A stretch of 64,000 nt of DNA from the NCBI GenBank assembly GCA_021108075.1, contig JAIORP010000178.1:31811-95810 (forward strand). Direction: 5' to 3'. Positions 1 through 64,000 of the stretch are shown here, in pieces; position 1 is the first letter of the stretch, and each line of letters opens with the position of its first letter. This DNA comes from Candidatus Omnitrophota bacterium (lineage in GTDB: Bacteria; Omnitrophota; Gorgyraeia; Zapsychrales; Zapsychraceae). The notes below the pieces were generated by a model. It ran no database searches. It was given only the letters and a program-made list of their open reading frames with translations, and was not told the origin of the DNA. The translations under genes were made by a program, and so were the position numbers.

Positions 1-383
1 AGAAGGCGGAGTGTCCTTTTGAATTGATGCATTGCAATTCGTCATATCCTGTTGAAGATTCAGATCTAAATTTAAGAACAATTGAGTTTTTAAGGGAACA
101 TTTTCAATGCAAAGTCGGCTATAGCGGACATGAAGTTGGTCTGATCCCGACCTGCGCGGCCGTTACGTTAGGAGCCTCATCGATCGAACGCCACATTACT
201 TTAAATCGATCAATGTATGGGTCGGATCAATCTGCTTCAGTTGAAGTTATGGGATTCTACAGATTAACGAAATATATTGAAGCAATACTGGCTGCTCTAG
301 GAACGGGTGAGAAAACCATAGACGAAAAAGAGCAACAAGTTAAGAAGAAGCTTCGTAGAGTCGAAACATTGTTAACACAATAA
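1..383 (+). CDS. NeuB-family (N-acylneuraminate / nonulosonate synthase) C-terminal part of catalytic domain; 5' end lies outside the window. No SAF domain follows.
   Basis: ORF 24..383 translation aligns with the C-terminal half of the NeuB catalytic barrel of the full paralog at 9898..10896 (GYSGHE / ERHITL versus LSDHTPG / EKHFTL). The reading frame is open to the window start. Confidence 0.55.
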   Translation, partial: KAECPFELMHCNSSYPVEDSDLNLRTIEFLREHFQCKVGYSGHEVGLIPTCAAVTLGASSIERHITLNRSMYGSDQSASVEVMGFYRLTKYIEAILAALGTGEKTIDEKEQQVKKKLRRVETLLTQ

Positions 384-420
384 TTAGATGTGAATTTTTT
401 TTAAACATTTAACGAGAAGG

Positions 421-1161
421 ATGTGGATGAAGATCGTAGCGCTCATTCCAGCCCGAGGTGGCAGCAAAAGTATTCCATTCAAGAATATTATGAAGTTAGG
501 CAACCATCCCTTAATTGCTTATTCAATTGCGGAAGCAAAATTGTCACAATATATCAATGAAGTTGTTGTTACCACCGATTCAACAAAGATTGCTGATATT
601 GCCAGGAAATATCGAGCTTATGTTCCTTTTCTAAGGCCAAAGAATATCTCCCGTGATCACTCGTTGGATGTTGAGTTTTTTAAACATTACCTTAATTATT
701 TAAAAAGAAAAGCTTTTCAAATACCTGATATAATTGTTCATTTGAGACCAACAACCCCTTTGAGAGAAATTAGCGTCATTGATTGTGCTATTCAGTACAT
801 GGTTGAGAATAAAAAAGCTAGTGCGCTGCGTTCCATGCACAAGACACATCTCACGCCGTATAAAATGTTTAAGAAAAAAGGCGAATATGCATGTGCGTTT
901 TTAAAATATAAAAATGTTCAAGAATCTTACAACCTGCCTCGTCAGAAATTTGACGAAGTATATATCCCCAATGGGTATGTGGATATTGTCAGACCATCAA
1001 TATTATTAAAGACAAACCTCCTGCATGGGAGAAGAATGAAGATTTGGGAAACGGATAATGTCGCTGACATAGATGGGATCGAAGATTATCACTTTGCCGC
1101 CAAATTGTTAAAAGAAAGAAGATTTAATGAGATTCGGAACTATTTAAAAGATTATCAATAG
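421..1161 (+). CDS. Acylneuraminate cytidylyltransferase family (CMP-nonulosonic acid synthetase)
   Basis: N-terminal IPARGGSKSIPFKNI motif typical of the CMP-NeuAc synthetase / CMP-Kdo synthetase fold; 246 aa; sits directly downstream of the NeuB-like fragment. Confidence 0.75.
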   Translation: MWMKIVALIPARGGSKSIPFKNIMKLGNHPLIAYSIAEAKLSQYINEVVVTTDSTKIADIARKYRAYVPFLRPKNISRDHSLDVEFFKHYLNYLKRKAFQIPDIIVHLRPTTPLREISVIDCAIQYMVENKKASALRSMHKTHLTPYKMFKKKGEYACAFLKYKNVQESYNLPRQKFDEVYIPNGYVDIVRPSILLKTNLLHGRRMKIWETDNVADIDGIEDYHFAAKLLKERRFNEIRNYLKDYQ

Positions 1162-1203
1162 TCCGCATCGTTAAATGATTAATGAAAAGGGAGGAAAACG
1201 TCA

Positions 1204-1899
1204 ATGGGAACTTATTTAGAAACAATTTATTTTAGAGACGAATATTCAGAAGATAAGTATCCCCAAAAGTTGTGCAATTATATTATTGATAAATATTTTA
1301 CAAGCAATGGCAGCCTTGAAGGAAAAAAAGTTCTTGATATCGGATCAGGGAAAGGAAACCATTTGGTGGGATTTTCCCGAAGAGGTTTGAAGGCGTATGG
1401 TCTTGACAAAAGGAAAGAGTGTATCGACATTTTAAAAGATTTTGATATTAAAGAATGTAACATTGAAAAAGAGCCGTTTCCTTTCAAGGACAATTTTTTT
1501 GATTTTATATACTCAAAATCTGTTTTAGAACATGTTGTTAATGCGGATAATTTTCTGTCGGAATCCTTGCGGGTATTAAAGCCCGGAGGAACCGCTGTTA
1601 TGATGACGCCCGACTGGACAAGCCAGCATAAATATTTCTGGGATGATTACACCCATGTTAAAGCTTTTACGCGAAAATCTCTTCAAAACGCGATGATGAT
1701 CAATGGCTTTAAAGATGTGGACTGTTCCTATTTTTTACAGTTACCCATTGTATGGGAACGTCCTTGGATGATGATCGCCGTTAAACTCGTAAGGTTATTG
1801 CCGGATTTTTTAAAATGGAAAGATAAGGAAGAAAAGGTCTTCTGGGAATTTATCCGGTTTAGCAAAGAGGAAATGCTGCTTTCAGTTGGGAGTAAGTAA
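1204..1899 (+). CDS. Class I SAM-dependent methyltransferase
   Basis: VLDIGSGKGNH glycine-rich SAM-binding motif and later acidic loop; 231 aa; GGAGG-like RBS upstream (gggaggaaaacgtca ATG). Confidence 0.6.
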   Translation: MGTYLETIYFRDEYSEDKYPQKLCNYIIDKYFTSNGSLEGKKVLDIGSGKGNHLVGFSRRGLKAYGLDKRKECIDILKDFDIKECNIEKEPFPFKDNFFDFIYSKSVLEHVVNADNFLSESLRVLKPGGTAVMMTPDWTSQHKYFWDDYTHVKAFTRKSLQNAMMINGFKDVDCSYFLQLPIVWERPWMMIAVKLVRLLPDFLKWKDKEEKVFWEFIRFSKEEMLLSVGSK

Positions 1900-2734
1900 A
1901 AAAATGAATAACATTGGTATCATGCAAGGCAGAATTCTACCCAAGCGGTTGGACCGGTTGCAACTGTTCCCTGACAGGACCTGGGAAGAGGAATTATCGA
2001 AAGCAAAAGAGTTGGGATTTTCATGTGTCGAATTATTGTATGATAAAGAGTTGGTTTGCCGAACAATGTTGTCCGACAATAAACGGAGTGGTCGCCTTTG
2101 GGAGTATCTCAATAAGGAGATGCGTCGTGTTGTATTTAAATCTACCTGTTTAGATTATTTTACCGGTATTTCCTTGCTGGACCGGAAAAGTTTTTTTTGT
2201 TCGGAAATAGTAGCTATCATAGAAGAATTAAAAAAATCAAGCATTAAAATATTTGTCCTGCCCTTCTTTGATGAAAATATGATTCATTCTCAAGATGAGT
2301 TTCGGCAGGTCCTTCAAATCCTTCAGGATAATAATTTAGATTGTTTGGCGCGCTCAAATGATGTTGCATTAGCCCTTGAACTATGTCTGCCCGCTCATCA
2401 AGTTAGAAATTCAATGGATGCATATGCTTTTACAAATATTAAAATCTGCTATGACACTGGGAACGCGCGTGCTTCCGGTTATATCCCTGAAGAAGAAATA
2501 ATCGAATTATCGGGTTTGATAGGACATGTCCATATCAAGGACCGGAATGTGGGTGGACCCAACGTGCCTTTAGGTTCCGGCGCCGTCAATTTCAACGCAT
2601 GTTTGGAGGCTCTTCAACGCATCCGTTATGACGGGCTAATGATCCTTGAAACAATTTACACGGATAATCCCATTTTAGACGCCCGAAACAACTTCGCTTA
2701 TTTGCAAGGATTGTTGGGAAGGATGGTGTCATGA
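1886..2734 (+). CDS. Sugar phosphate isomerase/epimerase, xylose-isomerase-like TIM barrel
   Basis: LGFSCVELL ... HVHIKD pattern of AP-endonuclease-2 / xylose isomerase-like TIM barrels; 282 aa; overlaps next gene by 4 bp. Confidence 0.55.
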   Translation: MGVSKKMNNIGIMQGRILPKRLDRLQLFPDRTWEEELSKAKELGFSCVELLYDKELVCRTMLSDNKRSGRLWEYLNKEMRRVVFKSTCLDYFTGISLLDRKSFFCSEIVAIIEELKKSSIKIFVLPFFDENMIHSQDEFRQVLQILQDNNLDCLARSNDVALALELCLPAHQVRNSMDAYAFTNIKICYDTGNARASGYIPEEEIIELSGLIGHVHIKDRNVGGPNVPLGSGAVNFNACLEALQRIRYDGLMILETIYTDNPILDARNNFAYLQGLLGRMVS

Positions 2735-3738
2735 GAGCATTATTTGTTGGATTAGGCTCGATCGGCCAGCGTCATTTAATAAACTTCAAACATTTAGTTG
2801 GAAATAAAGCGGAAATATTCGCTTACCGGCAAACGAATCATAATCTAATAATAAGAGAAGGCAAAGCGAAAACATGCCGATCTCTTGCGCAATATTACGG
2901 TTTTCAGACATGTCCAAGTTTATCCGAAGCATTTAACGTTTATCCGGATGTTGTCTTTATCACGAATCCTAGTGCATACCATTTAGCGCCAGCGATAAAA
3001 GCGGCGTCACATGGGTGTCATTTGTTCATTGAAAAACCCTTATCACATAGTCTCAAGGGTGTGACTTCCTTGCAAAATATAATTCATAGGAAGAAATTGG
3101 TTGTTATGGTGGGCTATCAGACCAGGTTCCATCCGTGTTATCAATTTTTAGAAAAAATGATATCCAGAAAAAGATATGGCCGTTTACTTTCCGCAGATTT
3201 TGAGTGGGGCACATATCTTCCTGCGCATCATCCGTATGAAGATTATCGAAAAGGCTATGCCGCACTTAACAAATTAGGCGGAGGCGTTCTGCTCGGTTTG
3301 AGTCATGAACTGGATATGATTTGTAACCTTTGGGGGCAGCCGGATGAACTATTCGCCGTTGGGGGACAACTGAGTCCGCTGAGCATGGATACGGAGGATA
3401 CGGTATCTGTTTTGATGAAATACAGACGGCATTCTCAGTCTTTTCCTGTTTCGTTATTTTTATCCTACGCGCAAACAAAGGAAACACGTCGATTTAAGGT
3501 GCAGATGGCACGGGCGACGATCTTAGGCGACTTCATGGAAAACACGGTGCAAGTTTTTGATCAAAAAGGGAACGTCATTATTTTTGAATCTTTTATCGAA
3601 TTCGACAGGAATGAATTATTTATCAGTGAAATGAAGGAATTCGTTAAAGCTGTTAAAATTAAACGGAAACCATTGGTTGATATAGACGACGGGATTGAAA
3701 GTTTAAAACTAGCATTAAGGATTAAAAAAAAATTATAG
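2731..3738 (+). CDS. Gfo/Idh/MocA-family NAD(P)-dependent oxidoreductase
   Basis: N-terminal Rossmann motif LFVGLGSIGQRH and hallmark FIEKP motif; 335 aa. Confidence 0.7.
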   Translation: MRALFVGLGSIGQRHLINFKHLVGNKAEIFAYRQTNHNLIIREGKAKTCRSLAQYYGFQTCPSLSEAFNVYPDVVFITNPSAYHLAPAIKAASHGCHLFIEKPLSHSLKGVTSLQNIIHRKKLVVMVGYQTRFHPCYQFLEKMISRKRYGRLLSADFEWGTYLPAHHPYEDYRKGYAALNKLGGGVLLGLSHELDMICNLWGQPDELFAVGGQLSPLSMDTEDTVSVLMKYRRHSQSFPVSLFLSYAQTKETRRFKVQMARATILGDFMENTVQVFDQKGNVIIFESFIEFDRNELFISEMKEFVKAVKIKRKPLVDIDDGIESLKLALRIKKKL

Positions 3739-3744
3739 AAGGAA

Positions 3745-4578
3745 GTGCTCAAAATGATGGATAAATTTAAATTAGATAATAAAAATATCATCATCACCGG
3801 CGGTGCCGGATTTCTCGGGCGCATGCATGCTGAGGCCATTGCGCAAGCGGGAGGCCATCCGATCCTGGGCGATTTGTATGTTGAAGAGGCACAAGAAATT
3901 GCTGCACAGATATCTACAACGTTTCATGTCAGGGCCTGCGGTATTCAGTTAGACGTTACAAAAAAAGAAAGCATTAGTGAGATGCTTCAGACGGTTCTGA
4001 ACGAATACGGACAAGTGGATGCGTTAATCAACAATGCCGCTAATGATCCAAAGGTAAAGGAGACGAGCGATGGATTAGAGCATAGTCGATTTGAGAATTT
4101 TTCTTTGGAGCAATGGAATAATGATATTGAGGTCGGTTTAACGGGTTCATTTTTATGCAGCCAAATTATTGGCCGCGAGATGGAAAAAAAAGGAAAAGGC
4201 GTCATTCTCAATATTTCTTCAGATCTGGGACTAAATGCGCCGGATCAAAGGATATATCGCAAAGAGGGTTGTCCAGAGCATTTACAGCCGGTCAAGCCCG
4301 TTTCTTATTCTGTTGTCAAACATGCATTAATTGGTCTGACCAAGTATCTGGCTACTTATTGGGCCGATAAAGGGATAAGGGTCAATACACTTTGCCCCGG
4401 AGGAGTTTACAATAATCAACCCGATGCCTTTGTTACTAAATTAACTCATTTAATTCCGATGGGAAGAATGGCGAATAAAGATGAATATATGGCAGCCGTA
4501 TTATTTTTACTTTCGGATGCTTCTTCATATATGACGGGTTCGACATTAGTTATTGATGGTGGCCGACATTGTTGGTAG
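3745..4578 (+). CDS. Short-chain dehydrogenase/reductase (SDR), PtmA/flagellin-modification-protein-A-like
   Basis: ITGGAGFLG cofactor motif, NNAA, catalytic YSVVKHAL (YxxxK); 277 aa. Confidence 0.75.
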   Translation: MLKMMDKFKLDNKNIIITGGAGFLGRMHAEAIAQAGGHPILGDLYVEEAQEIAAQISTTFHVRACGIQLDVTKKESISEMLQTVLNEYGQVDALINNAANDPKVKETSDGLEHSRFENFSLEQWNNDIEVGLTGSFLCSQIIGREMEKKGKGVILNISSDLGLNAPDQRIYRKEGCPEHLQPVKPVSYSVVKHALIGLTKYLATYWADKGIRVNTLCPGGVYNNQPDAFVTKLTHLIPMGRMANKDEYMAAVLFLLSDASSYMTGSTLVIDGGRHCW

Positions 4579-4625
4579 GCATTTTCATTCATTCTTAATA
4601 AAATCAGATTAAGAGGAACTTTTTA

Positions 4626-5126
4626 ATGCTAAATATAGAATTATTTCGTCGTATTAAGTTGTTGGTTTGTGATTTCGACGGTGTATTCACAGACAATTCT
4701 GTCATTGTCGATGAAAATGGCAAAGAGTCTGTCATTTGTTCTCGTTCAGACAGCTTGGGCGTAGAGATGCTAAAGAAAAAAGGAATAAATGTCATCGTCA
4801 TTTCAAAAGAGAGAAACAATGTCGTTCAATCGCGGTGTCAAAAGATGGGGATTCCCTGTTTTTGGGGGATAGATGAAAAACTTTCAGTTATGCAAAAAGA
4901 AATGAAAGAATATGGTTTAGAGCCAGATGAAGTTTGTTATCTGGGCAATGATATCAATGATTTGGAGTGCATGCGATATGTTATTGGCGTCGCTGTTGGT
5001 GATGCGAATGATCAGGCTAAGGAAATTGCCCGATATGTCACAAAAGCCAACGGCGGCAGGGGCGCGGTCAGGGAAGTCGCTGACCATATTCTGAATAGCG
5101 GAAGAACCTTGAAGGAGTCTTTATAA
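4626..5126 (+). CDS. HAD-superfamily phosphatase, KdsC family (Kdo-8-P / NeuAc-9-P phosphatase-like)
   Basis: LLVCDFDGVFTDN motif I and GNDINDL motif; 166 aa, the size of KdsC-type phosphatases. Confidence 0.7.
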   Translation: MLNIELFRRIKLLVCDFDGVFTDNSVIVDENGKESVICSRSDSLGVEMLKKKGINVIVISKERNNVVQSRCQKMGIPCFWGIDEKLSVMQKEMKEYGLEPDEVCYLGNDINDLECMRYVIGVAVGDANDQAKEIARYVTKANGGRGAVREVADHILNSGRTLKESL

Positions 5127-5137
5127 GACCGTCACAT

Positions 5138-6958
5138 ATGAATCAGACAAAAAATTATCAGACATTCTTTTTTACTTTGCGACAGCTTTTTAAAAGACTG
5201 CAGCCTATCCATAAAAAGCAGTTTGGCCTGTTGCTGATCTTTATGCTGTTCGCGTCGTTCATCGCGACAGTTTCGGCCGGCATCATCGCGCTCTTTGCCG
5301 CGGCGTTTACAGCGCCTGATCAAATCATGAATTCGAAATATTTTGTCATGGCCCGGGATGTCTTTGATGTGGATTTCCTATATACGCCAAAGGGCCTGAT
5401 GGTTTTATTGAGTGTCTTAATGGTTTTGTTTGTGGGGTTAAAAAATATTTTGGATTGCGTCCTTTTTTATTTTCTCGCCTGCTATAGCGCGGCCATCGAA
5501 GCCCATTTTGGTGTTGTTTTGTTTAATGGTTTTATTCATATGCCGTATGAATGGCATTTGAACCGTAATTCTGCTGATCTGATTCTCGCCCTGCAATGGC
5601 GGAGCTATGTCGGGCAGAGCTTTTTTAATGTGGCCTTGAAATCGATCAATGATGTCTTTGTTGTCCTGTTTCTCATCTCAGCGGTTTTTTTGGCCAGTCC
5701 TTTTATTGCTCTGGTTGTGTTTATGATTTCAGGTGTTACCGCTTTTCTGATCTACCGCAAAATTCACCGCCTGCAGGAGATGGAAGCGGAAAAGTGTTTG
5801 GTTTACAGCCAATCCATTAACCGGCAGGTGACCAAGGGCATTCATGGTATAAAGGATGTCAAGGTTTCCGGTCAAACCTCGTTTATTGATGACTTTGAAA
5901 CAGATGCCTATGATGTGGCCCGTATTCGCGGTATGCGCAGTTTTTACGGCCGGTTGCCGATCGGTTTATTGGAGACCATCGGCTTTGCCATTCTATCCAT
6001 ATCGATTATTTTTATGCTTTTTTTCACCGCGTCATCAAATTTGGAGATCACAGCCGTTATCAGCTTGTTGATTGTTGCCGCCTGGAGAATTCTGCCGGCG
6101 ACAAGCCGGATCATGACCGGTTTTATCGCGATCAGAAACATTATTCCTTTTGTTAAACGCATCATGGAGTATATTGAAGACATTGAGTCAAAAGCTGTTT
6201 ACCCCGCGGAGCCTGTCACGGGTGTATCCGATCCGCTGGATTTCAAACGCGACATTCAAGTGCAAGATATTAATTTTATTTATCACGACCGGCAAGTCCA
6301 TGTCCTGCATGATATCAGTTTTCATATTAAGAAAGGGCAGACCGTCGGGATTGTCGGTTGTTCAGGCGTTGGTAAAAGTACTTTAGTTGACATTATTATC
6401 GGGTTATTGATCCCCAATAAAGGACGGATTGTCGTCGATGGCAATGAGGTCACGGAGCATAACCGTTACACCTGGCTCAAGAAGCTGAGTTATGTTTCGC
6501 AATCACCTTACATTTGTGATGGAAGTATCGCTGAGAATATCGCTTTCGGGATAGTCCCGGATCGTATTGATCGGGACCATGTGCTTGAATGCTGTCGCAT
6601 GGCCTATATGCAGGACATTTTGAGCATGCTCCCGCAGGGCATTGATACGGTTATTGGTGAGAGGGGTATGCGTCTTTCCGGCGGGCAACGTCAGCGGGTC
6701 GCGATCGCGCGGGCATTATATACAAATCCGGAACTCATGATTTTTGATGAAGCGACAAGTTCATTAGATAGTAAAAGTGAGAATGCCATTCAGGAAACCA
6801 TCGCTTCCTTGAAAGGAAACAAGACATTGCTGGTCATCGCCCATCGCCTAAAAACAGTCGAAAATTGTGATTCTTTGATATGGTTGGAAGACGGGAGAGT
6901 AAAAATGTTTGACACGCCGGACAACGTTTTATGTCAGTATGAGGAGTCATTGCGCTGA
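5138..6958 (+). CDS. ABC exporter, fused transmembrane domain + ATP-binding domain
   Basis: N-terminal multi-TM region, Walker A GCSGVGKST, signature LSGGQRQRVAIARAL, Walker B MIFDEATS; 606 aa. Confidence 0.8.
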   Translation: MNQTKNYQTFFFTLRQLFKRLQPIHKKQFGLLLIFMLFASFIATVSAGIIALFAAAFTAPDQIMNSKYFVMARDVFDVDFLYTPKGLMVLLSVLMVLFVGLKNILDCVLFYFLACYSAAIEAHFGVVLFNGFIHMPYEWHLNRNSADLILALQWRSYVGQSFFNVALKSINDVFVVLFLISAVFLASPFIALVVFMISGVTAFLIYRKIHRLQEMEAEKCLVYSQSINRQVTKGIHGIKDVKVSGQTSFIDDFETDAYDVARIRGMRSFYGRLPIGLLETIGFAILSISIIFMLFFTASSNLEITAVISLLIVAAWRILPATSRIMTGFIAIRNIIPFVKRIMEYIEDIESKAVYPAEPVTGVSDPLDFKRDIQVQDINFIYHDRQVHVLHDISFHIKKGQTVGIVGCSGVGKSTLVDIIIGLLIPNKGRIVVDGNEVTEHNRYTWLKKLSYVSQSPYICDGSIAENIAFGIVPDRIDRDHVLECCRMAYMQDILSMLPQGIDTVIGERGMRLSGGQRQRVAIARALYTNPELMIFDEATSSLDSKSENAIQETIASLKGNKTLLVIAHRLKTVENCDSLIWLEDGRVKMFDTPDNVLCQYEESLR

Positions 6959-7020
6959 TTGGGGCGCTCCCGATGAAAGTGAGCGTTTGAACAGGTAAGG
7001 TTATTTTTTGGAAAAAGTTA

Positions 7021-7127
7021 ATACCAAATCCATTAATTAATTGTTCTATTTCGATTCTGATATTCTCGCCTTAGCGTCAATAAATGCTGAATCGGGTTTG
7101 GTAATTATTTAACGTAATTGGTATAAG
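7021..7127 (+). repeat. Promoter/operator repeat element, copy A (diverged), upstream of the 7172 operon
   Basis: ATACCAAATCCATTAATTAATTGTTCTATTTCGATTCTGATATTCTCGCC ... GGTTTGGTAATTATTTAACGTAATTGGTATAAG is alignable to the copies at 28410, 54828 and 49112. Confidence 0.75.
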
Positions 7128-7171
7128 TTATGAATTGAAAGTTTAGAAGAGACAAATGTGGAGCCTTTAAA

Positions 7172-8176
7172 GTGAACGGGAAAAGATCTCAGAAAAAAGT
7201 TTTAGTAACAGGTGCTGACGGTTTTATCGGCAGTCATCTCGTTGAAGATCTGGTTGCTCAAGGCTTCAACGTAAAAGCCTTTGTCTATTACAACTCGTTT
7301 AACACCTGGGGCTGGTTGGATTCAATCCCTAAAGATATCCTTGAAGAAATTGATGTTTTTGCCGGTGATGTGCGTGATCCGAATGGGGTTAAAGAAGCGC
7401 TGAAGGGTTGTGACATGGTTTTTCATTTGGCCGCGTTAATCGGCATCCCTTTTTCCTATCATTCTCCGGACAGTTATGTTGACACAAACGTCAAGGGAAC
7501 CCTGAATATTTTGCAATCAGCCCGTGATTCGGGAACAAAAAGAATTTTGGTAACCTCGACATCTGAGGTGTATGGAACGGCACAATATGTTCCCATTGAT
7601 GAACAGCATCCACGGCAGGCACAATCGCCGTATTCAGCAACAAAGATTGCGGCTGACAGTCTGGCGGAATCTTTTTATCGCTCTTTTGATTTGCCGGTAA
7701 CGATCGTGCGCCCATTCAATACTTTTGGCCCCCGGCAATCCGCCCGGGCCATCATTCCGACGGTGATAACACAGGCCTTAACTGGAAAAAAAGAGATCAA
7801 GCTGGGTGATTTGCGTCCATCACGTGATCTGAATTATGTGCAGGATGTGTGTCAGGCCTTCATTCAAATCGCGAAATGTGAAGAAACCCGCGGAATGGAC
7901 TTGAATATTGCCAGGGGAGAAGATATAACGGTCGGTGATTTAGCCCAGGAAGTAATCAGATTGACCGGCTCCGGGGCAAAGATCGTCTGCGATCAGCAAC
8001 GCTTGCGGCCCGAACGCTCAGAAGTTATGCGGCTTTGCGGTGATAACAAGAAAATCAAAGAACTAACAGGATGGTCTCCGTCAACGTCTTTGCAGGAAGG
8101 TTTAAAGCAAACGATTGAGTGGTTTTCAGTAAAAGACAATCTGGATTTATATAAGGCGGATATTTACAATGTTTAA
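7172..8176 (+). CDS. NAD-dependent nucleotide-sugar epimerase/dehydratase (extended SDR)
   Basis: VLVTGADGFIGSHLVEDL Rossmann motif and catalytic YSATK; 334 aa; GTG start; preceded by a promoter-repeat copy. Confidence 0.75.
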   Translation: MNGKRSQKKVLVTGADGFIGSHLVEDLVAQGFNVKAFVYYNSFNTWGWLDSIPKDILEEIDVFAGDVRDPNGVKEALKGCDMVFHLAALIGIPFSYHSPDSYVDTNVKGTLNILQSARDSGTKRILVTSTSEVYGTAQYVPIDEQHPRQAQSPYSATKIAADSLAESFYRSFDLPVTIVRPFNTFGPRQSARAIIPTVITQALTGKKEIKLGDLRPSRDLNYVQDVCQAFIQIAKCEETRGMDLNIARGEDITVGDLAQEVIRLTGSGAKIVCDQQRLRPERSEVMRLCGDNKKIKELTGWSPSTSLQEGLKQTIEWFSVKDNLDLYKADIYNV

Positions 8177-9266
8177 AATTTTATTGGATTCACCGAATGT
8201 GGGAGAACTTGAGAAGAAATACTTGAATGATGCCGTTGATTCGGGCTTTGTCTCAACATATGGACCGTATGTGACGGATTTTGAGAACCGGATCGCTGAA
8301 TTGCTCCATGTGCCCTGTACCGTTGGGCTTCAAAGTGGAACCGCCGCATTGCATATTGCTTTATATGAATGTGGTATCGGTCCCGGGGATGAAGTTATTA
8401 TCCCCGCGATAACGTTTGCCGCCACAGCGCATGCTGTTCTTTATGTCGGGGCAACACCTGTTATTGTTGATGTGGAATCTGATACCTGGTGCATTTCTCC
8501 TTCTGCCACTGAATCCGCGATAACGAGTCAGACGAAAGCGGTTATACCCGTTCACCTTTATGGCAATCCCTGTGATATGGGGAGGATGACCCAAATTGCG
8601 CAGGCCAACAATTTTTTTATTATTGAAGATGCTGCTGAAAGTTTAGGATCAAAATATCAGGGTCAGTATACAGGCACATTAGGTGATTTGGGATGTTTAA
8701 GCTTTAACGGCAATAAGACCATAACATCTGCAAGTGGGGGAATGATCGCGCTTAAAGATCCAAAAAGAGCGGAGCACATTCGATATTTAATAAATCAGTC
8801 CAATCCGGGCTATGGATTCGATAACCATGGAGAAATCGGTTATAACTACCGCCTGACAAATTTATCGGCAGCGATGGGTTTAGCCCAGGTTGAGCGGGTT
8901 CATTCGTTTCTAAACAAAAAAAAGGATTTTTTTCAAATATATAAAAAACATCTTTCCGGAATGCCGGATGTATTCTTCCAGGCCGAATATCCTGGCGCTG
9001 AGAATTCATATTGGCTGACAGCGATATTGTTGCCATTTCATCAGGATGTTGATCGAGTTATTCATCAATTAAAAGACAAGAATATTCCTGCCCGACGTTT
9101 TTTTAATCCATTAAATACTTTTAAGTTTATGTCCGGTTTCTGCCAGGGAACATTAAAGAATGCCAATGACATCTACGCGCGCGGAATATGCTTGCCGTCA
9201 TCAACCCTGAATGAGGCTGAAGGGATTGAGCACGTCTGTGATGTTTTAAAGGAGCTGATTACGTGA
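8169..9266 (+). CDS. DegT/DnrJ/EryC1/StrS-family PLP-dependent sugar aminotransferase
   Basis: Fold-type I aminotransferase layout with SFNGNKTITSASGG lysine region; 365 aa; 4-bp overlap with both neighbours. Confidence 0.8.
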   Translation: MFKILLDSPNVGELEKKYLNDAVDSGFVSTYGPYVTDFENRIAELLHVPCTVGLQSGTAALHIALYECGIGPGDEVIIPAITFAATAHAVLYVGATPVIVDVESDTWCISPSATESAITSQTKAVIPVHLYGNPCDMGRMTQIAQANNFFIIEDAAESLGSKYQGQYTGTLGDLGCLSFNGNKTITSASGGMIALKDPKRAEHIRYLINQSNPGYGFDNHGEIGYNYRLTNLSAAMGLAQVERVHSFLNKKKDFFQIYKKHLSGMPDVFFQAEYPGAENSYWLTAILLPFHQDVDRVIHQLKDKNIPARRFFNPLNTFKFMSGFCQGTLKNANDIYARGICLPSSTLNEAEGIEHVCDVLKELIT

Positions 9267-9901
9267 AAGAGAATATTATTTTAGTTGGCGGGGGAGGGCA
9301 TTGCCGGTCCTGTATTGATGTTATCGAGCAGCAAGGCCGTTACGCGATTTATGGCATCATCGATGGCAAAGAGAATATCGGTCAAGAGGTTTGCGGTTAT
9401 AAAATGATCGGATCTGATCAAGATATCCCCCATTATATGACAGAGTGCCCGAATTTCATTGTTACTGTCGGGCAAGTAAAGGGCGGTTCGAGAAGGAAAG
9501 ATTTATTTGAGATGCTCAAGGTCCACAAAGCGAATGTGCCTGTTATCATATCGCCGTTAGCGCGCGTATCCCCTGACGCTCAATTAGGTGAAGGCACGAT
9601 CATTATGCATCATGCCCTCGTCAATCGAAGGGCGGTGATCGGGTGCAACGCCATCGTGAACACAAAAGCGTTAATTGAACATGATGTTCGTCTGGGAGAC
9701 CATGTTTGCGTTTCCACGGGCGCGATCATTAATGGAGAGTGTGATATCGGACATCATGTTTTTATCGGCAGCGGCAGTGTCGTGAACCAATGTGTTTCCG
9801 TTGTTGATGGCACCGTGCTTGGGTCAGGCGCGGTTGTTGTGAGAGATATTGTTCAGCCAGGGACTTATGTGGGCTGCCCCGCAAGGAGGTTGCGTGTATG
9901 A
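9263..9901 (+). CDS. NeuD/PglD-family sugar N/O-acetyltransferase (left-handed beta-helix)
   Basis: N-terminal ILVGGGGHCRSCIDVIE Rossmann-like region followed by hexapeptide repeats; 212 aa. Confidence 0.7.
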   Translation: MKENIILVGGGGHCRSCIDVIEQQGRYAIYGIIDGKENIGQEVCGYKMIGSDQDIPHYMTECPNFIVTVGQVKGGSRRKDLFEMLKVHKANVPVIISPLARVSPDAQLGEGTIIMHHALVNRRAVIGCNAIVNTKALIEHDVRLGDHVCVSTGAIINGECDIGHHVFIGSGSVVNQCVSVVDGTVLGSGAVVVRDIVQPGTYVGCPARRLRV

Positions 9902-10896
9902 ATGACCATGTCTACATTATCGCGGAAGCCGGGGTAAACCATAATGGGGATATGACGCTCGCTAAAGAAATGATTGATGTTGCTTCAGATTGTGGTGTTG
10001 ACGCGGTGAAATTTCAATCCTTTAATGCGGATTGTTTGGTCACACCACAAGCGCCAAAAGCGGAATATCAACAAGCGGACGTGAACAGTACCCAATACGA
10101 AATGTTAAAGAAATTGGAGTTGTCTGAAGATCAGACGGGTCTGTTAGCCGATCATTGTCAGACCAAACAGATCGATTTCATTTCGAGTCCGTTTGATATG
10201 GAAAGTTTGCGGATGCTTAGCTCAATGCCCTTGCGTATTTTGAAGATACCGTCGGGAGAAATAACAAATTTGCCGTATTTGCGGTTGGCCGGAAGATCGC
10301 GTAAAAGAATCATATTATCAACGGGGATGTCCACCCTCGATGAGGTTCAAACCGCTTGTGATATTTTGTTTCAAGCGGGTACAGCCAAAAAGGATATTAT
10401 TGTCTTGCAGTGTAATAGCGCGTACCCTTCGCCGGATCATGATGTGAATTTACGCGCCATGCTTTCGATGAAAGAATGTCTGGACCTGGAGGTTGGCCTT
10501 TCCGACCATACCCCTGGCATTGACATTGCTTTGGCAGCCGCGGGCATGGGCGCAAAAGTGATTGAGAAGCATTTCACGCTTGATCGAAATTTTAGCGGAC
10601 CGGACCATAAAGCCTCAATCGAACCGGATGAGTTAAAATTTTTAGTTCAGGGGATACGCCGGGTGGAAAAGGCCTTGGGCTCCTCTCAAAAGGCCCCGTC
10701 ACCATCGGAGAAAAAGAATATCAGCATTGTCCGCAAAAGCATTGTTGCCCTTCGAGACATCAAAAAGGGTGAAACGTATTCGGATCAGAATTTAACCACC
10801 AAAAGGCCGGCCTTTGGGCTGTCTCCGATGCGGTGGGATGATGTTGTCGGGGCAGTCGCTAATCGGGATTATAAAAAGGATGAGTTTATCGAATGA
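9898..10896 (+). CDS. neuB: N-acylneuraminate (nonulosonic acid) synthase, NeuB family with C-terminal SAF domain
   Basis: IIAEAGVNHNGD start, KFQ, LSDHTPG, EKHFTLD motifs and C-terminal SAF-like region; 332 aa. Could be a legI/pseI-type paralog rather than strict neuB. Confidence 0.8.
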   Translation: MNDHVYIIAEAGVNHNGDMTLAKEMIDVASDCGVDAVKFQSFNADCLVTPQAPKAEYQQADVNSTQYEMLKKLELSEDQTGLLADHCQTKQIDFISSPFDMESLRMLSSMPLRILKIPSGEITNLPYLRLAGRSRKRIILSTGMSTLDEVQTACDILFQAGTAKKDIIVLQCNSAYPSPDHDVNLRAMLSMKECLDLEVGLSDHTPGIDIALAAAGMGAKVIEKHFTLDRNFSGPDHKASIEPDELKFLVQGIRRVEKALGSSQKAPSPSEKKNISIVRKSIVALRDIKKGETYSDQNLTTKRPAFGLSPMRWDDVVGAVANRDYKKDEFIE

Positions 10897-12077
10897 TGAA
10901 AAGGATTTGTTTCATCACAGGATCCAGGGCTGAATATGGGTTGCTCCACGCGTTGATGAAGAACGTTGAGGCGGAGCCGGATTTCGAGTTGCAGATTATA
11001 GCGACAGGCGCGCATTTCTCGCCCGGTCTCGGTCGTACCTATTTAGAAATTGAAGCGGATGGCTTTGCTATCGATGAAAAAGTGGATATTCCATTGCCAA
11101 AGACGTCAGCGGCCATGTTAACCTATGTCGCTAACGCTGTTGATCAGACAGGTCATGCGCTTCAGCGCCTGCAACCGGATTTGGTTATTGTTTTGGGTGA
11201 CCGTTATGAAATATTTGCGGCTGCCTCGGCGGCGTGTTTACTGAAAATTCCTCTCGCGCATATACATGGCGGCGAGCTGACAGAGGGCGCCATCGATGAT
11301 GTGTTCCGGCATTGTGTGACCAAGATGAGTCATTTGCATTTTGTGTCAGCGGATGAATACCGGCGAAGAGTCATTCAGCTTGGCGAGAACCCTGATAGCG
11401 TTTATAATGTCGGAGCGCTTGCGATTGACAATATCAAAAACATGCCGTTATTAGCCAAACAAGATTTGGAAAATGATCTGAATCTCGCTTTTGACAGGCA
11501 GGTTTTACTTGTAACGTTTCACCCGGAGACATTATCGGATATATCGGTGTCTGAACAATGTCAAATTATGTTAGACGCCCTGGATACGTTTAAGGACGTG
11601 ATAATGATTTTTACAAAAGCCAATGCTGATCAGGGGGGAGATGTTGTCAATCACATGCTTGAGACATATGCCGCAAAGCGTCCGGCGGATAGAAAAGTAT
11701 TCGCTTCATTGGGTTGCCTGCGCTATCTGTCTTTTTTACAGTATGTTGATGGTGTTGTCGGTAATTCGTCAAGCGGGATCATTGAGGTCCCGTCATTTCA
11801 CATCGGAACAGTCAATGTCGGGGATCGGCAAAAAGGCCGGATAAGGGCGGACAGCGTTGTTGATTGTCCGTTTGATAAGGACAGGATCTGCCAGAGCATA
11901 CAAAAGATATTAAGTCCCGCGTTTAAAGACGGGATCAAGACAATGGCCAATCCGTATGGAGACGGATCGACCGGTGGTCGTATACTGGATGTTCTTAAGA
12001 CGTCTCATTTTAAAAATTTAACATTAAAGTCTTTTTTTGATTGTAAATTCGATAATAAGGAAGAGGTCTGGAAATGA
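10893..12077 (+). CDS. neuC: UDP-N-acetylglucosamine 2-epimerase (hydrolysing), NeuC/LegG family
   Basis: ICFITGSRAEYGLL N-terminus and HIHGGE motif; 394 aa. Confidence 0.8.
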   Translation: MMKRICFITGSRAEYGLLHALMKNVEAEPDFELQIIATGAHFSPGLGRTYLEIEADGFAIDEKVDIPLPKTSAAMLTYVANAVDQTGHALQRLQPDLVIVLGDRYEIFAAASAACLLKIPLAHIHGGELTEGAIDDVFRHCVTKMSHLHFVSADEYRRRVIQLGENPDSVYNVGALAIDNIKNMPLLAKQDLENDLNLAFDRQVLLVTFHPETLSDISVSEQCQIMLDALDTFKDVIMIFTKANADQGGDVVNHMLETYAAKRPADRKVFASLGCLRYLSFLQYVDGVVGNSSSGIIEVPSFHIGTVNVGDRQKGRIRADSVVDCPFDKDRICQSIQKILSPAFKDGIKTMANPYGDGSTGGRILDVLKTSHFKNLTLKSFFDCKFDNKEEVWK

Positions 12078-13462
12078 AGGTTTTATTAGTCGTCTATGAT
12101 AACGATTCCTATGTTTGTTGGTTTCCTCAAGGCTTAGGGTACATCGCGTCTATCTTATTAAAAGAAGGTTATGAGGTCGAAGTGTATAATCAGGACATCC
12201 ACCATTATCCGGATGAACATTTAACGGATTTTTTAAACAAGAATCATTTTGATGTCATTGCCGTGAGTGTTATCGCGGGATATTACCAATACCGGAAACT
12301 TTTATCCTTATCAAAAGCCATCAATACCGCGCGAGACCGTCCTTTTTATATGATCGGTGGCCACGGCCCGGCTCCTGATCCGGCGCATTTTTTTAAGAAG
12401 ACCGGAGCGGATGTGATCGTGATCGGTGAAGGGGAAGATACAATAAAAGAATTATTCGCATGTTTGGGATCGGGTCAAAGCTTGAAAGATGTTAAGGGTT
12501 TGGCCTATCAGAGTGATGGACAGATGGTTATGAATGAACGCCGCGATCTCATCAAGGACGTCGATAGCATTCCCTGGCCGGCCTATGATTTGTTTCCCAT
12601 CGACCATTACAAATTATTAAGGATGCCGAATTGCTCTAGCCGTGATTTTGTCATGCCTGTTTTATCCGGACGGGGCTGTACGTTTAAATGCAACTTTTGT
12701 TACCGTATGGATAAGGGTTTTCGGCCGCGGAGCAATGAAAGCATTATTGACGAGATCAAATATCTTAAAAAAGAATTCGGTATTACGTATATCGCTTTCT
12801 CTGATGAATTATTAATGTCATCGGTCAGTCGGACCGTATCCCTTTGCGAAGCATTTTTAAAAGCGGACTTAAATGTGAAATGGGATTGCAATGGGCGTTT
12901 AAATTACGCGAGGCCGGACATGTTAAAAGTGATGAAGCGGTCAGGATGTGTCTTTATAAACTATGGCATCGAAGCGGTCGACGACCAAGTTTTGAAGAAC
13001 ATGAATAAACATTTAACCGTTGAGATGATTATTAAAGGAATTGAAGCGACTTTAAAAGAAAGCATCAGTCCTGGTTTTAATGTTATCTGGGGCAACCTCG
13101 GTGATAATCTCGACACCTTAAATAAAGGCGTTGAATTTTTACTAAAATATGATGACAGCGTTCAATTGCGTAATATCCGCCCTGTGACGCCATATCCCGG
13201 TTGTGAGCTTTATGATATCGCCATTGAAAGAGGACTTGTCAAAGACATTGAAGATTTTTATGAAAACAAACATGTGAATTCTGATTTGCTGGCCGTTAAT
13301 TTCACCGATCTGAGTGACAAAGAATTTCATAAGGCTTTGTACGATGCGAATAAACGGTTATTAAATAATTATTTTGATAAGAAAAAAGCTTCCTATATCA
13401 AGCAATCTTATGATTTATATGTGGGCGGAAACACCAACTTTCGTGGTTTTCGTCACACTTAG
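12074..13462 (+). CDS. B12-binding-domain radical SAM enzyme (class B; candidate C-methyltransferase/modifying enzyme)
   Basis: N-terminal B12-binding-like Rossmann region then CTFKCNFC (CxxxCxxC) cluster; 462 aa. Confidence 0.7.
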   Translation: MKVLLVVYDNDSYVCWFPQGLGYIASILLKEGYEVEVYNQDIHHYPDEHLTDFLNKNHFDVIAVSVIAGYYQYRKLLSLSKAINTARDRPFYMIGGHGPAPDPAHFFKKTGADVIVIGEGEDTIKELFACLGSGQSLKDVKGLAYQSDGQMVMNERRDLIKDVDSIPWPAYDLFPIDHYKLLRMPNCSSRDFVMPVLSGRGCTFKCNFCYRMDKGFRPRSNESIIDEIKYLKKEFGITYIAFSDELLMSSVSRTVSLCEAFLKADLNVKWDCNGRLNYARPDMLKVMKRSGCVFINYGIEAVDDQVLKNMNKHLTVEMIIKGIEATLKESISPGFNVIWGNLGDNLDTLNKGVEFLLKYDDSVQLRNIRPVTPYPGCELYDIAIERGLVKDIEDFYENKHVNSDLLAVNFTDLSDKEFHKALYDANKRLLNNYFDKKKASYIKQSYDLYVGGNTNFRGFRHT

Positions 13463-13477
13463 AATGAATGGTCTCCA

Positions 13478-14329
13478 ATGAAAAATATCCGTGTTATTCC
13501 TAGAATTGATATTAAAGGACCCAATCTCGTCAAAGGGATTCACTTAGAAGGGTTGCGCGTTTTAGGCAAGCCCGAAGATTTTGCCCGCTATTATTATGAG
13601 CATGGCGCGGATGAGCTTATTTATATGGATATCGTCGCCAGCCTGTATGGCCGCAACAGTCTGCGTGATATTATCGAAAAAACCGCCCGGGAAATATTTA
13701 TTCCCTTTACCGTCGGTGGAGGGATTCGAACGCTTGAAGATATTCGTGCCATATTACGCGCGGGAGCGGACAAAGTGTCGGTCAACACAGCCGCTATTAA
13801 GGACGCCAACATGATCAGGGAGGCCGCGCGGAAATTTGGTTCGTCGACGATTGTCATTTCGATCGAAGCGATCAAAGAGCCTGACGGCCGGTATTTGGCA
13901 TATACTGATTGCGGACGGGAACATACAGGAATTGAAATTGTCGCGTGGGCAAAAAAAGTTGAAGACCTTGGCGCCGGAGAAATTTTTTTAACGTCGGTTG
14001 ATAAAGATGGCACAGGTGAGGGGTATGACATTGAACTTATACGCCGTGTTTCAGAAACGGTATCCATTCCTGTGATCGCTTACGGCGGGGCAGGTAATTG
14101 TGAAGATATTGTTAATGTGATTAAGGATGGAAAGGCGGACGCGGTCAGCATGTCATCTGTTCTTCATTACGGCGTGATTGGAAATAAGGCCCTGGATGAG
14201 AGCAGTTTCCAGAGTGAGGGTAATATCACTTATTTGAAAAGCGGCAAGGTGTTTTCAAAGATTGAACCGCATACCATTGAATCGATAAAGAATTCTTTAA
14301 AAGCAAGCGGTATTATGTGCCGGCATTGA
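13478..14329 (+). CDS. HisF-like cyclase subunit (WbuZ-like) of imidazole-glycerol-phosphate-synthase-type amidotransferase
   Basis: RVIPRIDIKG ... VKG start and GGGI phosphate-binding motifs characteristic of HisF; 283 aa. Confidence 0.8.
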   Translation: MKNIRVIPRIDIKGPNLVKGIHLEGLRVLGKPEDFARYYYEHGADELIYMDIVASLYGRNSLRDIIEKTAREIFIPFTVGGGIRTLEDIRAILRAGADKVSVNTAAIKDANMIREAARKFGSSTIVISIEAIKEPDGRYLAYTDCGREHTGIEIVAWAKKVEDLGAGEIFLTSVDKDGTGEGYDIELIRRVSETVSIPVIAYGGAGNCEDIVNVIKDGKADAVSMSSVLHYGVIGNKALDESSFQSEGNITYLKSGKVFSKIEPHTIESIKNSLKASGIMCRH

Positions 14330-14344
14330 TCAAAGGAAGGGGAT

Positions 14345-14977
14345 ATGAAGGCCGTTGTTGTTGATTATCATATGGGAAATTTATTCAGTGTGAGACAGGC
14401 CTGTGAGCAAGTCGGTTTTGAGAGTGTGATTTCATCGAAGAAAGAAGATGTTGATCACGCGGATGCCATTATCCTGCCCGGCGTCGGGGCTTTCGGGGTT
14501 GCGATGGAACATTTGAAAAAGAATGATTTGGTCGATGTCTTAAAGAGAAATATTGAACAGAAAAAACCGTTCTTGGGTGTCTGCCTCGGATTTCAGCTTT
14601 TAATGGATAGAAGCACGGAATTTGGTGAATATGAAGGGTTAGGCGTTTTTCGCGGAAGTGTTAAAAAATTTCCCGCGCGGGTGAGAAAAATTCCGCATGT
14701 GGGTTGGAATACCCTGCGCGTTAATGAAGGAAACGCGTCATGCTCCCGGGTCTTTAAGGACATCGGTTATGACGAATATTATTATTTTGTGCATTCATAT
14801 TATGTCGACACGCGAGAAGATGTGCTGACGACGACCGATTATGAGGGGTTTTCTTTTTGTTCGGCTATTGCTAAAGATCATATTTGGGGACTGCAATTTC
14901 ATCCCGAGAAAAGCGCCCGGCAAGGATTAAAGCTTTACGAGAATTTTTTTCAATATGTGAAAGGTATAAATAGATGA
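14345..14977 (+). CDS. HisH-like glutamine amidotransferase subunit (WbuY-like)
   Basis: GVCLGFQLL catalytic Cys motif and HPEKS; 210 aa. Confidence 0.8.
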   Translation: MKAVVVDYHMGNLFSVRQACEQVGFESVISSKKEDVDHADAIILPGVGAFGVAMEHLKKNDLVDVLKRNIEQKKPFLGVCLGFQLLMDRSTEFGEYEGLGVFRGSVKKFPARVRKIPHVGWNTLRVNEGNASCSRVFKDIGYDEYYYFVHSYYVDTREDVLTTTDYEGFSFCSAIAKDHIWGLQFHPEKSARQGLKLYENFFQYVKGINR

Positions 14978-16185
14978 ATACTGAAGTGTTAGAAGTTAAA
15001 TACGGATTGCCGCGTGACGTGAAGTTTTGTGCGAAATGCGTGATATCCAATCAACGCCCGGCTTCAAGTGTGGAGTTTAAACACAGCAGATCCAAAAAAC
15101 ACCGGACGATGAATTTTGATGACCGGGGCGTTTGTGATGCTTGCCGTGTCGCTGAAACAAAAGAGAATATCGATTGGGCTGAACGTGAAGAAGAATTGCT
15201 ACGGTTGTTAGAACAGTACCGCAGCAAAGATGGTTCGTATGATTGTATCGTGCCCGGCAGCGGGGGCAAGGATAGTGTTTATGCCGCGCATGTTTTGAAG
15301 TATAAATACGGCATGCATCCTTTGACCGTCACGTGGGCCCCGATGATGTATACGGACTACGGTTACCAGAATTTTCGTAACTGGATCGAAATAGGCGGGT
15401 TTGATAACCTCAGCTTTAATCAAAACGGACGGGTCATGAAATTGTTGACCAGGCTGTCGATTGAAAATTTATTGCATCCGTTCCAAACATTTATTTTAGG
15501 CCAAAAGAATATCGCTCCCAAACTGGCGTTGAAATACGAAATTCCTTTAATCTTTTATGGTGAAAGTGAAGGTGAGTACGGCAACCCCATCGCCGAAACA
15601 CAAACAGCATTAAGGGACCGTTCGTATTACACGATGAACAATTTAGATGAGATATATTTAGGCGGGGTCTCGATCCCGGAGCTTTTAGAGAAGCATGATG
15701 TTGAGCTTGTGGATCTCATGGCCTTCTTGCCCCCCAATCATAAAGAAGTTGAAAGGAAGAAAATTGACGTGCATTATTTGGGGTATTATTTAAAATGGCT
15801 TCCGCAGGAAGTTTATTATTACTCCGTCGAGCATGTTAATTTTAAAGCGCGTCCATTTCGCAGTCAGGGAACATACAGCAAATACAATAGCATTGATGAC
15901 AAAATTGATGATCTGCATTATTATACAACCTATATTAAATTCGGGATAGGCCGGGCGACTTATGATGCCTCACAAGAAATCAGGAACAAACATTTAACGC
16001 GTGAAGAAGGTGTCGCGCTCGTGCATAAATTCGATGGTGAGTTTCCTGACCGGTATTTTAAAGAAGTCATGGCGTATCTAGATATGAACCCGGAGCGGTT
16101 CTTAGAACTTTGTGATCAGGCCCGCTCGCCGCATTTATGGATGAAAGATGGAAGTGAATGGAAACTAAAATACAGGGTGTCTTAA
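14974..16185 (+). CDS. N-acetyl sugar amidotransferase (WbuX / PseA-like, PP-loop ATP pyrophosphatase)
   Basis: PP-loop VPGSGGKDS; 403 aa; sits directly after the HisF/HisH pair. Confidence 0.75.
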   Translation: MNTEVLEVKYGLPRDVKFCAKCVISNQRPASSVEFKHSRSKKHRTMNFDDRGVCDACRVAETKENIDWAEREEELLRLLEQYRSKDGSYDCIVPGSGGKDSVYAAHVLKYKYGMHPLTVTWAPMMYTDYGYQNFRNWIEIGGFDNLSFNQNGRVMKLLTRLSIENLLHPFQTFILGQKNIAPKLALKYEIPLIFYGESEGEYGNPIAETQTALRDRSYYTMNNLDEIYLGGVSIPELLEKHDVELVDLMAFLPPNHKEVERKKIDVHYLGYYLKWLPQEVYYYSVEHVNFKARPFRSQGTYSKYNSIDDKIDDLHYYTTYIKFGIGRATYDASQEIRNKHLTREEGVALVHKFDGEFPDRYFKEVMAYLDMNPERFLELCDQARSPHLWMKDGSEWKLKYRVS

Positions 16186-16189
16186 AATT

Positions 16190-17266
16190 ATGGATATAGA
16201 CAGCAATATAAAAAAATTATTTATCAATGGTACGATTTCTTTAAAAGAGGCCATGAAGAAAATCAGCAAAGAAGGACAGGGTGTTCTCATTGTGGTGGAC
16301 GGCCAATCAATGTTAATGGGAATGTTAACGGATGGAGACATTCGCCGGGCGATATTATCCGGTCATCCTTACAGCGACGCGATTGACGGTATTTATAATG
16401 ATCATCCGCACTTTGTATCAGAGCCTACTTCACATGAACAGATTCGAAACATTATGCTGCAGGACCGGATTGAGGCCGTTCCTGTCGTTGATGATAATAA
16501 GCGCATTATAGATGTTGTTTTCTGGGATGATATCATCAGTGAAACGGTTCAAAGGCCTAAACGGAAACTGAATGTTCCGGTCGTGATTATGGCTGGAGGG
16601 AAAGGGACCCGTCTGGACCCTTTCACGAGAATTTTGCCAAAATTGCTTATACCCATCGGAGAAAAAGCGATTATCGACATTATTATCGACAAATTTGCTT
16701 TTTATGGAATCACACAATTTTATATATCCATCAATAACAAAGCTAAAATTGTGAAAGCTTATTTTGAAGAGAGATATTCTGATTATCATTTGCATTATTT
16801 AGAAGAAACCAGGCCTTTAGGAACGGCCGGGAGTTTGAAGGCTTTACCACGGAAGTTCAAGGGTTCTTTTTTTGTGTCAAACTGTGACATTATTGTTGAT
16901 TGTGATTATTCGGATATTTACGGTTTTCATTGTGAGAAAAATAATGATATAACGATTGTCGGCTCTCACCGGCATTTTGTGATCCCCTACGGCGTCTGTG
17001 AGATCAAGAACGGTGGCACATTGAAATCTATCAATGAGAAGCCGGAATATGATTTTTTAGTGAATACAGGCATGGTTGTTCTTAAGCGGAGTGTTTTGAA
17101 ATATATCCCGAGAAATAAAGAATTTCATATGACTGATTTAATTTCCTCTGTGCAGCAAAAAGGCGGGAAGGTGGGCGTTTATCCGATTGATGAAAAATCC
17201 TGGATTGATGTCGGGCAGTGGGATGAATATAAGAAGGTCATGGAAAACTTCGAGAAAAAGTTATGA
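16190..17266 (+). CDS. CBS-pair + sugar-phosphate nucleotidyltransferase (PtmE-like guanylyl/nucleotidyl-transferase)
   Basis: N-terminal CBS region, then VVIMAGGKGTRL nucleotidyltransferase motif; 358 aa. Architecture matches C. jejuni PtmE. Confidence 0.75.
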   Translation: MDIDSNIKKLFINGTISLKEAMKKISKEGQGVLIVVDGQSMLMGMLTDGDIRRAILSGHPYSDAIDGIYNDHPHFVSEPTSHEQIRNIMLQDRIEAVPVVDDNKRIIDVVFWDDIISETVQRPKRKLNVPVVIMAGGKGTRLDPFTRILPKLLIPIGEKAIIDIIIDKFAFYGITQFYISINNKAKIVKAYFEERYSDYHLHYLEETRPLGTAGSLKALPRKFKGSFFVSNCDIIVDCDYSDIYGFHCEKNNDITIVGSHRHFVIPYGVCEIKNGGTLKSINEKPEYDFLVNTGMVVLKRSVLKYIPRNKEFHMTDLISSVQQKGGKVGVYPIDEKSWIDVGQWDEYKKVMENFEKKL

Positions 17267-18204
17267 GAGTCTGTCTATTTGGGTTAGGGTCGATTGGTCG
17301 ACGGCATGCCAAGCTGTTATCCCAGTTTGATGCTATTGATCTGGTTGCTTTTCGTACAGGAAAAGGACAACAAAAAAATGGTTCAGGTGTGCCTGAAATT
17401 TTTTCATGGGATGAGGTGAAAGAGTTCCACCCGGATATCGCTGTCATATCTAATCCAACTTTTTTACATATTGACACAGCCTTGCTTTGTGCTGAGATGG
17501 GGATGCACTTGTTTATTGAGAAGCCTATTGACGTTTCGGTAAGACGTTTAAAAGAATTAACACGAATTGTTTCGGATAAGGATTTATTAACGTATGTCGC
17601 TTATGTCTTGAGGTTCCATCCTGCGATCAAGTATATAAAGGATCAACTGCAATCTCATCAAGTATTAAATGTTTCCGTGCGGTCTTCATCCTATTTGCCT
17701 GATTGGCGCCCGGGTTTTAATTATAAGGAGATGTTTTCTGTGAGAAAAGATCAGGGTGGCGGAGTTATCCTGGATTTGTCCCATGAATTTGATTATATTC
17801 AATATTTGTTTGGATCGATTGAAACAATGGAGGGGAAGTTCGGTCAGGCTTCCAATATAACCATCGACGCGGAAGATTATTGTGACGCCATTATTCGGAC
17901 GGAAAACTGTCCAAGCATCAATTTGCATCTTGATTATTTCAGCCGGTATGCCGAGCGGTATTTGAAAATAGATGTGGCCGGAGGGGCCTTTATGGTGGAC
18001 CTGATAAAAAGCACGGTTGAATGGCATCATGACGGGCGTGTTGACAGGAAGGATTTCCCGTTTGAACGTGATGACATATACAGGGAACAATTGGAACTTT
18101 TTATGGATCATGTTAAACAGGGTCGGCCGATGAGTAACAATCTTGAAGAAGCTTCCGTGTTGTTCGAAAAAATAATCGCATTCAAGGAAAGAGGGTCCCT
18201 GTGA
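17263..18204 (+). CDS. Gfo/Idh/MocA-family oxidoreductase (PtmF-position)
   Basis: VCLFGLGSIGRRH and FIEKP motifs; 313 aa. Confidence 0.7.
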   Translation: MRVCLFGLGSIGRRHAKLLSQFDAIDLVAFRTGKGQQKNGSGVPEIFSWDEVKEFHPDIAVISNPTFLHIDTALLCAEMGMHLFIEKPIDVSVRRLKELTRIVSDKDLLTYVAYVLRFHPAIKYIKDQLQSHQVLNVSVRSSSYLPDWRPGFNYKEMFSVRKDQGGGVILDLSHEFDYIQYLFGSIETMEGKFGQASNITIDAEDYCDAIIRTENCPSINLHLDYFSRYAERYLKIDVAGGAFMVDLIKSTVEWHHDGRVDRKDFPFERDDIYREQLELFMDHVKQGRPMSNNLEEASVLFEKIIAFKERGSL

Positions 18205-18917
18205 ACGTATTAGCCACCATAGCGGCGCGGGGCGGATCAAAAGGAGTTCCCGGTAAAAACATTAAGGAATTGCTGGGAAGACCGCTGATCGCCTATACCA
18301 TTGAACAGGCCGTAGCCTGTGATTTTATCGACAGGGTTGTCTGTTCCACGGATTCTGAGGAAATTTTAGACATCGCTAAACAATATGGCGCTGAAGGGCC
18401 GTTCATCAGGCCCCTTGAACTGGCACAAGATTCTTCCGCGAAATTGCCTGTTATTCAACACGCGGCGCGTTATTATATCGACCGTATGGGTTTTGTTCCT
18501 GATGTTATTATTGACCTGGACCCGACATCGCCTTTGCGTGCCATTGATGATATCAAGAAATGTTTTGATGTTTTGCTCTCAGACGAGGATTGTGACACGG
18601 TTATCACCGGATACCTCGCCCGCAAAAATCCATATTTTAACATGGTTGAAGACACCGGCGACGGATATGTTCAGGTGTGTAAAGGTGATGGTTTGGTTGT
18701 CTCCCGCCAGTCAGCACCGACGGTATATTCGATGAACGCCTCCATTTACGCCTGGCGGACAGAGGACCTGTTTAAACTGGATAATGTGCTGAGGGGCCGG
18801 ACGCGTATCGTTGAAATGCCCTATGAGTCGTCTGTTGATATTGACAGTTTATTTGATTTTAAGACAGTTGAATTTTTAATGAAAGAAAAGGGGAATCATG
18901 GGATTGGATCGTTTTAG
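18201..18917 (+). CDS. Acylneuraminate cytidylyltransferase family (PtmB/LegF-like CMP-sugar synthetase)
   Basis: IAARGGSKGVPGKNI motif; 238 aa; GTG start. Confidence 0.75.
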   Translation: MNVLATIAARGGSKGVPGKNIKELLGRPLIAYTIEQAVACDFIDRVVCSTDSEEILDIAKQYGAEGPFIRPLELAQDSSAKLPVIQHAARYYIDRMGFVPDVIIDLDPTSPLRAIDDIKKCFDVLLSDEDCDTVITGYLARKNPYFNMVEDTGDGYVQVCKGDGLVVSRQSAPTVYSMNASIYAWRTEDLFKLDNVLRGRTRIVEMPYESSVDIDSLFDFKTVEFLMKEKGNHGIGSF

Positions 18918-19683
18918 TTTAAAAGATAAAATTGCTGTCGTAACAGGCGGGGCAGGTTTACTTGGATCAGCCATGTGTCAGCTTTTTGCTGAAGCGGGCG
19001 CGAAAGTTTATATCGCGGAATTTGATCAGGATAAAGCGCGAATATTAAAAGAAGACATCCTTAAACAAGGCAACCAGGCAGAGTTTGTCTTTTTGGATAT
19101 CACGCAAGAGGAATCGGTTGAACAATGTATCAACAGCATTGCCTCGCAGGACGAGCGGATTGATATCTGGGTGAACAATGCTTATCCGCGGACGCCTGAT
19201 TGGGGTGATAAATTTGAAAATGTTAAGATCGATTCTATCCGGAAAAATGTTGACGCGCATATGAATGGTTATTTTATGTGTTGCCAGAAAGTATTGTTGC
19301 GGATGAAAACCGCCGGGGGAGGGACTGTCGTTAATATCGGTTCGCATTATGGCGTGCTGGGCCCGAATTTCAGTGTTTATGACGGCACTGAGATGACCAT
19401 GCCGGTGGCCTATTCAATGATAAAAGGCGGTATTGTTAATTTAACGCGCTATTTAGCCACATACTTTGCGAAAGATAATATTCGCGTTAATACCGTTTGT
19501 CCGGGTGGTGTTTTTGACTCTCAGCCTTCCGCTTTTGTCCAACGTTACAATGACAAGGTCCCTTTGGGCCGTATGGCAAATCCGGATGAGATTGCCAACA
19601 GCGTCTTGTTTCTAGTGTCAGACGCGGCCTCTTACATCACGGGGCAAACACTAATGGTTGATGGGGGCTTATCAATCTGGTAA
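18898..19683 (+). CDS. SDR oxidoreductase (PtmA-like)
   Basis: VTGGAGLLG, NNAY, YSMIKGG (YxxxK); 261 aa; similar to the 3745..4578 paralog. Confidence 0.75.
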   Translation: MGLDRFSLKDKIAVVTGGAGLLGSAMCQLFAEAGAKVYIAEFDQDKARILKEDILKQGNQAEFVFLDITQEESVEQCINSIASQDERIDIWVNNAYPRTPDWGDKFENVKIDSIRKNVDAHMNGYFMCCQKVLLRMKTAGGGTVVNIGSHYGVLGPNFSVYDGTEMTMPVAYSMIKGGIVNLTRYLATYFAKDNIRVNTVCPGGVFDSQPSAFVQRYNDKVPLGRMANPDEIANSVLFLVSDAASYITGQTLMVDGGLSIW

Positions 19684-21484
19684 TCCAATGAACAAACAGA
19701 AGATTTTTTTAATATCTCCGATATCCTTCTTATCTAAAACATTTTATTCATTTCTTAAGAAGTTTAACTACGACGTTTACTGTAGAGGTCGATTTGATAA
19801 GGACGTTTTAAGTGATACGGCTAATGATCATTATGATCAAGCTAGCGACGCGTTTCGCGCGTTTACGGATGACCATATTCAGCAAGACAGAATTAAAGCT
19901 ATTGCCGAAAAATATGGCTTAGATCCAACCTGTTTAGGTAAATTTTCTCGAGATGTCATGATGAGTGTTTGGCACTTTGATTTTTGTTTTACGTTTACTG
20001 CTGTCAAGAAGTTTGCCTCTTCAAACGCGATTATCGGATTTGTCAGTTATCCTCCAACCTGGTGGAAGTCATTAGAAGATATCCTCGGATACAAAACAAA
20101 TATTTTTTTCTCTGCGATCTTAATGTTTGAAAGACGATGTCGTATCTTTGTCAAATCGACACTAAAAATGATTTTATTTAGCATAAAATTATTGTCTTGG
20201 CTTTTTTTAAGATCTAAAGAAAATTATGGATATTGGCAACAAAATTATATTTGGCTCTCAGGTGATAAGAAAAACGTTCTCACCCGGGATTCAAAGAAGA
20301 ATTCATTGCCCTGTTTCCTGTCACAATTAAGGGTTGAGGGGAAAATACAGCAAAAGTTCATAATCATTGCTCCCGCGTTAAAAAAAGATGAATGGTGGGA
20401 GGATGAGGATGTTGTTGCCAGAAGCAATGTTTGGGATTTCTTTCCTGATGTGTCTTTATCTGAAGTGGGGGGAATTCTTAAACAATTTTTTTATCTATAT
20501 ATTCATTTATTTTTTAATTTCTTTAGCTCTAAGCCGGATTTTGAAATATTAATTGCTCTTTTTGATTATATCTTTATTGGATTTGTACTTCAGAAGCTGG
20601 ATCCTAAAGCTGTTTTATATTCTCAATCGACTTTTGGCGCGGGCAATAGTTTTGTTTACGCGAGTGCAGAGAAAAAGATTAAATCATTTCTTATTTATTA
20701 TGGGGCTTCAAATTTCAGGCCCGCCGTTGAATCCAAAGTGACGTATCAATTATTCACTAGCGAGTGCCAAAACGTTATCGCGGATCACATTTTTGTTTGG
20801 AATGAGCATACGAGAAAGCATTTTGAATCGATTGGTCGAGAAAAAAATGTTCATATTGTTGGAACTCAAATATTTTCACCGTGTTATCCGTTAAATCATT
20901 TTAAACCTAATACCAGATTTACAATAGGTGTATTCTTCGGGGTGCCGTTTGCCAAAGAACACATTTACCGAATGGGCCTGGGCAACTATTTCCATGATGT
21001 TTCTTATTGCGCGGAGTTTTGGCGCAGCTTATTCTCTGTGGTATCGAAAGTCTATCAGGAACAATTCATGTTTTTGGTTAAATTAAAAATTCGGGGGAAT
21101 AATCAGAAGCACTATGATACCTGGTTTCGTTCGTTGAAAAAAGAATATCCTTTCTTTGATGACGTCGTTCAGATCTGTTCAGAGACTGAGAATTTATGGG
21201 ATCTTGTTCAACGCACGGATTGCTGCGTCTCAACAGCTTTAAGCTCTGCGGCATGTGTTCCGCTTGATTTTGGCATTCCTTCAATTCATTATGATCAGGC
21301 GGGCATCGTTAAACCGATTGATAATCTTGGCATTCCCTTACTTTGCGATGAAAATTTTTTGATTCAATGGTTTCGAGACCTTAGAAATGGGCGTATAAAA
21401 AAGTATAAGATTGATGGAAAAAAATTTGATCTAGGAGCCGTCTCATTAGCCCGAATGTTGAATTTAATCATGTCTGAAAGCTAA
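19658..21484 (+). CDS. Hypothetical protein, 608 aa; possible glycan-modifying transferase (Maf-like by size and context only)
   Basis: Long ORF in AT-rich DNA immediately after the ptm-like block; no motif I can name. Alternative start at 19688 (MNKQKIF). Confidence 0.4.
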   Translation: MMGAYQSGNPMNKQKIFLISPISFLSKTFYSFLKKFNYDVYCRGRFDKDVLSDTANDHYDQASDAFRAFTDDHIQQDRIKAIAEKYGLDPTCLGKFSRDVMMSVWHFDFCFTFTAVKKFASSNAIIGFVSYPPTWWKSLEDILGYKTNIFFSAILMFERRCRIFVKSTLKMILFSIKLLSWLFLRSKENYGYWQQNYIWLSGDKKNVLTRDSKKNSLPCFLSQLRVEGKIQQKFIIIAPALKKDEWWEDEDVVARSNVWDFFPDVSLSEVGGILKQFFYLYIHLFFNFFSSKPDFEILIALFDYIFIGFVLQKLDPKAVLYSQSTFGAGNSFVYASAEKKIKSFLIYYGASNFRPAVESKVTYQLFTSECQNVIADHIFVWNEHTRKHFESIGREKNVHIVGTQIFSPCYPLNHFKPNTRFTIGVFFGVPFAKEHIYRMGLGNYFHDVSYCAEFWRSLFSVVSKVYQEQFMFLVKLKIRGNNQKHYDTWFRSLKKEYPFFDDVVQICSETENLWDLVQRTDCCVSTALSSAACVPLDFGIPSIHYDQAGIVKPIDNLGIPLLCDENFLIQWFRDLRNGRIKKYKIDGKKFDLGAVSLARMLNLIMSES

Positions 21485-21661
21485 AAGCTGACTTTTGTAT
21501 TGGTATAAAAGGGTTCTTTATGCAATGCATTGACATTTGATCAGATTCTAATAGAATATATTAAATCTTATTAAATATAAATTTTTTATATAGTAATTCT
21601 TTTAATAATTATATTAATATACTACAATTTGTATAATTTTTAGCGAAAAAGGAGGCGTGCG

Positions 21662-22390
21662 ATGAGCGAAGATAAGATTTTTGCAGATGATAAAGAAAAA
21701 ATAAATGATTTTGAGTTTGGAGAAGAGACAGCCCAAGTATTTGATGACATGTTGGATCGCAGTGTTCCGCTTTATCGCGAATTACAACGCATGATCGGTG
21801 AAATCGCGAATGAATTTGCCCAATCGGATACGAATATTGTTGATTTGGGGTGTTCAACCGGTATCACGCTTTTAACATTAAATAAAATGGTAGAGAAGAA
21901 TGTGAAGTTGATAGGTGTCGATTATTCACAGGCTATGCTCGATAAATGTAAAAAGAATTTGATAAAGGGTCATGTTAAAAAAGAATATGAATTTTTATGC
22001 CGCGACCTGAATAATGGCTTGGTCATAAAGAATGCATCTGTCGTTGTTTTGAATTTAACCCTTCAATTTATTCGTCCGCTTCAAAGAGATCTGCTGATTC
22101 AACATATTTACAATGGTTTGGTTGATAACGGATGTTTAATTTTAGTTGAGAAAGTCTTGGGGAATGATTCGGTTTTTAATCGGACATTTATTCAATTTTA
22201 TTATGATATGAAACAACGGAATGGTTATTCGGAGTTGGAGATTGCCCAGAAGCGTGAAGCATTGGAAAATGTGCTAATACCGTATCGAATGAGTGAAAAT
22301 GATCAAATGTTGCATCGTAATGGGTTTAGATACATGGATATTTTTTATAAGTGGTACAATTTTTATGGTGTGATAGCAATGAAAATGTAA
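21662..22390 (+). CDS. CmoA-like carboxy-S-adenosyl-L-methionine synthase homolog (class I SAM MTase fold)
   Basis: Near-colinear similarity to E. coli CmoA blocks: FDDMLDRSVPLY, VDLGCSTGITLL, NASVVVLNLTLQFIRP, NGYSELEIAQKREALENVL; 242 aa; strong AAAGGAGG RBS upstream. Confidence 0.65.
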   Translation: MSEDKIFADDKEKINDFEFGEETAQVFDDMLDRSVPLYRELQRMIGEIANEFAQSDTNIVDLGCSTGITLLTLNKMVEKNVKLIGVDYSQAMLDKCKKNLIKGHVKKEYEFLCRDLNNGLVIKNASVVVLNLTLQFIRPLQRDLLIQHIYNGLVDNGCLILVEKVLGNDSVFNRTFIQFYYDMKQRNGYSELEIAQKREALENVLIPYRMSENDQMLHRNGFRYMDIFYKWYNFYGVIAMKM

Positions 22391-22399
22391 AGGAGATTT

Positions 22400-23560
22400 A
22401 TGTTTGTTAACTCTACAAGCCAGAAAGAAGTTGAACAGGACATTGATTCTTTTATAAAAGATCAACACACACAAGGTGATCGAAATCGTTTATCCGCTAA
22501 ATTAAAAGGCGTCAAAATATGTGATACGGATCGCGAAAAGCGACTATTAAAGGTTATTCAGCAGGATCTGCATATATTAGAACGCATTGATGTGTCTGGA
22601 ATTCCCGGGGAATTGGATATTAAGTGGAAAAAATTAACAACAAGCGAACCGAACCGTTTTTTGAATGAGGACCGTTCTCCTAAGGCGGATGTTTTACGTA
22701 ATTTTAGAAAATTATCGATATTCATACCAGATGTGCCAACCTGTGACTTATCCGGGACTAATCCTATTAATATTGTTAGCGGTGGACGTCGAGGTGCGAG
22801 AAAACTCTTGTGTGAAAATTTAGAAATGCTTAAAGATAGGAAATGTCTTGATCTTTTGAAAAAATATCCTGTCAGCCGTATTGGAAACCCGAACGTTTTT
22901 ATTAAAGAAGGGTATGAATACACACATCGATGGACAAAGCATATATACTCATTGAGTTTATTTAAAAAGTATTTGGAGTCAGAATTAACAAATGATTTTG
23001 TTTTATTGGATTTGGGGTCAAGCTATGGGATTTTTTCCTATTTGATTAAGAAAGAGTATCCGAAAACAACACATATTCTGGTAGATTTTCCTGAACAACT
23101 AACGTTGGCCCATTATTTTTTAGGGATGAGTTTCCCTGAAGCAAAAATCGCGACAGTATCCGATCTAAAAGACATAGCTGCTTTGACAAATAACACTATA
23201 TCAGAGTATGATTTCCTTTTAGTCCCATGGTTTTATTATGATAAGTTAAGGTCGATCAAGATTGATGTGTATGCTAATTTTGCTTCTTTGGGAGAAATGC
23301 GGAGGGAATGGTTTGATTTTTATCTGAGTCATCCTGTCTTTAAATCTGCGAAGTGTTTGTTTATGATGAATAGTTTTATGTCAGGACAGGTTTATGATAA
23401 TGATTTAACTTTTTTAGATTATCCTTTTCGTGATTTTGATCAGTTGTATTTAGGGATTTGGCCCTATTCCCACTATACTTATGATAAAAAGCAGTTTTTT
23501 TTCTATGAAAAAGTTTGTTTCGCCTCCCAATATTTTGAATATATCGGCAAGAGAAAATGA
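22400..23560 (+). CDS. Hypothetical protein with methyltransferase-like fold (LDLGSSYGI motif); candidate partner of the CmoA-like enzyme
   Basis: 386 aa; glycine-rich LLDLGSSYGIFSYL then acidic VDFPE; no further recognisable motifs. Confidence 0.4.
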   Translation: MFVNSTSQKEVEQDIDSFIKDQHTQGDRNRLSAKLKGVKICDTDREKRLLKVIQQDLHILERIDVSGIPGELDIKWKKLTTSEPNRFLNEDRSPKADVLRNFRKLSIFIPDVPTCDLSGTNPINIVSGGRRGARKLLCENLEMLKDRKCLDLLKKYPVSRIGNPNVFIKEGYEYTHRWTKHIYSLSLFKKYLESELTNDFVLLDLGSSYGIFSYLIKKEYPKTTHILVDFPEQLTLAHYFLGMSFPEAKIATVSDLKDIAALTNNTISEYDFLLVPWFYYDKLRSIKIDVYANFASLGEMRREWFDFYLSHPVFKSAKCLFMMNSFMSGQVYDNDLTFLDYPFRDFDQLYLGIWPYSHYTYDKKQFFFYEKVCFASQYFEYIGKRK

Positions 23561-24591
23561 ATATGAATAAATCAAAATGTATCATCATCGGTTTCGGCTA
23601 TATGGGGGAAATTCGCGGGCGGGTTATTGATCAGCACGGGCGGCTTGAGCTCATCGGTGTGTGCGAGCCCGACAACGTCAAACGCGAGAAGATCAAGGGT
23701 GTGGCGGCGGTTTCGACCTACCAGGAGGCTTTGGCCTTAAACCCGGATATTGTTTTTGTCTGCGCCCCCAACTGTTTCGCGCCTGAAATAACCATCCAAA
23801 GTTTAAGGCGAGGTGTCCACGTTTTTTGTGAAAAGCCCCCTGGCCGTAATGTGCAGGATGTCCTGGATATGCGGGCGGCAGAACATTCGTCTGTTAAGTT
23901 GATGTTCGGCTTTAATCACCGTTACCATCCCGGGATACTGAAAGCAAAAGCGGTTTTAGAGACCGGCCGCCTGGGCCGGATCATCTCTTTGCGTGGTGTT
24001 TATGGTAAATCAGGCGGTGCTCAATACCATACGTCCTGGCGGAATGATATAAAAATTTCCGGCGGCGGGATATTACTGGACCAGGGTATTCATATGTTAG
24101 ACCTGTTCCGTTTTTTTTGCGATGATTTTGATCAGGTTAAATGTTTTGCCTCAACGTCTTATTGGAAATTCAACGACTTAGAAGATAATGCTTTTGTTAT
24201 TCTGAAAAATAAGCAGGGGCAAACGGCTTCGCTGTATTCCTCCGCGACACTGTGGAAACACACGTTTCAGATCAACATCATTTGTGAAGACGGCTACATG
24301 ACAGTGGAAGGGTTGCTGTCTAAATCCGGCAGTTATGGCCGTGAACGGCTTAAGATAGCCAAACGTCAGTTTGAAGATGAAGCTGCCGCGGTTGGTAATC
24401 CTTCCGAAGAAATCACATATTTTGACCGGGACCAGTCGTGGAATTTAGAAGTTGATGAATTCGTGGATTGCGTTCAAAATAATAAACCTGTTTCGACCAG
24501 TTCCTCTCATGATGCCTTGCGGGTCATGGAAATTGTTGATCAGGCCTATTCCGATGCCGGAATGAGTTTTTCTCAGGAGATAAAGCGATGA
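23557..24591 (+). CDS. Gfo/Idh/MocA-family oxidoreductase
   Basis: IIGFGYMGEIRG Rossmann motif and CEKPP; 344 aa. Confidence 0.7.
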   Translation: MNMNKSKCIIIGFGYMGEIRGRVIDQHGRLELIGVCEPDNVKREKIKGVAAVSTYQEALALNPDIVFVCAPNCFAPEITIQSLRRGVHVFCEKPPGRNVQDVLDMRAAEHSSVKLMFGFNHRYHPGILKAKAVLETGRLGRIISLRGVYGKSGGAQYHTSWRNDIKISGGGILLDQGIHMLDLFRFFCDDFDQVKCFASTSYWKFNDLEDNAFVILKNKQGQTASLYSSATLWKHTFQINIICEDGYMTVEGLLSKSGSYGRERLKIAKRQFEDEAAAVGNPSEEITYFDRDQSWNLEVDEFVDCVQNNKPVSTSSSHDALRVMEIVDQAYSDAGMSFSQEIKR

Positions 24592-25604
24592 AGACAATTG
24601 TGAGCAATGATGACTTTAACGCGGTTGATTTGAAACCATCCGGACTTTTAGCGCGATATATTGACCTGGCTAAAACGGATGTGCGGACATACATTTTAGA
24701 AGGAAACCCATTAAAGCCCTGTCCTTGCCCGGCCTGTCAACGCGATGAGGCCCGGCCGGCCTTTGTTAAGTTGGGGCTTCATTACCAGGAGTGCCTGGCC
24801 TGTGGCACAATTTTTATAGCACCGCGGCCCGGCGATGAGAGCATCGAAAAATTTTACCGGAAATCAGGATCGCGTAAATTTTGGCAGGAACAATTATCTC
24901 AAAGTACAGACCTTAAAAGAAAACAAAAGATTATCAAACCCCGCTGTGAGTGGATGATGGATTCTACCCAGGAGCATTTACCTGAGGCGCGTTGCCTGGC
25001 GGATATTTATATGAACCATACGGGGTATGTTCACGAACTGGAAAGCCTGGCCTGTTTTGAACAGAAATTGTTGGTCAATCCATGGGTGTCGTTTGATAAC
25101 CGTCAAACGCCTGACGGAATAAAGATTGTCCAGGCGCGGGATTGGGAAAAACTTCTCGAGCGTCAAGTTGATGTGCTGGTCTTGTTTGAGGTCTTAGACC
25201 GCGTGGCTGATGTTGAGACATTTATGACGAACGTTCACCGGATATTAAAACCGGGAGGGTTATGCTTTATCACCGCGATCCTTTCCTCCGGGTTTGATAT
25301 TCAGACATTGTGGGATGACGCGAACAATCTCATTCCTCCCGACCGTCTGAACGTGTTTTCGGTGGATGGTCTTTGTTCTTTATTTGACCGGCAGGGATAT
25401 GAATGTTTGGAGTTCAGCACACCGGGGATATTGGATATTGAGCTTGTTAAAGCCGGCCTGAACAAGCAAAAGAAGGTTCATTCACGGTTTGTTAAACAGA
25501 TCATGGAAGCCCGGAATAACACGCGACGGGAATTTCAGCGGTTTTTGCAGGCGAATTTATTAAGTTCTTATGGACGCGTTTTGATACGCAAAAAGGAGCG
25601 GTAG
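24588..25604 (+). CDS. SAM-dependent methyltransferase with N-terminal Cys4 zinc-ribbon (sugar C/O-methyltransferase-like)
   Basis: CPCPACQ ... CLACG zinc-ribbon, then VDVLVLFEVLDRV ... ILKPGG methyltransferase region; 338 aa. Confidence 0.6.
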   Translation: MKTIVSNDDFNAVDLKPSGLLARYIDLAKTDVRTYILEGNPLKPCPCPACQRDEARPAFVKLGLHYQECLACGTIFIAPRPGDESIEKFYRKSGSRKFWQEQLSQSTDLKRKQKIIKPRCEWMMDSTQEHLPEARCLADIYMNHTGYVHELESLACFEQKLLVNPWVSFDNRQTPDGIKIVQARDWEKLLERQVDVLVLFEVLDRVADVETFMTNVHRILKPGGLCFITAILSSGFDIQTLWDDANNLIPPDRLNVFSVDGLCSLFDRQGYECLEFSTPGILDIELVKAGLNKQKKVHSRFVKQIMEARNNTRREFQRFLQANLLSSYGRVLIRKKER

Positions 25605-25607
25605 GAT

Positions 25608-26231
25608 ATGTCTTATGTGAGGCGTTATTTAGAAGAAACCAAAAAAATATCTGAGTTGATCAATCCCCAAGATGTTGAGAACATGATCAACATTCTGTTA
25701 AAGGTCCGTCAAGCTGCGGGGCGCCTGTTCTTTCTTGGTGTTGGCGGGAGCGCTGGTAATTGTTCTCATGCCGTCAACGATTTTCGTAAGATCGGTGGAT
25801 TTGAAGCGTATACTCCGGTTGATAATGTCTCGGAACTAACGGCCCGGACCAATGATGAAGGCTGGGAGACCGTTTTCGCCCAATGGTTAAAGCAGTCACG
25901 GTTAAATGAAAATGATTGTGTTTTTATTTTTTCCGTTGGAGGCGGCAGCAAGGAGAAAAATATCAGCGTGAATTTAGTTTACGCCCTGGATTATGCCAGA
26001 CAGCAATCCGCAAAAGTGATCGGTGTTGTTGGCCGGGATGGCGGGCATACGGGGCAAGTCGCCGATGCCTGTGTGATCATCCCGACGATGTCAGATGACA
26101 CGGTTACCCCGCACGCGGAAGCGTTTCAGGGCGTTGTTTGGCATATGATCGTTTCTGATCCGCGCGTCATGCGGATGACCAACAAATGGGAGTCTGTTGC
26201 CGATCAAAAGACCAGTAAAGAAAATAATTAA
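25608..26231 (+). CDS. SIS-domain sugar-phosphate isomerase (GmhA / sedoheptulose-7-P isomerase-like)
   Basis: LGVGGSAGNCSHAVNDFRK SIS motif; 207 aa. Confidence 0.7.
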   Translation: MSYVRRYLEETKKISELINPQDVENMINILLKVRQAAGRLFFLGVGGSAGNCSHAVNDFRKIGGFEAYTPVDNVSELTARTNDEGWETVFAQWLKQSRLNENDCVFIFSVGGGSKEKNISVNLVYALDYARQQSAKVIGVVGRDGGHTGQVADACVIIPTMSDDTVTPHAEAFQGVVWHMIVSDPRVMRMTNKWESVADQKTSKENN

Positions 26232-26242
26232 AGGAGTACGCG

Positions 26243-26929
26243 ATGGCCATTTTTATAGATTCAGGTAACATTGAAGAAATCAAGACGTATCATTCCATGG
26301 GCATCATCCGCGGAGTGACGACCAATCCGACGATTCTTCTTCAAGACGGCATCAAAGGCGGTATGGCTGAGATCAAGCGGTGTTCGGTTGATCTCGCCAA
26401 ATTGATCCATCCGTATCCTTTGTCCGTTGAAGTCACAACCAATGATCCGCGGAAGATGTTGGAAGAAGCCCTTGAGATGGCGTCCTGGGCGGATAATATC
26501 AACGTAAAATTGACGATCCACGGCCCTGACGGCGAGTTAGACAATTTGACGGTTATCCATGAATTAGAGACGAAACACAATGTCCGTGTAAATGTCACGG
26601 CCATGATGAGCGCGCAGCAATGTTTTGTGGCGGCTTTAGCCGGCGCGACTTACGTCTCGCTTTTTTGCGGGCGGGTGAACAATATGGGTTACAACAGTAT
26701 GGAGGAATTGAGCAAGCTCCGTAACTTGATTGACAGTTTTGATCTAAAGGCTCAGATTATCGCGGCCTCGACCCGTGAGATTTTGAACATTGTTGAGTGG
26801 TTGGACGCCGGCGCCCATATCGTCACGGTTCTGCCCAAATTCATGAACGGGATGATCGTGCACCCGTACACCAAAGAGACGGTCCAACAATTTTTGGATG
26901 ACGCAGCTAAAGGAGAAGGCGCTAAATGA
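26243..26929 (+). CDS. Fructose-6-phosphate aldolase / TalC-type transaldolase family
   Basis: MAIFIDSGNIEEIK ... GVTTNPTIL N-terminus and overall colinearity with E. coli FSA (about 220 aa class); 228 aa. Confidence 0.75.
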   Translation: MAIFIDSGNIEEIKTYHSMGIIRGVTTNPTILLQDGIKGGMAEIKRCSVDLAKLIHPYPLSVEVTTNDPRKMLEEALEMASWADNINVKLTIHGPDGELDNLTVIHELETKHNVRVNVTAMMSAQQCFVAALAGATYVSLFCGRVNNMGYNSMEELSKLRNLIDSFDLKAQIIAASTREILNIVEWLDAGAHIVTVLPKFMNGMIVHPYTKETVQQFLDDAAKGEGAK

Positions 26930-27720
26930 AAAGTATTATTAATCGACGGAAGAAATTAAAGAAAAAGTTTAAGAATAAAGAGAGGGTTTTCGGGGCATGG
27001 ACATCACTCGCCCATTCGGGTATCACAGAAATTTTTTGTCAATCCGGGGTCGACTTTGTCGGTATTGATATCGAGCACAGCACGATCAGTCAAGGCGAAG
27101 CGCGAAGGATTATATCTGCCGCCCAAGCCGGAGGTTCCTTATGTTTACCGCGTATCGCTTCGCATAATATGGAGATGGTCAAACGCCTGTTAGACTCCGG
27201 CGCGGACGGGATTATTGTTCCGATGGTCTCAACAGCGGAAGAGGTCCGGGACATTATCTCCTGGTTGAAATATCCACCGAAAGGTAACCGCAGTTACGGT
27301 ATAGCCCGCGGGCAGGATTATGGATTTGATTTTGAAAATTATACCAGTTCATGGAACGACACCTCGACGTTAATCGTCCAGATCGAGTCGGTTGAAGGCG
27401 TGGAGAACATTGAAGCGATCACGGCCTTTGAAGAGGTCGATGGCATTATGATCGGTCCGTATGACTTATCCGGGTCATTAGGCATCCCCGGTCAACTGAA
27501 TCATCCCAAAGTTCAGGACGCCTGTATCAAGGCCTTACAGATGGCGCATGTGGCCCAGAAATCGTGCGGGACCCAATTGATCGAACCCAACGCGGAGAAT
27601 ATGAAGGCTTCTTTTGATCATGGTTATGACTTTGTGATCTTAGCCTCTGATGTCTTTCTCTTATGGAAGTGGAGCGAGGCGATGAAAGTTTTCATTAAGC
27701 AATTGAGAGGCACGCAGTAA
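26926..27720 (+). CDS. HpcH/HpaI-family (class II, pyruvate-dependent) aldolase
   Basis: GVDFVGIDIEHS and VENIEAI / GPYDL motifs of the HpcH/HpaI-citrate lyase beta fold; 264 aa. Confidence 0.65.
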   Translation: MKSIINRRKKLKKKFKNKERVFGAWTSLAHSGITEIFCQSGVDFVGIDIEHSTISQGEARRIISAAQAGGSLCLPRIASHNMEMVKRLLDSGADGIIVPMVSTAEEVRDIISWLKYPPKGNRSYGIARGQDYGFDFENYTSSWNDTSTLIVQIESVEGVENIEAITAFEEVDGIMIGPYDLSGSLGIPGQLNHPKVQDACIKALQMAHVAQKSCGTQLIEPNAENMKASFDHGYDFVILASDVFLLWKWSEAMKVFIKQLRGTQ

Positions 27721-27722
27721 GC

Positions 27723-28373
27723 ATGGCAACTTTAAGGACGGTTGTTTTGGATTTCGACGGTGTGCTGGTTGAGTCTGTCGGGATAAAAGATCAGGCCTTT
27801 GAAGAAATTTTTTCTGAATTCCCTGAGCATTTTGACCGGATTATGCGGTATCATCTGGCGCGCAACGCGACAATCCGTTATGAAAAGTTTAAACATATTT
27901 GGACGGAAATCCTCGGACGGCCTTATTCCGTTGATGTTGAACAGGAGTTATGCGGTCGATATGAGCGGCGTATCGTTGATAAAATTATTCAATGTCCTGA
28001 GGTTACGGGCGCGTCGGACTTTTTGAGCTTTCTCAGCAAAAAAATGCCTTTGTATATCGTTTCGATGAATCCATTGGAAGAGTTGAGGTCGATATTGCGA
28101 AAGCGGGGTTTTCTCTCCTTTTTTAGAGACGTGTACGCTTTTCCCTGGAAAAAGAAAGACGCTTTAGCGGATATTCTCAAGAAAGAAGGCCTGACGGCAC
28201 AGCAGTGCGTCTTTATCGGTGATACCCCGGAAGACCACATGGCGGCAAAAGAGAACGGCCTGACTTTTATCGGACGGCAATCAAATAGGAAGTTATCCGA
28301 TGATATTCCCGTATTTAAAACCCTGACGGATATTCAAAATTTTTTAGTGGATCAATATAACATTTATGAATAA
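27723..28373 (+). CDS. HAD-superfamily hydrolase (phosphatase, subfamily IA-like)
   Basis: VVLDFDGVLVES motif I and GDTPEDHMAA motif; 216 aa. Confidence 0.7.
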   Translation: MATLRTVVLDFDGVLVESVGIKDQAFEEIFSEFPEHFDRIMRYHLARNATIRYEKFKHIWTEILGRPYSVDVEQELCGRYERRIVDKIIQCPEVTGASDFLSFLSKKMPLYIVSMNPLEELRSILRKRGFLSFFRDVYAFPWKKKDALADILKKEGLTAQQCVFIGDTPEDHMAAKENGLTFIGRQSNRKLSDDIPVFKTLTDIQNFLVDQYNIYE

Positions 28374-28409
28374 AGACATTCTATCAACTCTTTATGATCA
28401 TACCAAATC

Positions 28410-28506
28410 TATTAATAAATTGTTCTATATTAATTTTGATATTCTCGCTAAATCGTCGAGAAAAGCAGAATTGGTGTTGGTCATTATTTAATGGAATTGG
28501 TATAAT
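28410..28506 (+). repeat. Promoter/operator repeat element, copy B (near-consensus), upstream of the 28651 operon
   Basis: Contains the 5' end ATACCAAATCTATTAAT, dyad TTCTCG-N9-CGAGAA (28443..28462), TTGGTC (-35-like), an 18-bp spacer, and TGGTATAAT (28498..28506). Confidence 0.8.
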
Positions 28507-28650
28507 TATATCAGTCAAGACTTGATGATTTTGACCTGCCGGGTTATGGTTTTGGAGATTTGCCTTTGTAGTCGATCCCGATCGCATTTTCCGGGTTAAC
28601 AAAATTGGCGATCAAAGAATAAAACAGATCAACGCGGAAAGGATAATATT

Positions 28651-29433
28651 TTGGAGCAACATTATTTAACAAAATTTTTTAATTTGGAAGGAAAAGTCGC
28701 GGTTGTGATCGGATCGGCCGGTTTTTTATGCAGTGAGATGGCGATAGGTTTAGCCCGGGCCGGTGTCGCGGTCGCTTTGTTAGATAAGAACGAAACGGGT
28801 TTAAGAAAGGTTTTAGCCAGGATTAAGAAACACCGGTCGCGGGCGATTACTTACCGGATGGATGTAACCGATAAAAACGCCCATCAACAGGCGCTTCAGG
28901 CTGTTCTTAAGGAATTCAAGAGAGTGGATATTTTGATTAACGGGGCGGGCATCAATGCTCCGACCCCGGTGATGGATATCGCGTTAGAGGAGTGGCACGC
29001 GATCATTGATTCGCATGTCACGGCGACGCTCTTCGGTTGCCAGGTTTTTGGCGCTCATATGATCAAACGCAAGAAGGGTTCTATTATCAATATGTCCTCA
29101 GCGTCCGCCGGTCCGCCCTTGTCCAGGGCGTTTACCTATTCGGTCGCCAAAGCGGGCATAAGAAACCTGACGCAGAATTTGGGGCGGGAGTGGGCCCCTT
29201 ATAACGTGCGCGTGAATGCCCTGCGCCCCGGGTTCTTCCCGACGGAATGGAGTAAGAAGCATTTTATTGATCCAGGCCGAAATGACGCGATCCTGGGGCA
29301 CACGCCCATGGGCCGTTATGGGAAACCGAAAGAATTGGTCGGTGGAGTGTTGTGGCTGGCTTCTGACGCGGCAAGCTTTGTGACCGGGTCCGAAGTCAGC
29401 ATCGATGGTGGTTTTAGCTGTATGACAATATAA
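28651..29433 (+). CDS. SDR oxidoreductase
   Basis: VIGSAGFLCSE, NGAG, YSVAKAG (YxxxK); 260 aa. TTG start as given by the ORF track; the first operon gene after a promoter-repeat copy. Confidence 0.7.
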   Translation: MEQHYLTKFFNLEGKVAVVIGSAGFLCSEMAIGLARAGVAVALLDKNETGLRKVLARIKKHRSRAITYRMDVTDKNAHQQALQAVLKEFKRVDILINGAGINAPTPVMDIALEEWHAIIDSHVTATLFGCQVFGAHMIKRKKGSIINMSSASAGPPLSRAFTYSVAKAGIRNLTQNLGREWAPYNVRVNALRPGFFPTEWSKKHFIDPGRNDAILGHTPMGRYGKPKELVGGVLWLASDAASFVTGSEVSIDGGFSCMTI

Positions 29434-29459
29434 AATACGGACATAAAAAAAGGTCAACA

Positions 29460-30209
29460 ATGAGCAAAACAGTTATTATTACCGGTGGAACAAAAGGTAT
29501 CGGCGCCGCGATCAGTCAGGTTTTTTATGAAGCGGGGTACCACGTGTTAATCGGCGCCAGGAATAATAACGGCCTGGCGTCCAGACTGGGTGAGCGCGCC
29601 CGTTTTTTGAAAATAGATGTCACGAAAGAACCGGACCACATCCGCCTTGCCAAAACAGCCTTGCGGTGGACAAAACGTTTAGATGTGTATATTAACAATG
29701 CCGGTTTTTCGCAATGGAAGCCCATCCATGAGTTCGACGCTGTGTTCTGGGATAAAATGATGGACACGAATTTAAAGGGCACGATGTGGGGCTGTAAAAC
29801 AGCCGCGGAATATTTATCCACAGGCGGTGTGATTATCAATATTTCGAGTTTGGCCGGTAAAAGGGGCAGCGCGAACAATTCCGCTTATTGCGCTTCTAAA
29901 TTCGGCGTGACCGGTTTAACCCAGGCACTCGCCAAAGAACTTGGCCAACAGGGTGTCCGCGTTAACGCCATTTGCCCTGTTTATGTCGAAACTGAAGGTT
30001 TACTCAGGGCCTTAAGGGACAAACGTTCACCGGCAAAAGGAAAAAGTATTAAGATTTATTTTCAGCGATTTAAAGAATCGCAGTCTGCCTTACAACGATT
30101 ACCCAAAGGAGAAGAGGTGGCCCAAACGTGTTTGTTTTTCGCGTCCGATGCGTCCTCCGCGATTACAGGGCAGTCGTTAAACGTGGATTGCGGGGTTTTG
30201 CCGTCCTGA
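29460..30209 (+). CDS. SDR oxidoreductase
   Basis: ITGGTKGIGAAI, NNAG, YCASKFG; 249 aa. Confidence 0.75.
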   Translation: MSKTVIITGGTKGIGAAISQVFYEAGYHVLIGARNNNGLASRLGERARFLKIDVTKEPDHIRLAKTALRWTKRLDVYINNAGFSQWKPIHEFDAVFWDKMMDTNLKGTMWGCKTAAEYLSTGGVIINISSLAGKRGSANNSAYCASKFGVTGLTQALAKELGQQGVRVNAICPVYVETEGLLRALRDKRSPAKGKSIKIYFQRFKESQSALQRLPKGEEVAQTCLFFASDASSAITGQSLNVDCGVLPS

Positions 30210-30241
30210 TGCAAGCCATCTGAATTCAAAGAAAGGTTTAT

Positions 30242-31021
30242 ATGCAGAAACAATTTCGAACAGTGGCTGTTATCCCGGCGCGGATGGGGGCGTCCCGGTT
30301 TCCGGGTAAACCACTTGTAAAAATATTAGATTTACCCATGATTGAACATGTGCGCCGGCGGGTTTCCTTGTGTTCCTGTATCGACGAGGTCTATGTCGCG
30401 ACATGTGATGAGGAGATCAAGCGGGCGGTTGAACGTTACGGCGGAAAAGCGATTATGACGGCGGACACCCATGAACGCTGCACGGACCGGGTTGAAGAAG
30501 CGATTCAGGATATCGACTGCGATATTGTCTTTATTTTTCAAGGAGACGAACCGCTGTTTGATTTGTCGGTCGCGGATAAATTGCTGCGGCCTTTTATCGA
30601 TCATTCCCAGACTCTTTGCAGCAATCTTATATCAACGATCAAGAACGAAGATGATTTACGCGACATGAATATTGTTAAAGCTGTCTTAGACCGGCGGCAA
30701 CGCGTCCTTTGTTTTTCACGGGCCGCGCTTCCGTATAAACGCGTCGGCACAGCCTGCCCCTTGTACCGCCAGACGGGTTTGTCAGCCTTTAAGCGGGATT
30801 TTTTGGTCCAGTTCTCGAATTTGGCACCGACTCCTTTAGAAATGAGGGAATCCATTGATTTTATGCGTATCCTGGAGCATGGCTTTGCTATTCAGGGTGT
30901 GGTCTTTGAACAAGAGCTTTTTGGAGTTGATGAGCCGCGGCATATCGCCATCATAGAAAAAATTTTACAGGAAAATCCAACACAAAAAGCTATCTACGAG
31001 GAGATTCGTGTCCATGTCTAA
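30242..31021 (+). CDS. KdsB-like CMP-ulosonic-acid cytidylyltransferase (CMP-Kdo synthetase family)
   Basis: VAVIPARMGASRFPGKPL N-terminal motif diagnostic for the KdsB / NeuA cytidylyltransferase fold; 259 aa. Confidence 0.75.
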   Translation: MQKQFRTVAVIPARMGASRFPGKPLVKILDLPMIEHVRRRVSLCSCIDEVYVATCDEEIKRAVERYGGKAIMTADTHERCTDRVEEAIQDIDCDIVFIFQGDEPLFDLSVADKLLRPFIDHSQTLCSNLISTIKNEDDLRDMNIVKAVLDRRQRVLCFSRAALPYKRVGTACPLYRQTGLSAFKRDFLVQFSNLAPTPLEMRESIDFMRILEHGFAIQGVVFEQELFGVDEPRHIAIIEKILQENPTQKAIYEEIRVHV

Positions 31022-31934
31022 AAAAATTTTTGTGGCATTAACGACCTTTGCCCAATACGGTCAAGAACCCGTTGAACGACTGGAAAAAAGCGGGTTTGAT
31101 TTTACGGTCAACAAACTCGGCCGGCGCCTGGTCAAAGAGGAAGTGATCCAGTACGGTCAGGGATGTCAGGGCATTATTGCCGGAGTGGAACCCTATGACG
31201 CGGATGTGATCGATCAAATTCCGTCTTTGGAATGCATCAGCCGGGTTGGTGTCGGGTTGGATAATATTGACTTACGCAAAGCGAAAGAAAAGGGCCTCAT
31301 CATCTGCAACACACCGGATGTGGTGATCCAGCCGGTCGCGGAGATGGCGGTCGCGATGATGTTTGATATGCTGCGGCGGTTATCTTTTCACACCTTAAAA
31401 ATGTGTTCGAAACAATGGGTCAAAAAAGCCGGAAATATGCTGTGCGGTAAAACAGTGGGGATTTTGGGCCTGGGCCGGATCGGCCGAAGGGTCGCGGAAA
31501 TGATGCGAAAACTTGATTTGGAAGTTCGCGGGTATGATGTTCATCCCGATCAGGACTGGGCTAAAAAGAATGGCGTATCTTTAGTTGGATTAGACGACGT
31601 GTTGTCAACGGCCGATATTCTCAGCCTGCACCTGGCCAGTGATAAGGACCATCCTTTTGTGTTGGGCTCAGCAGAGATATCAAAGATGAAAGACGGGGCG
31701 ATGCTCATCAATTTAGCGCGTGGCCAATTTGTTGATGAACAGGCCTTATATGACGCGCTTAAAGAAGAGAAGCTGGCGGGCGCGGCGCTTGATGTGTATT
31801 CACGTGAACCGTATGACGGCCCTTTATGCGGGTTGGATTCGGTGATCTTAACCCCGCATGTGGCCACATTAACGAAAGAATCGCGGCTGCAGATGGAAGT
31901 CGAAGCGACCGGGAACTTGATGAAAAACTTATAA
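31008..31934 (+). CDS. D-isomer-specific 2-hydroxyacid dehydrogenase (NAD-binding)
   Basis: GILGLGRIGRRVA NAD motif and catalytic R ... E ... H layout; 308 aa. Confidence 0.75.
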   Translation: MSMSKKIFVALTTFAQYGQEPVERLEKSGFDFTVNKLGRRLVKEEVIQYGQGCQGIIAGVEPYDADVIDQIPSLECISRVGVGLDNIDLRKAKEKGLIICNTPDVVIQPVAEMAVAMMFDMLRRLSFHTLKMCSKQWVKKAGNMLCGKTVGILGLGRIGRRVAEMMRKLDLEVRGYDVHPDQDWAKKNGVSLVGLDDVLSTADILSLHLASDKDHPFVLGSAEISKMKDGAMLINLARGQFVDEQALYDALKEEKLAGAALDVYSREPYDGPLCGLDSVILTPHVATLTKESRLQMEVEATGNLMKNL

Positions 31935-32030
31935 TAAATATGTTCAAACTTATCATTGAATAGTGATGTTGCTATTTGATCAGCGTTGGTATTTTAAAAG
32001 GTTAATCAGTGATATTGAGGCATGAAGTTT

Positions 32031-32064
32031 CCCCCTTATCTTGCTGCGGGGTGCGGGGTTCATT
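32031..32064. repeat. GC-rich hairpin motif (CCCCNTANCTTGCTGCGGGGTGCNGGGTTCATT family), copy 1, at the left boundary of the defense island
   Basis: CCCCCTTATCTTGCTGCGGGGTGCGGGGTTCATT is near-identical to 49353..49385. Confidence 0.7.
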
Positions 32065-32296
32065 CAAATCAATTCATGCACCGTTTTTATTCTGACAAGA
32101 GAAAGAAAAGAATAGTTGTCGTGCCACGCAAATGTGTGGTATAAAAGAGTTATCCCCTACACATAGTAATTCCCCGAATCACGTTTATTTAAACTTCAAA
32201 TCATTGTCCCGCATTAGAGAGGGAAAATTTGGACGTTAAAAAAGTAAAACCTTTGCTGGTAAATTATGGCGGGGTTTCTTTCATTTATATATAAGA

Positions 32297-33670
32297 ATGG
32301 GATTTAAAGCGAACAATAACAAAGGGGGCTTTCGTATGGAAAATGTTAATAATATTGATATAATACAAATTAAGAAGGGTACAACATCAGAACAATTAGA
32401 TAGCGATGAACAAATGAAAAAAGAAAAAAAGGATTTAAAGGTCTTATCATTATTCTCAGGTTGCGGCGGTTTAGATTTAGGATTTGAGGGTGATTTTTCA
32501 GTTTTAAAAAACTGTTTAAATAAAAGCGTTCATCCCGAATGGTTTAATGGTGGAAATAATTCTCAGTGGGTGAAAGTTCCTAAAACAAAATTTAAGGTTG
32601 TCTTCGCTAATGATATTATGCCTGCCGCTCGATCTTCATGGTTACCTTATTTCCAAAGTAAAGGAAATAGTGTGATTTTTCATACGGAAAGCATAGTCGA
32701 ACTTGTTAAAAAACATAAAAAAGGTAAAAAGATTTTTCCAAAGGTTGACGTGGTGACTGGTGGGTTCCCCTGTCAGGATTTCAGCGTCGCTGGAAAACGG
32801 AAAGGTTTTAATTCTCATAAAGGACATCATGGGGATCTTTTAACCTCAAAAGATAAGCCTACAGAAGAAAACAGAGGTAAGTTATACATGTGGATGAGGC
32901 ATGTTATCGATATAGTGCGCCCTAAAATGTTTATCGCTGAAAATGTCAAAGGTTTGGTTACTTTAGCGGACGCTAAAGTAATTATAGAAAATGATTTTCG
33001 TTCGATAGGTGAAGGTGGGTACGTGGTTGTTAGCGCTAAAGTGTTGTCCGCCGCTGATTATGGTGTTTCACAACGACGGGAACGCGTTCTTTTCATTGGT
33101 TTTAGAAAAGACACGTTGAAGAAGAAAGCTCTTCAGGCTTTTTCGAACGGGATTATACCTGAAGAGTTTGACCCATATCCAAGACCCACGCATGGCACGT
33201 CAAGAAACAATTGCGTTAGACCTTATGTTACCGTTAAACAAGCTTTGGTGGGTTTATATGAACCTGAAAGATCTTCTGATCTAGCGCAAAAATCTTTTTC
33301 AAGAGCGAAATGGTATGGCAGACATTGCCAAGGGCAAAATGAAGTCAATTTAAATGGCTTGGGGCCAACTATTCGTTCTGAACATCACGGAAACATTGAG
33401 TTTAGACGATTATCTCCAGATAATGGAGGTAAATACCTTGATGAAATTAAAAAGGGCATGAAAGAAAGAAGGTTAACTGTAAGGGAGTGCGCCAGATTAC
33501 AAACTTTTCCTGATGATTACGCGTTTGTTAGAAATTCTTCCACGAATGGAAATGGCTATAATCTCAGCGCTTCTGAGGGTTATAAATTAATTGGCAATGC
33601 GGTGCCTCCACTACTTGGTTTCCATTTGGCTTGGCGGTTGCAAGAAATATGGTCGGACGTTTTTAAATGA
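32297..33670 (+). CDS. DNA (cytosine-5)-methyltransferase, restriction-modification type
   Basis: Motif I LFSGCGGLDLGFE, motif IV GGFPCQDFSVAG, motif VI ENVKGL, motif VIII QRRERV, motif X GNAVPP; 457 aa. More likely start at 32336 (MENVNN). Confidence 0.85.
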   Translation: MGFKANNNKGGFRMENVNNIDIIQIKKGTTSEQLDSDEQMKKEKKDLKVLSLFSGCGGLDLGFEGDFSVLKNCLNKSVHPEWFNGGNNSQWVKVPKTKFKVVFANDIMPAARSSWLPYFQSKGNSVIFHTESIVELVKKHKKGKKIFPKVDVVTGGFPCQDFSVAGKRKGFNSHKGHHGDLLTSKDKPTEENRGKLYMWMRHVIDIVRPKMFIAENVKGLVTLADAKVIIENDFRSIGEGGYVVVSAKVLSAADYGVSQRRERVLFIGFRKDTLKKKALQAFSNGIIPEEFDPYPRPTHGTSRNNCVRPYVTVKQALVGLYEPERSSDLAQKSFSRAKWYGRHCQGQNEVNLNGLGPTIRSEHHGNIEFRRLSPDNGGKYLDEIKKGMKERRLTVRECARLQTFPDDYAFVRNSSTNGNGYNLSASEGYKLIGNAVPPLLGFHLAWRLQEIWSDVFK

Positions 33671-34797
33671 TACTATCTTCCAAGCGTGAAACGAAAAACA
33701 AACAATTTGAAGAACTGCTATCTTCCAGCCAACAGATTTTAGAAAAGAAAAATAAGTCTCACCCACCTTATTTCTCCAAGCGAACACCAACGGAATTTGA
33801 GAAGGATGTGCATGCCGCCATGGAGAAAGCCTCTATTGGCACGCCTTTTGAAGGCACTATTCAGTTAGTTTCTGGCCACCGTTTCCCAGATATTATTGAC
33901 GATGGATATTACGGTGTCGAAGTCAAAACCACTAAGACTAATTGGAAGAGTACGGGTAATAGCGTTTTAGAATCCACGAGAGTGGATAAAATTGAAAGAA
34001 TTTATTTGTTTTTCGGGCGTCTTTCTGACGCGGTCGCTTTCAAATTTCGAAGGTACGAAGAATGTTTGCATGAGGTTGCGGTAACGCATTCCCCCAGATA
34101 TTTAATTGACATGAATTTAGACGCTGGTAAAAGCATATTTGATAAAATGAAAATATCTTATGACGAGTTAAGAAAATTAGATAAACCAATAAAGCCTTTT
34201 GTTCAATATTATCGTTCAATCGCTCAATCGGGTGAAGAGCCATGGTGGATGGAAGGCGCTGATGATGAGGAAGAAACACTCGTGAAGCCCACGGTGTCTT
34301 TATGGAATAGTCTTCCCGTTGATGAGCAAGAAACCATGCGCAATCAAGCGATGGCCTTATTCCCGGAAGTGTTTAGTAATCGTTCCACGAAATACCATAA
34401 TCTTTCTTTATGGTTAGCGACCAGAAAAGGCGTTGTGGATTCATCACTAAGAGATAGGTTCACGGCTGGTGGACGAGAAACGCTTATAGTTAATGGTAAA
34501 AAATATAAAGATGTTCCAAAAATATTTTATCATTTAAAAGGAAATTTAGATAAAGTCGTTAAGCTCGTTAAAAAATTAGATCCTGAAGAAGCGAAATATT
34601 TTTGGAAAGTGGATCAAAACTTAGGTTCTTACACACTCCTGCCAACCTGGCTTGATTTAGTTGTTGGCTACGCGGAGAAGAACCTTGGGAGTAAAGGGAA
34701 GTTTATTGTGCATCTGATAGGTGATTATGCTGGTGAAAAGAACTCCTCACTATTTCTAAAAGAGGAAATGGCGAAATATGGATTAGATTATTCTTAA
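33667..34797 (+). CDS. Putative type II restriction endonuclease (PD-(D/E)XK candidate) cognate to the C5-MTase
   Basis: 376 aa ORF placed between the MTase and vsr with a 4-bp overlap; contains FPDIIDDGYYGVEVKT, which fits a PD-x(n)-ExK nuclease core. Confidence 0.45.
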   Translation: MILSSKRETKNKQFEELLSSSQQILEKKNKSHPPYFSKRTPTEFEKDVHAAMEKASIGTPFEGTIQLVSGHRFPDIIDDGYYGVEVKTTKTNWKSTGNSVLESTRVDKIERIYLFFGRLSDAVAFKFRRYEECLHEVAVTHSPRYLIDMNLDAGKSIFDKMKISYDELRKLDKPIKPFVQYYRSIAQSGEEPWWMEGADDEEETLVKPTVSLWNSLPVDEQETMRNQAMALFPEVFSNRSTKYHNLSLWLATRKGVVDSSLRDRFTAGGRETLIVNGKKYKDVPKIFYHLKGNLDKVVKLVKKLDPEEAKYFWKVDQNLGSYTLLPTWLDLVVGYAEKNLGSKGKFIVHLIGDYAGEKNSSLFLKEEMAKYGLDYS

Positions 34798-34798
34798 T

Positions 34799-35263
34799 AT
34801 GAAAAGAAAAATTAAAAATAAGTTGGGGAGAAATTTTAATCGTGAACGGCAAAAAGATAAGATTACGACTGATAAACGTTCCTCTGTGATGTCAAAAATA
34901 CGATCACGGGGAACAAAGTTTGAGACGGATTTCATAGACGAACTTTCGAGAATGGTAAAAGAAAAATTTGAAACGCACGTTAAGGATATTAGGGGTAAAC
35001 CAGACATTGTGTTCCGCGGTAAAAAGGTTTGTGTTTTTTTGGACAGCAACTTCTGGCACGGTTGGCAGTATCCTCGTTGGAAGCATTTATTAAAGAATGA
35101 TTTTTGGCGAAATAAGATAGAAAAAAATAGACTACGAGATCGAAATACAACCCAGTATTTACGACGTGAGGGATGGGCGGTTATTAGGATTTGGGAACAC
35201 TCCATAAAGAATGATATAGGGGTAGCCTTGAGGAGAATAATGGATGGAGTTGCCAATGGGTAA
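34799..35263 (+). CDS. vsr: Very short patch repair endonuclease
   Basis: RGKPDIVFRGKKVCVFLDSNFWHGW and C-terminal GWAVIRIWEH match the Vsr signature (DxxFWHG ... W.VLR.WE); 154 aa. Confidence 0.85.
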   Translation: MKRKIKNKLGRNFNRERQKDKITTDKRSSVMSKIRSRGTKFETDFIDELSRMVKEKFETHVKDIRGKPDIVFRGKKVCVFLDSNFWHGWQYPRWKHLLKNDFWRNKIEKNRLRDRNTTQYLRREGWAVIRIWEHSIKNDIGVALRRIMDGVANG

Positions 35264-35416
35264 AGAAATTAATATAGATAGTTGATTATTGTAATTGGGC
35301 GATATTCCGTGAATGGGAAACTCAAGACATAAGATCTTATGAATTAATCAGGAAGGCTGTTAAGAGTGAATATAATATTTTTCGGAGTGGCGAGACTTTT
35401 TATTATTGATTATAAA

Positions 35417-35455
35417 TGATGACCGCCCTGACTACTCTTTCGAGAGAGCCTTCTG
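35417..35455. repeat. 39-bp direct repeat, left copy (TGATGACCGCCCTGACTACTCTTTCGAGAGAGCCTTCTG) flanking the TIR-NTPase gene
   Basis: Identical 39-mer found again at 38185..38223; read directly from the sequence. Confidence 0.9.
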
Positions 35456-35543
35456 TCAAAATAAAAGATGTCAGGTATTATATGTTGTTATTCCTGGATT
35501 TATTATTCATTATTTCAGGTGAGAAATTATAAAGGAGAAAACA

Positions 35544-38171
35544 TTGGATATGAAAAATTATGCATCAAAAATGTTTATTAGCTATTCTCATGAAGACGAA
35601 TTATATATGGTTGAATTAAGGAAGCACTTAATTCTCTTAGAAAAAAAAGGCATATTAAACCAATGGTGTGATAAGGAGTTGGTCGCTGGGGATGAATTAC
35701 AGCCCGAGATAATGAAACATTTAGAAGATGCAGATATTATAGCATTTTTAGTAAGTATTGACTTCCAGAGTTCGGATTTCTGTGTTCGAGTAGAATTAGC
35801 GAAGGCTTTGGAGAAGAAAAAGAATCAGGGTGCTGTTATTATTCCAATAATAGTTCGAACATGTAGATGGCAAGATAGTGTGCTTGGCCAATTTGTAGCA
35901 GCAACAAAAAACGGCAACCCTATTTCGGATTATGAGAATGCCGACAAAGCTTGGGTTGAGGTTAGCATGTCTATTGAAAAAGTTGTTGAAAAATTCAATA
36001 AACAAAGAATTGAAAATAAGCCTGAGGATCAAGGCAAAACATTTTTTTTGAAAGAAGAATTTTTAAATGAATTAAACAATACAGAAATAATATTTCAGCA
36101 TAAACATAAAGAGTTTGTAACTCTGGAGGATATATATGTTTTTCCTGATGTAAAAGATTTAAAGAAGGAATACGATAAAATAGAATTGTTGATAAATTCT
36201 GAGCATATTCTTTCATTTGAAGAAGAACAACACCAAGATAAAATATTAATATTAGGAACGGAACAAGCTGGTAAAACTTCTTTAGCGAAAATGATGTTAA
36301 AAATTAGTTTGAATGCTAGCTGGCTGCCTGTTTTTGTTAAAGGGACAGAAATTAAAAGCTCTGATACAAGTGATATGTTGATGAAGTTGATTCCTGAGCA
36401 ATATCAAAAATTGACAAGAGATGAATATTTTAATCAATCTAGAAAGAAAATTTTATTTGTAGATGATTATCATCAATCGAAGTTGAATTCTAAGTATAGA
36501 TTTAGATTTGTTGATTCAGTAGTGAAGCAGTTTGATAAAGTTATTTTGTTTTCTGATAGTATGATGAAGTTTGATGAAATTAATTATTCCCATTTTTCAG
36601 GCTTCTATCAATACGAAATATTGCCTTTGGGGCATGAGCGAAGAGGGGTATTGATTGATAAATGGAATAGCATGGGGCAATCTGAAACGATTGATATTAA
36701 TGCTCTTTATCAAAGAAATGATATTGCAACTATGCACTTGAACGCCATACTAAGGAAGAATGTTGTTCCATCAAAACCACTATATGTTCTGACAATTATA
36801 CAATTGTTAGATACATCAGTTCCATCCGACTATACTTTGACATCTTATGGACATTGTTATCAAACGTTAATTCAACAAGCATTGCAAAAGGTGAAGGTGA
36901 CCATTAAGGATTTTGAGTTATATATTAATTACTTGTCAGAACTAGCATATTATATATTTGAATCAGGTAAAGACATAATAAATGAAGATGCCTTGTTTGC
37001 TTTTCAGCATGAATATTCTAATAAATATATTTTGGATTCTCACAAGAATGTTTTAAGTGTTCTAACAAAAGCAGGCATTTTGAGAATTGGTGATTCAGGG
37101 AATTGTTTTTGTTATCGTTATATTTATTATTTTTACGTGGCAAAGTATATTGCAGACCATCTTCAGACAGCTGATTGTAAAAAGACTGTAGAATATCTTT
37201 GCAAACGGATGCACACGGAGAGAAACGCAAATATTTTAATATTTCTAACTCATCACAGTAAAAATCAGGAGATTTTAGATAAAATATATTCATATACCAC
37301 AGATATATTTAAAGGAATAAATCAGGCTAAGTTGGACTCAGAAGAAACTGATTATTTGGCGGAATTTATGGGAGCAATTCCTCAGTTAGTTATTGAGCAG
37401 AGAAATGCTGAAGAGGAAAGAAAGAAAAAAGTTATAAGAAAAGATAAGATTGAAAGAGATGAGCAGGGCGAAGAGAATGAAGCTGACGATTTGAACGAAA
37501 GTACTCTAGCCGAAATCAATAAATCTTATAGGGCTGTTGATATTATTGGACAAATATTGAGGAATCGGCAGAATTCCTTAACAAGAAAGCAATTGTATGA
37601 TTTGACTTCGTCAGCATTTTCTTCAGGATTAAGATTTCTGAAATTTTTTCTTAATTTAACAACAAAATCAAAAGATGAAATATTAAACGTTATTAAGCAT
37701 CTGATTGAAGAGGATTCCAAGGTGTCTGGAGATGAGATGCCAAAGAAACATAAAATATCCGATGAGGACATAACAAAAAAAGCAAAAAGAATATTTCTAA
37801 TGATAAGTTATGGGATGTCATACTCGGTGATTAAGAAAATAGCTAATTCTACTGGGTCAAAAGAACTTATGCCAATCCTTAATAAAATTGATGAAGACAA
37901 TCCTGGTTCACCCGCTATTAAGCTAATTCAAATAGCAGCTCACCTTGAATTTGCAAAAACTATACCTGAAAAAGAAATACTTGCGTTGGATAAGACTTTA
38001 GAGAAAAATTTAATTGCTAAAAGGTTGTTGCAAGAAATAATTGTTCAATATTTATATTTACATAATGTTGACTACAAAAAAAGACAATGGATAGCTAGTA
38101 AATTAAAAATACCTTTAAGTTTTCAGCGAGAACTTCAACACGAAAAAGCTACAAAGGTGTTGGCTAAGTAG
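35544..38171 (+). CDS. TIR-domain + P-loop NTPase (STAND-like) protein with long alpha-helical C-terminal region; candidate antiphage defense protein
   Basis: N-terminus KMFISYSHEDE ... ADIIAFLVS ... RVELAKAL fits a bacterial TIR domain. Walker A LGTEQAGKTS and Walker B ILFVDDYHQ follow. 875 aa; conspicuously AT-rich codon usage. Confidence 0.75.
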   Translation: MDMKNYASKMFISYSHEDELYMVELRKHLILLEKKGILNQWCDKELVAGDELQPEIMKHLEDADIIAFLVSIDFQSSDFCVRVELAKALEKKKNQGAVIIPIIVRTCRWQDSVLGQFVAATKNGNPISDYENADKAWVEVSMSIEKVVEKFNKQRIENKPEDQGKTFFLKEEFLNELNNTEIIFQHKHKEFVTLEDIYVFPDVKDLKKEYDKIELLINSEHILSFEEEQHQDKILILGTEQAGKTSLAKMMLKISLNASWLPVFVKGTEIKSSDTSDMLMKLIPEQYQKLTRDEYFNQSRKKILFVDDYHQSKLNSKYRFRFVDSVVKQFDKVILFSDSMMKFDEINYSHFSGFYQYEILPLGHERRGVLIDKWNSMGQSETIDINALYQRNDIATMHLNAILRKNVVPSKPLYVLTIIQLLDTSVPSDYTLTSYGHCYQTLIQQALQKVKVTIKDFELYINYLSELAYYIFESGKDIINEDALFAFQHEYSNKYILDSHKNVLSVLTKAGILRIGDSGNCFCYRYIYYFYVAKYIADHLQTADCKKTVEYLCKRMHTERNANILIFLTHHSKNQEILDKIYSYTTDIFKGINQAKLDSEETDYLAEFMGAIPQLVIEQRNAEEERKKKVIRKDKIERDEQGEENEADDLNESTLAEINKSYRAVDIIGQILRNRQNSLTRKQLYDLTSSAFSSGLRFLKFFLNLTTKSKDEILNVIKHLIEEDSKVSGDEMPKKHKISDEDITKKAKRIFLMISYGMSYSVIKKIANSTGSKELMPILNKIDEDNPGSPAIKLIQIAAHLEFAKTIPEKEILALDKTLEKNLIAKRLLQEIIVQYLYLHNVDYKKRQWIASKLKIPLSFQRELQHEKATKVLAK

Positions 38172-38184
38172 AATTCAGAATAAC

Positions 38185-38223
38185 TGATGACCGCCCTGAC
38201 TACTCTTTCGAGAGAGCCTTCTG
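38185..38223. repeat. 39-bp direct repeat, right copy, followed by an inverted-repeat stem (CCGCCCTG ... CAGGGCGG) and a T-run
   Basis: Identical to 35417..35455. The downstream GGGCTCTTATTATCAGGGCGGAACCTTTTTT can pair with the CCGCCCTGA inside the repeat. Confidence 0.9.
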
Positions 38224-38538
38224 GGGCTCTTATTATCAGGGCGGAACCTTTTTTAAATTTAATAAGTATAGCACATTGATTAAACTTGTGTATGAAAGTG
38301 TACTTATAATAATGAAAACAATTTTTTTAGTGGCGAATATGTGTTAGATACCTTTTCTTTGGGATACGTTCGTATGCAATTATGAAAATGAAAAGTATCA
38401 GTTTTCATTTTTTGCGTATTACATGTTTTTTATGATGTTCGTGTATTTTTCAATATAGAAAGAAAAGACGGTTCGTCATGCCTGTTTCCAAGAAGCATTG
38501 ATCGGATTCGGAAAAGATATCGAGAAGAAATTTATTTA

Positions 38539-39459
38539 ATGAGTTCAATTTTAAATTGTCCGGTTTGCGATCATCCATTTGATGAAGGTGACGCGAAAAG
38601 CACGGCCTATCCGCAGGCAGGAACCGCGGGTTTTGGGCCTATGCCGCGGTCCATTCATTTTTGTCCGGAATGTCAGGCGGGTTTTATCACGACGGTCATT
38701 AACCAGGAGGAATTGGACCGGTACTATCAACAGGGCCGTTATTGGGACCAATCTTTTAACCGGCTTTCTATCCACACGCATCCGGGGCAATTTGTGCTCG
38801 CTCAATCCAGATGGGATATCATTAAAAACCAGATGTCCGCCGGCGAGTGTTCGATCTTAGATATCGGCGCGGGGCAGGCCTTCTTAGGCTGGATCGCGGC
38901 AAAAGACCCGTCTGTTTCGGTGGAGCGTTATTGCGCTGTCGAATCTGATGACAACTTGCGCGCGTCGGTCCAAAAGACATGGTCTGCTGGCGCGATCGAC
39001 GCGAAGTTGTCATTAAAGGAGAGTTTAGATCACGTTGAAGGGCGTTATGACTTGATCGTCTTATCGCATATTCTGGAACATATTTCCCGCCCGCAGGAAT
39101 TTTTAAGGCAAGCGCTGTCGTTCCTGACGGGAGACGGTTTGCTGTTTATTGACGTGCCCAATCAGGATTATCGGTTTAAGCCGGATGTCTTTCCGCATTT
39201 GCTCTTTTTTGATATTATGAGTTTAACGCGTTTGATCCAACATTCAGGATTGAGTGTGCTGAGTATAAACACATATGGTCCTTCGATCACACAGAAATTG
39301 AAAAGGCCAGGCGCGATGGAAAGAACGCTGGAACGCTGTGTTTATCGATTCAGAAAAATATTGCCTTCAGCCGCGTTACAAGGATTTTTCAGCGGACATT
39401 TTAAGGTTAATCGTTGCCAGGAAGATGGTCTCTGGCTCAGGGCTTTAGCCCGTCGGTAG
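38539..39459 (+). CDS. Class I SAM-dependent methyltransferase with N-terminal zinc-ribbon
   Basis: CPVCDHPFDEGD ... CPECQAGF then ILDIGAGQAFLGW SAM motif; 306 aa; GC-richer than the preceding island. Confidence 0.6.
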   Translation: MSSILNCPVCDHPFDEGDAKSTAYPQAGTAGFGPMPRSIHFCPECQAGFITTVINQEELDRYYQQGRYWDQSFNRLSIHTHPGQFVLAQSRWDIIKNQMSAGECSILDIGAGQAFLGWIAAKDPSVSVERYCAVESDDNLRASVQKTWSAGAIDAKLSLKESLDHVEGRYDLIVLSHILEHISRPQEFLRQALSFLTGDGLLFIDVPNQDYRFKPDVFPHLLFFDIMSLTRLIQHSGLSVLSINTYGPSITQKLKRPGAMERTLERCVYRFRKILPSAALQGFFSGHFKVNRCQEDGLWLRALARR

Positions 39460-39462
39460 GGG

Positions 39463-40044
39463 ATGATGTTTATTCGTCAAGTTGATAGAATTTTAGGCGG
39501 CCTTTATTGCAAGGCCCGGGGAGTCACATGCCCGGCAAGCGTTAATGTCTACGGCTTTCCCATCATAAAAAAGGATAAAGCCGCGTCCATTACTCTTGCT
39601 GACGGAGTGACTTTAACCAGTCGCAAAACGATCAATCTGGCAGGTATCGCCCATCCGGTTATCCTGGCCGCGCCGTATCCCCGAAGCCATATCGCGATCG
39701 GCCGGAATTCAGGAATGTCGGGCGGCGTTCTTTACGCGGTCAAATCTATTGTGATTGGAAAACACGTGAATATCGGTGTGAACACGTGCGTTTATGACAC
39801 GGATTTTCATCCCCTGGATTTTAAATTGCGGCGCGGGAATGACCCGCGAGATGCTGTCTGCGCGCCTGTTACCATTGAAGATGATGTCTGGATAGGCGGC
39901 GGCTGTTTGATCCTGAAAGGCGTTATGGTAGGAACAGGGGCGGTCATCGGTGCCAGGAGTGTTATCACAAAAGATATTCCACCGTTTACATTATGGGCGG
40001 GTAATCCCGCCCGGTTGATCAAAGAAATTCATCCCTCAAAATGA
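39463..40044 (+). CDS. Hexapeptide-repeat (LbH) acetyltransferase
   Basis: Repeating [LIV]G-x4 hexapeptides (IGRNSGMSGGVLYAV ... IGKHVNIGVN ... IGGGCLILKGVMVGTGAVIGARSVI); 193 aa. Confidence 0.65.
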   Translation: MMFIRQVDRILGGLYCKARGVTCPASVNVYGFPIIKKDKAASITLADGVTLTSRKTINLAGIAHPVILAAPYPRSHIAIGRNSGMSGGVLYAVKSIVIGKHVNIGVNTCVYDTDFHPLDFKLRRGNDPRDAVCAPVTIEDDVWIGGGCLILKGVMVGTGAVIGARSVITKDIPPFTLWAGNPARLIKEIHPSK

Positions 40045-41861
40045 TATCAATTATATTTATAAACAAGGCAAATCGGTTGAAGGCTGTTCTGGACGCCTGT
40101 TCGGATTCAACATGCGCCGTGCTGCGGGTGTTGTATAACCAACAGACGCCCGTGATACTGAACAAGCTAAGGGAACGCGGGGTTAAATATAAACAGATCA
40201 AAGGCCGGGATTATATCGCGCGGTATCAAAATAGTTATTCGCGATTCATAGGAGCTCTGAACATGAAATACGCGGGGCTTCATTGGTGGGCCCTGGACCT
40301 GACCAATAAAAATCCGATTACAACCCGTTTATTTGACGCGGTTTATTGCACCCTCTTAATTGAGAAGCTTGTTGAAAAAGGGGAATTTCAGACGATTGTC
40401 GTTATCAGTGAGGACAAAGACTGTTGTCGGCAGATACAGAGAAATCACGCGGAAAGTGTGAATGTCCATGTTCAAGATTTGACCGTGACCTTCCCGGTGA
40501 AAAAGTTTCTTCAACGGATATTCCCTTTAGGCCCCGTGTATAAGTTTTTATGGGCTTTAACAGGAAAATGTTGGGCCGCGTTGAATCTTCCCGCCCAAAA
40601 AAATTGGGAGAAAGCACCCACGCATTTTATTATGTCTTTGCTTTATGATCCCTGTTTTAAGACCGGCGAATATCAGGATGTCTACTTTGGCCCGTTTGTT
40701 GAATTCATGGCTGAGCGGAATATTCCGTTTGTCAATGTGATGGAGGTCTGCGCCCCGTATCATAAGATGATGAAACAGACCAAACAGAAAGCAAAACGTT
40801 TTGCCGTCTATCCGAAAGAATCGTTTTTATCCGTGAAGCACATGTTCATGAGCCTGATAGCCGCCCTCAAAGCTTTTTATCGCCCGGTCCGTTTGGACGC
40901 CCCGTGCGAGATCGATGGTGTTTGTTGTCAGTATCTCCTCAGACGATATATGCGTTATGAATATGTTTCAACCCGTTATTGTTCCAATCTGCTCATGTTT
41001 TACGCGTTTACCGATATTGCCCGGCAGTTTCCCGGTTGCACCATTTATTATCCTTTTGAAAACCGGTCGTTTGAAAAGATGATCATCAGCGCCGTCCGGC
41101 AGCATCCGTCGCGGATAAAATTAATCGCGTATCAACATGCCTCGGCAACGCTGCGTCATACGAATTTTTTGTTGGCGCAGGGAGAAGAAAAAATATTACC
41201 GCTACCGGACCGCGTTTACACTTTGGGAAGCATTACCCGGAATTTTATCATTGAGCAGGGCGGCTTTCCGCGGGAACTGTTTGTTGAGGGATGTGCTCTG
41301 CGGCAAAAACCTTATACCGGTGCGATCAAAAAGAAGTCCCCGGGCGTGAAGAAATTGCTGGTTGCCTTAGCGACCAACATTGAAGAATATGTCAAAGCTT
41401 TGTTATTTCTGTCTGAAGCGTTTGAATCCGGACAGGGTGAGTATGAGGTCTGGATCCGGCCGCATCCGGTTTTTCCGCTTGAAGACGCCCTGGCGATCAC
41501 GGGCCCGTTATCATTTCATTTTCATCAAGCGGATCAAGAGACCTTACCCGCATCCTTTCAATGGGCGGATATTCTTCTTTTTGTTCATTCTATGGTCGCG
41601 ATTGAAGGTTTGATGTATGGACTGCCGTGCCTGCGCCTCGTGGTGGATAACCCGGTTGATCCTGATCCATTGTTAGGGTGGACAGATTTTAAATGGGATG
41701 TCGCGCGACCGAAGAATTTGATAAAAACTATTGCGTCGATAGAGGCTCTTAGTGATAATGATTTCTATTCCAGGCAGAAAAAAGGCTGTTGTTTTCCTCA
41801 GGAATACATGCGGCCGGTTACAAAGGCGTTTTTAAACACACTTTTATACCAATTCCATTAA
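40041..41861 (+). CDS. Hypothetical protein, 606 aa; possible glycosyl/nonulosonyl transferase, about the same size as 19658..21484
   Basis: Long ORF with ATGA overlap to the acetyltransferase; no recognisable catalytic motif. Confidence 0.4.
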   Translation: MISIIFINKANRLKAVLDACSDSTCAVLRVLYNQQTPVILNKLRERGVKYKQIKGRDYIARYQNSYSRFIGALNMKYAGLHWWALDLTNKNPITTRLFDAVYCTLLIEKLVEKGEFQTIVVISEDKDCCRQIQRNHAESVNVHVQDLTVTFPVKKFLQRIFPLGPVYKFLWALTGKCWAALNLPAQKNWEKAPTHFIMSLLYDPCFKTGEYQDVYFGPFVEFMAERNIPFVNVMEVCAPYHKMMKQTKQKAKRFAVYPKESFLSVKHMFMSLIAALKAFYRPVRLDAPCEIDGVCCQYLLRRYMRYEYVSTRYCSNLLMFYAFTDIARQFPGCTIYYPFENRSFEKMIISAVRQHPSRIKLIAYQHASATLRHTNFLLAQGEEKILPLPDRVYTLGSITRNFIIEQGGFPRELFVEGCALRQKPYTGAIKKKSPGVKKLLVALATNIEEYVKALLFLSEAFESGQGEYEVWIRPHPVFPLEDALAITGPLSFHFHQADQETLPASFQWADILLFVHSMVAIEGLMYGLPCLRLVVDNPVDPDPLLGWTDFKWDVARPKNLIKTIASIEALSDNDFYSRQKKGCCFPQEYMRPVTKAFLNTLLYQFH

Positions 41862-41924
41862 AGAATTGTACAAATAACGAGAGCAAATCCAATAAATGTG
41901 CGCCACGATAATTCTTCTGACTTC

Positions 41925-42000
41925 TCATCGCTATTCGCGTAAAAGCGTTCGCGAAATACGATGAGAATTTTTGGCAATTATTTTATGGATTTGGTATTAA
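41925..42000 (+). repeat. Diverged partial copy of the promoter/operator element upstream of the radical SAM operon
   Basis: TTCGCG-N10-CGCGAA dyad followed by TTGGCAATTATTTTATGGATTTGGTATTAA, alignable to the 3' half of the consensus. Confidence 0.55.
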
Positions 42001-42009
42001 CAGGAAGCC

Positions 42010-43122
42010 ATGAAAAGACTCCATAGGTTATTATTCATCAATATCCCTTTATTGATACGCGCGGCCATCATTAAGGTTTGTCCGCCGATATATCCTGTTT
42101 TACGGTTTAAACCGTATTTAGCCACATTGAACGTCACGGAGAAATGTTGTCTGCGGTGTATCATGTGCAATCTATGGCGGGAATCTCATCCTGATGAGTT
42201 GAAAAAAGATGATTGGTTCAGGATTTTGGATGAGCTAAAGCTGGCAGGGGTTCAGGAAGTTAATTTCACCGGAGGGGAAGCCTTGATGCGCACGGATATC
42301 TTTGATTTGATTCATCACGCGAACACGTCAGGGATGAAATGCGGGTTAACCACAAACGGCTACCTTTTAACAGAAAAGAATATTAACCGTTTGATTCAAT
42401 CCGGGGTCAGGATTTTTAATATTTCCATGGATGCTGTCGGTTCCGCGTATGATGACATTCGGGGTGTCCAGGGCGGCTATGAACGGTTATATTCCGCCTG
42501 CCAACGTTTAAGCCGGGTTAAGAAAGAACAGGGTGTTGACGTGTATCTGTGTTTTTTATTGATGAAAAAAACGTTGGCGCATTATAAAAGTGTTCTGGCG
42601 ATCGGCGAAGAGTCAGGGTTGCCTGTTGTGATTAACCTGTTTGATGTGAACCCTTATTTTTTTCAATCGGCGGCTAAAAAAGATGATTTTTGGATCGGGC
42701 GGGAAGAGCAAAAGGAGTTTAAGGAATTCTTAAAATATATGGTGAATCAAAAAAGTCAAAACAAAGACTTTACGTATCATTCTTTCATCGAAATCGATTA
42801 TTTCTCAAAATATTTTAAGGACCCCCTGCAGAAGACCCTGCCGTGCGTCGTGTCACAAAGCCGGCTGTGCGTCGGACCAAAAGGGCAAGTTTACGGGGGT
42901 TGTTGGGCGATGGGAGAATATGGCCAGCTGCGTCAGCAATCATTAAAGGATATCATGCGTTCGGATAAGTTTAAAACGGCCCATAAAAAGATGTTTTTTA
43001 AAGATTGTCCCGGGTGTTCTTGCGGTTACGCCACGAATTTAAGATATTCGTTTAGAAATGTTTTAACAGAACTGGGGTACAGAATGTTCCCTAAAAAAAG
43101 AGAGAAGATTTATATTTCATGA
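42010..43122 (+). CDS. Radical SAM protein with C-terminal Cys-rich (SPASM-like) region
   Basis: CCLRCIMC (CxxxCxxC) near the N-terminus, C-terminal CPGCSCGY cluster; 370 aa. Confidence 0.7.
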   Translation: MKRLHRLLFINIPLLIRAAIIKVCPPIYPVLRFKPYLATLNVTEKCCLRCIMCNLWRESHPDELKKDDWFRILDELKLAGVQEVNFTGGEALMRTDIFDLIHHANTSGMKCGLTTNGYLLTEKNINRLIQSGVRIFNISMDAVGSAYDDIRGVQGGYERLYSACQRLSRVKKEQGVDVYLCFLLMKKTLAHYKSVLAIGEESGLPVVINLFDVNPYFFQSAAKKDDFWIGREEQKEFKEFLKYMVNQKSQNKDFTYHSFIEIDYFSKYFKDPLQKTLPCVVSQSRLCVGPKGQVYGGCWAMGEYGQLRQQSLKDIMRSDKFKTAHKKMFFKDCPGCSCGYATNLRYSFRNVLTELGYRMFPKKREKIYIS

Positions 43123-44036
43123 TATTACCAACGATTAGTTTTATTATCCCGACCAAAGACAGACAGGAAGACCTGGAAAGATTACTCTGTAGTGTGATCA
43201 AACAAGAGGTCCACCCGGATCAAATTGTCATCGTTGATGGGAGCGCTCAATCGCGACCTGATTATTACGCCCAACGGTTTCCCGACTTAAATATCGTTTA
43301 CACACATACAAAATTTCCACGCCTGACGGCCCAAAGAAATACAGGATTGTCCTTGCTTAATGGAGATATCGATTTAGTATGTTTTTTAGATGATGATATT
43401 GTTTTTTGTGACCGCTCTTTGAAGGCCATGCTGTTATTCTGGGCGAAAGCGCCGGAAACTGTCGGGGGAGCGGTTTTTAACATCATGAATGAAAAGAAAC
43501 CTTCGGCCATCGTGTCTGTTAAGGCCTTATTCTGTACCGGGAGCAAACAACGGGGACGGGTTTTAAAGTCCGGGTACAACACACTCATTTGTCCGGCCGA
43601 AGAGACGAAAGAGGTTCAATGGTTGTTCGGCGGGGGCACGGTCTGGCGCAGAGAGGTCTTCGCGGATTACCGTTTTGATGAATGGTTTGAGGGAACGGGC
43701 CTTTGTGAGGACTTGGATTTCAGTTATCAGGTTGGTAAGGCCTATGGCTTGATGGTTGTCGCTGACGCTCAAGTGCTGCATTTAACGGACCTGGTGCAAC
43801 GTCGCGACAATGTCCAGTTTGGCGTAACGCAAATGTTGAACCGTTATTATTTTGTCCGTAAGAACAAAGAGCTGTCGACATGGTTATGCTTTTGGGGTGG
43901 GATTGGACAATTTTTTGAGAACTGTTTAAGGTCCTTATTTGGGCTGCGGTCAGCCTATCTGCGGCGGGCTTATGGCAATATCATTGGCATGACGCGATTA
44001 AAATCCGTTAAATCAACACAAGCCGTTCGGGATTAG
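43119..44036 (+). CDS. Family 2 glycosyltransferase
   Basis: ISFIIPTKDRQEDL N-terminus, DDD region (FLDDDIVF); 305 aa. Confidence 0.7.
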   Translation: MILPTISFIIPTKDRQEDLERLLCSVIKQEVHPDQIVIVDGSAQSRPDYYAQRFPDLNIVYTHTKFPRLTAQRNTGLSLLNGDIDLVCFLDDDIVFCDRSLKAMLLFWAKAPETVGGAVFNIMNEKKPSAIVSVKALFCTGSKQRGRVLKSGYNTLICPAEETKEVQWLFGGGTVWRREVFADYRFDEWFEGTGLCEDLDFSYQVGKAYGLMVVADAQVLHLTDLVQRRDNVQFGVTQMLNRYYFVRKNKELSTWLCFWGGIGQFFENCLRSLFGLRSAYLRRAYGNIIGMTRLKSVKSTQAVRD

Positions 44037-44045
44037 CCGTCATTT

Positions 44046-45470
44046 ATGGAAAGCAAAAAGAATTATTATCTGAACTTTATCGGGATGGCCTTACTGGGCA
44101 GTTTATCGTGGGGCTATATGTTGTGGGGGAATTATCTCGCGGAGTTTAACCTTTCATTTTCTTTTCTCGATTTCCCGATCTTCATCAGTGAAATTGTTTT
44201 ATTTGTCTGTTTTTTGCTGTTCGTGATCAGAAACCATGGAAAAAATATTTCTGAACGACCTGTTTATTTAATGATCACCGGATATATTTTATTTGTGCTT
44301 CTGAAAGCTCTTTATGGATATTTCAAGTGGGGTCCGCTCGCGCTCCGGAATGCTGCCTTGTTATATTATCCGTTTACAGCTGTTTTAACCTGTTTTTTCT
44401 ATAAAAGGGATTTTTTTAAGTCGAAAAATTCTTATTTATTATTAATGTTGTTATTTGTGATTTTTTTGAATATTGTCGAAACAAAGCGATGGATTTTCGC
44501 GTGTTCGATACTCAGTTTTGTTATTTTGTTCAGGCATAAAGAATTTTTATTGAACAAAATATTATTGTTTCTGCTTTTGTTCTTGTTGCCCTATCCGTAT
44601 TTTTTTCAGACCTCACGGATGATGATTGTTAGTAATTTAATGTCTTTGCTGTATGTTGCCTGGGTGGTCCTGGTTATTGTCAAAGCAAAAAGGGTATGGA
44701 AGTGGGGTATTGCCGGTCTGATCATTATTAGCGTAGGGATTCTATTAAGTTGCTTTTCGAGTAAGTCGGGAATCCTGTCGATGTTGAAGGTCGACTTGAT
44801 CAGGGATGAATATGCCAAAGCGAATAAGAAGTACGAGAAGCAGAGAGATTATTACCGCCCCATTGCTCTGCGTGTAAAAGTTTATAATCCTCGCGCGGAT
44901 AGTTCAATAACGGATATTCCTTCTCATATCGCTCGTAAAAGCAGTGTTGATCATAAAAAAATGATAAAGGAGGAAATAGAGTCCCCTTTGAAAACCAGGG
45001 TTTACGATCAAGCCGTTGAACAGGATCAGGGGGCTAATCTTAGAATCGGTAATATCGTGTTCCGAATTTTTATATGGCAAGATATGTTAGAGGATATGAT
45101 ATCAAAGAAGAGGATATTGGGTTTTGATTTTGGAAAACCGGTACGGTCAAAACGTTTAGAGGTTTTAAACTGGGGGAGCACGGAATGGAGAAGGGATGGT
45201 TGGATCGCGGCGCACAACTCCTATTTGCACATGATTTACCGGACGGGTATTGTTGGCGTCGCCTTGATTGCCTTTTTGATCGGCCATCTGTTAAAAATGA
45301 TCCATGGTTTTAAAAAGAGACGTGACTTGATCGGTTTGTTATTATGCGCCATAATTATCAATTATTTTATAGCCGCCAATTTTTTATTGATTTTTGAGTT
45401 GCCCTACACAGCCATACCCATTTGGTCGTTATACGGGGTTATTATGGCCTATCACAAAAAGTTAGTCTAG
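44046..45470 (+). CDS. Polytopic membrane protein, O-antigen ligase/polymerase (Wzy_C)-like
   Basis: More than 10 predicted hydrophobic helices; C-terminal AHNSYLHMIYRTGIVG resembles the conserved His-containing loop of WaaL/Wzy-family proteins; 474 aa. Confidence 0.5.
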   Translation: MESKKNYYLNFIGMALLGSLSWGYMLWGNYLAEFNLSFSFLDFPIFISEIVLFVCFLLFVIRNHGKNISERPVYLMITGYILFVLLKALYGYFKWGPLALRNAALLYYPFTAVLTCFFYKRDFFKSKNSYLLLMLLFVIFLNIVETKRWIFACSILSFVILFRHKEFLLNKILLFLLLFLLPYPYFFQTSRMMIVSNLMSLLYVAWVVLVIVKAKRVWKWGIAGLIIISVGILLSCFSSKSGILSMLKVDLIRDEYAKANKKYEKQRDYYRPIALRVKVYNPRADSSITDIPSHIARKSSVDHKKMIKEEIESPLKTRVYDQAVEQDQGANLRIGNIVFRIFIWQDMLEDMISKKRILGFDFGKPVRSKRLEVLNWGSTEWRRDGWIAAHNSYLHMIYRTGIVGVALIAFLIGHLLKMIHGFKKRRDLIGLLLCAIIINYFIAANFLLIFELPYTAIPIWSLYGVIMAYHKKLV

Positions 45471-45473
45471 GAT

Positions 45474-46640
45474 ATGAGAATATTAATTGTTCATAATCAA
45501 TACACTGAGCCCGGAGGAGAAGATAAGATTGTTGAGGCGGAACAATCTTTGTTGACTTCTCATGGGCATGATGTTGAGCTTTATCTCCGTTCAAATAACG
45601 AACTGAAGCGGAAGAGTATATTCAGAAAACTCAAATTTGTCTATCTAGAGGTGTTTTCCTCCAAGAAAACGTATTACGATGTATTAGATATGATTAATGC
45701 GTTTGGACCGGACATTGTTCATGTCCATAATATTTTTTTGATGATATCCCCCGCCATTTATGATGTTTGTTTTCAAAAAAAAATCCCTGTCGTGCAAACA
45801 ATTCACAACTACCGTTTTTTTTGCAGCAATGGTTTATTTTTTCGGGAGGGGCGGGTGTGTGAAGACTGTATCTCAAAAGGACCAATTTCTGCTATCACTT
45901 ATCGCTGTTGGCGCAGGTCCATGCTGGCGTCAGGATTGATGACAAAAGTACAGGATAAACTTCATCGAGAATATTTAAATAGTGATAAAATATCGCGCTA
46001 TATCGCTCCTTCGGAATTTACCCGCAAGAAATGCGTTGAATGTGGATTGCCCGAAGATAAGATCGCCGTGAAACCGCATTTTTCACCGGATAAACCGTTT
46101 GAAAATAAGAGCCCCGGGGAATATGTCGCGTTCGTCGGGCGACTTATTGATTACAAGGGGATTATCCTGCTGCTGGAATGTTTTAAAGACTTAAAGGATA
46201 TTCCTTTAAAGATCATTGGTGACGGGCCGTTACATGCTGATGTTGAGCGCGTGGCCGCGGACAATCCACAGATTTCCTTTCTAGGTTACCGGTCGTCCGA
46301 ACAGGTTGGTGAACTATTGTCCAAAGCCGCTTATATTGTTTGTCCGTCTCCTTGTTATGAAACGTTTGGCCGGGTTGTCGTCGAAGCGTTTAGCCAGGGA
46401 ACACCCGCGCTCGTATCAAGAGGCGGGGCGTTAGAAGAGCTGATAACAGATCCTTGTCTCGGTGTTATTGCCGAAGACAATCAACCTCAATATTTCAGAT
46501 CTGCGGCAAAGGATTTGTGGCTGAACGTGCAAAGGGGCGGGGTCGATTTTCAAAAGATCAGGGATATCTATGACCGTCGATATACAGCAGATATTAATTA
46601 TAAGATGATGATGTCCATTTATACCAGTTCCATTAAATAA
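45474..46640 (+). CDS. Family 4 (GT-B, retaining) glycosyltransferase
   Basis: C-terminal E-x7-E region CPSPCYETFGRVVVEAFSQGTPAL; 388 aa. Confidence 0.75.
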   Translation: MRILIVHNQYTEPGGEDKIVEAEQSLLTSHGHDVELYLRSNNELKRKSIFRKLKFVYLEVFSSKKTYYDVLDMINAFGPDIVHVHNIFLMISPAIYDVCFQKKIPVVQTIHNYRFFCSNGLFFREGRVCEDCISKGPISAITYRCWRRSMLASGLMTKVQDKLHREYLNSDKISRYIAPSEFTRKKCVECGLPEDKIAVKPHFSPDKPFENKSPGEYVAFVGRLIDYKGIILLLECFKDLKDIPLKIIGDGPLHADVERVAADNPQISFLGYRSSEQVGELLSKAAYIVCPSPCYETFGRVVVEAFSQGTPALVSRGGALEELITDPCLGVIAEDNQPQYFRSAAKDLWLNVQRGGVDFQKIRDIYDRRYTADINYKMMMSIYTSSIK

Positions 46641-46712
46641 TGACCAAAACCAATTCTGCTGTTCAGAATTAAGATAGAACAATTTATTAATGGATTTGGT
46701 ATTACCAGAACG
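46641..46712 (-). repeat. Promoter/operator repeat element, inverted (minus-orientation) copy, upstream of the 46743 gene
   Basis: The reverse complement of 46641..46706 reads ATACCAAATCCATTAATAAATTGTTCTATCTTAATTCTGAACAGCAGAATTGGTTTTGGTCA. Confidence 0.75.
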
Positions 46713-46742
46713 TTATGAATAAAAAAATATCGCAATAATATT

Positions 46743-48188
46743 ATGACGCGTAATCAATCAAAAAAAATTTTAACCACCTGGTGTTTAATTTTTCTTTGTT
46801 GCTTTTTTTATTGGGGGTACTTATTTTTTGCTTCATCGTTTGATATTGCCCATGACGCGGTCGGGTATCAAAACCTGGGGAAGATGGTCCATCAAAAAGG
46901 CTGGAAAGAATATTTCATCACCGGACCTAACAGGGAGCCGGTCTATATCGCGACAATAGCGTTATCGATGAAGTTGGGTGAAATGTTTTCTCTGAATTAT
47001 CAATATTTTCAGAAATTGACACAGGTTTTATGTCTTTTTATCAGCCAATTGATGGTTTTGGTTCTTCTGCGGCGTTTACAGATAAGGCGGGGAGTGCAGA
47101 TGCTTGTTATTTTTTATATGGGTTTTTCACCCGCGTTGGTGAATGCCGCGTTCAGCTTGTACTCGGAAATAGCCGCGTTGCCGTTTGTTCCATTGCTGTT
47201 AGTATGTTGTTTGATGTCTTTTCAAAGGATCTTTTCAAGCGAGAATAAGAATCCTGTGTCATTTGGGATTTACACGGCTTTCGTTTTTATGGCCGCGACT
47301 CTTTGCAAAGGCATTTTTCATTATGTTTTTCTGACATTGGCCGGAATATTGGGGATGGCGGTTTTGTTTGCGTTATACAAAAAGAGGAAATCGCTTTTGG
47401 TCTCCATTATACTGTTTTTGTGTCCGCTGGTCATGATCTATTCTTTAGGGATCGGTGGTTTTATGGCGTTGAACAAACACTATAATGGTCATTTTGAGAT
47501 AACAAACCGTTATGCCGGGGCGTTATTCGGAGTGGCCTATAAAAGGACAAATCCCGTGACCTCACGTATTGTGATGTCGCATGTTGCCGCAATTCCCGGC
47601 TGGGGTGTGTGCCGGATGTTTTTTACGGAGGAAGAGTGCCGGTATACCGAGTTTTATGCGAGTGATATGTATTATATGGGACCGACATTAACCAATCAAT
47701 TGAAAGATCTCCCGGAAGAAGAACATTATACGGCAACGATTCAGTTTGCTTTTGATAGAATAAAACAACATCCGTTCCGTTATACTATGTTTTGTTTGAT
47801 TGAGGCGCCCAAGATGTTTTTCTGGGAGTCGACACGCATTGGTTTTGTGAACTATCCGCAATGGTTGCATCAGTTGTTTGTGTTTAAGCCGGTCAGGTTA
47901 GGCGTCAGACTGCTTATGTCGTTGCTGACGATGATCGCGCTGGGATATCTTTTGTTGCTGTCGATTAAAAGAAGATCTATGCTGGTTGGTCCAACCCAGG
48001 GCTTAAATATGGACCAGCAAAGATTACAGACCAGCTTGATGATTTTACTTATTGTGTTTTTTTTCACAGGGTTGTATTCTTTATTTTTAATCCTGACAAG
48101 ATACGCCTTGCCGGTCGCGCCGTTATATCTCATCGCGATTGCCATATTTGTGGATGAAATGTGCCCTAAGCCGAAAAGAATCGTTTGA
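46743..48188 (+). CDS. Polytopic membrane protein, possible GT-C-fold glycosyltransferase (ArnT/PMT-like)
   Basis: 481 aa with many hydrophobic segments; preceded by an inverted copy of the promoter-repeat element. Confidence 0.45.
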   Translation: MTRNQSKKILTTWCLIFLCCFFYWGYLFFASSFDIAHDAVGYQNLGKMVHQKGWKEYFITGPNREPVYIATIALSMKLGEMFSLNYQYFQKLTQVLCLFISQLMVLVLLRRLQIRRGVQMLVIFYMGFSPALVNAAFSLYSEIAALPFVPLLLVCCLMSFQRIFSSENKNPVSFGIYTAFVFMAATLCKGIFHYVFLTLAGILGMAVLFALYKKRKSLLVSIILFLCPLVMIYSLGIGGFMALNKHYNGHFEITNRYAGALFGVAYKRTNPVTSRIVMSHVAAIPGWGVCRMFFTEEECRYTEFYASDMYYMGPTLTNQLKDLPEEEHYTATIQFAFDRIKQHPFRYTMFCLIEAPKMFFWESTRIGFVNYPQWLHQLFVFKPVRLGVRLLMSLLTMIALGYLLLLSIKRRSMLVGPTQGLNMDQQRLQTSLMILLIVFFFTGLYSLFLILTRYALPVAPLYLIAIAIFVDEMCPKPKRIV

Positions 48189-48389
48189 TGAAACACACTG
48201 TTAAAAATCAGGTAACGATACAGGTCTCACCCGGTCCAAAGATCCGGAAAACGCTCATTGACAAAAATTGTATTTATTTTTTGACGATACGAGAAAATAA
48301 TGTTTAAGTATTATTCATGAAAGAGACAACATCAGAAGAAGCCCGCGTGAATTAATCTTTATTTATGAACGATTCGATCAGGCCTGGGC

Positions 48390-48910
48390 CAATCATATGG
48401 TTGATTGTCAGGTCAAAATCAAAAATAAAGTCGATACGGCCAAAGCTAACGGTTTAGATCAACTCAGTCAAGGACAACAAAATTATTGACACAAGCAATA
48501 TCGGGAAATTATTACTGAAGGTCATCAGGCCAATCCGTGGAGGATCCTCCTGACACACAGCGTAAGCGCGGTCGTCCGTAAAAAGGAAAAACACGATGTT
48601 TGCTTGAGCGTTTGGATGGTCATTGGCGCAAGGTATTACGCTTCATGTATGATTTTCGTATTCCTTTTGACAACAACTTATCCGAGCGGGATGTACGCAT
48701 GATGAAAGTCCGTCAGAAAATTTCAGGAACATTCCATCCGCCGGATATGGCCTCAATCTTCCGCGAGATGCGCCGTTTTATCTCAACGGTTCGTAAGCAG
48801 TGAATCCCTCTTCTGCATGCCATCGACCTGATCTTCACGGGCCAACCGTTAAAGCTGTTCGTTCACCAAATTATCGGTGAGCGCCTGTCGAGCTTTTGGG
48901 CCGGGTGAGA
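48390..48910 (+). pseudogene. IS66-family transposase (TnpC) C-terminal remnant, frameshifted
   Basis: Pieces in different frames: QYREIITEGHQANP, PPDTQRKRGRPKKGK, LERLDGHWRKVLRFMYDFRIPFDNNLSERDVRMMKVRQKISGTFH, then ...LHAIDLIFTGQP. Together they match the conserved C-terminus of IS66 transposases. There is no intact ORF or N-terminal part. Confidence 0.55.
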
Positions 48911-49111
48911 CCGGAATAGTTACATATAAAGAAAGTCTTCCCGATCATGCATCCTGAAACCACCTTTGCCAGAAAGTGTGTCGACTTGTATTCAGATAGC
49001 TGCAAAAAATAGTTGAAGGGAATGATCGGGACGAAGAAGGCTGTTTTTTAGATTAACGTTTATTTTATATTTATTACAGGAGTTTATTTGTGCTGGCGAA
49101 TCATCGTGTTT

Positions 49112-49190
49112 ATACCAAATCCATTAATAAATTGCTCTATCTTAATTCTGAAAAGCAGAATTTGTTTTGGTCATTATTTAATCGAAAGAA
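49112..49190 (+). repeat. Promoter/operator repeat element, internally deleted/interrupted copy in the IS-remnant region
   Basis: ATACCAAATCCATTAATAAATTGCTCTATCTTAATTCTGAAAAGCAGAATTTGTTTTGGTCATTATTTAAT. The dyad segment is missing. The 3' end, TCATTGGAATTGGTATTATT, is displaced to 49381..49400. Confidence 0.65.
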
Positions 49191-49352
49191 TTCCCCTGAG
49201 CTTGCTCCGGGGTTGCCGCCTGAAGGAAGAGTTCGAGAAAACATGGGTTTCTCGAATACAGAATTCCATCGTAGCATGGATTCGACCGTCGCAAATTTTC
49301 TCGAGGGTAAACAAAGGGTTTACTCAAATCGAGCTATAGCCGTAATAGGATA

Positions 49353-49385
49353 CCCCGTAGCTTGCTGCGGGGTGCTGGGTTCATT
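49353..49385. repeat. GC-rich hairpin motif, copy 2 (a partial third copy lies at 49194..49220)
   Basis: CCCCGTAGCTTGCTGCGGGGTGCTGGGTTCATT; CCCCG/CGGGG forms a 5-bp stem around a 10-nt loop. Confidence 0.7.
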
Positions 49386-49749
49386 GGAATTGGTATTATT
49401 AGAAGATTTCAGGGGTAGCCCACATCCCGACAATTTTGCTTCTGGTTGGCTATGTGTTTTTCTGGATAGAACTTTTTTTCCTGGAGCATCCGACCGGACA
49501 TACGACCTGAATGGCTTGGGTCGTTCTTGCGCTAAGCATTATTATTATTTGTGTAAATAACGCAAAAGACATCAGGGATTTGGCCTATCAAAGCCGGTTC
49601 CTCCACAAAATATCCGCTCGACATTTGTTATCAAGCAGGCGGATTCCTCCCAATAATATTAATAAATATTTTATAAATAATTGTGTGCTGTTTGGTCGAT
49701 ATTCTTTATAATTAATAACGTACGACAATAAATAAGATAAGGATACAAT

Positions 49750-50454
49750 ATGAAACTAAGTGTCTTGATGCCGGTCTATAATGAATCCCGCTGGATTGAT
49801 GAAATCGTCAGGAAAGTTTTATCACAGACGGTCGAAGGGATCCGCGAGGTGGAGCTTATCATCGTTGATGACGGTTCAACAGATGACACTTCGGAGCATA
49901 TTAAACAATTAGCTGAAAAATATGGACAACAAATTTGTTTATATTTTCATGAAAAGAATAAAGGCAAGGGAGCGGCTCTGCAGACAGCTATTCAACACAT
50001 GAGCGGTGATATCTGTATTGTTCAAGACGCGGATTTAGAATATGATCCCCATGATTATCCTTTGCTCCTCGAACCGATTATCCAGGGGCGGGCGGACTGT
50101 GTCTACGGGTCACGTTTTATCGGGAAGCAATCCAAACGGGTTTTGTTTTTTTGGCATTATGTCGGGAACAGGGCGTTAACATTATTGAGCAACATGCTCA
50201 CGAACCTGAACCTGACAGATATGGAAACCTGTTATAAGGCTTTCCGTTCAACCGTCTTAAAATCCATTCCTTTGCGTTCGCGTCGGTTTGGTTTCGATCC
50301 CGAGGTGACCGCGAAGATCGCCAAGAAAAAGTGCCGGATTTTTGAGGTGGGGATTAGTTATAATGGCCGCACTTATGAAGACGGTAAGAAAATAACCTGG
50401 CTGGATGGAGTCCAAGCGATTCTTTTGATCATTAAATATAGAATTATTGATTAA
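49750..50454 (+). CDS. Family 2 glycosyltransferase, polyprenyl-phosphate sugar synthase type (DPM1/ArnC/GtrB-like)
   Basis: KLSVLMPVYNESRWI, IVDDGSTDDT, VQDADLEYDP; 234 aa. Confidence 0.75.
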   Translation: MKLSVLMPVYNESRWIDEIVRKVLSQTVEGIREVELIIVDDGSTDDTSEHIKQLAEKYGQQICLYFHEKNKGKGAALQTAIQHMSGDICIVQDADLEYDPHDYPLLLEPIIQGRADCVYGSRFIGKQSKRVLFFWHYVGNRALTLLSNMLTNLNLTDMETCYKAFRSTVLKSIPLRSRRFGFDPEVTAKIAKKKCRIFEVGISYNGRTYEDGKKITWLDGVQAILLIIKYRIID

Positions 50455-50530
50455 TTCAGTGACTTCTGATAATCTGCTGGTTCTGTGATAACACGTTTCA
50501 GGAGTGCCGTTAAATAAAAGATGATGCTAA

Positions 50531-51307
50531 ATGAGCGCGGATAACTTTTTTGATGTTTTAGGCGTTCGGGTTTCGGCAACGAACCTGGAGCTGACCAGCC
50601 GGCGGATTGAAGCTTGGATCCAATCAAAATCCCGGCAATATATTTGTGTTGCTCCTGTCGCTACGATCATTGATTGCCAGAGAGACAGTGAGTACTTAAA
50701 AGTTATTAATCAAGCGGGTCTTGTTACTCCTGATGGAATGCCGATTGTTTGGCTGGGGCAAAAGACCGTTGGGCCACGGGTTCAGCGGACGTATGGTCCT
50801 GATTTGATGATGGCATTTTGTGGGTTCAGTGCCGCAAAAGGCTACCGGCATTTTTTTTACGGCGGAAGTGAACAGACAAATCAGATTTTAATTAAGACGT
50901 TAAGCGAAACATTTCCAGGGATCACCATTGCGGGTTCTTACGCTCCTCCTCACATTCAATTGCATCAAAAAGAGCGGGGCGATATTGTTGAAAAGATCAA
51001 TGCCTCGCGTGCAGATGTTTTGTGGGTGGGGCTGGGTTCTCCCAAACAAGATTTCTGGATGGCCGAACACCGGGGACGTTTAAACGCGCCTGTGTTAATC
51101 GGTGTCGGTGCCGCATTTGATTTCCTCGCGGGGACCAAGAAGCAAGCGCCGAGATGGATGCAGCGTTCAGGACTGGAATGGTTGTTCCGTTTGTGTCAGG
51201 AACCCCGGAGGCTATGGAAAAGATATTTGATCGGAAATAGTTTGTTTATTTTCCTGTGTATTAAAGAGACTTTGTTCTTTTCGAAGAATAAACACAATAA
51301 AAATTAG
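50531..51307 (+). CDS. WecB/TagA/CpsF-family (GT26) glycosyltransferase
   Basis: FDVLGVRVSATNLE, TPDGMPIVW, WVGLGSPKQDFWMAE motifs; 258 aa. Confidence 0.75.
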   Translation: MSADNFFDVLGVRVSATNLELTSRRIEAWIQSKSRQYICVAPVATIIDCQRDSEYLKVINQAGLVTPDGMPIVWLGQKTVGPRVQRTYGPDLMMAFCGFSAAKGYRHFFYGGSEQTNQILIKTLSETFPGITIAGSYAPPHIQLHQKERGDIVEKINASRADVLWVGLGSPKQDFWMAEHRGRLNAPVLIGVGAAFDFLAGTKKQAPRWMQRSGLEWLFRLCQEPRRLWKRYLIGNSLFIFLCIKETLFFSKNKHNKN

Positions 51308-51317
51308 AGAGGGATAA

Positions 51318-52751
51318 ATGCCGTTTGCGTCACGTATAAAGTATTCAACGATCCGTCTGGCCTATATCCTGATCGATTTGTTCTGTATTCATTTTGGCAT
51401 CCTGATCGCCAGCAAAATCCGCTACACAACCTTGCCGTTTGAGGTCACCCTGCAAAGCATTTTGTTTGATCCGCGGAATCCTTTTCAGATAATATTCGCT
51501 TTATGGATGGTCACAACGGTCCTGATGCTCAATGTGAAGGATCTATACCAGACTCACCGGGAGATGTTTGAAGCCTATGAAACCGCTCTGGTTGTTAAAT
51601 CGACGATTTATTCGTCCATGATCGTTATCATCGCCCTTTATGTGCTTAAAGTGGAAGGTTTTCCCCGTACGGTTCTGATGATCGGCACATTGTTCAATCT
51701 CATTTCGTTATCGTTGTGGCGTTTTTTAAAACGGATTTTTGTGCATTATTTGGTCGTGCATGGATACAATAATTTTAATGCGCTGATTGTCGGTACTGGA
51801 AAAGTCGGCTGCGCCCTGGCTTTAGAAATTAAAAAGCATCCTCAGCTGGGTATTAAAATTGTGGGTTTTTTGACAGATATTCACAAAGTGGATGAAGAGG
51901 TTACGGATGATTTGAAGGTCCTCGGGAATATATCCGATTTAACAAGGATCGCACGTCAGGAATTCATTAATAAGGTTTTTATTACAGATTATCATGATAA
52001 CCGAACGTTTTTACATTTATTGCAGCGCTCGAAAGATTTGGGTTTGGCTATTCGGGTTATTCCGCACGGTTTTGAATTGATGCCCGGTGATTTTACGAAA
52101 TACAATATCGGTTTTATCCCTGTCCTGGAGTATTGCAACGCACAGCAATACCGTAAGCAGGCGGGCAAAAGGATTTTCGATTTCATTTTTTCCTCGGTCC
52201 TCTTTTTACTGTTTTTACCATTTCTTTTTGTTATTATGGTGCTTATCAAATGGGACAGCCCGGGCCCTGTTTTTTATTTGTCGAAACGGTATGGCCGTGG
52301 GGGGAAAATGTTTAGTATGATCAAATTTCGAAGTATGGTTCAGGAGGCGGAGCAGGTGTTAGGTCACATGAAGGATTTGAATGAAGTGGACGGCCCCATT
52401 TTTAAGATCAGAAAAGATCCTCGGGTGACAAGGGTTGGGCGCTTATTAAGAAAGTATAGTATCGATGAACTGCCGCAATTGATGAATGTGATAAAGGGTA
52501 ATATGAGTTTGGTCGGCCCACGGCCGCTTCCGATTGCGCAAGTTGAGAAGGAAGATTTTCAACAGTTGAGGCGGTTAGAAGTCCGGCCAGGCATTACGGG
52601 GTTGTGGCAAATTCGAGGACGCAGTAATATTTCATTTAAACGATTGGTCCGTTGGGATATCTGGTACATTAATAATTGGTCTTTTTGGTTGGATATCAAT
52701 ATTCTTTGGCAGACGATTCCCGTCGTATTGCGGGGAACAGGCGCGTATTAG
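51318..52751 (+). CDS. Initiating polyprenyl-phosphate glycosyl-1-phosphate transferase (WbaP/PglC-type 'bacterial sugar transferase')
   Basis: N-terminal TM helices plus Rossmann-like region; C-terminal KRIFDFIFS ... MFSMIKFRSM ... DELPQLMNVIKGNMSLVGPRP; 477 aa. Confidence 0.8.
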   Translation: MPFASRIKYSTIRLAYILIDLFCIHFGILIASKIRYTTLPFEVTLQSILFDPRNPFQIIFALWMVTTVLMLNVKDLYQTHREMFEAYETALVVKSTIYSSMIVIIALYVLKVEGFPRTVLMIGTLFNLISLSLWRFLKRIFVHYLVVHGYNNFNALIVGTGKVGCALALEIKKHPQLGIKIVGFLTDIHKVDEEVTDDLKVLGNISDLTRIARQEFINKVFITDYHDNRTFLHLLQRSKDLGLAIRVIPHGFELMPGDFTKYNIGFIPVLEYCNAQQYRKQAGKRIFDFIFSSVLFLLFLPFLFVIMVLIKWDSPGPVFYLSKRYGRGGKMFSMIKFRSMVQEAEQVLGHMKDLNEVDGPIFKIRKDPRVTRVGRLLRKYSIDELPQLMNVIKGNMSLVGPRPLPIAQVEKEDFQQLRRLEVRPGITGLWQIRGRSNISFKRLVRWDIWYINNWSFWLDINILWQTIPVVLRGTGAY

Positions 52752-52967
52752 ACCCGCACGCTTTTCTTCCGCGCGAGTGTTTCGGTTTCATGAGCGTGTT
52801 GACGTGAGGGACGGCAGAGGGTTCCGTGTTATTCCTATTAAAAAAATTAAAATATTCCCGGTGTATCTGTTGAGAAAACATTTGCGCTAAGCAGGGATGC
52901 CCGATAGAGACTGTAAATTTTATCAAATAAGATCTTGCCTGACAGCAGGGTTTAGAAGGGACCTTGA

Positions 52968-54317
52968 ATGGAAATAAAAGATAAATTTGTTTGCATATGC
53001 GATAGAGTTCTGGCATTTAGTTTTTATGTCATGGTGTTCTTTCTTTCAACGGCACCGGCGATCATTGAAAGCTTTTTTGCCGTGATGATGTTTGGTTACG
53101 TGTTTAAGAGGTCGCGTTTATCTTACCTTCAAGGCAGGCGGGACACAAAATCCGGCCAGATAAAAGTGGCTGAAAAATTGAAACGTTTTTTCACCGCGTA
53201 TAAACCGATAGACAATGCCTTAAATGTGCCGATCGCTATCTTTGTCTTGCTTTCGATTCTGTCGATCGTTTTTAATCCCTATTGGGGTTTGGGCTGGAAG
53301 GGTTTTTTTTGTAAATTGTGGGAAAGTTTATTTATTTATTTTATATTTATTGAGACGATGAGGACCCGGGACCGGCAGATGAAGTTTTTATTGGTGAGCC
53401 TTTTTTCTTTGTTTTTTACTTTGGTTAATGGGGTCTATCAGTACATCACCCGGGAAGGATTTATGCTGCATACCCCGATCACCGACGGCAGGGTGACATC
53501 AGCGTTTAGTCATTCAAACGACTTTGGGGCGTATTTGGTCACTTATATTCCATTGTTATTATGTTTATCACTGCGTTTACGTTTGAGTCCGGCAAAACAC
53601 AATCAACCGCATAGCGCTATCGAGCGGTTTATCGATGGCATGCCGTTTCGAGTTCTCTCCTTTTTTGTGTTTATTGTTGCGGTCATTATCCTTGGTCTGA
53701 CCTATTCGAGAAGCGCGTGGATCGCTTTTTTTGTCGCTTTTTTATTTATTGGAGCCAGCCGCCCTAAAATTTTATTGATTGTCTTTTTGATGATTGTCAT
53801 TTTTTTATCGGTCTTTATTCCCAGGATGTTAATAGAAAGACAATCCAATTTTGCCGGCCGACGGTTTATCGACGCGTTCACGTCTTCATCCCGATTGATT
53901 TATTGGGATGAAGCCATTAGGATCGTTCGGGATTATCCTCTTTTGGGTGTTGGACTCAACGCCTATTCAAAGGTTGGGCCTGCGTACAAGACAAATTTAC
54001 ACGGCAGTGGTGGCTACCCGCATAATTGTTATTTACAAACGGCTGCTGAAATCGGAATTTTAGGGTGTTTGGTCTTTCTATGGATGATGTGGCGGCTTAT
54101 AAAGAGCAGTATCCGTTTTATTCGTAACAGCAACCATTTGACCGATGCCAACCTTCAACTGGGTATTATCGCGGGATTAATTGGGCTGTGGGTGCATAGT
54201 TTTTTTGATACAAGTTTTTATAATATTAAACTGAATTCCTTGATGTGGCTGATGATGGGGTTTGCGATAGCGGTTCAAAAACTTCATACTGAGGCCCACA
54301 ATGTTGAATCTCAATGA
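52968..54317 (+). CDS. O-antigen ligase / polymerase family membrane protein (Wzy_C)
   Basis: Multi-TM; LTYSRSAWIAF motif typical of the Wzy_C domain; 449 aa. Confidence 0.6.
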   Translation: MEIKDKFVCICDRVLAFSFYVMVFFLSTAPAIIESFFAVMMFGYVFKRSRLSYLQGRRDTKSGQIKVAEKLKRFFTAYKPIDNALNVPIAIFVLLSILSIVFNPYWGLGWKGFFCKLWESLFIYFIFIETMRTRDRQMKFLLVSLFSLFFTLVNGVYQYITREGFMLHTPITDGRVTSAFSHSNDFGAYLVTYIPLLLCLSLRLRLSPAKHNQPHSAIERFIDGMPFRVLSFFVFIVAVIILGLTYSRSAWIAFFVAFLFIGASRPKILLIVFLMIVIFLSVFIPRMLIERQSNFAGRRFIDAFTSSSRLIYWDEAIRIVRDYPLLGVGLNAYSKVGPAYKTNLHGSGGYPHNCYLQTAAEIGILGCLVFLWMMWRLIKSSIRFIRNSNHLTDANLQLGIIAGLIGLWVHSFFDTSFYNIKLNSLMWLMMGFAIAVQKLHTEAHNVESQ

Positions 54318-54847
54318 AGAACGTTAAAAAATTGATCATTGGAAGTGCGGGAAAGAAACATCCCGATGCGATAACCCTCGACATCGATCCTGAACATCAT
54401 CCGGATGTGGTCCACAATATTGAGACCTCTCCGTGGCCTTTTGAGGATAATGCTTTTCAAAAGATTGTGGCGCATCATATCCTGGAACATGTGTCTCAAT
54501 TAAGTGTGGTCATGTCCGAAATGCATCGCGTTTGCGCGCAAGATGGAGAGATCCATATTGAGGTTCCGCACCACACTTCTTGGATGGCCTATGATCCAGC
54601 TCATTTGACTTATTTTAATTATTTTTCGTTGGATAGCTATTTGCATAATAAAGATACTTGGGTGCACGGCCGAAAGTTTGCCTGTCTGAATCAAGAGCTG
54701 ACTTTTCATCGTTTTTTCCGGTCTTGCGGATTGCAAAAAATATTTAACCGTTGGCCGTTAATGTATGAGCGCTTTTTTTGCTATCGTTGCCCTGCCGAAC
54801 ACATCAAGTTTGTCCTGCGACCACATCATACCAAATCCATTAATTAA
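54314..54847 (+). CDS. Small SAM-dependent methyltransferase-fold protein
   Basis: 177 aa; acidic SAM-pocket-like LDIDPEHHPDVVHNI ... HHILEHV; its stop codon lies inside the repeat element. Confidence 0.45.
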   Translation: MKNVKKLIIGSAGKKHPDAITLDIDPEHHPDVVHNIETSPWPFEDNAFQKIVAHHILEHVSQLSVVMSEMHRVCAQDGEIHIEVPHHTSWMAYDPAHLTYFNYFSLDSYLHNKDTWVHGRKFACLNQELTFHRFFRSCGLQKIFNRWPLMYERFFCYRCPAEHIKFVLRPHHTKSIN

Positions 54848-54933
54848 ATGTTCTATTTTAGTTTTTATATTCTCGCTAAAGCGTCGAGAAAAGCAGAATT
54901 GGTTTTGGTCATTATTTAATGGAATTGGTATCA
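54828..54933 (+). repeat. Promoter/operator repeat element, copy D (near-consensus), overlapping the stop codon of the 54314..54847 CDS
   Basis: ATACCAAATCCATTAATTAAATGTTCTATTTTAGTTTTTATATTCTCGCTAAAGCGTCGAGAAAAGCAGAATTGGTTTTGGTCATTATTTAATGGAATTGGTATCAG, with dyad TTCTCG (54870..54875) / CGAGAA (54885..54890). Confidence 0.8.
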
Positions 54934-55383
54934 GTCATCGGATAAGTCCTCTGCGGCGCATTCATTTTCGGGGCGAAACCCCGATGATTGACTCGGGAGC
55001 ATCGCCGGGCGGGGATGAACCATATGAGTTGACCGGAGATAAGAAATGAATTCGGGCCTGTTATTGCGCCCGGTTTTAGCGACGTGTATATGCACAAAAT
55101 TTAGATTGAATGAGCGAGATTTTGCTTATAGAGTGGACTTAAATTTGCTCATTCAGGTGATTCAATCTCGGCCGTATAAAACAAAATAAAGAACTGCGGC
55201 TCGGAATCCTTAAAAAGAATCCCTGCCTTGATGTATAAATATCTGAAATAAAAAGATTTGGCACTATTTATGATCATTTTTTTATGAATTGACAAAACGA
55301 AAAGGTTCGCTATAATAATTAAAATTTTCAATAAATTATATTATTTATAATAATTTATAATAAATTATAGAAAGGGTCGATGA

Positions 55384-56565
55384 ATGAATAAGTTAACTGT
55401 CAAAGATGTAGCCTTTAAGGGCAAGAAAGTCATCATGCGGGTTGATTTTAACGTGCCGTTGGATGAACATTTGAATATTACTGATGACCGTCGGGTCAAG
55501 GCATCCTTACCAACGATTAAATATATTCTGGAAAAAGAGCCGGCTAAGCTCATTTTAATGAGTCATCTGGGGCGTCCAAAAGGCGAAGTGATCAATAAGC
55601 TGCGGCTAAATCCTGTCGCAAAAAAATTACAGGAATTTTTGGGGGAAGATGTCCTGAAGCTCGATGATTGCGTTGGTGAATCTGTTGAACAGGCGATTGC
55701 CGACAGCACGGAACGTGTGATTGTTTTGGAAAATTTGCGCTTTCACAAAGCTGAGACGAAGAATGACCCTGACTTCGCTAAAAAATTAGCCTCTTTAGCG
55801 GATGTTTATGTTAACGATGCCTTTGGCACCGCTCACCGCGCGCATGCCTCAACGCATGGTGTCGCGGAGAATTTAACCTCTGTCGCTGGATTTTTATTGG
55901 AAAAAGAGATCACCTATTTGAGCAAGGCTGTTGACACGCCGGAGAAACCTTTTGTTGTGATTTTAGGCGGGGCAAAAGTATCGGATAAAATTTTATTGAT
56001 CGATAAACTCCTAAAAAAAGCCGACCGCATTCTTATCGGCGGGGGAATGGCCTATACGTTTTTAAAAGCTCAGGGTAAAAATACAGGAAATTCTATCCTG
56101 GAAGCGGATAAAGTTGACTTAGCAAAGGATTTACTGGATAAAGCTATAGCGGCCAATGTGCACATTGAGTTGAGCTCAGACTTTATTGCCGTGGAGGATT
56201 TCGGGAAACCGGAGACAAAGAAAATTGTTGATGATATTCCGGATGGTTGGGAAGCGTTAGATATCGGACCCAAGACCATCGCAAGATTTGAAGAATTGTT
56301 AGCCGATGCCAAGACCATTGTATGGAATGGTCCTGTCGGCGTCTTTGAACAGGATGCCTATGCCCAGGGAACGAAGGCGATAGCAAAATTCCTTGCCTCA
56401 TTGAAGGATGCCACAACGATTATCGGCGGGGGTGATTCAGCCGCGGCTGTAGCTAAATTCGGGTTTGAAGATGCGATGACCCATATCTCGACCGGCGGCG
56501 GCGCTTCTTTAGAATTATTGGAAGGAAAAGAATTACCCGGTTTAGCAGCCTTAACAGATAAATAG
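55384..56565 (+). CDS. pgk: Phosphoglycerate kinase
   Basis: [11 protein letters not shown]-terminus, GGGA/hinge motifs; 393 aa. Confidence 0.9.
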
Positions 56566-56661
56566 TCTTTTCATTTGCCTGAAATTAAATCATGCGCGAA
56601 AAATTTAGATAAATTCATCAATATGAATGTTTCAAACAGCAGTTAGATCAAGGAGAGATAC

Positions 56662-57414
56662 ATGAGAAAGCCAATCATAGCCGGTAATTGGAAAATGAAT
56701 TTGACAACAAAAGATGCGGTTGAGTTGGTCACAGCGTTAAAAAGAGATTTGGCCGATGTTACCACTGTGGATATCATTGTTTGTCCGGTCTTTACTGTCC
56801 TGGATACGGTTAATGATGTTATTATGGATACGAATATTGGTCTGGGCGGTCAAAATTTATATTGGGAAAATTCTGGAGCCTTTACGGGTGAGATTTCAGC
56901 CTCGATGCTGAAAGATGTTGGCGCGGAATATGTGATCATCGGTCACTCAGAAAGACGTCAGTTTTTTGGTGAAACCAATGAAACCGTTAATAAAAAAATT
57001 AAGGCTGCTCAAGCGCAGGGCTTAACCGCGATCGTCTGTGTCGGGGAAGTTCTCGAAGAACGTGAATCAGGCAAGACGCAATCTGTTGTCCAAACGCAAT
57101 GTGAAGGCAGCTTCGCGGGTCTTAGCGCGGATGAAATGAAACAGCTGATCATTGCCTACGAACCGGTCTGGGCTATCGGAACAGGAAAGACGGCAACACC
57201 CCAACAAGCTCAAGAGGTTCATGCGTTTATCCGTGCCTGGTTAAAACAACAATTCAGTGACGACGTAGCCCAAACAGTACGGATTCAATATGGTGGCAGT
57301 GTGAAACCGGGGAATATTAAAGAACTGATGACTCAAGAAGATATTGACGGGGCATTAGTCGGGGGAGCCAGTCTAAAGAGTGCGTCGTTTGTGGATATTA
57401 TTAAAAATTGTTAA
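56662..57414 (+). CDS. tpiA: Triosephosphate isomerase
   Basis: IAGNWKMN, IIGHSERR, AYEPVWAIGTGKTAT catalytic motifs; 250 aa. Confidence 0.9.
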   Translation: MRKPIIAGNWKMNLTTKDAVELVTALKRDLADVTTVDIIVCPVFTVLDTVNDVIMDTNIGLGGQNLYWENSGAFTGEISASMLKDVGAEYVIIGHSERRQFFGETNETVNKKIKAAQAQGLTAIVCVGEVLEERESGKTQSVVQTQCEGSFAGLSADEMKQLIIAYEPVWAIGTGKTATPQQAQEVHAFIRAWLKQQFSDDVAQTVRIQYGGSVKPGNIKELMTQEDIDGALVGGASLKSASFVDIIKNC

Positions 57415-57455
57415 AGATATAAATTAGGAAAATAAATTGTGGCGGAGGAGCAATA

Positions 57456-57875
57456 ATGACAGGTTTTATCATTTTTCTTCATGTGTTAATTTCGATATTT
57501 TTGGTTGTGACTATTTTGATGCAATCAGGAAGAGGTGGGGGATTGACGGAATCGTTTAGTTCTGCAGAAAATGTTTTTGGTGCGAAAACAAATGTTATGA
57601 TGACCAGAATCACAACGGGTCTGGCCGTGCTTTTTCTCATAACAGCTTTATCATTAGCTTTTTTGTCGGCTCAAAAGAGTAAATCATTGATGGCAGGAAA
57701 AGTCGCTATCCCTCAAGGTGAGGAATTGCCAACGAGCAGTTTACCCTCGGAGGAGACCGTTGAGGGTAATGAGTCGGACATGACAGACAAAGTTAATGAC
57801 AGTGCATCAGAAAGTGCAAATGAAACAACATCACAAAATGTGCCGGAAACAGCAACAGTTCCAGCGACCGAGTAG
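57456..57875 (+). CDS. secG: Preprotein translocase subunit SecG with extended Ser/Thr/Glu-rich C-terminal tail
   Basis: LISIFLVVTILMQSGRGGGL N-terminus characteristic of SecG; conserved pgk-tpiA-secG order; 139 aa. Confidence 0.75.
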   Translation: MTGFIIFLHVLISIFLVVTILMQSGRGGGLTESFSSAENVFGAKTNVMMTRITTGLAVLFLITALSLAFLSAQKSKSLMAGKVAIPQGEELPTSSLPSEETVEGNESDMTDKVNDSASESANETTSQNVPETATVPATE

Positions 57876-57918
57876 AGAACATAATATTTCGGCCTTTATT
57901 AAATAAGAATAAAGTGTT

Positions 57919-59736
57919 GTGAAATATTTATCCATTTTTTATACACAATTAGTTTGCCTATCACACGTATCCTTATATCCTTCCTTTGCTCAACGGAGGA
58001 AGGGCCTGGTTCAAGGCCTTTGCTTTATTTTTTTTGGAGCAATCTTCCTGGGATTGATTTCCCCTTTACGTCATATTCAAGCACAAGAGATTTACGGTGG
58101 GAGTTTAGTGCTTTCAACGACGTCAGATCCTAAATCGTTTAATGATATCGTTGCCCAGGAAAGTTCGACAAGCGAGGTAACAGGATATATCTTTGAAGGC
58201 CTAACAACCGTCAGTCCTTTTGATCTAAAGGTTGAACCCCATTTAGCCGAAAGTTGGGAGGTCAGTGAGGATGGTCTGGAATGGCTGTTTTATTTGAGGA
58301 AAGATGTTTATTGGAATGATGGGGAGGCTTTTACGGCTGACGATGTTGTCTTTACTTTTAATCAATTGATTTATAATCCGGATATTCCAAATTCTTCGGC
58401 TGACATATTGATGGTTGACGGTGAAAGGTTTAAGGTGGAAAAGGTTGAGGATCATGTCGTGAAGGTCACTCTTCCAGACAGGTTTGCGCCTTTTTTGCGC
58501 AGCATGGGCCGGGCGATCCTGCCGGAACACAAATTGATTGAAGCGGTTGAAGCCGGAACATTTAATTCGACCTGGGGCATTGATGCCGATCTGGAGGATA
58601 TCGTCGGAACAGGTCCTTTTATGCTGTCAGAGTACCGTCCGGGGGAACGGATTGTCTTTAAACGTAATCCATTCTATTGGAAAAAAAACAGCCGGGGAGA
58701 GTCGATGCCATACCTCGATGGCATCATTACTTTGATTGTCCAAAGCCAGGACACGCAATTCTTAAAATTTCTGGACGGAGAATTGGATTCTTACGGATTA
58801 CGTGGCACGGATTTCCCGTTACTGAAACCTTTGGAGCAAAAGAATCAATTTACTATCTATAATGCTGGCCCGGCAACAAGCACGAATTTTATCTTTTTTA
58901 ACCAGAACAGGGATGCCAATCCCAAGACGAACAAGCCGTTTGTTGATCCCAAGAAATTGAAATGGTTCACGGACTTGAACTTTAGAAAAGCTGTGGCCCA
59001 TTCGATTGACAAGAAAAAGATCATTGAAATTTTGATGAATGACTTAGGTTATGAGCAGCATTCGGCGATGAGTCCCGCGAAAGGATTTTTTCATAAGGCG
59101 GATGTCAGGAAATATGAGTATAACCTCGTGAAGGCGAAATCGATTTTAACCGAGGCCGGCTATATCGACCGGGATGGCGATGGCATCATCGAAGATAGGG
59201 ATGGGCGGGATATAAAATTTAACTTATTTACCAATGCCGGGGCGACAGAACGGGTTCAAATCGCCGGGATTATTCGGCGCGACCTTGAATTTTTGGGGAT
59301 GAAGGTGAATTTCCAATTGTTGGAATTTAACACAGTGGTGAGTAAATTGACCAGTAACTATGATTGGGATGCGATATTGCTGGGGTTATCAGGCGGGGGC
59401 GCTGATCCGCATTTTGGTAACAATGTCTGGACGTCTAGCGGGCAATTGCACATGTGGCACCCCAAACAAAAAGAACCGGCGACAGATTGGGAAAAGCGGG
59501 TTGATGAGATTTTTTTACTGGGCGTCCAGGAGCTGGATGAAAACAAGCGCAAAGTTTTATATGACGAGTTTCAAATGATCATTTCCGAGCAGCTTCCTTT
59601 GATTTACACAGTTCTGAATAGCCGCATTTACGCTGTCCGGAATAAGTTTGGGAACTTAAAGCCGTCAAATCATGGTGGCGCGTTTCATAATATTGAAGAG
59701 ATTTATATTTATCCTGAATGGCGGATTGAACAGTAA
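57919..59736 (+). CDS. ABC transporter substrate-binding protein, family 5 (oligopeptide/dipeptide/nickel type)
   Basis: 605 aa; N-terminal hydrophobic signal-like segment; sits upstream of OppBCDF-like genes. GTG start as given; the true start may be further downstream. Confidence 0.75.
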   Translation: MKYLSIFYTQLVCLSHVSLYPSFAQRRKGLVQGLCFIFFGAIFLGLISPLRHIQAQEIYGGSLVLSTTSDPKSFNDIVAQESSTSEVTGYIFEGLTTVSPFDLKVEPHLAESWEVSEDGLEWLFYLRKDVYWNDGEAFTADDVVFTFNQLIYNPDIPNSSADILMVDGERFKVEKVEDHVVKVTLPDRFAPFLRSMGRAILPEHKLIEAVEAGTFNSTWGIDADLEDIVGTGPFMLSEYRPGERIVFKRNPFYWKKNSRGESMPYLDGIITLIVQSQDTQFLKFLDGELDSYGLRGTDFPLLKPLEQKNQFTIYNAGPATSTNFIFFNQNRDANPKTNKPFVDPKKLKWFTDLNFRKAVAHSIDKKKIIEILMNDLGYEQHSAMSPAKGFFHKADVRKYEYNLVKAKSILTEAGYIDRDGDGIIEDRDGRDIKFNLFTNAGATERVQIAGIIRRDLEFLGMKVNFQLLEFNTVVSKLTSNYDWDAILLGLSGGGADPHFGNNVWTSSGQLHMWHPKQKEPATDWEKRVDEIFLLGVQELDENKRKVLYDEFQMIISEQLPLIYTVLNSRIYAVRNKFGNLKPSNHGGAFHNIEEIYIYPEWRIEQ

Positions 59737-59808
59737 GAGCGCGCGGAATCAAGTTGAATAATTTTTTTTAAAGCCGTTTTAAGCGGCATCAATAAAAGAG
59801 ACATAAAT

Positions 59809-60777
59809 ATGTTATTGGTCTATATCCTAAAAAGAATTTTGATCGCGATACCGTTATTGATTGTCATGACGTTGTTAACCTTTATCTTAATTCAGAAGAC
59901 CCCAGGAAATTTTTTCGATACACTCAAGATGAACCCGCAAATAAGGCCGGAAACAATTCAGCGTTATGAGGACATGTATCGGCTGAATAAAGGTGTCGTA
60001 GATCAATACTGGCATTGGCTTAAAAATATGTTTAAGGGGGAATTTGGTTTCTCCTTTCATTACAATGTTCCCGTGGTTAAGGTCCTGGCCGGCCGTTTAT
60101 GGAATACGTTTATCCTGTCTTTTGTGAGCATGTTATTGACCTGGGGGATTGCTATTCCTCTGGGGATTATCGCGGCGGTCCACCGGAATAAAGCTATTGA
60201 TAAATTTTTATCTCTTCTCTGCTTTGTCTGTTTATCGGTTCCAAGCTTTCTGACAGCGATGCTGTTTTTATTTCTAGCCAGTATGATCGGGGGCATCCCT
60301 TTGGGCGGGATGCATAGCGCCCATTATGAACAGCTAAGCCCTATCGCTCAATTTATTGATCTACTCAGGCATTTGTTCATTCCAGCCGTTGTTATTTCTT
60401 TGGGATCGATTGCGTCCTTACAGCGCATTATGCGCGGGAATTTTTTGGATGTTTTACGCCAGCAATATATTTTAACCGCACGGGCCAAGGGATTGCCAGA
60501 GAATGTGGTTTATTACCGCCATGCCCTGCGCAATGCCATCAATCCATTGATTACGCTTTTTGGCTACAGTCTATCCAGCCTTTTGGGGGGAGCCGCTCTG
60601 GTTGAGATTATCTGTAATTGGCCGGGGTTAGGGTCCTTGATGCTGACGGCCGTCCGCGCGAAAGATGTTTATTTGGTTATGGCCAGTATGCTGATGGGTG
60701 GTGTGATGCTGCTCATCGGAAATTTAATATCGGATGTCTTGTTAGCTTGTTCTGACCCGAGAATAAAATATGAATAA
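59809..60777 (+). CDS. ABC transporter permease (OppB/DppB-like)
   Basis: Binding-protein-dependent transport inner-membrane signature region (ARAKGLPENVVYYRHALRNA); 322 aa. Confidence 0.8.
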   Translation: MLLVYILKRILIAIPLLIVMTLLTFILIQKTPGNFFDTLKMNPQIRPETIQRYEDMYRLNKGVVDQYWHWLKNMFKGEFGFSFHYNVPVVKVLAGRLWNTFILSFVSMLLTWGIAIPLGIIAAVHRNKAIDKFLSLLCFVCLSVPSFLTAMLFLFLASMIGGIPLGGMHSAHYEQLSPIAQFIDLLRHLFIPAVVISLGSIASLQRIMRGNFLDVLRQQYILTARAKGLPENVVYYRHALRNAINPLITLFGYSLSSLLGGAALVEIICNWPGLGSLMLTAVRAKDVYLVMASMLMGGVMLLIGNLISDVLLACSDPRIKYE

Positions 60778-60862
60778 TACCCGGGTCTGTCGATGCCCCA
60801 TCGGATAGATGTGTTCGCTGGACGAATGATTAGATTTAACATGCTTTTAATTTAAAAGAATT

Positions 60863-61960
60863 ATGAGTAAACAAAGAAAATCAAAAACTCAGTTTCAGTT
60901 AGCGTTAGAGAATTACAAGAAAAACGGTTTTGCCGTGCTTTGTCTGGTTATTCTTATCGTCCTGTACGGCGGAGCCATTTTTGCCGATTTCTTTGCGCCG
61001 TATACGTATTTAAGCGAGTCGCGGGATAATTCCTATGCCCCGCCTTCAAAGGTGCACTTTTTTGATGAAGACGGATTGATCACACGTCCATATGTGTATA
61101 ACCGCGTTTTTCATTTTGATGAATATAAACGCCGAATTTATGAGGAAGATTTGTCTCGGGCGTATCCCATTCGGTTATTCCATAAAGGGGAAGAGTATAA
61201 ATTTTTAGGATTTATTCCGATGGATACTCATTTGTTTGGCGTTGAGGAACCCGGCATGCTCTATTTATTCGGCGCGGACTCCCGGGGAAGAGATGTTTTT
61301 TCTCGATTACTGTATGGCGCCAGGATCTCATTATCGATCGGTTTAATCGGCGTGAGCATTTCTTTTAGTATCGGTTTATTAGTGGGCGGTATTGCGGGTT
61401 ATTACGGCGGAAAGATTGACAATGTTTTAATGCGGTTATGCGAGATGTTTATGATGGTTCCGGGTTTTTATCTGATGTTAGCCCTCAGGGCCGCTGTTCC
61501 GGATGATTTCAATTCATTTCAAGTTTATTTAGCGATCGTTGTCATCTTATCTTTTATCGGCTGGGCGAGTTTAGCAAGAATTATCCGCGGGATGAGCATT
61601 TCTCTTAGAGAGCGAGAGTATGTTTTAGCAGCCAAGGCAATGGGCATGACGGATATTCAGATCATTATTAAACATATTTTACCGCACACAGTTTCTTACT
61701 CTATTGTGGCGGTCATGCTTTCGATCCCGGGATATATTTTAGGGGAAGCCGCGTTGAGCTTATTAGGTTTGGGTATACAGGATCCTTTGGCCAGTTGGGG
61801 AAATATGTTGTCCGAAGCCATGGCCATTGCCCATATTCGTTTGCATCCATGGATCCTAATGCCAGGGGTGTTAATATTTTTAACGGTTATGAGTTTTAAT
61901 GTCATCGGTGATAACTTGCGTGACTGTTTAGACCCTTTGTTGAAAGGAGAGAAAAAGTAG
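60863..61960 (+). CDS. ABC transporter permease (OppC/DppC-like)
   Basis: Multi-TM with EAA-like loop (AAKAMGMTDIQIIIKHILPH); 365 aa. Confidence 0.8.
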   Translation: MSKQRKSKTQFQLALENYKKNGFAVLCLVILIVLYGGAIFADFFAPYTYLSESRDNSYAPPSKVHFFDEDGLITRPYVYNRVFHFDEYKRRIYEEDLSRAYPIRLFHKGEEYKFLGFIPMDTHLFGVEEPGMLYLFGADSRGRDVFSRLLYGARISLSIGLIGVSISFSIGLLVGGIAGYYGGKIDNVLMRLCEMFMMVPGFYLMLALRAAVPDDFNSFQVYLAIVVILSFIGWASLARIIRGMSISLREREYVLAAKAMGMTDIQIIIKHILPHTVSYSIVAVMLSIPGYILGEAALSLLGLGIQDPLASWGNMLSEAMAIAHIRLHPWILMPGVLIFLTVMSFNVIGDNLRDCLDPLLKGEKK

Positions 61961-61966
61961 ACCATT

Positions 61967-62749
61967 ATGTCGGAAATACTATTAGACATCCGGAATTTAT
62001 CCGTTAGCGTCAGAGAATCTCAATACAAAAAGAATATTCTGAGCAAGGTCAATCTGCAAGTTAAGGGGCAAAATATATTAGGATTGGTTGGAGGTTCAGG
62101 TAGCGGAAAAACAACCATTGGGTTATCGATCCTACGCTTGCTGGCGCCAGCGCTTAAAACAGAAGAAGGGGTGATCCTTTTTAAAGGCAATGATCTTTTA
62201 AAGTTGTCGCGAAAAGACATGTGCCCGATTCGTGGTAAAGAGATTAGCATGGTTTTTCAGGAACCCTTGTACGCCTTTAATCCTGTTTTTCGTGTTGGAG
62301 ACCAGATAGAAGAAGTTCTCATTTATCATGAACAAATGAAACGTAAAGAACGCAAAGGGTATGTCTTGAACTTATTGGAAAAAGTCGGTATTCCGGACCC
62401 TAAACGGGCAATGCAATCTTATTCCCATCAACTCAGCGGAGGATTGCGCCAGCGCGCTATGATCGCCCAGGCGATAGCTGCTAATCCCAATCTGATTATT
62501 GCGGATGAACCGACGAGCAATTTGGATGTCACCCGTCAGGCGCAAATTATGGATTTATTTCGACGATTGAAAACGCAATTAAAGTTATCCATTTTGTTAG
62601 TGACCCATGATTTAGGTATGGTTAAGCATTTAGCCGATGAAATCGCTGTGATTAAAGATGGAACCGTTGTTGAGCAGGGGGAAACCCGGCAGGTTTTTAA
62701 TCGGCCGTCACATTTGTATACGTGCAAACTGCTCGAAGCATTATCGTAA
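61967..62749 (+). CDS. ABC transporter ATP-binding protein (OppD/DppD-like)
   Basis: Walker A GGSGSGKTT, signature LSGGLRQRAMIA, Walker B IIADEPTS; 260 aa. Confidence 0.85.
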   Translation: MSEILLDIRNLSVSVRESQYKKNILSKVNLQVKGQNILGLVGGSGSGKTTIGLSILRLLAPALKTEEGVILFKGNDLLKLSRKDMCPIRGKEISMVFQEPLYAFNPVFRVGDQIEEVLIYHEQMKRKERKGYVLNLLEKVGIPDPKRAMQSYSHQLSGGLRQRAMIAQAIAANPNLIIADEPTSNLDVTRQAQIMDLFRRLKTQLKLSILLVTHDLGMVKHLADEIAVIKDGTVVEQGETRQVFNRPSHLYTCKLLEALS

Positions 62750-62778
62750 GGACTGTTATCAAACCCTCGAAAGACAAT

Positions 62779-63648
62779 ATGTTATTAGAACTGAAAAATA
62801 TTGAGAAAAAGTTTAAGACAAAGAAAAATTTGTTTGGCGGATCGGCCCATATTGTCAAAGCGGTGAATGATGTTGATTTGAGCCTGCGAAAAGGAGAGAA
62901 CCTGGGTTTGGTCGGTGAGTCCGGGTGTGGAAAAACGACATTGGCGCGAATTATTTTAAAATTGCTCCCGTTAGATCAAGGAAGCATCATTTATGACGGC
63001 ACGGATGTCACCAAGATGAAGAAGGAATTTTTGCCGTTCCGCAAAGACATTCAAATGGTTTTTCAGGACCCCTATAGCAGTTTGGATCCGCGCTACACAA
63101 TAAGCAATATTTTAAGGGAGCCGATGCTGATCAACAATAAAATGTATCCTGCGCGAAAAAGCCAGGATAAGCGCATTGAGGAGGTTTTGCCGACGGTCAA
63201 TTTGAGTGCGGGGATTTTAGATCGTTACCCGCATGAGTTTAGCGGTGGAGAAAGGCAGCGTATTGCTGTCGCGAGGGCTTTAATGCTTCATCCCAAACTC
63301 CTTATTTTGGATGAAGCGGTGTCTTCTCTGGACGTCTTAATCCAAGAAGAAATTATTAAGTTGCTGTTAAAGATTCAAGAAGAGGCAGAGGTCACTTACC
63401 TTTTCATCTCACATAATTTGCGTGTTGTAAAAAAATTATGCCATCGCATTGCGGTTATGTTTAAAGGAAAAGTTGTGGAGTGGGGGACGACGGAGCAGAT
63501 ATTGAATAATCCATTGCATTTATACACGCAGGAATTGCTCAGTTCTGCCTTAGAATACCGTTCCAGCTGTGAGAATAAAGTTATTGATATTAATCCCAAA
63601 GGCCGTTTGATTGATAAAGGCAACGGACATCTGGTTCTGGTTGGATAA
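62779..63648 (+). CDS. ABC transporter ATP-binding protein (OppF/DppF-like)
   Basis: Walker A GESGCGKTT, signature FSGGERQRIAVA, Walker B ILDEAVS. Start taken at the MLLELKNIEKKF ATG (62779) rather than the overlapping 62722 start. Confidence 0.8.
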   Translation: MLLELKNIEKKFKTKKNLFGGSAHIVKAVNDVDLSLRKGENLGLVGESGCGKTTLARIILKLLPLDQGSIIYDGTDVTKMKKEFLPFRKDIQMVFQDPYSSLDPRYTISNILREPMLINNKMYPARKSQDKRIEEVLPTVNLSAGILDRYPHEFSGGERQRIAVARALMLHPKLLILDEAVSSLDVLIQEEIIKLLLKIQEEAEVTYLFISHNLRVVKKLCHRIAVMFKGKVVEWGTTEQILNNPLHLYTQELLSSALEYRSSCENKVIDINPKGRLIDKGNGHLVLVG

Positions 63649-63669
63649 ATAGAAGGAAGGTGCCTGGAT

Positions 63670-64000
63670 ATGATTGAAAGATTGCTGCAGAAATGCGATT
63701 TAATCGTCACGATTTTGGGTGTTATCGTGTTGTTAGGACTCGTTGTCTTTTGCGCCAATATTGAGATAAAGGATTTTGATTTATGGCTTCATTTAACAAC
63801 CGGCCGGTATATTTTACAAAATTCTGATATTCCATTAAATGATGTCTTATCGCATACAATGGATGGTAAGTCTTGGAATAACCATGAATGGCTGTTTCAA
63901 ATCATTATTTACAGTGTGCATTATTTGAATGGTATCGAAGGATTGATTCATTTGCGTGTTTTTATTATTGTGTTGACATTTTTCCTTTTAATAAAAATTG
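63670..64000 (+). CDS. Hypothetical membrane protein, N-terminal part (continues beyond the window)
   Basis: ATG at 63670 after a GGAAGG RBS; open to the window end; hydrophobic stretches (ILGVIVLLGLVVF, IIVLTFFLLIKI). Confidence 0.3.
   Translation, partial: MIERLLQKCDLIVTILGVIVLLGLVVFCANIEIKDFDLWLHLTTGRYILQNSDIPLNDVLSHTMDGKSWNNHEWLFQIIIYSVHYLNGIEGLIHLRVFIIVLTFFLLIKI

What the first reader, a model, noticed from the sequence alone, without database searches (positions are those of the whole stretch)
35417..38223. Perfect 39-bp direct repeats bracket the TIR-NTPase gene exactly, giving a cassette-like structure
TGATGACCGCCCTGACTACTCTTTCGAGAGAGCCTTCTG occurs at 35417..35455, 89 bp upstream of the start codon, and again at 38185..38223, 14 bp after the stop codon. 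Only the right copy is followed by a sequence (TCAGGGCGG) complementary to the CCGCCCTGA inside the repeat, plus a T-run. The right copy can therefore form a stem or terminator that the left copy cannot. The repeat also contains the small palindrome CTCTTTCGAGAGAG. Perfect 39-bp repeats flanking one defense gene suggest site-specific or homologous recombination-mediated gain or exchange of a gene cassette (attL/attR-like or integron-like), or a conserved insulator flanking a swappable slot. No integrase is nearby.
Basis: seen in the sequence. Interest (0 to 1): 0.7.

Follow-up and report, generated by a model that had tools for sequence, protein, structure and literature searches.

The report
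Immune gene inserted into small-RNA gene
The two identical 39-base repeats are the duplicated tail of a small structured RNA gene that normally sits beside a DUF3800 gene; a TIR immune gene landed inside that RNA gene, so the repeats look like a one-off insertion scar and not a general cassette-swapping site.

Summary
A perfect 39-mer lies at 35417-35455 and 38185-38223, extending to 44 nt with one mismatch, and only the right copy completes a branched hairpin. The repeat does not belong to the TIR gene. It is part of 'E', a ~70-nt three-way-junction element found just after the stop codon of one DUF3800 subfamily in about 35 loci from many phyla. E shows strong covariation: 99% of cells paired and 10 of 18 pairs compensatory. 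G·U pairs, GNRA/UNCG loops and a sub-threshold Rfam hit (RF02968, DUF3800-IX) place the RNA on the strand opposite DUF3800, the window's minus strand. The left 39-mer sits in the native position, 7 nt after a 43-codon DUF3800 remnant (35278-35409). So the 2.73-kb TIR-STAND (PDC-S60) segment was inserted into E, duplicating the RNA's 3'-terminal 39-44 nt and leaving one intact RNA gene. The whole 6.6-kb block (type II R-M, DUF3800 remnant, TIR, E) is an island absent from the orthologous polysaccharide locus of a related Omnitrophota genome. Seven loci with TIR-STAND homologs have no such repeats, and no other E copy is split. The insertion mechanism is unresolved. Verdict: an insertion scar in a known kind of enigmatic RNA, of moderate interest.

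The parts
31925..38547 (.). Inserted low-GC defence island of 6.6 kb inside a polysaccharide-biosynthesis operon. It contains everything listed below.
   Evidence: L038, a related Omnitrophota contig at 72-78% nt identity, is collinear on both sides. It has 28 nt here, and the 2-Hacid_dh and Methyltransf_23 genes abut. GC is 30-41% against about 45% in the flanks. There are no direct repeats at the outer ends.
32297..33670 (+). C5 cytosine DNA methyltransferase of a type II R-M system
   Evidence: Pfam DNA_methylase 2e-50; PADLOC MTase_II 2e-75
33667..34797 (+). Type II restriction endonuclease
   Evidence: PADLOC REase_II 9e-34; no Pfam hit
34799..35263 (+). Vsr very-short-patch repair endonuclease
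   Evidence: Pfam Vsr 1e-15
35278..35409 (+). Remnant of a DUF3800 gene: the last 43 codons plus the stop codon, equivalent to residues 179-221 of a 221-aa protein
   Evidence: The frame ends ...SEYNIFRSGETFYY*, compared with ...SEFDIFxxGKTLYY* in intact genes. tblastn gives 58% identity, E 6e-15, and there is no other DUF3800 in the window. The intact homologs match Pfam PF12686 and PADLOC DUF3800_VII.
35417..35455 (-). Left repeat copy. It is the displaced 3'-terminal fragment of the E RNA gene, left in its native position next to the DUF3800 remnant. It cannot form the closing stem.
   Evidence: The model R1 scores only 14 bits here.
35456..38184 (+). Inserted 2,729-bp segment: a 94-nt AT-rich leader plus the TIR-STAND NTPase gene (CDS 35550-38171, 873 aa)
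   Evidence: PADLOC PDC-S60 6e-105 and ThsB-like TIR 2e-42. Pfam TIR_2 and nSTAND_NTPase4. GC about 30-32%. No terminal inverted repeats.
38183..38254 (-). Intact E element, a DUF3800-IX-like structured RNA motif with a closing stem, two hairpins and a UAG junction. It includes the right repeat copy at 38185-38223. Read on the + strand, it is also a hairpin plus T6 run that could terminate TIR transcription.
   Evidence: Model R1 scores 78 bits, E 4e-21. Fold, covariation, strand evidence.
38265..38292 (-). Promoter-like site (TACACA-16-TATACT with a TG) placed to start a minus-strand transcript near the 5' end of E. This is a consensus match only.
   Evidence: -10-like hexamers are seen at similar positions in several other copies, but this was not tested statistically.

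Best explanation
The repeated 39-mer is the 3'-terminal part of a small structured RNA gene, 'E'. E is a three-way-junction motif related to the DUF3800-IX RNA. It is the constant partner of one DUF3800 gene subfamily and lies convergently, right after the DUF3800 stop codon. In this Omnitrophota defence island the DUF3800 gene has decayed to 43 codons. A 2.73-kb segment carrying a TIR-STAND (PDC-S60) defence gene was then inserted into E. The break lies in the loop of one inner hairpin. The 39-44 nt between that loop and the RNA's 3' end were duplicated. One complete RNA gene now lies distal to the TIR gene, and a non-folding 3' fragment stays beside the DUF3800 remnant. Shown: the identity of the repeat, the native position of the left copy, and the secondary nature of the TIR insert. 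Inferred, and the least certain step: the insertion occurred by conservative recombination between the resident RNA gene and a circular DNA carrying a copy of its 3' end. This is the same geometry as islands that integrate into the 3' ends of tRNA or tmRNA genes. It would have been catalysed in trans or by host homologous recombination, because the insert encodes no recombinase. On the + strand the intact E (hairpin plus T6) probably also serves as the TIR gene's terminator.
For: The exact repeat is confirmed, and it extends to 44 nt with 1 mismatch. The E core pattern found 6 outside loci, all single and intact, 3-5 nt after a DUF3800 stop codon. E-like elements follow every DUF3800 of this subfamily that was examined. 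Model R1 finds one intact copy per locus, including four loci it was not trained on. Covariation is strong: 99.2% of cells paired against 35-53% when slid, 10 of 18 pairs compensatory, 0 of 500 shuffles as high. Strand: the non-Watson-Crick pairs are G·U only on the anti-DUF3800 strand. All 13 copies fold better on that strand. The hairpin loops read GAAA, GCAA and UUCG in that sense. The L025 copy matches Rfam RF02968 (DUF3800-IX) over the full model on that strand at 30.9 bits, E 0.009. The literature reports that DUF3800 genes associate with 11 structured RNA motifs of unknown function (PMC5737381). The DUF3800 remnant lies immediately upstream of the left copy. DNA homology to DUF3800-E loci runs from about 35276 to 35450 and stops in the loop. 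Both copies share lineage-specific bases, the loop TTCTG and an extra TGA, that are absent from all other E copies. TIR-STAND homolog loci lack repeats and E. The TIR segment has lower GC than the R-M genes. The geometry of intact RNA gene, cargo, then 3' fragment matches the tRNA-island pattern; that pattern is established knowledge and was not tested here.
Against: There is no integrase or transposase in the insert or elsewhere in the window, apart from a distant IS66 fragment. This is a single instance: 0 of about 35 other E loci are occupied, so there is no evidence that E is a recurrent attachment site. At the left junction the sequence beyond the 39-mer does not resemble the other hairpin arm, as a symmetric recombinase core would predict. 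Both copies carry the target's own allele-specific bases, which fits a duplicative target-site mechanism at least as well. No circular or empty-site junction could be examined, because de Bruijn contigs simply break inside the repeat. The nearest TIR homolog is only 52% identical, so no donor is known.
Confidence: 0.55

Rival explanations
1. Duplicative insertion, giving a target-site-type duplication. One route is a staggered break, with one nick in the hairpin loop and one at the edge of E. The other is a replication template switch at the stable E hairpin. Either would capture a foreign 2.7-kb fragment, and fill-in or re-copying of 39-44 nt of the target's own sequence would create the repeats. 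No site-specific recombination and no cassette-borne att site would be involved.
For: Both copies carry the window-lineage-specific variants of E, the TTCTG loop and the extra TGA, as expected if one was copied from the other in situ. One boundary lies exactly in a hairpin loop of a very stable structure. The insert has no recombinase and no inverted ends. The event is unique among about 35 loci. TIR homologs have no such repeats.
Against: A 39-44-bp duplication is far longer than usual transposase or end-joining duplications. The A/C mismatch 5 nt outside the perfect block, followed by partial similarity, would need a later mutation. Template-switch insertions of foreign DNA are rarely documented in bacteria (general knowledge).
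Confidence: 0.3
2. Two complete gene-plus-E modules once lay in tandem, DUF3800-E and TIR-E. A later deletion removed the distal part of the first E together with the DNA up to the TIR promoter. Under this reading E would be a general cassette-terminal element, similar to an integron attC site.
For: E marks the end of sequence homology in all DUF3800-E loci, and the flanks beyond it differ. Foreign defence genes have replaced most of the DUF3800 ORF upstream of E in the window and in L012/L016.
Against: E was never found after any gene other than DUF3800, or its remnant, in cellular loci. Seven TIR-STAND homolog loci lack E. The scenario needs two identical E alleles plus a deletion that ends exactly in a loop. 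There are no integron core sites and no IntI (by direct reading).
Confidence: 0.07
3. One reading: the 39-mers are attL/attR-like or insulator sites that define a swappable slot for defence genes.
For: A single defence gene is precisely bracketed by perfect repeats. Repeats of 39 bp would allow precise loss by homologous recombination.
Against: The 39-mer is not an autonomous site. It is a fragment of a longer conserved RNA motif tied to DUF3800. The genome, metagenome and viral scans found no other cargo between such repeats. No recombinase was found.
Confidence: 0.05
4. E is merely a Rho-independent terminator that was duplicated along with the gene.
For: On the + strand E is a GC-rich hairpin followed by a T6 run, downstream of both the DUF3800 and TIR ORFs.
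Against: One hairpin and the junctions are invariant in sequence across phyla, while the other stems covary. The T-run is separated from the stem by a conserved AACC and is only TTT in most loci. The strand evidence favours the opposite strand. Orphan copies occur in phage contigs in other contexts.
Confidence: 0.03

Closest known systems
DUF3800-IX RNA motif (Rfam RF02968), one of the 11 DUF3800-associated structured RNAs of Weinberg et al. 2017 (PMC5737381)
   Same: It has a closing stem of 9-11 bp that is C-rich on the 5' strand. The stem encloses two adjacent hairpins, with a UAG junction before the 3' strand and a U-rich tail. It lies next to a DUF3800 gene. One E copy (L025) aligns over the whole model. 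The function is unknown in both cases.
   Different: The window copy gives no Rfam match even at E<=10, and the best related copy reaches 30.9 bits against a gathering score of 36.8. Hairpin A of E has its own invariant sequence, AGAGCCC/GGGCUCU. E is fixed in position, 0-30 nt after the stop codon and convergent with the gene.
Genomic islands integrated into the 3' ends of tRNA, tmRNA or small-RNA genes (attL/attR direct repeats)
   Same: The order is an intact RNA gene, then cargo, then a displaced 3' fragment of the same RNA gene as a direct repeat. The identity block runs from a hairpin loop to the RNA's 3' end. The cargo is a defence gene.
   Different: There is no integrase in or near the insert. 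The cargo is a single gene of 2.7 kb. The target is not a tRNA. There is no recurrence at other copies of the target, and no symmetric core at the junction.
Integron gene cassettes and attC sites
   Same: A single gene is followed by a folded, imperfectly palindromic site.
   Different: E is conserved in sequence and belongs to DUF3800, not to the cargo. There are no RYYYAAC/GTTRRRY core sites, no IntI and no array. The left copy is a truncated fragment, not a hybrid site. The insert carries its own leader.
Cis-mobilizable elements (CIMEs), which are integrase-less segments flanked by att sites
   Same: Cargo flanked by direct repeats derived from an attachment site, with no recombination genes.
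   Different: No cognate integrative element or integrase is known for E, and there is no evidence of mobility.
PDC-S60 and Avs-like STAND NTPases with an N-terminal TIR effector (the cargo)
   Same: It matches the PADLOC PDC-S60 model at 6e-105 and has a ThsB-like TIR. Homologs swap the effector domain (TIR, caspase, PNP, metallophosphatase) and sit in defence islands.
   Different: Nothing unusual in the protein itself. The closest homolog is 52% identical.

Membership tests
DUF3800-IX RNA (Rfam RF02968) | Scores at or above the family's gathering threshold (36.8 bits) | tested here: not met
   The window copy gives no match at E<=10. L012-L015 give none. The best related copy, L025, scores 30.9 bits, E 0.009.
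DUF3800-IX RNA (Rfam RF02968) | Closing stem around two adjacent hairpins, with a UAG junction before the 3' strand | tested here: met
   Fold, the alignment to the RF02968 consensus, and pair counts.
DUF3800-associated structured RNAs (Weinberg 2017) | Conserved structure with covariation, found next to DUF3800 genes | tested here: met
   About 35 loci have E 0-30 nt after the DUF3800 stop codon. 10 of 18 pairs are compensatory and 0 of 500 shuffles reach the observed values. The window retains a DUF3800 remnant.
DUF3800-associated structured RNAs (Weinberg 2017) | Expressed as a discrete RNA on the inferred strand | not testable with these tools
   The evidence is indirect only: G·U pairs, GNRA/UNCG loops and folding asymmetry, plus a promoter-like site.
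tRNA/tmRNA-type integrative island (attL/attR) | The direct repeat equals the 3' part of an RNA gene, and one intact gene copy is regenerated | tested here: met
   The 39-mer is the 3'-terminal 39 nt of E in RNA sense. The intact copy is at 38183-38254 and the fragment at 35417-35455.
tRNA/tmRNA-type integrative island (attL/attR) | A tyrosine or serine recombinase is encoded at one end of the island | tested here: not met
   The insert holds only the TIR-STAND ORF. No integrase was found in the window.
tRNA/tmRNA-type integrative island (attL/attR) | The same target is used recurrently, with both occupied and empty sites across genomes | tested here: not met
   All other E copies are unoccupied. 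The only relative of the host lacks the entire island.
tRNA/tmRNA-type integrative island (attL/attR) | Excision produces a circular junction and a restored empty site | not testable with these tools
   Only assembled contigs are available. The k=31 contigs break inside the 39-mer.
Integron cassette / attC | IntI integrase with attI, and arrays of cassettes that each end in an attC | tested here: not met
   No integrase was found. There are only 1.5 copies of E in 64 kb.
Integron cassette / attC | R''/R' core sites RYYYAAC ... GTTRRRY at the ends of the folded site | tested here: not met
   Direct reading of E on both strands finds no GTTRRRY. The only GTT is in GGTTCCG.
Transposon with target-site duplication | Terminal inverted repeats and a transposase | tested here: not met
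   The insert ends TCAAAATAAAAG... and ...CAGAATAAC are not inverted repeats, and there is no transposase ORF.
Intrinsic (Rho-independent) terminator | A GC-rich hairpin immediately followed by a U-run | tested here: inconclusive
   On the + strand a stable branched hairpin is followed by AACC and then T6. The simple terminator scan did not call it. In most other loci the run is only TTT.
PDC-S60 / TIR-STAND defence NTPase (cargo gene) | Match to the PADLOC PDC-S60 profile, with a TIR N-terminus and a STAND NTPase | tested here: met
   PDC-S60 6e-105 and ThsB 2e-42. Pfam TIR_2 and nSTAND_NTPase4.

The most novel reading that the evidence does not exclude
The DUF3800-IX-like RNA gene may serve as an attachment site for integrase-less defence-gene cassettes, in the way tRNA genes serve genomic islands. 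Cargo would integrate at a hairpin loop while regenerating the RNA. That would explain why the RNA stays intact and perfectly conserved even where its DUF3800 partner has decayed (the window, L012/L016), and it would imply selection for the RNA alone. The same RNA also occurs as an orphan in phage contigs (L040, L042), which could be an anti-defence decoy against a DUF3800-RNA module.
Probability: 0.1. Interest if true: 0.65.

Novelty: new variant of a known kind. Interest (0 to 1): 0.36.

Why it matters
The finding changes an apparent cassette-exchange site into something more specific. It is a clean, covariation-supported relative of the DUF3800-associated RNA motifs, whose function has been unknown since 2017. 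Three observations bear on that question. First, the RNA is tightly fixed, convergent and abutting the DUF3800 stop codon, across many phyla. Second, it can outlive its protein partner, and here a rearrangement left it intact. Third, it occurs as an orphan in phage-like contigs. The DUF3800-RNA pair also repeatedly sits inside defence islands and type I R-M operons. That supports reading it as a two-part, defence-related protein-RNA module. The 39-bp repeat itself is best seen as a record of how one defence gene was added to an island. It is useful as an example of defence-island growth at a structured RNA gene, but there is no evidence that it represents a general mechanism.

Tried and rejected
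1. tRNA/tmRNA search and Rfam at gathering threshold over the whole window found nothing. Permissive Rfam scans on the window element and on L012-L015 gave only spurious hits.

2. Exact-protein look-ups of the TIR, Vsr, REase and methyltransferase proteins returned only the same lineage, so they gave no empty site for the TIR insert.

3. Logan contigs that begin or end 30 nt inside the repeat, including a 2,789-bp repeat-to-repeat contig, looked at first like possible circles. They are k=31 de Bruijn breakpoints and carry no information on excision.

4. I looked for flanking repeats, E or DUF3800 around seven TIR-STAND homolog loci and found none.

5. I looked for direct repeats at the outer ends of the 6.6-kb island. 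Only a 12-mer is shared, and I judged the 26-nt 77% match (32100/38457) to be chance.

6. MAFFT misaligned the most diverged E copies, so I replaced it with an Infernal structural alignment.

7. The Weinberg 2017 supplement is not held, so the published description of DUF3800-IX placement could not be checked.

8. The hammerhead-like 'CUGAUGA' just before the right copy was rejected. It is absent from the left copy and from all other loci, and there is no matching core.

9. A viral scan with the 5'-half pattern found nothing. A scan with the invariant hairpin found six loci, of which two were new orphan copies and none was split.
Full report
**1. Observation**

The 39-mer TGATGACCGCCCTGACTACTCTTTCGAGAGAGCCTTCTG occurs exactly twice in the window, at 35417-35455 and 38185-38223. 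No match was seen in shuffled sequence. The similarity extends to 44 nt with one mismatch, 35412-35455 against 38180-38223. The right copy continues into GGGCTCTTATTATCAGGGCGG-AACC-TTTTTT. It folds as a 9-bp closing stem (CCGCCCTGA/TCAGGGCGG) around two small hairpins, with dG -30.8 kcal/mol and z -5.2. The left copy is followed by unrelated AT-rich sequence and does not fold comparably. The repeat ends inside the loop of one inner hairpin.

**2. Setting**

All genes run on the + strand in a long polysaccharide-biosynthesis locus. The host is a Candidatus Omnitrophota MAG. GC falls from about 45% to 30-41% between about 32.0 and 38.2 kb. That block encodes:
- a C5 DNA methyltransferase, a type II restriction enzyme and Vsr;
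- the TIR-STAND gene, which matches PADLOC candidate system PDC-S60 (6e-105) and has a ThsB-like TIR.

A related genome (L038, 72-78% nt identity, collinear on both sides) has only 28 nt in place of window 31925-38547, and its two flanking biosynthesis genes abut. The whole 6.6-kb block is therefore an inserted defence island. Its outer ends carry no repeat.

**3. What the repeated sequence is**

I scanned species-representative genomes and JGI metagenomes for the repeat core, leaving the loop positions free. This gave six loci, each with one complete element ('E'). Each E lies 3-5 nt after the stop codon of a conserved reading frame ending ...SEFDIFxxGKTLYY*. That frame is a 221-aa DUF3800 protein (Pfam PF12686, PADLOC DUF3800_VII).

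In the window, the left repeat copy lies 7 nt after a 43-codon frame...SEYNIFRSGETFYY* (35278-35409). That frame aligns to DUF3800 residues 179-221 at 58% identity, E 6e-15. It is the only DUF3800 trace in the 64 kb. DNA homology to DUF3800-E loci runs from about 35276 to 35450 and stops in the hairpin loop. So the truncated left copy is in the native position, and the TIR gene sits inside E.

**4. E is a real, conserved structure**

DUF3800 homologs of this subfamily come from many phyla. In every locus fetched, an E-like element lies 0-30 nt after the stop codon:
- 9 viral-collection loci;
- 4 contexts of P0182;
- 19 contexts of P0230 and P0184.

I built a covariance model from nine copies. 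It found one intact copy per locus, including four loci it was not trained on. In the window it found one intact copy (38183-38254, minus strand, 78 bits) and the fragment (14 bits).

On the structural alignment of 14 distinct copies:
- 99.2% of cells pair, against 35-53% when the 3' partners are slid by 1-3 columns;
- 10 of 18 pairs show compensatory changes;
- no shuffle out of 500 reaches the observed values.

One caveat is that this alignment was fitted to the model. One hairpin (AGAGCCC/GGGCUCU) and the junctions are nearly invariant, while the closing stem and the other hairpin covary. E is far better conserved than the adjacent coding DNA. Its DUF3800-proximal half, the first 32 nt on the + strand, is identical between the window and the L012-L017 copies, which include an Ignavibacteria MAG (L012). 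The adjoining DUF3800 codons are only about 70% identical.

**5. Strand and family**

- The only non-Watson-Crick pairs are G·U on the strand opposite DUF3800. On the DUF3800 strand they would be C·A.
- All 13 copies fold more stably on the opposite strand.
- The variable hairpin's loops read GAAA, GCAA, GCAA and UUCG in that sense, which are GNRA/UNCG tetraloops.
- One copy (L025) aligns over the full Rfam model RF02968 (DUF3800-IX RNA) on that strand, at 30.9 bits, E 0.009. That is below the gathering score of 36.8.
- The window copy gives no Rfam hit even at E<=10.

Weinberg et al. 2017 described 11 unrelated structured RNA motifs next to DUF3800 genes. Several have terminators, and no functional hypothesis was offered (PMC5737381). 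Other work notes that DUF3800 has an RNase H-like fold (PMC7736814, PMC10910872). E is therefore best described as a DUF3800-IX-like variant of this known class. It is not a demonstrated member of RF02968.

**6. Reading the repeat in RNA sense**

On the minus strand the order is:
- a promoter-like site (38292-38265);
- the intact RNA motif (38254-38183);
- the TIR gene, antisense;
- a 39-nt fragment, which is the RNA's 3'-terminal portion from the hairpin-A loop to the tail;
- the DUF3800 remnant, convergent.

This is the geometry of islands integrated into the 3' ends of tRNA or tmRNA genes: an intact gene regenerated at one end and a displaced 3' fragment at the other. The defining recombinase is absent, however. 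The insert contains only the TIR-STAND ORF and a 94-nt leader, and it has no inverted ends. No integrase was found in the window.

**7. Is it a general cassette system? No**

- Seven loci with TIR-STAND homologs (43-52% identity) show no flanking repeats of 12 nt or more, no E and no DUF3800.
- None of about 35 other E loci is split or carries cargo between DUF3800 and E.
- The genome, metagenome and viral scans found no other cargo between such repeats.
- There are no integron core sites (direct reading).

**8. Mechanism**

Shown: the TIR segment (35456-38184) is a secondary insertion into E, with duplication of 39-44 nt of E.

Inferred: how it happened. I favour conservative recombination (probability about 0.4-0.45). 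The partners would be the resident RNA gene and a circular DNA carrying a copy of its 3' end. Either a recombinase acting in trans or RecA could catalyse it; my understanding is that a 39-44-bp homology is long enough for RecA-mediated recombination. The reasons are that this model yields exactly the observed arrangement of a truncated native copy plus an intact distal copy, and that similarity decays gradually on the RNA-3' side (one mismatch, then partial matches) but sharply at the loop.

The main rival (about 0.3) is a duplicative event, meaning a staggered break or a template switch at the stable hairpin. It is supported by both copies carrying bases specific to this lineage's E allele (loop TTCTG, extra TGA) and by the uniqueness of the event.

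Contig data cannot discriminate between these mechanisms. The k=31 contigs simply break 30 nt inside the repeat.

**9. Consequences**

The intact E, read on the + strand, gives the TIR gene a strong hairpin plus a T6 run, which is probably its terminator. The left fragment is probably inert. The 39-bp repeats would permit precise loss of the TIR gene by recombination. In a sister sample the TIR gene already carries a nonsense mutation, Y758*, from 37823 C>A. That suggests it is dispensable.

**10. Verdict**

The feature is a one-off insertion scar within a DUF3800-associated structured RNA gene inside a composite defence island. It is a new variant of a known kind and of moderate interest. The interest lies mostly in what it adds about the enigmatic DUF3800 RNAs.

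Noticed in passing
window 31925-38547; L038 12467-12494: The whole low-GC block (type II R-M, DUF3800 remnant, TIR-STAND, E) is a 6.6-kb insertion in the middle of a polysaccharide-biosynthesis operon. In a related Omnitrophota contig the two flanking genes abut. The outer ends have no direct repeats and no recombinase.
   Followed up: yes
L042 4619-4689 (-); L040 964-1034 (+): Full-length E-like RNA motifs (68 and 56 bits with model R1) occur in phage-like IMG/VR contigs with no DUF3800 gene detectable. In L042 the motif lies between structural genes next to an 835-aa portal-like ORF. In L040 it sits in an ORF-free leader. They could be phage-borne decoys or regulators of DUF3800 modules, but that is speculative.
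   Followed up: partly
L034-L037 3001-3736; L045-L053 (e.g. L045 4001-4748): The DUF3800 + E module is nested inside type I restriction-modification operons, between hsdS (or a neighbouring ORF) and hsdR. This occurs in two different DUF3800 lineages, so it is a recurrent arrangement.
   Followed up: partly
L012 2557-2690; L016 (E-oriented) 3225-3366: A second lineage (Ignavibacteria MAG) also keeps an intact E next to a DUF3800 stump, here only 21 codons long. Upstream there is an Eco57I-like methylase and a 483-aa ORF. In L012 the upstream ORFs are fragmented. So the RNA outlives its protein partner more than once.
   Followed up: partly
window 37823 (L002 position 4112): In a sister sample (ERZ26872904) the TIR-STAND gene carries C>A, changing TAC to TAA (Y758*). 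This is one of only two differences in 8.9 kb, and it splits the gene into 757 + 114 aa.
   Followed up: yes
window 7016-7124, 28392-28505, 46619-46710 (inverted), 49104-49186, 54823-54931, also 41844-41866 and 41974-42014: A family of roughly 45-107-nt repeats (73-95% identical, in both orientations) is scattered through the polysaccharide locus at gene boundaries. They could be a repeated small ORF start, a regulatory box or a MITE-like element.
   Followed up: no
window 32032-32069 and 49353-49390; 48212-48264 / 48871-48923: A GC-rich 38-nt repeat (87%, CCCCNTANCTTGCTGCGGGGTGC...) lies at the left edge of the island and again 17 kb downstream. A 53-nt imperfect inverted repeat pair brackets about 600 bp near a 67-aa IS66-transposase fragment (L001 20062-20265).
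   Followed up: no
L027 2508-2585: About 600 nt beyond the DUF3800-E module in this IMG/VR contig there is a sub-threshold match to the R1162-like plasmid antisense RNA (48 bits, gathering score 55) and to PtaRNA1 on the opposite strand. This hints at a plasmid or type I TA context.
   Followed up: no
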